IMG/VR virus record: IMGVR_UViG_3300028800_000080 | Source of the DNA: an uncultured virus (IMG/VR IMGVR_UViG_3300028800_000080) | Lineage: Duplodnaviria > Heunggongvirae > Uroviricota > Caudoviricetes | Reading direction: 5' to 3' (one strand) | Length of the DNA stretch: 20,000 nt | Shown: piece by piece, positions 1-20,000 of the stretch | Numbering within the stretch: position 1 is the first letter of the stretch | Layout: every line of letters starts with the position of its first letter | Notes under the pieces: generated by a model | Told to the model about the DNA's origin: nothing | The model's input: only the letters and a program-made list of their open reading frames with translations | The model's database searches: none | Translations under genes and position numbers: made by a program

Positions 1-2
1 CG

Positions 3-128
3 GCTATTCTCAAAAAGGCCCTGGAGCTGGCTGTTGAGAACAAGTGGGAAACGGAACAAATCCAGGACTACATCACCACCGAGGTGATGAAGCTAGAGGT
101 TGAGCGCCGCAACAAAGTCCGGGACTGA
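3..128 (+). CDS. Tail assembly chaperone (gpG-like), 3' end only
   Basis: Open frame from the window edge (...AILKKALELAVENKWETEQIQDYITTEVMKLEVERRNKVRD) to TGA at 126-128. It lies upstream of the tape measure gene and overlaps a -1 frame ORF, the typical G/GT arrangement. Confidence 0.55.
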   Translation, partial: AILKKALELAVENKWETEQIQDYITTEVMKLEVERRNKVRD

Positions 129-355
129 CCGAGGACCCAGCCTTTCGCGGCATGGCCGCAATAGCCCAGCCTACTTGGGCTGAGGTCCAGTTTCTGGATT
201 CCCTGGTGTTGGAGGCTATTAACATAGTCAAGGGCGAGATGAACGGCGATAAATTCCTTTGGGAGAAGGAGTACCGCGACCCTAAGACGGGCATCACTAT
301 GATAGGCGTCTGGAAAAGCGTGTTAGATGAGGAGAAGGAGTCCCAGGCAAGATAG
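104..355 (+). CDS. Tail assembly chaperone extension (gpT-like), probably expressed by frameshift
   Basis: The -1 frame is open from 104 (after TGA 101-103) to TAG 353-355. ATG 152 lacks a well-spaced SD. The LTEDPAFR...IVKGEMNGDKFLW segment resembles gpT-like chaperone tails (from memory). Confidence 0.5.
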   Translation, partial: APQQSPGLTEDPAFRGMAAIAQPTWAEVQFLDSLVLEAINIVKGEMNGDKFLWEKEYRDPKTGITMIGVWKSVLDEEKESQAR

Positions 356-378
356 CTACCAACGGCGAAAGCATTTGA

Positions 379-867
379 GTGGAGTTTCGCGGGCTGAACG
401 AGTTGATTGCACACACCGTGAAGGTGGCGGCTTTGTGCGATGAAGCGGTTCACGAGGGGTTGGAGGGGGTAACGAGCAAGCTACTGAGTGATACTCGTGC
501 TACGTTCGGCCACTACCAGGAAGGCGCGGGTCCGTTCGGCGCTTGGCCCGAGTTAGCGGAACGCACTAAAGCCGACCGTGTCGCGTTAGGCTTCTCTGAG
601 AATGACCCGTTAATGCGCAGCGGTGAGTTGCGCGACAGTTATTACAAACTAGTTCAAGGTATGGAAGGCGGCGTAGGTTCCGATTTGGGCAAGGCGCTAG
701 GCATGGAGATAGGTGACCCTATCAAGAATATCCCTGCGCGTTCCACCATCGGATTGACGTTCGCACGCACGGAGAAACGGTTGTTTGAGGAGTTGGGCTT
801 ACCCGTTGATGCTCTGCTCATACAAGGCGCTGTCCGTAAAATGTTTTCCTCTATAAATAGGCGGTAA
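379..867 (+). CDS. Virion morphogenesis / tail completion protein (P2 gpS / Mu gpG / HK97 gp10-like)
   Basis: Motif WPELAERTKADR...DPLMRSGELRDS...IPARS is typical of the phage virion morphogenesis family. Located in the tail operon. Confidence 0.7.
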   Translation: MEFRGLNELIAHTVKVAALCDEAVHEGLEGVTSKLLSDTRATFGHYQEGAGPFGAWPELAERTKADRVALGFSENDPLMRSGELRDSYYKLVQGMEGGVGSDLGKALGMEIGDPIKNIPARSTIGLTFARTEKRLFEELGLPVDALLIQGAVRKMFSSINRR

Positions 868-872
868 GTCCG

Positions 873-3425
873 ATTTTTGCAGCCTGGCGAGTCGCAGTAG
901 TACTTTCAGCCCGTAACCTCACCGGGCCAGCATTCGGCGCTCTTGTCGCTGATGCAGGCAAGGCCGAGGCAGCTACTGCGCGTCTCAACTCGCTGATGCG
1001 CAGCCTAGGTGTAGGTGCGGCCATTGGCGCAATTGCGGTAGGCGCTGCGCTGGAATACGGTATCGGAAAGGGCATTCAGAAGGCGTCTGAGCTTCAGTCA
1101 GCGCTGAAGAGCCTCCAGGTCACCACGGGCGTTAGCAATCCTACGTTGGACCGCATTCACGACCTGGCGTTATCCGTAACGGGCGCTACGTCTCAGTCTA
1201 TCCAACAGATTCTGAGTGAGTTTCAATCCGGCGTCCGGGGAGGTTTAACTCCAGGGCAGCTGATGGGCAACAACGGTGCGTTGTTCCGTAAGATGGCTTA
1301 CTTCTCGGACGTGCTTTACCGCACACCAGGATTAGGTACGGACCCGAATGAGTCCATGTACGACATCGCCAAAATCTCGCATATGCTTGGCGCGTATTCG
1401 CCTAAAGCTATGGGCGATGTCACAGAAGACATCTACGCTGCGATGCGCACGGGACCGTTCGAGCTGGATAAGATGGTCACGCAGGGCAAGTACTTCATGT
1501 CCCTGTTCCACAATCTAGGCGCGTCCAACAAAGACATTATCGCAATGACGTCCTTCATGGGCCAGCTAGGCTACATGCAGGGTCGTGGCGGTACGGGTAT
1601 GCAGGCTATCGCGCTGGGCCTCATCAACGCAGCCCAGATGACGACCTCTCGCCAAGCCAAGCAGAAGAACGCTCTGAAGGACCTGGGCCTCATCGGTCCG
1701 AACGGACAGAGCCTCTACATGAGTCACGAGCGCCAGGCTGATGGTACGTATAAGAACCATTGGGACGTCATGGGCATGATGTCTCATCTTGTCTCGTTTG
1801 CCAAGTACCATCCGGCAGTAACCTTCGCAGGACTCATCAACAGCGCTCTGGGTCGTATCGCAGTCCCGTTAGTTTCGGCGGCGTCTATGGGACAGGCTTA
1901 CGAGCAGTTTCTAAAAATCTACGCCGAGCAGCAAAAGCTTAAGCGGGAGATGCCCATTGAGAAGGCGCAGCAGGAGCTGGTCTACGGCACTTTCAAGGGC
2001 GCATCAGGGCTGCTTAAGACGAACATTGAGAGCGCAATAGCTGAGATATTCCTGCCTCTCACTAACACGCTGATTCCGTATATCACTAAGCTAGCGAGCG
2101 TGTTCCTGCAAATAGCCATATTTGCTCGTCAACACCCTGCAGCGATGCTCACGGCTACTCTCACCGCAGCGGCTACGGGCCTTGTGCTGATAGTGGGCGG
2201 TGCGGCAGCACTAGCGCGTATGTCGTGGGTCGCTTATGCGGGCCTACGAGCACTTTCCCGGATGGAGGGCGAGCAAACAGTGGCCTCAGCCGCAGCAGGT
2301 GGCGGCGGCTTGTTGGGTAAATTGTTCGGGGGCCTAGCAATTGGCGGCTGGCTTAAGAATGCGTTTTCCGGCGTCGGCAAGTATTTGTTGGGTGAGGGTT
2401 TCGTAGCCAACGCAGGCTTTGGCGGCCACATGATCTACAAAGCAGGCGCGATTGCTGAGGGTCTGGGCGGCAATTTAGAGAGCAACATGGCTATTCGCGG
2501 CTTCATAATGCGGGTGCTGCCGCTAATTGGCGCAGCCTTCTCTCGGGTAGGGGCCTCGCTCATACCGCTTGTGGGCGAAGTGTTCATGTTCATTACCGCT
2601 ATCCAGTTGCTGAAGGGTCACGCTACGAACGTCGGCTGGGTACTGGGCACTATGGCTCGCTGGATTACGCACTCGTTCTGGCCGGGCGTTCTCTGGGCGT
2701 TCAGCGCAGGCTTTACCAACTCCAAGGGCAGCCTGTCTAAGATGTTTACAGGTAATGTGACCGATTGGTTCCGTGACGCGATAGACGCTTACGAGGCGGC
2801 GTTACATGGCGAGTCCTTGCACCATTACCGCTTAAAGAAGTACGGTCCCCAGGGACGTAAACCCGGCGCGGATGAGCTTACTTTGGCGATGGAGGGCAAA
2901 GGTCCTTGGGCGTTCGACAACCTGGTTCTAAAGCCTCTCGGTGTGAAGCTAGGTCAGTTCGGCAATTTCATGAAGCAGTGCTTCTACACGGCCACTAATT
3001 TCGTTGAGCAGCAACTCAGGCGATTTGACTCCTGGAATCGCAGCATCTGGCAGAGCATCATCAACACGATAACGCAGTCCATTTTGAAAATACCAGCGCT
3101 GTTCAGCGCTCTGAGTGCTAATATTGCGGCTAAGATTCACTCTATACCCTTCATCGGGGACAAACTGGTACCTAACGCTCCTAGTGGAGCAGCGCATCCA
3201 CACGCCACCGTGCGACGAGTAAGTGCGACGCATCCACACGCCCCCGTGCGCGTAGGCGATATCACTATCCACGTGAATGGCGCAGGGAACCCGAAGCAGG
3301 TGGCTGACGCGGTGATGAATCTGCTGGTGAAACACGGGGGCCTGCAGCAGCGAGCGCAAGGGGGCCAAGCGACCAGCCCGTTCAGCATTGAGTCGCAGCT
3401 GGGGCTAGTAGGAGTGCCGGGCTAA
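873..3425 (+). CDS. Tail tape measure protein (about 850 aa from proposed ATT start; 809 aa from ATG 996)
   Basis: Long Ala/Gly/Leu-rich helical protein with a TMP-like core (MGQLGYMQGRGGTGM...KNALKDLGL), central hydrophobic segments and a C-terminal ITIHVNGAGNPKQVADAV motif. The frame is open from 861. Confidence 0.9.
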   Translation: MFAAWRVAVVLSARNLTGPAFGALVADAGKAEAATARLNSLMRSLGVGAAIGAIAVGAALEYGIGKGIQKASELQSALKSLQVTTGVSNPTLDRIHDLALSVTGATSQSIQQILSEFQSGVRGGLTPGQLMGNNGALFRKMAYFSDVLYRTPGLGTDPNESMYDIAKISHMLGAYSPKAMGDVTEDIYAAMRTGPFELDKMVTQGKYFMSLFHNLGASNKDIIAMTSFMGQLGYMQGRGGTGMQAIALGLINAAQMTTSRQAKQKNALKDLGLIGPNGQSLYMSHERQADGTYKNHWDVMGMMSHLVSFAKYHPAVTFAGLINSALGRIAVPLVSAASMGQAYEQFLKIYAEQQKLKREMPIEKAQQELVYGTFKGASGLLKTNIESAIAEIFLPLTNTLIPYITKLASVFLQIAIFARQHPAAMLTATLTAAATGLVLIVGGAAALARMSWVAYAGLRALSRMEGEQTVASAAAGGGGLLGKLFGGLAIGGWLKNAFSGVGKYLLGEGFVANAGFGGHMIYKAGAIAEGLGGNLESNMAIRGFIMRVLPLIGAAFSRVGASLIPLVGEVFMFITAIQLLKGHATNVGWVLGTMARWITHSFWPGVLWAFSAGFTNSKGSLSKMFTGNVTDWFRDAIDAYEAALHGESLHHYRLKKYGPQGRKPGADELTLAMEGKGPWAFDNLVLKPLGVKLGQFGNFMKQCFYTATNFVEQQLRRFDSWNRSIWQSIINTITQSILKIPALFSALSANIAAKIHSIPFIGDKLVPNAPSGAAHPHATVRRVSATHPHAPVRVGDITIHVNGAGNPKQVADAVMNLLVKHGGLQQRAQGGQATSPFSIESQLGLVGVPG
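3193..3250 (+). repeat. 22-bp imperfect direct repeat (36-bp period) in TMP C-terminus
   Basis: cgcatccacacgccaccgtgcg (3193-3214) and cgcatccacacgcccccgtgcg (3229-3250) encode HPHATVR / HPHAPVR. Confidence 0.85.
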
Positions 3426-4363
3426 TGCCGGATGATTTAGGCTTCAATATAGGTGGGGTAGACCTTTTCCGGTTTGAAGTGCCGGAGGAGTTTGACTTCG
3501 GTCACGAGTCTGTGTCCGTCACTCACAAGTACATCACGACGGGCGGCACGCCTATCATCCAGATTCAGGACATGGGCTCGTTCCCTCTGCCAACTGAATG
3601 GGAGGGCATACTCTACTACGTAGACGCTATTGACCGAGCACTCCAGTTAGACGCTCTTCAAACGAGTCAGGACCCCAACTACCCCGTCAAGTGGACTTAT
3701 GGGCCTCTGCAGTTTGTGGTCTACATCAAGTATTTCAAATTCACCGTACGTACCAATTTTGAGATTCACTACAAAATCTCACTTGAAGTCATCAGCTCTA
3801 CTTCGCAAGGAGCAGGGCCGAACGGCGGCGTAACGCAAGGTTTCAGTACTCAGCTCATTGAGAACTGGCATAACGGACAGATGGGTCTGCAGCAAATGCA
3901 GCAGTTTGACGCTAACTTGCCTGAGGATATCATTGTTAATGCGCAGACCGTGGACACGCTCTTAGCAGCAGCGCAGCCCCTTTCAGCCCAGACGCCGGAT
4001 ACACTCGCAGCCCTTTCGAGCGCCATCACACCCTTGCTCGCAGCCTTCACGGACTACATGACGCCGTTGCAAGATGCTACGACATTGACGGCCCTGAATC
4101 AATTGCTGTCTACTCAGTCCGCGTACAACGGCTACGCCCTACTCCGGCAGAACGTAAATGAGCTTTACGGATTGGGCCCCGATTACATTGCGGTCGCTTA
4201 CGGTTTCACGGGTAACCTTTTCGCGCTCGCCTCCAGGGTCTACCCCACCCAGGACGTTGCTGCTATGGCTACGAATATAGCTGTGGCTAACGGTCTGGTG
4301 GACTATTGGATTCTTACGCCGACTGATATTGTCCTGCCGCAAGTCTTTCTTCCGGTGACGTAA
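3425..4363 (+). CDS. Tail tube initiator (gpU-like) with C-terminal LysM/gpX-like domain
   Basis: Directly follows the TMP (TAATG overlap). The N-terminal beta-rich domain reads FEVPEEFDFG...EWEG...YIKYFKF. The C-terminal GNLFALASRVY...NIAVANGL..Y....IVLP has a LysM-like pattern. Confidence 0.65.
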   Translation: MPDDLGFNIGGVDLFRFEVPEEFDFGHESVSVTHKYITTGGTPIIQIQDMGSFPLPTEWEGILYYVDAIDRALQLDALQTSQDPNYPVKWTYGPLQFVVYIKYFKFTVRTNFEIHYKISLEVISSTSQGAGPNGGVTQGFSTQLIENWHNGQMGLQQMQQFDANLPEDIIVNAQTVDTLLAAAQPLSAQTPDTLAALSSAITPLLAAFTDYMTPLQDATTLTALNQLLSTQSAYNGYALLRQNVNELYGLGPDYIAVAYGFTGNLFALASRVYPTQDVAAMATNIAVANGLVDYWILTPTDIVLPQVFLPVT

Positions 4364-5418
4364 TGGCTGAATCTGAAATCAACAAGCCGCTATTTACAGC
4401 GGCGTTGAACGGTACTAGTCTGCCCTCGAAGGAGATACGCATTGAACAAAGTACTTACGGACAAGCGGATGTCATCTACTCCACCATCGTGTGCTCAAAA
4501 GCCACTGAAGATTACGGAGCTGTCTCGCAGTCAGGTAAGTATTTGCCCCTCACGATTCAAGCCGGAATGGTCGGGGGTTCCGTGGAACAAGTGCAGTATG
4601 CTTATTTGGATGAGATTAACACGGATTATGCGCTGGATGAGATTGAGTTTTCAGCGCGGGGGCTGCTGTCGGTTCTGCTGGATACTAAGATATCACTGAA
4701 GGCGTCCCTCAACGTTGATGTGACGACCGCCATTAGCAACGTCATTACGAACCTTGGCATGCAGGCGAACGTCAACAACGGACAACCGTCAGGCATTGAC
4801 GCGGGCAACCTGCTAGTGAATGACTTCTCCACGATGACGAAGAACATTAAGGCGATGGACTACATCAACCTATTAGCCTTTGGCGTGGGCTGGCGTCCCC
4901 GAGTACAAGGCAACGTCATCATCGTTGGACCGCCCCCTTACTCCGCTCCGGTTCTCTCAAAGAGTGTGGCGGAGGGCGGGCTAATCAAGTGCAACGTCAA
5001 GCATAGCGCTCTTCATGCGCACGATATCAGCGTGCGAGTGGTGTCCTACGTCCCTAACCACAAGACGCGAGTGGTGGCTACGGCGGGTACGACGGGACAA
5101 GGGGGGGACACGACGGATGAGCAGTACGTGTTCAGTATCCCCGGCCTGGACCAAAATTCAGCCAACTATCGCGCCACCCAGATTCAGGCTGAGCTATCGC
5201 GCCATGAATTCATCTTGGAGATGGAGTTTGCGCTAGATAGTTACACGCTGCCCTTCCTAGTGAAGAACAGCCCCGAGTTTCAGATTCAGCTGGAAGATGC
5301 TTCGCAGGAATCCCACAATCAACTCTACACTCCGCGCCGGGTGAACTGGTATTGGGACCAGGATAAGGGCGGATACATCAATATCGTAGCAGTCAATCAC
5401 GCGGAGCCGCAAGGGTAG
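4363..5418 (+). CDS. Baseplate hub protein (P2 gpD / Mu gp44-like)
   Basis: 351 aa, located between the initiator and spike genes. Contains hub-like segments (IEFSARGLLSVLLDTK; DISVRVVSY; YVFSIPGLDQ..A..RA..I..EL). Confidence 0.7.
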   Translation: MAESEINKPLFTAALNGTSLPSKEIRIEQSTYGQADVIYSTIVCSKATEDYGAVSQSGKYLPLTIQAGMVGGSVEQVQYAYLDEINTDYALDEIEFSARGLLSVLLDTKISLKASLNVDVTTAISNVITNLGMQANVNNGQPSGIDAGNLLVNDFSTMTKNIKAMDYINLLAFGVGWRPRVQGNVIIVGPPPYSAPVLSKSVAEGGLIKCNVKHSALHAHDISVRVVSYVPNHKTRVVATAGTTGQGGDTTDEQYVFSIPGLDQNSANYRATQIQAELSRHEFILEMEFALDSYTLPFLVKNSPEFQIQLEDASQESHNQLYTPRRVNWYWDQDKGGYINIVAVNHAEPQG

Positions 5419-5419
5419 T

Positions 5420-6445
5420 ATGCCGACTACATCTGATTTCTGGGCGATGTCTCGTGCGCAATCCGCCTCGCAACCGCAGCACGTCAAACTGACGTTTGGT
5501 GAGCTGTCCGCCTACGACCCGGCTACGCATACAGGCAAGTTCAAGCTTGTCATGTTCTCAGACCAGGCCGACCCCACGGGCAACACGCCGATTGAGACAG
5601 GCTTCCTCCAGATAATGACGCCCTACGTGGGCGAGCTAGATTCGCAGGGCAACCCTACTGGCATGCAGTTTGTGCCGAAGCTTGGCGCTCAGTCACTTGT
5701 GCTGTTTGCTGATGAAGCAGGCATGCACGCTATCTGCGGCCTCCTCCTCTATAACGCAGGCGGTGATGCACCTCCGTTCCCGGGTGGCAAGATTAACGGC
5801 TGGAAGGACCCCAATCTAGCGCACGTCACCACTACGGTAGATGGCGCTATACCCGGCGACGGCGCAGGCGCAGCGAGACTGGGCGGTAACGGCTACACTC
5901 AAGTATCTACTCAAGGGGGGCACTCCTCCTACCAAGACGACATAGCTCAGAAGGTCGGCATATTGTCGGCGGCGGGCCATAGCGTTCTTCTGAATGACGC
6001 AGGCCAGATTCTCAGCATTGTGTCGAAGGGCGGCCATACGTTCCATCTGGACGATGCGGGTCAGGTAGTAAGCATCCTCTCGACTGGCGGCCATCACATC
6101 AACATGAACGACGCGACCGGCGTTATGGGGCTATTGCCTGTGGGCGGTCTGACTCCGACGTTGAATCTCGGCTCTATCATTGGCGGTGGAGCTAGCATGC
6201 ACCCGGCTATCGGTAAAAATGATATTGACACCTTACTACATGACTCTTCTACGGGCATAGATAAGTTGCGCTCTTTGGACCAGACAGCGATGGTGAACGC
6301 TATTGCTAATGGGTTAGCAGGCTCAGGTTTCCTGGTGGGGGGACCCGCAGCATCGGTGGTTGCAGCAGCTATCAACGGCTTCTTGGGGTCTTTAACTGCT
6401 TCTGTCACACCTAACGGCTCAGCTATGGTGAACCTCCATGAATAG
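5420..6445 (+). CDS. Baseplate central spike (gpV / gp5-like)
   Basis: N-terminal OB-fold-like gpV motif (GELSAYDPATHTGK...ETGFLQI...P..GAQ.LV.F), followed by four ~20-aa S-x-GGH-x4-D(D) beta repeats. Confidence 0.75.
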   Translation: MPTTSDFWAMSRAQSASQPQHVKLTFGELSAYDPATHTGKFKLVMFSDQADPTGNTPIETGFLQIMTPYVGELDSQGNPTGMQFVPKLGAQSLVLFADEAGMHAICGLLLYNAGGDAPPFPGGKINGWKDPNLAHVTTTVDGAIPGDGAGAARLGGNGYTQVSTQGGHSSYQDDIAQKVGILSAAGHSVLLNDAGQILSIVSKGGHTFHLDDAGQVVSILSTGGHHINMNDATGVMGLLPVGGLTPTLNLGSIIGGGASMHPAIGKNDIDTLLHDSSTGIDKLRSLDQTAMVNAIANGLAGSGFLVGGPAASVVAAAINGFLGSLTASVTPNGSAMVNLHE

Positions 6446-6484
6446 CCAGGTAGCTTACTTACACTTCACGAAGAAGGAACAGTT

Positions 6485-6901
6485 ATGCCTGATTTTGCGT
6501 TAGACTGGGGCGGCGACCTGGATTATAGCGATACGGGCGACTGGTTAACGGTTGACGGCGCAGCCCTGTTTGTCCAGCGCGCAGTGCGTCGGGCGCTCAC
6601 GAATAGCTACTCTCCGCCAGGCGTGGACGGCAACGGTGAGATTCCTTCAGATAACGTCTTCATTACGAATTACGGTGGCAACTTGCGAGCGGCAGTAGAT
6701 ACTAAGAACAGTAAGTTGAACTGGGACAGTATCAAGCAAACATTCATTCGACAGATTCAAGTCGAAGCGGAGGCAGAGCGGTTGCGTACCGTGACGGCGG
6801 ATATTTCAGTTACCGGGTCGGGCAGTTGCGCGACCATCGAAGGCACGATTTCCGTGGGCAAGAATCCTATTGTACCTATTCCTTTGATTGAGTTGACTTA
6901 G
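6485..6901 (+). CDS. Baseplate wedge gp25/gpW-like protein
   Basis: WGGDL..S.TGD...VDG....QR.VRR.LTN...NYGGNL is gp25/gp46-like. SD AAGGA upstream. Sits between the spike and baseplate J. Confidence 0.75.
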   Translation: MPDFALDWGGDLDYSDTGDWLTVDGAALFVQRAVRRALTNSYSPPGVDGNGEIPSDNVFITNYGGNLRAAVDTKNSKLNWDSIKQTFIRQIQVEAEAERLRTVTADISVTGSGSCATIEGTISVGKNPIVPIPLIELT

Positions 6902-8037
6902 TGGCTACTATAACGACCTACTCTTGGCAAGACTTTGTAGACGCAATGATTGCGACAGCGTCTACGGCGACCCCGAACCTGACGGATTTTACGCCAGGCT
7001 CTATTGCTTTGGCGATGTTCATGGCGGTAGCGGGCGTAGCTACCATGTTGCAGAGCATGATTCTAACCGTTCAGAACGGCATGCGGCTCCAGACGAGTCA
7101 AGGCTCGCAGGTAGACTCGTTCCTGGCTGACTGGGGTGCCTCTCGGCAAGACTCACGTGCCGCAACGGGCCAAGTCACGTTAGGTCGCATTCTTACGGCG
7201 GCAACAATCCACATCTCCCCCGGCGCGGTCATTCAGACCAGCGTTGACCGCATCAAGTTCAACATCGTAGCGGACCCTGGCAATATCACGGGCAATTGGG
7301 ATAGCGGTTCTAGTACGTACATCTTCCCCAGCGGTCAAAGCACGTTGAACGTGTTAGTGCAGGCGGTTGTCTCCGGTTCGGGGGGCAACATTATTGCGAA
7401 CACCCTGACCCAGATAGTCAGCGGGTTGGGCGGCGTGAACACCGTTTTTAATGCGCTACCGTTTACGACGGGTCTGGACACCGTTTCGGATGATTCGGCT
7501 AAGGCTGATTTCCAGCAGTCCTACATACCCGCACTCGGTACAGGTAACTACGCAGCCATTGCTCGCGCTGTGAAGGGCGTAGGCGGCAACCTCACGCACA
7601 ACGTCATCCCCCAGCAGCATCTCGACGGCTCAGCCTTCGTTTCAGGCTACACGGTAACCGTGGATGACGGCACGGGCGCTATTTCGGGCGCTACTTTGAC
7701 GGCGGTAGCTACTGCGCTGGACAGCGTTAGGGCGGCGGGCGATATTCCTGAGGTTCAAGCGCCTAACAATTTGCTTGTCAATGTGCAAATGCACATGCTT
7801 CCCAGCAGCACGTCTGTCGCGTCTGTCGTACAGGCGGCAGTACAGGCGTCTATCAGCGACTACATGAACAACCTCGGCGCAGGAGCGACGGTAGTAAGCT
7901 TTGCTGACGTGTTAGCGCTGGCTCAGAGCGTGCCAAGTGTGCTGTCCGTGACGGGCCTTCAACTCAACGGCACGGGCGCTGATGTGCCGGTGACGCCGGT
8001 TCAGTTGCCTCGGATAGGAACCGTCACCTTTGTATAG
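6901..8037 (+). CDS. Baseplate J-like protein
   Basis: DFTPGS, LQTSQGSQVD, AATGQVT, G..GN, V.N..PFT.G.D motifs are characteristic of Baseplate_J. Confidence 0.9.
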   Translation: MATITTYSWQDFVDAMIATASTATPNLTDFTPGSIALAMFMAVAGVATMLQSMILTVQNGMRLQTSQGSQVDSFLADWGASRQDSRAATGQVTLGRILTAATIHISPGAVIQTSVDRIKFNIVADPGNITGNWDSGSSTYIFPSGQSTLNVLVQAVVSGSGGNIIANTLTQIVSGLGGVNTVFNALPFTTGLDTVSDDSAKADFQQSYIPALGTGNYAAIARAVKGVGGNLTHNVIPQQHLDGSAFVSGYTVTVDDGTGAISGATLTAVATALDSVRAAGDIPEVQAPNNLLVNVQMHMLPSSTSVASVVQAAVQASISDYMNNLGAGATVVSFADVLALAQSVPSVLSVTGLQLNGTGADVPVTPVQLPRIGTVTFV

Positions 8038-8707
8038 CCTCGCAGATTTCACGGGGCGGCTGGTCACTCTGTGGACGTCAGTATGGTCAAGCAGTGATTC
8101 GGTCGTGAACGGTGGCGTCATAGGAGCGCTTACCGGCTACGCTACGGTGTTCCCCATGCTCAAGGGCACTCTGGATTCCCTGCAGACGCAGGGCCGTGTG
8201 ATCAGTTCAGTGGACAGCGCTCTTGAGGGCTGGTCTAATGACCTGTTCGGTGAGGGCGTGTTCCCCCGAGGCTTGAACTACGACGCTGTTCACAACGTCT
8301 GGGTCGCCATTGATGACCCGACCTATGCGACGCTCATTAAAAACAACCTCATTCTGCCTCAGAACACGGTTGGGGGCTTACAGGCTCGAATCACAAACTA
8401 CCTCACGTACTACTATCAGCAGGACCGCGACAGTATGTCCCTCGACACAGGTGGGGGCCTCGACACAGGTGGGGGCCTCGATGGCGGCGGCTACAGCGCC
8501 GTGCCGACTGTGGAAGTGTTCGACTTGCGAAGCGACCCCACTAAGGCTGCGACACTGGGTATTACCCAGGGGCAATTCTGTGTACTTTTCCGTTTCGGAG
8601 GCTCCACTTTAAGAGTGATTACTGGGTTGACTCCCGAACTAACAGATTTAGTAAATGGCTGGAAGGCACAAGGCAAGACAGTAGTTTACGCCGACGACCA
8701 AGGATAA
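8030..8707 (+). CDS. Baseplate wedge protein (P2 gpI / Mu gp48-like)
   Basis: Follows baseplate J and precedes the fibre. Contains LEGWSNDLFG...DDPTYATLIK...NT..G, and a C-terminal V..WKAQG..V pattern typical of gpI-like proteins. Confidence 0.65.
   Translation: MYSLADFTGRLVTLWTSVWSSSDSVVNGGVIGALTGYATVFPMLKGTLDSLQTQGRVISSVDSALEGWSNDLFGEGVFPRGLNYDAVHNVWVAIDDPTYATLIKNNLILPQNTVGGLQARITNYLTYYYQQDRDSMSLDTGGGLDTGGGLDGGGYSAVPTVEVFDLRSDPTKAATLGITQGQFCVLFRFGGSTLRVITGLTPELTDLVNGWKAQGKTVVYADDQG
8440..8481 (+). repeat. Perfect 18-bp tandem repeat (2.3 copies)
   Basis: cctcgacacaggtggggg x2 followed by cctcga, encoding LDTGGG-LDTGGG-LD. Confidence 0.95.
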
Positions 8708-8708
8708 A

Positions 8709-11462
8709 ATGCGAAACATATTCAAGACGCTGCTCCTCTCTTTAGCGCTTGTCACGATGGTGACGGGCGTTGACCGCGTACAGTATAAGACGGCACTACA
8801 GCTGCCCAGCAACTGGTTGAATACAGCTGAGGTCAACAAGACCGTCAACCTGGGACAGCTGGTTTGGGACGTAGTGGGGCGCGCCAACACCACAGGCTTC
8901 CTCTCTAACGTCGGCATCGTGCCTAACGGCTCCAACCTGAACATCAACGTCGGACCCGCAGTGACTAACAGCTATGGGAGCGTTTACCAGGTTGCTGCTA
9001 TTGACACGTCTGCCTTCGGTGACGGCTCGGGCCAGATTGCTGCGAACGCCAACCAAGTCTACCACCAGTACCTGATTAAGTCCACGCAAGTGCTTGGGCC
9101 CCTTACGGCTCCGTCCGGTGGCAACTCGGTCATCGACCTGGTTGAATGTCACGGCACTACGTCGGATACGACCAGCCAGAGCGTGTTCTTCAGTTCCACC
9201 AGCAACATTCGCACGAGCGGCACGGCCAATCGTGACCGAGTAGACGCGGGCAGCTGCCAAGTTAAGGCGGGCACGCCTGCCGGTAGCCCCACGGTCCCCT
9301 CTACGGACAGCGGCTGGTTAGCGGCGGGCATTGTAACGTTGCCTTCGGGCGTGACGTCTATTACGGGCGGCATGATTACCGTCTATGCGCAGGGTCTTAC
9401 GATTCCCGCAGGCGCGGCTAGCTCGCTCGCTCAGCCGGGCACGAACGTCACGGGCTGCTTTATTTGCTACGGCACGCTAGGCGTTGCCAGCACAGGCTTC
9501 ATTCGTATGGGCAACGCAGACACGACGGGCTATACGAGCCTCGCTACGGGTAATACCTCGACTATTGCGGGCGTCGTTGATAAGTTGCTGGGCATCGGTG
9601 ACACCGGTGTTGCAAAGGCGGGCCTCAATACTTCCGGTAGCTTAGGCTTGGCGGGCAGCCTCCAAGCGCTTGGCTCAGTTATCGCTGGACAAGCGACGGC
9701 AGCGACGGTCAGTTTTGGTGACCTCACAGCGTCCCGTTCATCGACCACCGGCGCTTTGGTGCTTGGTGGCTCCTCCTCTAACTGCGTATTCGACTATGGC
9801 GTAACGGCAAGCGGTGACCTCAGTTCCAACTGTTTGATTCAAGCTACTGGCGTCCAGCAAGTAGCTACCAACGTCACGGGCTGCTTCTTCTGCTACGGCA
9901 CGCTCGGTGCTACCTCAGCAGCGGTGCTACGTTTCGGCAATAACCTCACCGGCACGGCGTATACGTCCATCGGCGCTCCAAACAACGGTTCGGTCGCAGG
10001 CGTAACCTCCTCTCTCGTGTCCATAACGAATACGGGCACGAAAGTGGTCAACATTGATGGCACCGGCAACATCGGAACGGCTGGCGGTGTAACGGCTCTT
10101 GGCGCGATTGTGTCGGGTGGAACGGCGAACGCTCCTGCCTTCTCGTCAGGTGACGTGGTTGCTCTGCGCTCCACTACGACTGGCGCAATGTGGATTGGCG
10201 GCTCCTCGTCTAGCTGCCGCGTTGACTACCAGTTAACCGCAAGTGGCGCGATTGGGCTGAATTGCGGCTTGCAACTTAGCGGTAACGTCTATGCGGCGGG
10301 CGGCGGCGGCAACATCTTCTCGGACCAGACTATCGTAGCAGGCTTCTCCAATGGCAGCCCGCTAACTCTCGTGGGCGGCGACCTCGTGTCTACCCGTTCC
10401 TCCAGTACAGGTGAGTTGGTGCTGGGCGGCAGCGGTATCACCCACGGTAAAGGTACGCTTGACTACGGTATTCGCAGCGGTAGCGGCACGTTCACGTTCG
10501 CTGCAGGCACGGGCGTATACGCTCTGGGCCAGTTCTACCTCGCAACCAACACCGGCACAAACTACCCTACTCTCAACGCAGGTGACCTTGGAACGTCGGA
10601 AGGCGCGTCTAGCGGCCTGTTAGCGTTCGGCGGTTCTACTAACCAGTGTAATTTCGACTACGGCGTCACGACCTCGCAGGTGAGTACGCTCGGTTGTCCG
10701 TTCAATGCTTCCTCGTACGTGGTTGCTGGTTGGGCGACCGCAGCGACGGCGACGGCGGGCGACCTTGAAGCTTCCCGTGGCGTATCCTCAGGCGCTTTAG
10801 TACTGGGCGGCAGCACTAACTCTTGTCGCATCGACTACGGCGTCACTAATGGTGGCTTCCTTGGCGTACAGTCGGGCTGCAACTGGAAGATGGCGGGCAC
10901 TATCACCTCGGGTGGGCTCACGGACACGGCGCTGTCTTCAGCGACGGTCAGCATGCTCTGCGGAGCAAACGCTACGGCGGTGTCACAGTGTGCAAGCCAA
11001 TCGGTTCTCATGGCTTCGACGGGCGCGACGAACGCAGCAACCGGCACCTCAGCTAACACGTACGTCCAGTTAGGCGCTACGCAATCCGTTACCACCGGCA
11101 CTAGCCTCGGCACTAACGGTGAGTGGCTGATTACCGTCCATGAGTACGTGAGCGTAGCAACTTTGAGCGTAGGAGAAAGCGAGTACGGCTGCATACAGTC
11201 TAGCTCTACGATTGTGTCCACCCTCTACAATACTGTCGATGGCGCGACCGGCAACTGCCAGACGGCGCTCGCTAACTCCGTGGCAGGCGCTCCTGATATT
11301 GGTCGCAACACGAGTTCAGGCATAGGTAACCAGTCTAATATTGAAGTGGCTGTGCTGGTCGCCAACAGCACTACCTACTCAGCCAAGTGCTATGTTGCCG
11401 GCACCACGACCACGAGCATCACAATGTACGGTCATTGCACCATACGGGCAGAACCGTACTAA
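8709..11462 (+). CDS. Tail fibre / receptor-binding protein with predicted signal peptide and paired cysteines
   Basis: 917 aa, Gly/Ser/Thr/Ala-rich, last gene of the baseplate operon. Has a baseplate-attachment-type N-domain (VDRVQY...QVKAGTPAGSPTVPSTDSGW...VTSIT), internal repeats and 20 Cys. Residues 1-20 look like a Sec signal peptide. Confidence 0.85.
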   Translation: MRNIFKTLLLSLALVTMVTGVDRVQYKTALQLPSNWLNTAEVNKTVNLGQLVWDVVGRANTTGFLSNVGIVPNGSNLNINVGPAVTNSYGSVYQVAAIDTSAFGDGSGQIAANANQVYHQYLIKSTQVLGPLTAPSGGNSVIDLVECHGTTSDTTSQSVFFSSTSNIRTSGTANRDRVDAGSCQVKAGTPAGSPTVPSTDSGWLAAGIVTLPSGVTSITGGMITVYAQGLTIPAGAASSLAQPGTNVTGCFICYGTLGVASTGFIRMGNADTTGYTSLATGNTSTIAGVVDKLLGIGDTGVAKAGLNTSGSLGLAGSLQALGSVIAGQATAATVSFGDLTASRSSTTGALVLGGSSSNCVFDYGVTASGDLSSNCLIQATGVQQVATNVTGCFFCYGTLGATSAAVLRFGNNLTGTAYTSIGAPNNGSVAGVTSSLVSITNTGTKVVNIDGTGNIGTAGGVTALGAIVSGGTANAPAFSSGDVVALRSTTTGAMWIGGSSSSCRVDYQLTASGAIGLNCGLQLSGNVYAAGGGGNIFSDQTIVAGFSNGSPLTLVGGDLVSTRSSSTGELVLGGSGITHGKGTLDYGIRSGSGTFTFAAGTGVYALGQFYLATNTGTNYPTLNAGDLGTSEGASSGLLAFGGSTNQCNFDYGVTTSQVSTLGCPFNASSYVVAGWATAATATAGDLEASRGVSSGALVLGGSTNSCRIDYGVTNGGFLGVQSGCNWKMAGTITSGGLTDTALSSATVSMLCGANATAVSQCASQSVLMASTGATNAATGTSANTYVQLGATQSVTTGTSLGTNGEWLITVHEYVSVATLSVGESEYGCIQSSSTIVSTLYNTVDGATGNCQTALANSVAGAPDIGRNTSSGIGNQSNIEVAVLVANSTTYSAKCYVAGTTTTSITMYGHCTIRAEPY
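9444..10880 (+). repeat. Internal repeats of the tail fibre
   Basis: Two ~142-aa units start at TNVTGCFxCYGTLG (DNA similarity at 9444 and 9870). Five GD(L/V)x3(R/E)x4G..GGS...DY units start at 9717, 10149, 10377, 10581 and 10758. Confidence 0.85.
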
Positions 11463-11463
11463 C

Positions 11464-11937
11464 ATGTTCTTTCCGGGGGTAGACCCCTCCCATTTCGCTC
11501 CATTGTTCAATGGCCTCGGCATCTTATTTGCCGGCATGGCTGCGATTTGGACTACTGCGAGCGTGTTCCTCAACCGCCATCACATCTTCGACTATCTCAA
11601 GTCGAAGCGTGAGATGACTCGTGAGATTCAGCTATGGAAGTGGCGCTCCACGACGGCTACTGCCAGAGCGTTCGCAGCGGAGCAGCGAGCGGTTAACTGG
11701 GAGAGTGGGGCCGAAGGGGCGGCATTCAACCAGCGCGAAGTACTATCTCGACTGGAGGAGGTAGAGAAGCGTGCTAAACGGGCTGAGCAGATGATACCTC
11801 GTTTCGAGGCGTTGCTCAGGTTCACGAAGAAGCTCATCGAGCACACTAACTACCTTGAGCAGCAACTGACCAAGGCGGGCGTGCAGATTGAGAGCGTGAC
11901 TCCACCCATCCCCGATATTCTCAAAGGCGATTTCTAA
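11464..11937 (+). CDS. Lysis-cassette membrane protein (one TM + coiled coil; holin/antiholin/spanin-like)
   Basis: ATG 11464 is 1 nt after the fibre stop. Hydrophobic LGILFAGMAAIWTTASVFL is followed by a charged heptad region. Immediately precedes the endolysin. Confidence 0.5.
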   Translation: MFFPGVDPSHFAPLFNGLGILFAGMAAIWTTASVFLNRHHIFDYLKSKREMTREIQLWKWRSTTATARAFAAEQRAVNWESGAEGAAFNQREVLSRLEEVEKRAKRAEQMIPRFEALLRFTKKLIEHTNYLEQQLTKAGVQIESVTPPIPDILKGDF

Positions 11938-12371
11938 TGGCTACTTTAATGACGCGGCAGCAAGTCTGCGACTCCTTCGGTCTAATCAGTCCAAGCCAAC
12001 GCGCTGACCTGATGAATCCCAGCATTACGACGCTGGGGTTGATTGAGTTTCTCAGCGAGCTGTTCGAGCAGCGAGGCGGTATCTGGAGGGGTAAGCTCGT
12101 GTGCACGGCTGTGCACAGTGACCATCCGACCTACGATAGCGTCAACGGTCACAGCGGCGGCAACGCTATTGATATCTCCCAGATGTCCAGTCCCGACGAT
12201 GCGGTGGTGCACCTAGTGAAGGATATTCAAGCTTGTGAGATGGCTAAAGGTATTGGCCTTGGCGGCCCGTTCCAGGCGGCAGTTGCGACGTGCGGCCCGT
12301 ATGGCCCTGCAAGCAAACTGTTCGAAGACAACGGTACTGACCATATCCATATCCAAGTGGTTAGCTATTAG
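11937..12371 (+). CDS. Putative endolysin, M15/LAS-type zinc peptidase
   Basis: H-x6-D motif (HSGGNAID) plus C-terminal DHIHI (HxH). Flanked by membrane proteins. Confidence 0.7.
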   Translation: MATLMTRQQVCDSFGLISPSQRADLMNPSITTLGLIEFLSELFEQRGGIWRGKLVCTAVHSDHPTYDSVNGHSGGNAIDISQMSSPDDAVVHLVKDIQACEMAKGIGLGGPFQAAVATCGPYGPASKLFEDNGTDHIHIQVVSY

Positions 12372-12385
12372 GGTGCCGTTCAACA

Positions 12386-12589
12386 ATGCTTAATTGGCTA
12401 GTCTTGCTCAACACCTATATTCACGTCAAGGTGAAAGGCTCCATGGCAGGAGCTGCTGCAGGGCTCATAATTGCTTGGGTAGTGAGCATGCATTGGGTGC
12501 TCCCTTTCGCGGTCGCCTCAGCCATCATCTTATTATGCACCTTTCTCGGCGGCTATCTCCCCAGGAATCCCCCGGATAATCCCGAATAG
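12386..12589 (+). CDS. Holin (two TM helices)
   Basis: 67 aa: KVKGSMAGAAAGLIIAWVV...LPFAVASAIILLCTFLGGY with a short polar tail. Adjacent to the endolysin. Confidence 0.7.
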   Translation: MLNWLVLLNTYIHVKVKGSMAGAAAGLIIAWVVSMHWVLPFAVASAIILLCTFLGGYLPRNPPDNPE

Positions 12590-12596
12590 GGTCTAA

Positions 12597-13019
12597 GTGA
12601 CCCGTAAAGATTATCAGGCGTGGCAGGCGCAAATGGTGCGCAGCGCTGAGAAGATGAGTAACTGCTCACGTCGTCACGTAGCTTGCATCCTTTTCGCAGA
12701 CCGTAAAGACAGCCGTTACACCCTAGCTGTGAACGGTAGCATGATTCCCAAAGGCTGCGAACGTCCTACTGAGCAGGGTAACTGCGGATGTCTGCACGCT
12801 GAAATTCGGTCGGCTGTATTCTACTCGTGGAAGTATCCCGTGGTTGAAGCGTGGATAACGTGCGCCCCTTGCGCCCCTTGCGCTAAAGCGCTAGTGATGC
12901 TGCAGGACCATCGTCAGGCTATGACCGTCTACTACCTTGAAGATAGTCACCCTATGCTGGAAGGCTTCAAAGTGCTAGACGCTGCGGGCATAAAGCATGT
13001 GAAGTATGAGGGCACCTAG
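12597..13019 (+). CDS. dCMP deaminase family protein
   Basis: S.C.RRHVAC, NG, CLHAE and PCxxC zinc-deaminase motifs. Confidence 0.85.
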   Translation: MTRKDYQAWQAQMVRSAEKMSNCSRRHVACILFADRKDSRYTLAVNGSMIPKGCERPTEQGNCGCLHAEIRSAVFYSWKYPVVEAWITCAPCAPCAKALVMLQDHRQAMTVYYLEDSHPMLEGFKVLDAAGIKHVKYEGT

Positions 13020-13371
13020 CCCCCTTGAGCGAGCACTTAGGAACCGCATTGAGAAACGATGGAAGGACGCCGGTCTGTTCTACTGGTCTGTCAATGACGT
13101 TTTTGCCGCAGGGTTGCCTGATAGCCAGGGAATATTTCGAGGACGGACGTTCTATTGCGAGTTCAAAGGAGTTACTACCGTACTCGAACCTCACCAAGAT
13201 GCTTGGCTCAGGCAAATTGCCCTTCACGGAGGGGTTGCCCTCGTATGTCGAGCAGACCTTTCTTGCCCATCTCCATGGTATGCAAAGTACAGCGTACGAC
13301 GCCCTGATGGATGGGACCCTTGGATACCGATAACGGAGGATGTATGGTTACAACGCTTGCTGTGCTCATAG
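13006..13371 (+). CDS. VRR-NUC / PD-(D/E)XK nuclease
   Basis: GLPD...FYCEFKG...LEPHQ..W...I...GG pattern. Upstream of a SNF2 helicase, as is common in phages. Confidence 0.8.
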   Translation: MRAPSPLERALRNRIEKRWKDAGLFYWSVNDVFAAGLPDSQGIFRGRTFYCEFKGVTTVLEPHQDAWLRQIALHGGVALVCRADLSCPSPWYAKYSVRRPDGWDPWIPITEDVWLQRLLCS

Positions 13372-13586
13372 AGAACGTAAGAAGCGAAAAGACTGTCATC
13401 GATGACCTCGTAGAATATGTAGAATCGCTAATCGCCAATCAATCCATAGACGAACCTCTCGCATCAACTCTGCGACAATGTGCTTTGTATTACCGCAAAT
13501 CACGTGATATCTGGCGGAGGCCGATGCTCATCAAGAAACTGGAAGAATGGCAGCAAGCGGAGATAGACCAAAAGAGAAGCCTCTAG
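13344..13586 (+). CDS. Hypothetical protein (80 aa, helical)
   Basis: SD GGAGG precedes ATG 13344. Overlaps the nuclease stop. Confidence 0.55.
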   Translation: MVTTLAVLIENVRSEKTVIDDLVEYVESLIANQSIDEPLASTLRQCALYYRKSRDIWRRPMLIKKLEEWQQAEIDQKRSL

Positions 13587-13705
13587 GCCCTTGCCAGGAG
13601 TCACTGAAGCGGTACCTGGAGAGCAAGGACCTGGATGAAATCATCCACCGGCTGTTTAGACAGCAGCGACGATTGAAGCCTAGTGACGTTCACAAAGACT
13701 CCTAA
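13547..13705 (+). CDS. Small hypothetical protein (52 aa), not in ORF track
   Basis: MAASGDRPKEKPLGPCQESLKRYLESKDLDEIIHRLFRQQRRLKPSDVHKDS fills the gap between neighbours and overlaps both. Confidence 0.4.
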   Translation: MAASGDRPKEKPLGPCQESLKRYLESKDLDEIIHRLFRQQRRLKPSDVHKDS

Positions 13706-15215
13706 ACAGGAGCAGGCTATCATTTGGGCAAGCGAGCGCGACTATGCGCCGCTGTTCATGGAGACAGGCACCGGCAAGACCTGGGTGGCGCTTGAGCTAT
13801 TCCAGCAATGGATTGTGACTCGTGACGCCCGCATTGTCGTTGTGTGCATGAACACGCTTACCGAGAACTGGGTATTGGAGGCTGTGAAATTCGGCTACCA
13901 ATTTAAGATAGCTCGCTGCTTCGGCACTAAAGTGAACCGCCTTAAAACTATAATGGGGGCGTGGGACGTTATAGTTATCAACTACGAAAGTTTAAGGAAC
14001 CCCGAGATACTCGCAGCGCTGAAGGAGGCGCGACCACTTGGACTGTGCTTCGATGAAATCCAACGTCTTAAAGATAGACGAGCCAAGCAGACGAAGGCGG
14101 CTCGTGAGTTGGCAGAGGGAGTGGCGGCTCGTGGCGGGACGATTCTGGGTCTTACGGGTACGCCTGTCGTTCATTCGCCCCCGGACCTTTGGTCTGAGTT
14201 TGATGTGCTCTCCCCCGGAGAGAACCCGAAAACGCATCCATTGGGGTACGGAAATTTTTACGCTTTCGAGCAAGGAGTGGCTAACATCAAGCCGCATCCC
14301 CGGCTCGGCTACCGAGTTAAAATCTACGAGTACCCCGACGACAAGCTAGCTGAGCTCAAGCGGAGAGTAGCTCCGCTTGCTTTCGAGGCAAGCAAGGATG
14401 AGCTAGGCCTGCCGCCGCGCAACTTTCTGCCGCCGACCGATATCACGATGGGCGATGAGCAGGCGAAGGTCTACAAATCGCTACGTGACGACTACATCGC
14501 CTTCCTTACTGAGGCTCCCACACCGACCGGCGCCATAGCGCGGTTGAAAGAATGTGGTGTTTCCCCACTGGCAGGAAACGTAGCCGCCATGGACGCATTC
14601 CACTCCATCCCTGCGCTCCTGGGTGAAGGGTTGGACCGGCAGGTTTCAACTACCTTTCAGCAGGTCCTGCAGACCCGTTTGCAGCAGGTTGCAGCCGGGC
14701 ACATCCGAACGGATGACGGGCAGATACGCGAGTTGCCCAACGCCAAGATTGACTGGTTAGAGGACATGCTGCCTAGCTTGACCGCAGAGGGCTGGGACAA
14801 CAAAGTCGTCATCTTCTGTCGCTTCAAGTACGACGTTGCTAGGTTGAGTGTTCTCTGCGAAAAGTTGAGGTTAGGCTATGTTTCACTCTCGGGAGCAAAC
14901 AGCACCGATGCCAGCTCTATGGTCCACCGTTTCCAAACAGAGAAGCGTGTGCGTGTCTTCATCGGGAACGTCGCCATTGCCAGCGTAGGCATCACCCTCA
15001 CAGCCGCAAATAGCTGTGTATTTTACACCAACTCATTCAACGGCGAGCATCGACTCCAGGCCATTGATAGGGTGTATCGAATCGGCCAGAAGCGTGTAGT
15101 GACCTATTACGACCTGTGCGCAGCGGCTGTGGACCGAAGGATTTTGGCGAACCTTCACGAAAAGGATAATTTGGCCACGAAAACCGTGCGCAATCTATTG
15201 GAGATTATCGAATGA
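13683..15215 (+). CDS. SNF2-family helicase/ATPase
   Basis: Walker A METGTGKT, INYESL, Walker B FDEIQ, LTGTP, KVVIFC, GITLTAA, QAIDRVYRIGQ. Confidence 0.92.
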   Translation: MTFTKTPKQEQAIIWASERDYAPLFMETGTGKTWVALELFQQWIVTRDARIVVVCMNTLTENWVLEAVKFGYQFKIARCFGTKVNRLKTIMGAWDVIVINYESLRNPEILAALKEARPLGLCFDEIQRLKDRRAKQTKAARELAEGVAARGGTILGLTGTPVVHSPPDLWSEFDVLSPGENPKTHPLGYGNFYAFEQGVANIKPHPRLGYRVKIYEYPDDKLAELKRRVAPLAFEASKDELGLPPRNFLPPTDITMGDEQAKVYKSLRDDYIAFLTEAPTPTGAIARLKECGVSPLAGNVAAMDAFHSIPALLGEGLDRQVSTTFQQVLQTRLQQVAAGHIRTDDGQIRELPNAKIDWLEDMLPSLTAEGWDNKVVIFCRFKYDVARLSVLCEKLRLGYVSLSGANSTDASSMVHRFQTEKRVRVFIGNVAIASVGITLTAANSCVFYTNSFNGEHRLQAIDRVYRIGQKRVVTYYDLCAAAVDRRILANLHEKDNLATKTVRNLLEIIE

Positions 15216-15484
15216 GAAATAAATTGATGTTGGCGCTCGCGCTGACTCTTGCAGGGTGCGACCCTTACGCAAAGCATGACGCGCAGATTCAAGCTCAGTA
15301 TCAGACGGTGTTGAACCAGGTTCTCGTGAACACGTTCGGTGTCGTCTGCCCGGGTAAGCGCCTCCGTCAAAACGGGCTAGTGTTCCCGGATGCGAGCGCG
15401 AAAAAGGCCCCCAGCGTATACCCCGTCATCGTCATCTGCGCCAACGGAAAGACGTACAACGTTACAGGGTTGAAGACCAAGTAA
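15212..15484 (+). CDS. Predicted lipoprotein (90 aa)
   Basis: MRNKLMLALALTLAG-C has a basic n-region, an h-region and lipobox LAGC. Two further Cys in the mature part. ATGA overlap with the helicase. Confidence 0.75.
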   Translation: MRNKLMLALALTLAGCDPYAKHDAQIQAQYQTVLNQVLVNTFGVVCPGKRLRQNGLVFPDASAKKAPSVYPVIVICANGKTYNVTGLKTK

Positions 15485-15486
15485 CC

Positions 15487-15807
15487 GTGCCTAAAGTTTA
15501 CTGCGTCAACTGGATGGAGCATGACTTTTCTGATGCCAAACGATTCAGCTCTGAGCCTCTCGTATACGTCACTGAAGGTCCCGTCCCTTTCAACAGCCAT
15601 ACGGTATATACGATGGCACAGAAGCTTCGTGATTTCAGCGCCGACGACTACCTTCTTATATCTGGGAGCGCCGTGCTAGCTGCGATGGCCGTGGCTATCC
15701 TCAAGGAAACCAACGACATCGAGCACATCAACCTCTTGATTTACAGGCCGAGAGAACGTAAGTACCAGCCTGAACGGTTGAGCGGCTACGTGGAGTTTCA
15801 TGACTGA
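15487..15807 (+). CDS. Small alpha/beta protein, possibly CARF/SAVED-like Rossmann fold
   Basis: KVYCVN...HDFSDAKRF...DDYLLISGSAVLAAMAV...INLLIY...KYQP. The coding call is solid. The fold is an inference. Confidence 0.55.
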   Translation: MPKVYCVNWMEHDFSDAKRFSSEPLVYVTEGPVPFNSHTVYTMAQKLRDFSADDYLLISGSAVLAAMAVAILKETNDIEHINLLIYRPRERKYQPERLSGYVEFHD

Positions 15808-15964
15808 AGAAGAGCAACTGCTTGAGAAGTACGATAGAGAGCGTGAGGCTTTCATGGACCACTACCCTTGCGACGACCAATGTCACACTTGGATGGATGA
15901 GATACAGGAAATGGACGCTGAGTTGACCCGACGCGGAGTGACGCATAGAGGGTTCTATGACTGA
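15800..15964 (+). CDS. Small acidic protein (54 aa), not in ORF track
   Basis: MTEEEQLLEKYDREREAFMDHYPCDDQCHTWMDEIQEMDAELTRRGVTHRGFYD. SD GGAG, and ATGACTGA overlaps at both ends. Confidence 0.7.
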   Translation: MTEEEQLLEKYDREREAFMDHYPCDDQCHTWMDEIQEMDAELTRRGVTHRGFYD

Positions 15965-16430
15965 AGCCGAGGAGCTAGAGGCTCTACTCGCAGCAGAGGT
16001 TAACACTGAGCCGGTCGTCATTGACCCGAACAGCAACGACGAATTCCATAAAGCGTTGGTCCTTTGGGCCAATCTGCGCGATAGATTTGACCGGGTAAAG
16101 AAGGTCAAAGCCGACCTTGAGATAGCTGTGGACAACATGGCGCAAGCGCTCGCTGATGCGTTTGAGACTCGCAAAATGACCTCTATCACGGTGAAAGGTA
16201 TTGGCAAGATTAGCACGGCAGCCAATAACAATCCAAACGTGCTTGACCAGGACCGATTCTTCCAGTGGCTACGTAAGGTGGGCGAAGAAGGCATTATCAA
16301 ACGCACTGCGCATTACCTAACGGTGAAGTCGCTACTGAATCAACGACTAGATGATGGTAAGTCCATCCCGCCCACAGAGGTAGTTGAACTGACACAACGG
16401 CGGACACTTAAACTGAGCAGGGAGAAATAG
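15957..16430 (+). CDS. Phage replication-module protein (coiled coil + small alpha/beta domain), function unknown
   Basis: FFQWLRKVGEEGIIK.....TVKS...GKSIPP pattern resembles proteins found next to phage SSB-like genes (from memory). SD GAGG. Confidence 0.55.
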   Translation: MTEAEELEALLAAEVNTEPVVIDPNSNDEFHKALVLWANLRDRFDRVKKVKADLEIAVDNMAQALADAFETRKMTSITVKGIGKISTAANNNPNVLDQDRFFQWLRKVGEEGIIKRTAHYLTVKSLLNQRLDDGKSIPPTEVVELTQRRTLKLSREK

Positions 16431-16434
16431 TTAC

Positions 16435-17250
16435 ATGGGAAAAAGCACTGAATTAGTGCCCGCAGCTGCGGGTGCCCTCGCAGAGGTTGATGAACTCGCA
16501 GAGTTGCTGCGCGAGAATGCTCGCGATGGTCTAGCGAACCTCCAACCGGACGATATTGTCCTTCCGTTCCTAAGCATTCTGCAGCCCACCAGCCCGCTGA
16601 CCGGGGAACCCGGTTACGCTGAAGGGCAACTGGTCAACTCCATCACTCAGGAAAACTACGGCGATGAGTTGAGCTTCTACATCCTCCACTTCTACAAGAA
16701 CCGCATCCACTGGATTGGCCCCGACCCCAACGCACAGGTGATGGAGTGTACGGCGCCAGACGGACTGCGCGGTACGTACCGCGACCCCGAGCATGCGGAC
16801 GGCCATTGCGGCCAGTGTCCCTTCTCGCAGTGGACCAAGGACCCCAACGACCCGAGCAAGTCGGTGCGACCGGAATGCACGGAGTTCAAGAACCTCATCA
16901 TCCTGCCGGTCAATGACGGGAGTATCCAGGATAGCGCCCCTATCGTCTACTCGGCCAAGCGCAGCGCCCTCAAGGCGGCTAGCACGGTCATCTCGGCGGT
17001 GGCGGCTTCAAACAAGCCGTCGTACGCCTATCTATGGACGATGAAGTCGGATAAGCAGCAGCGTGAGCGTCAGCGGTGGTACATTCCCCGCTTCACTCGC
17101 GGCCCAGTCATTGACTCTATCGGACTGTTCCACAAACTCAAGGAGATGTCGGACGGTATCTCGCAAGCGCAGAGCCGCATTCGCTTCAACCAAGAGGATG
17201 AGCGGCCCGCAGGAGAAGCTAGCCGCGCCGACGAACGGGACGGATTCTAG
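16435..17250 (+). CDS. Putative single-stranded DNA-binding protein with Zn site
   Basis: DIVLPFLSILQPTSP N-motif and Cys cluster (C..PDG...CGQCP...C). The acidic C-terminal tail ends in Phe (ADERDGF), as in T7 gp2.5 and bacterial SSBs. SD GGAG. Confidence 0.6.
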   Translation: MGKSTELVPAAAGALAEVDELAELLRENARDGLANLQPDDIVLPFLSILQPTSPLTGEPGYAEGQLVNSITQENYGDELSFYILHFYKNRIHWIGPDPNAQVMECTAPDGLRGTYRDPEHADGHCGQCPFSQWTKDPNDPSKSVRPECTEFKNLIILPVNDGSIQDSAPIVYSAKRSALKAASTVISAVAASNKPSYAYLWTMKSDKQQRERQRWYIPRFTRGPVIDSIGLFHKLKEMSDGISQAQSRIRFNQEDERPAGEASRADERDGF

Positions 17251-17368
17251 ATAGACGGAGCGGAACCGCTGCGCTTGGTCTCCAGTTGAGCGAGCAACGA
17301 GTGGGAGCGCGGCCAAAAGGCCCGGGGGTAGGGGTTTGACCGGGTGATTTGAAAATGGAAAGGGAAAT

Positions 17369-17611
17369 ATGATCAAATACATCGGAGTGGCAACGGCGGG
17401 AATTATCGCTTTCATAGCGGCAGTAGTCGTAATTGCGGCACTGTCTCTCGGGTTTGCGTGGTTGCTGTTTCATGGACTCGTGTTCGTGTTCGGCGCGCAT
17501 TACACGCTCAACATCTGGCAGACATGGGTCGCTTTGCTGATTCTCGGGTTCCTCAGCCGCATCGTATTCGGAGGTATCGGTGGACGTCAGACCGCTGGAC
17601 AATCCAAGTAG
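17369..17611 (+). CDS. Small membrane protein (two TM segments)
   Basis: 80 aa, two long hydrophobic stretches and a basic tail. SD AAGGG. Confidence 0.7.
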   Translation: MIKYIGVATAGIIAFIAAVVVIAALSLGFAWLLFHGLVFVFGAHYTLNIWQTWVALLILGFLSRIVFGGIGGRQTAGQSK

Positions 17612-18032
17612 ACGGCCTAACGTCCGTGCGCTTATCGCGCTAACCGAGACAAACAGCTGGGCGAAGGACGTGCTGCGCTTCCAGAAGGAGCGTATGCTCA
17701 AGGAAATTCCAAAAGGCCCCTATGTACCAGATGCCGCCGAGAGAGGCGACATGATTGGGCGGCTACATGAAGAGGCTCGTGAGGCGCAGAAAGCGCTCGT
17801 CAACGGGCATCTAGCGCCAACGTTAGATGCGTTAGGCGACCTCATCTACACAGCAATTGGTATCGCATGGCTCCACGGCGTGGACATCTCCCCCTTCATG
17901 GAGGAAATACACATGGCGAACATGGAGAAGGCGCCAGCAGACGGCAAAGGCTTTGGCCGGATGACTGCAGACGGCAAATCGACAAAAGCTAACTGGGAAC
18001 CACCACGCATAGAGGAGTTACTACGTGCGTAA
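17580..18032 (+). CDS. MazG-like / PRA-PH all-alpha NTP pyrophosphohydrolase (dUTPase-like)
   Basis: LHEEAREA...LDALGDLIY...EIHMANMEK...GK..K.NW.PP motifs. SD GGAGG before the GTG. Confidence 0.8.
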   Translation: MDVRPLDNPSRRPNVRALIALTETNSWAKDVLRFQKERMLKEIPKGPYVPDAAERGDMIGRLHEEAREAQKALVNGHLAPTLDALGDLIYTAIGIAWLHGVDISPFMEEIHMANMEKAPADGKGFGRMTADGKSTKANWEPPRIEELLRA

Positions 18033-18480
18033 ACTACTTTCGTTACTCGGACTGGCGCTGTTGTGCGCCTGCTCGTCCGGTTCAGTGAACCCCTCGGCGC
18101 AGGCCTTTGCCCGCACCGGCACCTCGGACAAGGTTCAGATTGACCTTGTTGACGCCTACCACACCGGCACGCAGTTTCTGCAACACGCACGCTGCGGTAA
18201 GCCGTTCCCGTTCTCGGACAGCCAGGGGCATGTTGACTGGACGATTCCAGGCGGTCAAGAGCTTGACCTGCTTCAGACCGGACCCTCGTGCTTCGCACCC
18301 GGGCAGTTTGATATCCTTGCGGGGCCTGAGCTTCAGAGATATGACTGCGACTTCACCGTAACCCAGCAACCGCTTGGGGGGTATGACTTCGAGTTGGCCT
18401 GGGAGGGCGTAGTTGCTAATTGCAGCGTTCAGCGTATCTCGGCTACAGAGGCTAAGTTCATTTTGAACGAAACCCGTTAA
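18025..18480 (+). CDS. Predicted lipoprotein (151 aa, beta-rich, four mature-domain Cys)
   Basis: MRKLLSLLGLALLCA-CSSGS has a lipobox followed by a Ser/Gly linker. SD GAGGAG. Confidence 0.75.
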   Translation: MRKLLSLLGLALLCACSSGSVNPSAQAFARTGTSDKVQIDLVDAYHTGTQFLQHARCGKPFPFSDSQGHVDWTIPGGQELDLLQTGPSCFAPGQFDILAGPELQRYDCDFTVTQQPLGGYDFELAWEGVVANCSVQRISATEAKFILNETR

Positions 18481-18485
18481 GCTAC

Positions 18486-18514
18486 TTGAACTTTCAGCCC
18501 GACTACGCTATACT
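18486..18514 (+). promoter_or_regulatory. Sigma70-type promoter (TTGAAC-17 bp-TATACT)
   Basis: -35 at 18486-18491 and -10 at 18509-18514, with an exact 17-bp spacer, in an intergenic gap. Predicted +1 falls at about 18521, the A of an ATG. Confidence 0.7.
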
Positions 18515-18520
18515 TAGAAT

Positions 18521-18670
18521 ATGTACGTAAGGAACGTGATAGCTGGGCGTCTACCCAAAGGCCAAGTTGAGGTAGCCGGTGACTGCAAGGACTGTGGCAA
18601 GCGATTTGCGCGCTATTCCCCGATGGGTAATAGTGCGCCCGTCTACTGTAAGGCGTGTGAGTTGAAATGA
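18521..18670 (+). CDS. CxxC-x17-CxxC zinc-ribbon protein (49 aa), not in ORF track
   Basis: MYVRNVIAGRLPKGQVEVAGDCKDCGKRFARYSPMGNSAPVYCKACELK has exactly 17 residues between the CxxC pairs, plus the PVYC motif. Confidence 0.75.
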   Translation: MYVRNVIAGRLPKGQVEVAGDCKDCGKRFARYSPMGNSAPVYCKACELK

Positions 18671-18789
18671 GCGTCAAATACATTGCGGTTCTATCGCAAT
18701 ACCTCAAGGTGGGTACGGTTTTACGCAAACCCCCGCCGCCACCTCCATGGAAATTCACTCCTGACGAGCGTCCCGATGACCTGCGGTAA
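18667..18789 (+). CDS. 40-aa peptide with six consecutive prolines, not in ORF track
   Basis: MSVKYIAVLSQYLKVGTVLRKPPPPPPWKFTPDERPDDLR. ATGA-coupled to the upstream gene and overlaps the start of the next one. Confidence 0.55.
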   Translation: MSVKYIAVLSQYLKVGTVLRKPPPPPPWKFTPDERPDDLR

Positions 18790-19180
18790 GATTGAGGGCG
18801 GACACGCCTGTATCCTCGAACCTGAGCATGAAGGCGAATGCGTTATTAGGTTGAGTCGGCAAGAGCAACGGGCTGCAGAACGCAGGCCGTCACTCAGTAC
18901 CACCCCCCCAGGCGAAGCCGTCTATGAGCACCTATCCTTAAAAGGATGGCGCGTACGCATCGGTCATATGCTCTGGTACGGCGTGAAGGGTGAAGTGCTC
19001 TACTGGCCGTCCCGCGAGCAAGCCGTGGAAGCCGTGAGACAGCTCAAAGAATATGTCTTGAACCTTCGCAAGGGCCTAGAGCGCGAAGCGACCAAGTGTA
19101 CGAAGCATCCCAAGTACGCCGGCAAGCGCAAGACCAAGTGCGAGGATTGCATGAAGTATTACGAGGCTGTGCATGACTGA
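18776..19180 (+). CDS. Hypothetical protein with N- and C-terminal Cys/His zinc motifs (134 aa)
   Basis: Start reassigned to ATG 18776. Contains C-x8-C-x5-H-x3-C and C-x2-H-x10-C-x2-C. Confidence 0.65.
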   Translation: MTCGKIEGGHACILEPEHEGECVIRLSRQEQRAAERRPSLSTTPPGEAVYEHLSLKGWRVRIGHMLWYGVKGEVLYWPSREQAVEAVRQLKEYVLNLRKGLEREATKCTKHPKYAGKRKTKCEDCMKYYEAVHD

Positions 19181-19487
19181 CCCCTACACCTCCGAGGACC
19201 TTGCTGCACTCCCGAAGATTGCGGCGCACCTAGAGTCGCTGCGAAAGTGGATGCGCGAATCCTGCACCTGTCCGCCAACGATGGCCGAAACGCACGACTG
19301 CAAGTGGCACCTAACGGCGCTAACGTTAGACGACGACCGCACCGCGCTTCTCAAGGCACACGCTGAGATAGTGAGGTTGCAGGGGGAGGTTCGCGACTAT
19401 CACGCGGTTCGCGTGGGCGGATGCAACCACGGACCCGGGTTAGGCGCGGCGTTTCACGGCTGCGAGGAAGGCTTGGAAGGCAAATAA
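19173..19487 (+). CDS. Hypothetical protein, Cys/His motifs and short coiled coil
   Basis: CTC...HDCKWH, AEIVRLQGEV, CNHG...HGC. ATGACTGA overlap and SD GAGG. Confidence 0.65.
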   Translation: MTDPYTSEDLAALPKIAAHLESLRKWMRESCTCPPTMAETHDCKWHLTALTLDDDRTALLKAHAEIVRLQGEVRDYHAVRVGGCNHGPGLGAAFHGCEEGLEGK

Positions 19488-19591
19488 TGGCTGATCTACA
19501 CGTTCTGCTTGTATTCCTAGGGTTTGCCATTGGACTTCCCCTTGGAATCGGCTGTGAAAAGTTAAGGAACTATATCAATAATGGATGCTGA
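19487..19591 (+). CDS. 34-aa single-TM peptide, not in ORF track
   Basis: MADLHVLLVFLGFAIGLPLGIGCEKLRNYINNGC. TAATG coupling and SD GGAAGG. Confidence 0.55.
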   Translation: MADLHVLLVFLGFAIGLPLGIGCEKLRNYINNGC

Positions 19592-19856
19592 TTTAGTGTT
19601 GTCGGATTCAGAGTTAGCCGACCTTGAAGTAATCGCTGGCGGTCAAGGACAGTGGAACTATGATAGTGATGACGTAGCCCGACTAATCGCCACCGTAAAA
19701 GAGTTGCGGCAGCGTGAGAGGGACCTGCGAGAGTTGTGCGAGGACCGTTCTTTGAATGAGAACGAGTACGGCGTGGAGTTGAATATCGTCGCCCGGTTCC
19801 GCGCCATACTCGATAAGGCCCCAACAGAAACGAAGGCTATGGAGGGAGAGAGTTGA
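19581..19856 (+). CDS. Hypothetical acidic protein
   Basis: 91 aa. The DDVARLIATVKELR coiled-coil motif is of a type common in small early phage proteins. SD AAGGA. Confidence 0.65.
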   Translation: MDADLVLSDSELADLEVIAGGQGQWNYDSDDVARLIATVKELRQRERDLRELCEDRSLNENEYGVELNIVARFRAILDKAPTETKAMEGES

Positions 19857-20000
19857 GTGTGAAGCCGCCGCCGCAAGATGAAGATGGTGCGATGGACCCG
19901 CTAGTGCAGATTGGTTACGTCGTTCGACCAGAGTGCCCGATTTGCGGTGGCGACCACGGTTTCTCTCTACCCTCCACCTCAAGCGAAAGTGAGAAGCAAT
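19853..20000 (+). CDS. Small protein with CPICGGDH motif (runs off the window)
   Basis: TTG start overlaps the upstream TGA, with SD GGAGGG. Reads MSVKPPPQDEDGAMDPLVQIGYVVRPECPICGGDH... Confidence 0.5.
   Translation, partial: MSVKPPPQDEDGAMDPLVQIGYVVRPECPICGGDHGFSLPSTSSESEKQ

What the first reader, a model, noticed from the sequence alone, without database searches (positions are those of the whole stretch)
8709..11462. Tail fibre with a Sec-type signal peptide: a possible exported, post-lysis-assembled receptor-binding protein
Seen: residues 1-20 (8709-8768), MRNIFKTLLLSLALVTMVTG, have a basic n-region, a Leu-rich h-region and a V-x-G (-3/-1) signal peptidase I-type site. This ATG has an SD (AAGGA) and abuts the upstream stop, whereas the internal ATG at 8757 has no SD. 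Predicted cleavage leaves VDRVQY..., matching the MDR-type N-terminus I recall for baseplate-attached fibres in this module type. No fibre-assembly chaperone gene follows. Established: tailed phages normally assemble all structural proteins in the cytoplasm. Inference: this fibre is exported, folds in the periplasm or envelope, and docks onto baseplates only at or after lysis. It might also block receptors on the infected cell. This would be an unusual split-compartment virion assembly pathway.
Basis: partly seen in the sequence, partly recalled or inferred. Interest (0 to 1): 0.92.

Follow-up and report, generated by a model that had tools for sequence, protein, structure and literature searches.

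The report
Phage tail fibre carrying secretion signal
The only tail-fibre gene of this uncultured contractile-tailed phage starts with an ordinary bacterial export signal, as do about a hundred related fibres, so the fibre probably folds outside the cytoplasm and joins the virus particle only when the cell is breached.

Summary
ORF 8709-11462 (917 aa) sits in the tail-fibre slot of a myovirus-type phage contig, after the baseplate J and gpI-like genes. Residues 1-20 look like a Sec signal peptide.

I examined 149 HMMER relatives of the N-domain. Of these, 97 carry a 15-41-aa signal-like leader that ends exactly where the conserved domain begins. Position -1 is Ala, Gly or Ser in 88 of the 97. 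Thirty-nine relatives start directly at M-D-R, including fibres of cultured Ralstonia phages. On a tree, the leader marks one clade (97 of 101 classifiable rows). At least two of the four exceptions are miscalled starts.

Mature leader-bearing fibres have an even number of cysteines in 86 of 97 cases, against 20 of 39 leaderless ones. This is the usual sign of disulfide bonding outside the cytoplasm.

The mature N-domain folds confidently into a receptor-binding-protein "shoulder". As a trimer it is predicted to grip a triple-repeat loop of the leaderless gpI-like protein (score 0.67; best control 0.01).

Export is well supported. Docking onto particles at or after membrane breach is inferred, not shown. 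I found no paper describing this. This scan has noted similar leaders on fibres of other phages.

The parts
8700..8704 (+). Shine-Dalgarno-like AAGGA, 4 nt before the ATG at 8709
   Evidence: Read directly. The upstream ORF stops at 8705-8707.
8709..8768 (+). Signal-peptide coding region, residues 1-20. The n-region has R2 and K6. The h-region is about 12 residues (T7/L8-V18). The c-region is V-T-G.
   Evidence: In 97 of 149 relatives an analogous leader ends at the same alignment position.
8769..9404 (+). Mature N-terminal 'shoulder' domain, residues 21-232. It holds the conserved pair C147/C183.
   Evidence: HMMER found 262 relatives. The AF2 model has pLDDT 95.3 and pTM 0.88. The fold matches are RBP shoulders, tail fibres and TssK. 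Residues 26-37, 108 and 160-166 form the predicted docking interface.
9405..10571 (+). Gly/Ser/Thr-rich central shaft, residues 233-621. It has repeated GDL..SR...G.LVLGG...C..DYGV......C units and two CxxC motifs (residues 250-253 and 392-395).
   Evidence: The repeat units lie at 9717-9797, about 10149-10265 (found by eye) and 10377-10466. The unit at 10377-10466 lacks both cysteines.
10572..11462 (+). Conserved C-terminal region, residues 622-917, plus the stop codon. It is the presumed receptor-binding end and holds 10 Cys in 5 apparent pairs.
   Evidence: 46% identity to P0003 over residues 622-917. There are no Pfam or PHROG hits. Atlas neighbours are viral hypothetical proteins, scores 0.88-0.89 over the four rows shown, which are leads only.
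8030..8707 (+). gpI-like baseplate adaptor, 225 aa, with no signal peptide
   Evidence: It is homologous to the gene that lies upstream of the fibre gene(s) in L013, L018, L020, L032, L037 and L049 (directly before the leader-bearing fibre except in L020 and L032, where a leaderless fibre paralogue lies between), and to Ralstonia phage Raharianne gp47. The L018 and L020 orthologues hit phrog_26379.
8429..8488 (+). Triple repeat (LDTGGG-like, three times), residues 134-153 of the gpI-like protein. It is predicted to be gripped by the three fibre N-termini.
   Evidence: Interface. The repeat is conserved in the alignments.
6901..8037 (+). Baseplate J-like wedge protein
   Evidence: PF04865, E 1.5e-19. 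phrog_6, E 1.8e-38.
996..3425 (+). Tape measure protein, which opens the tail/baseplate module
   Evidence: phrog_28, E 4.6e-21.
11464..11937 (+). 157-aa protein with one membrane helix and a coiled coil, directly after the fibre gene. Its role is unknown.
   Evidence: Sequence. No family hit.
11937..12371 (+). Possible LAS-type peptidase (endolysin candidate). This rests on a motif seen by eye only.
   Evidence: An H..D...HxH-like pattern is shared with L018 11103-11885. There is no Pfam, PHROG or PDB sequence hit.
12386..12589 (+). Small membrane protein, a weak holin candidate
   Evidence: phrog_9284 holin, E 0.0042.

Best explanation
ORF 8709-11462 is the receptor-binding tail fibre of a contractile-tailed phage. 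It is made as a precursor with a cleavable Sec signal peptide.

Proposed course of events:
1. The precursor is translocated across the host's cytoplasmic membrane.
2. Signal peptidase I cuts after Gly20. This recreates the VDR... N-terminus that leaderless relatives have from the start.
3. The fibre trimerises and its 10 cysteine pairs are oxidised outside the reducing cytoplasm.
4. Fibreless particles are built in the cytoplasm.
5. When the membrane barrier is breached (holin lesions or lysis), the mature trimer's N-terminal shoulder domain clamps onto the triple-repeat loop of the gpI-like baseplate protein, and the particle becomes infectious.

Shown by computation: the leader and its clade-wide conservation, the cleavage-site position, the cysteine signature, the fibre-slot context, the fold, and a predicted docking interface.

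Inferred: actual export, cleavage, disulfide formation, and the time and place of docking.
For: 1. Gene and leader.

2. Family conservation. Residues 1-232 were searched by HMMER against 1.84 billion representatives. This gave 262 hits at E <= 1e-3, of which the best 150 were listed. I classified 149 rows: the query plus the listed rows, without its own duplicate P0002 and without P0134, which did not fit the domain model.
- 97 rows have a leader of at least 15 aa that ends at model position 1.
- Position -1 is Ala in 79, Gly in 5 and Ser in 4.
- Position -3 is Ala in 61, Thr in 12, Val in 10 and Ser in 5.
- K or R lies in the first 8 residues in 95 of 97.
- 39 rows start at the domain with no leader, and 13 were unclassifiable.

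3. Tree. A FastTree tree of the domain splits at SH-like support 98 into two clades. One has 41 rows with 0 leaders. The other has 108 rows with 97 leaders, 4 leaderless and 7 unclassifiable. This needs 5 changes, against a mean of 34 in shuffles; 0 of 500 shuffles were as low. Two of the 4 exceptions are miscalled starts: P0021 has the leader upstream in L013, and P0117 has it upstream in L054.

4. Cysteines. The mature Cys count is even in 86 of 97 leader-bearing rows and in 20 of 39 leaderless rows (binomial p 1.4e-15; Fisher p 6.5e-6). Median density is 1.63 against 0.83 Cys per 100 aa (Mann-Whitney p 6.4e-9). The count is even in all 10 full-length leader-bearing members for which I hold DNA. 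Even-number bias is an accepted sign of disulfide formation in exported proteins (PMC2823432, passages read).

5. No internal start in most members. The codon at +1 is ATG, GTG or TTG in only 2 of 9 loci.

6. Context. The fibre gene follows a gpI-like gene in a TMP-baseplate J module in 7 of 7 loci long enough to judge: the window, L013, L018, L020, L032, L037 and L049. The rest of the contig has terminase, portal, protease, capsid and sheath genes and no other fibre family member.

7. Cultured relatives. Ralstonia phage Raharianne gp49 is leaderless and sits in the same slot.

8. Fold. The AF2 model has pLDDT 95.3. All top 10 chains by VIA-align are phage RBP, tail-fibre or TssK chains, with Z 5.1-7.3.

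9. Docking. For three copies of residues 21-232 with the gpI-like protein, the ipSAE scores were 0.63, 0.67 and 0.67, against 0.01 for the best of 3 controls. The mark was reached by 116 of 157 solved complexes and 2 of 215 mismatched pairs. The runs agree in at least 80% of contacts, and the partner's pLDDT is at least 69.
Against: - Nothing here is experimental, and no trained signal-peptide predictor was available.
- This member's c-region is short, lacks the usual proline, and has Gly at -1, which occurs in only 5 of 97 relatives.
- An in-frame ATG (8757) and GTG (8760) lie just before the domain. A leaderless isoform of this particular protein cannot be excluded.
- The docking partner has no leader, so docking must wait for the compartments to mix. 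Dilution at lysis would work against this. No tailed phage is known to assemble this way.
- The host is unknown.
- Family or structure-sequence searches did not confirm the presumed lysis genes.
- The complex prediction used my own alignments and a 3+1 layout unlike the tool's calibration. It may also echo solved TssK-TssG or RBP-baseplate complexes. It says nothing about timing.
- Even cysteine numbers could also come from oxidation after release. The two CxxC motifs could bind metal.
- Counts are over 50%-identity cluster representatives that are related to one another. Only the best 150 of 262 hits were seen. The tree is FastTree only.
Confidence: 0.52

Rival explanations
1. The protein is exported as above but is not a virion part. 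It would be a soluble or envelope-bound fibre-like protein that acts on the infected cell or its surroundings. It might mask or remove receptors, exclude superinfecting phages, keep progeny off debris, or cut surface polymers. The particle would recognise hosts through other baseplate proteins.
For: - The leader and cysteine signature show export, not incorporation.
- Some relatives encode a leaderless fibre paralogue right next to the leader-bearing one: L020 and L055 (weaker matches to the domain model) and, by N-terminal likeness to the L020 paralogue only, L032 (it did not match the domain model). That paralogue could be the real virion fibre there.
- Sec-exported, disulfide-bearing, phage-fibre-like trimers with a cellular role exist in Bdellovibrio (PMC10769870, passages read).
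Against: - In the window, L013, L018 and L037 no second fibre family member lies in the stretch I hold.
- The baseplate-docking shoulder domain is the best conserved part of the protein across the leader-bearing clade.
- It is predicted to bind the gpI-like protein. A protein that never meets a baseplate would have little reason to keep this.
Confidence: 0.2
2. The leader is a membrane-targeting or membrane-anchoring element that is not used for full export during infection. The fibre (or the baseplate through it) would be held at the cytoplasmic face of the membrane, or stay uncleaved, and assembly would be cytoplasmic as in textbook phages.
For: - All other virion genes lack leaders.
- Cytoplasmic assembly needs no new mechanism.
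- This member's cleavage motif is weaker than the family norm.
Against: - A structural helix or anchor would not need Ala-x-Ala placed exactly at the domain boundary in 79 of 97 relatives, nor leaders of only 20-27 aa with h-regions too short for stable anchors.
- It would not explain the even-cysteine bias that is tied to the leader.
- The predicted docking interface starts 6 residues after the cleavage site. Leaderless relatives tolerate 0-1 extra residue there in 32 of 39 cases.
Confidence: 0.1
3. Translation starts, wholly or partly, at the internal ATG 8757 or GTG 8760. The virion fibre would then be leaderless, and the long form would be a minor or separate exported isoform.
For: - An in-frame ATG and GTG lie 4 and 3 codons before the domain.
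- P0003 has Met two residues before the domain.
- 9 of 97 relatives keep Met at +1.
- Gene callers did call two relatives from such internal starts.
Against: - There is no Shine-Dalgarno-like run before 8757, while 8709 has one and abuts the upstream stop.
- +1 is a start codon (ATG or TTG) in only 2 of 9 loci with DNA, and none of the nine has a purine-rich run upstream of it.
- +1 is Leu, Ala, Thr, Asp and others in 88 of 97 relatives. A leaderless isoform therefore cannot be the general product.
Confidence: 0.07
4. The signal-like N-terminus is chance or an annotation artefact with no function.
For: 1.85% of internal 40-aa windows of the window's proteins pass my simple rule.
Against: The leader is retained in 97 of 101 classifiable members of a clade that has diverged to about 30% identity. 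The leader sequences are unrelated but their properties are conserved.
Confidence: 0.02

Closest known systems
Leaderless 'MDR-type' tail fibres of cultured phages: Ralstonia phages Raharianne, Hyacinthe and Albius (gp49 in Raharianne), and Komagataeibacter phages phiKX1 and phiKX2
   Same: The N-terminal domain is homologous. Raharianne gp49 matches the domain model at E 1.5e-46 from its residue 3, and tblastn gives 30-49% identity. In Raharianne the slot is the same: after baseplate V, W, J-like and gpI-like genes. Its gp47 is a gpI-like homologue (E 8e-15) with its own triple repeat.
   Different: They start directly at M-D-R with no leader. They belong to the leaderless clade, where cysteines are half as dense and show no even-number bias. 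No leader-bearing member was found among 50,697 phage records.
P2/Mu-type baseplate-fibre module (gpV-gpW-gpJ-gpI-gpH). The gene names are recalled.
   Same: The gene order and the Baseplate_J hit are the same. The fibre follows the gpI-like gene.
   Different: There is no Pfam or PHROG match to any tail-fibre family for this fibre. No recognisable gpG-type chaperone follows. P2 gpH has no signal peptide (recalled, not tested here).
RBP 'shoulder' domains and T6SS TssK: lactococcal phage 1358 RBP (4l92), phage p2 RBP (2wzp), Mtd (1yu0), TssK (5y0e, 6n38)
   Same: The fold of the mature N-domain is similar: Z 7.3, 6.3, 7.0 and 6.5, rmsd 2.7-5.9 A, 100-148 residues aligned. A trimer is predicted to grip a loop of a gp7/gpI-class adaptor. 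From memory, this is how TssK trimers hold TssG loops.
   Different: The Z values are middling, so this is a resemblance of fold, not proven kinship. None of those proteins is made with a Sec leader, to my knowledge (recalled).
Bdellovibrio bacteriovorus MAT (mosaic adhesive trimer) fibres (PMC10769870)
   Same: They are Sec-leader-bearing trimeric fibres with phage-fibre-like shafts. They have a conserved beta-rich domain right after the signal peptide and disulfides in their tip domains (passages read). This shows that such fibres can fold after export.
   Different: They are cellular proteins of a predator, not encoded in a phage tail module. Sequence kinship was not tested here.
Exported phage proteins that are not virion parts (signal-peptide endolysins such as fOg44 Lys44), and filamentous-phage coat proteins
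   Same: They are phage proteins that use the host Sec pathway (PMC8878798, passages on leader-bearing endolysins). That inovirus pIII and pVIII carry leaders is recalled.
   Different: The endolysins are not structural. Inoviruses assemble at the membrane by extrusion. Here a cytoplasm-built contractile-tailed particle would receive an exported part.

Membership tests
Sec-type (signal peptidase I) signal peptide | Basic n-region, hydrophobic h-region of about 7-15 residues, c-region with small residues at -1 and -3 | tested here: met
   R2 and K6 form the n-region. The h-region is about 12 uncharged hydrophobic residues. Val is at -3 and Gly at -1. This was tested with my own simple rule, not with a trained predictor.
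Sec-type (signal peptidase I) signal peptide | Properties are conserved among homologues while the sequence is not, and the cleavage site sits at the start of the conserved mature domain | tested here: met
   97 of 149 relatives meet this. Position -1 is Ala, Gly or Ser in 88 of 97. The leader of P0003 shares 5 of its 19 positions with this one, against 57% identity after it.
Sec-type (signal peptidase I) signal peptide | Actual translocation and cleavage | not testable with these tools
   This needs PhoA/BlaM fusions, fractionation or N-terminal MS.
Lipoprotein (signal peptidase II) signal | Lipobox with Cys at +1 | tested here: not met
   There is no Cys in residues 1-146.
Tat signal | Twin-arginine motif in the n-region | tested here: not met
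   The n-region is MRNIFK, with a single Arg.
Phage tail fibre / receptor-binding protein of a P2/Mu-type baseplate | Gene in the fibre slot after the baseplate J and gpI-like genes of a phage structural module | tested here: met
   for the window and its contig. The order is the same in 6 further loci and in cultured phage Raharianne.
Phage tail fibre / receptor-binding protein of a P2/Mu-type baseplate | N-terminal domain that docks on the baseplate | tested here: inconclusive
   The fold resembles RBP shoulders at Z 5.1-7.3. The complex model scored 0.67 against 0.01 for the best control; 116 of 157 solved complexes and 2 of 215 mismatched pairs reached the mark. A prediction supports binding but does not show it.
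Phage tail fibre / receptor-binding protein of a P2/Mu-type baseplate | Presence in the virion and a role in adsorption | not testable with these tools
   No cultured member of the leader-bearing clade was found.
Curated tail-fibre families (Pfam, PHROGs) | Match to a family profile | tested here: not met
   0 families for the whole protein at E <= 0.01, and 0 for residues 621-917 at E <= 1.
Disulfide-bonded exported proteins | Even number of cysteines, conserved in pairs | tested here: met
   The protein has 20 Cys in 10 neighbouring pairs, and 13 are invariant against P0003. One repeat copy lacks both cysteines of its pair. 86 of 97 leader-bearing relatives have an even count. C147 and C183 lie in register on the two strands of a hairpin of the model. 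This is inferred from strand limits; no coordinates were available.

The most novel reading that the evidence does not exclude
A whole clade of contractile-tailed phages builds its virions in two compartments. Heads, tails and baseplates are made in the cytoplasm. The receptor-binding fibre is sent through Sec, trimmed by the host's signal peptidase to the exact ancestral N-terminus, and cross-linked by the host's disulfide machinery. It is then snapped onto a triple-repeat loop of the gpI-like adaptor only once holin lesions or lysis join the compartments. Particles would therefore become infectious only at the moment of release. This would be an assembly route not described for any tailed phage. 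It would make host Sec, signal peptidase and Dsb functions into host factors for virion maturation.
Probability: 0.45. Interest if true: 0.9.

Novelty: new variant of a known kind. Interest (0 to 1): 0.8.

Why it matters
Textbooks state that tailed phages assemble all virion parts in the cytoplasm. A large, stably maintained clade of tail fibres has Sec leaders, a cleavage site that recreates the ancestral N-terminus, and the cysteine signature of oxidative folding. This suggests that some phages mature their host-recognition gear outside the cytoplasm and finish the particle at lysis.

If true, several things follow:
- It adds a new step to virion morphogenesis.
- It adds new host dependencies (Sec, signal peptidase I, Dsb).
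- It gives a reason why such fibres may fail when expressed in the cytoplasm for structural or engineering work.
- It warns against using 'has a signal peptide' as evidence that a protein is not of phage origin. One paper reasons that way (PMC6199706, passage read).
- It exposes a gene-calling pitfall. At least two database entries of this family were called from an internal Met, which hid the leader.

Tried and rejected
- Word-indexed protein searches found only the protein's own cluster and one relative. The exhaustive HMMER search was needed.
- The search for related loci found nothing new with the whole protein or the two-sequence alignment. I then used a degenerate DNA pattern for the motif NRDRxDxxxCQxK. 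That pattern gave 1 true locus of 16 stretches in genome contigs. In viral contigs it gave 3 of 3, one being the window's own contig. In metagenome contigs 6 of the 27 loci hold family members, on 5 contigs. All were checked with the domain HMM. The rest were chance matches.
- No whole genome is held for the window. The 'nearest record' G001 is the same 35,079-base contig at 100% identity, so no close variant was available for a synonymous/non-synonymous test of the leader codons.
- The Pfam sheath family PF04984 found nothing in the contig. PHROG phrog_23 did find a sheath.
- Foldseek against the PDB gave no match at E <= 0.001. VIA-align wide and BFVD gave the RBP-shoulder matches.
- Glycosylation idea: 15 N-x-S/T sequons against 13.7 expected, so no enrichment. 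I dropped it.
- The lysis cassette (11937-12371 and neighbours) got no Pfam hit and no PDB sequence hit. Only the small protein at 12386-12589 has a weak PHROG holin hit. I do not rely on it to infer a Gram-negative host.
- Atlas search of the C-terminal region gave only weak leads to viral hypothetical proteins.
- Five literature searches found no paper describing a Sec-exported tail fibre of a tailed phage. Of the papers opened, PMC12210884 uses 'signal peptide' for eCIS cargo loading, and PMC8878798 concerns a leader-bearing endolysin.
- I tried to check a lead from earlier notes: leader-bearing, MS-detected virion proteins of Cellulophaga phage phi18:3. An accession guessed from memory turned out to be Cellulophaga phage phi3:1. 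The phi18:3 claim stays unchecked.
- Model coordinates are not provided, so Cys-Cys distances could not be measured.


Full report
WHAT IS THERE.

The window is part of a 35,079-base uncultured viral contig. No whole genome is held for it. ORF 8709-11462 encodes 917 residues. Its ATG is preceded by AAGGA at 8700-8704 and abuts the stop of the upstream ORF at 8705-8707.

The first 20 residues are MRNIFKTLLLSLALVTMVTG. They have two basic residues, then about 12 uncharged hydrophobic residues, then V-T-G. The most hydrophobic 11-residue window of the whole protein is residues 8-18. The in-frame ATG at 8757 has no Shine-Dalgarno-like run, whereas most genes of the window do.

My simple signal-peptide rule places the first allowed cleavage site after residue 20. 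It passes 4 of 25 window proteins and 1.85% of internal windows. A single case could therefore be chance. The family evidence below is what decides.

THE SETTING.

Upstream lie a tape measure gene (phrog_28), a phrog_21362 gene and three unassigned baseplate-region genes. Next come a Baseplate_J gene (PF04865, E 1.5e-19) and a 225-aa gene that I call gpI-like from its position and its homologues.

The rest of the contig encodes small and large terminase, portal, scaffold, protease, major head protein and a tail sheath (phrog_23, E 3.1e-14). The Pfam sheath model found nothing. This is therefore a contractile-tailed phage, and the ORF sits where such phages encode their fibre. My domain-model scans of the contig stretches that hold the fibre (L001, L019) found no second copy of this fibre family. 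The head-to-sheath stretch (L023) was not scanned with the model, and its ORFs of 100 aa or more gave no fibre-family hit in PHROGs.

Downstream lie a 157-aa protein with a membrane helix and a coiled coil, a possible LAS-type peptidase (motif seen by eye only) and a weak holin candidate (phrog_9284, E 0.0042). None of the three matched a Pfam family or a solved structure by sequence. I do not use them to infer the host's envelope type.

THE FAMILY.

Word-indexed searches found one relative, P0003. It is 57% identical over residues 3-228 and 46% over residues 622-917. Its leader, MKFLKVALFAAVLALSTMG, is of the same kind but shares only 5 of its 19 positions with this one.

An exhaustive HMMER search with residues 1-232 found 262 proteins at E <= 1e-3. 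The best 150 were listed. I modelled the domain from residue 21 onward and classified 149 rows. P0002 was dropped as the window's own cluster. P0134 was dropped because it did not fit the model.

- 97 rows have a leader of at least 15 residues with a hydrophobic core that ends exactly at model position 1.
- 39 rows start at the domain, mostly as M-D-R.
- 13 rows were truncated or odd and were left unclassified.

The boundary was defined by the domain model, not by any signal-peptide rule. Even so, position -1 is Ala in 79, Gly in 5 and Ser in 4 of the 97. Position -3 is Ala in 61, Thr in 12, Val in 10 and Ser in 5. In 95 of 97, a Lys or Arg lies in the first eight residues. Signal peptidase I would therefore recreate the N-terminus that leaderless relatives have from their start codon. 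Those relatives carry 0 or 1 extra residue there in 32 of 39 cases.

ONE ORIGIN, STABLY KEPT.

A FastTree tree of the domain splits, at SH-like support 98, into two clades. The first has 41 rows: 35 leaderless, 6 unclassified and no leader. The second has 108 rows: 97 with a leader, 4 leaderless and 7 unclassified. The label needs 5 changes, against a mean of 34 in shuffles; 0 of 500 shuffles were as low.

Of the four exceptions:
- P0021 is the L013 protein called from its internal Met. The leader lies upstream in the DNA.
- P0117 is the G206 protein called from a Met inside its leader.
- P0042 begins with what looks like the tail of a leader.
- P0032 may be truly leaderless.

This is FastTree only, on 50%-identity representatives that share ancestry. 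The counts describe a clade, not independent events.

CYSTEINES.

The protein has 20 cysteines, and neighbouring ones form 10 apparent pairs. The other structural proteins of the window have 0-2. Thirteen of the 20 are invariant against P0003. Four of five internal repeat units carry a C-x15-17-C pair, and the fifth lacks both cysteines.

Across the family, mature proteins have an even cysteine count in 86 of 97 leader-bearing rows and in 20 of 39 leaderless rows (binomial p 1.4e-15 and 1.0; Fisher p 6.5e-6). Median density is 1.63 against 0.83 per 100 residues (Mann-Whitney p 6.4e-9). All 10 full-length leader-bearing members for which I hold DNA have even counts.

An even-number bias is an accepted sign of disulfide formation in exported proteins (PMC2823432, passages read).

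The conserved pair C147/C183 is present in 51 of 97 leader-bearing rows and in 2 of 39 leaderless rows. In the model, these two residues lie in register on the two strands of a long hairpin.

NOT AN INTERNAL START.

In nine loci with DNA, the codon at +1 is GTT, ATG, CTC, ACG, CTA, CTC, CTA, TTG and CTC. None has a purine-rich run upstream. Among the 97, +1 is Met in only 9. A leaderless isoform cannot be the general product. For this window, ATG 8757 and GTG 8760 leave it formally open.

CONTEXT ELSEWHERE.

A degenerate pattern for a conserved motif, checked with the domain model, gave further members:
- L013, a contig of a Vulcanimicrobiota MAG.
- L018 and L020, viral contigs.
- L026, L032, L037, L041 and L049, metagenome contigs.
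- L054 and L055, found by a search of 301 genomes of L013's phylum, in which 3 genomes had the family.

Every member with an intact 5' end has a leader. L041 is cut by its contig end.

In all seven loci long enough to judge, a gpI-like gene lies just upstream of the fibre gene or genes, in a tape-measure to baseplate J module. L020, L032 and L055 have a leaderless fibre-like gene between the two (the L032 one judged only by its N-terminal likeness to the L020 one). L049 has two leader-bearing fibres in tandem.

CULTURED RELATIVES.

Only leaderless members occur among 50,697 phage records. They are in Ralstonia phages Raharianne, Hyacinthe and Albius and in Komagataeibacter phages phiKX1 and phiKX2. 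In Raharianne, gp49 matches the domain model from its residue 3 (E 1.5e-46). It sits after baseplate V, W, J-like and gpI-like genes. This ties the domain to real tail modules. It also shows that the leader-bearing clade is known only from uncultured sequence.

FOLD AND DOCKING.

The mature N-domain, modelled with 111 aligned sequences, gives pLDDT 95.3 and pTM 0.88. Foldseek against the PDB found nothing at E <= 0.001. Against predicted viral structures it found 23 matches at that level, several of them named receptor-binding protein.

VIA-align against 48,161 chains gave a top ten made up only of phage RBP, tail-fibre and TssK chains:
- 4l92: Z 7.3, rmsd 4.6 A, 138 residues aligned.
- 1yu0: Z 7.0.
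- 8kec: Z 7.0.
- 2xc8: Z 6.8.
- 5y0e: Z 6.5.
- 2wzp: Z 6.3.

These Z values are middling. The consistency of the list is what carries weight.

A complex of three copies of residues 21-232 with the gpI-like protein scored ipSAE 0.63, 0.67 and 0.67, against 0.01 for the best of three controls. The mark was reached by 116 of 157 solved complexes and 2 of 215 mismatched pairs. The runs agree in at least 80% of contacts, and the partner's pLDDT is at least 69. My own alignments and the 3+1 layout differ from the tool's calibration.

The interface is fibre residues 26-37, 108 and 160-166 from all three copies, against residues 134-153 of the adaptor. That stretch of the adaptor is a threefold LDTGGG-like repeat, conserved in the other loci. 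In Raharianne gp47 it is replaced by a GAYG-like triple repeat. The pass may partly reflect likeness to solved TssK-TssG or RBP-baseplate complexes. It supports the claim that the mature N-terminus is a docking surface. It says nothing about when docking happens.

HOW IT MOST LIKELY WORKS.

1. The leader sends the fibre through Sec.
2. Signal peptidase I removes the leader at the domain boundary.
3. The fibre trimerises and forms disulfides outside the cytoplasm.
4. Its shoulder domain docks on the adaptor loop of cytoplasm-built particles once the membrane barrier is breached.

Steps 1-3 are well supported but not shown. Step 4 is inference. It rests on three things: the fibre is the only family member seen in this phage, its docking domain is conserved, and docking is predicted.

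From memory, fibreless particles of Mu and T4 can be completed in vitro, and canonical holins open very large membrane lesions before the envelope bursts. That would give a confined mixing chamber. I did not check these two points here.

Access to disulfide formation is the most obvious benefit of export. The leaderless clade lacks the cysteine signature.

RIVALS.

- The exported protein may not join the particle at all. It could mask receptors or serve in exclusion.
- The leader may only tether the fibre at the membrane.
- An internal start may give a leaderless virion form.

Evidence for and against each is given in the Rival explanations section.

WHAT IS KNOWN.

Five full-text searches found no paper describing a Sec-exported tail fibre of a tailed phage.

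The nearest published analogues that I read in passages are:
- The leader-bearing, disulfide-containing, phage-fibre-like MAT trimers of Bdellovibrio (PMC10769870).
- Leader-bearing endolysins (PMC8878798).

One paper treats the absence of signal peptides as support for the phage origin of fibre-like proteins (PMC6199706).

This scan's own notes hold at least 106 earlier findings of signal peptides on tail-fibre-type proteins in other phages. These include phages of Bacteroidota and soil phages with paired cysteines. The phenomenon has therefore been seen before in this scan on other DNA. Those are unchecked AI notes, and I did not count them as evidence.

Their lead to MS-detected, leader-bearing virion proteins of Cellulophaga phage phi18:3 remains unchecked. 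While looking for it I saw that cultured Cellulophaga phage phi3:1 gp8 is annotated 'structural protein' by similarity to phiSM gp8 and has a signal-like N-terminus.

VERDICT.

The export reading is strongly supported. The late-docking reading is plausible and testable but unproven.

Noticed in passing
window 8429-8488 (gpI-like residues 134-153): A threefold LDTGGG-like repeat in the single-copy adaptor protein. It is conserved as a triple repeat in L013, L018, L020, L032, L037 and L049. In Ralstonia phage Raharianne gp47 it is replaced by a GAYG-like triple repeat. It is predicted to be gripped by the three N-termini of the fibre trimer, which would be a 3:1 symmetry adaptor.
   Followed up: partly
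window 9717-9797, about 10149-10265, 10377-10466, 10581-10661, 10758-10838: Five copies of a roughly 40-aa unit (GDL..SR...G.LVLGG...C..DYGV......C) in the fibre shaft. Four carry a C-x15-17-C pair. The copy at 10377-10466 lacks both cysteines.
   Followed up: partly
window 9456-9467 and 9882-9893: Two CxxC motifs lie inside a duplicated TNVTGCF(I/F)CYGTLG segment. In a trimer they could bind metal on the axis rather than form disulfides.
   Followed up: no
window 11464-11937: A 157-aa protein directly after the fibre gene. It has one membrane helix followed by a basic stretch and a long coiled coil. By the positive-inside rule, the coiled coil would face the cytoplasm. It has no family hit. 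It could be a lysis or assembly factor.
   Followed up: partly
window 15212-15484 and 18025-18480: Two small ORFs with lipoprotein-like leaders (…LTLAGC… and …LLCAC…) lie among the replication-region genes. They have no family hits.
   Followed up: no
L020 6801-8234; L032 6844-8289; L055 2-1429; L049 9413-10621 and 10618-13299: Some relatives encode a leaderless fibre-like gene between the gpI-like gene and the leader-bearing fibre (the L020 and L055 ones are weaker matches to the domain model; the L032 one is judged only by its N-terminal likeness to the L020 one). One relative encodes two leader-bearing fibres in tandem.
   Followed up: partly
P0021 versus L013 1339-2763; P0117 versus L054: Two database proteins of this family were called from an internal Met, which hid the signal peptide that the DNA encodes upstream. 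P0042 looks like a third case.
   Followed up: yes
L018 10546-11403: The gene after the leader-bearing fibre in this viral contig encodes a lipoprotein-leader protein with a weak glycosyl-hydrolase catalytic-core match (PF11790, E 1.4e-4).
   Followed up: no
L056 5907-7130 and 7154-10438 (Cellulophaga phage phi3:1 gp8, gp9): In this cultured myovirus, gp8 is annotated 'structural protein' by similarity to phiSM gp8, and gp9 is a 1094-aa pectate lyase. Both begin with signal-peptide-like N-termini (MKNYLSILFLLSSFLVLSQ…, MMKTILLLAFSLCSFFAVAQ…).
   Followed up: partly
window 12597-15215: Ordinary phage replication and nucleotide genes: a dCMP-deaminase-like gene (PF00383, E 1.8e-6), a weak VRR-NUC match and an SNF2-type helicase (PF00176, PF00271).
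   Followed up: no
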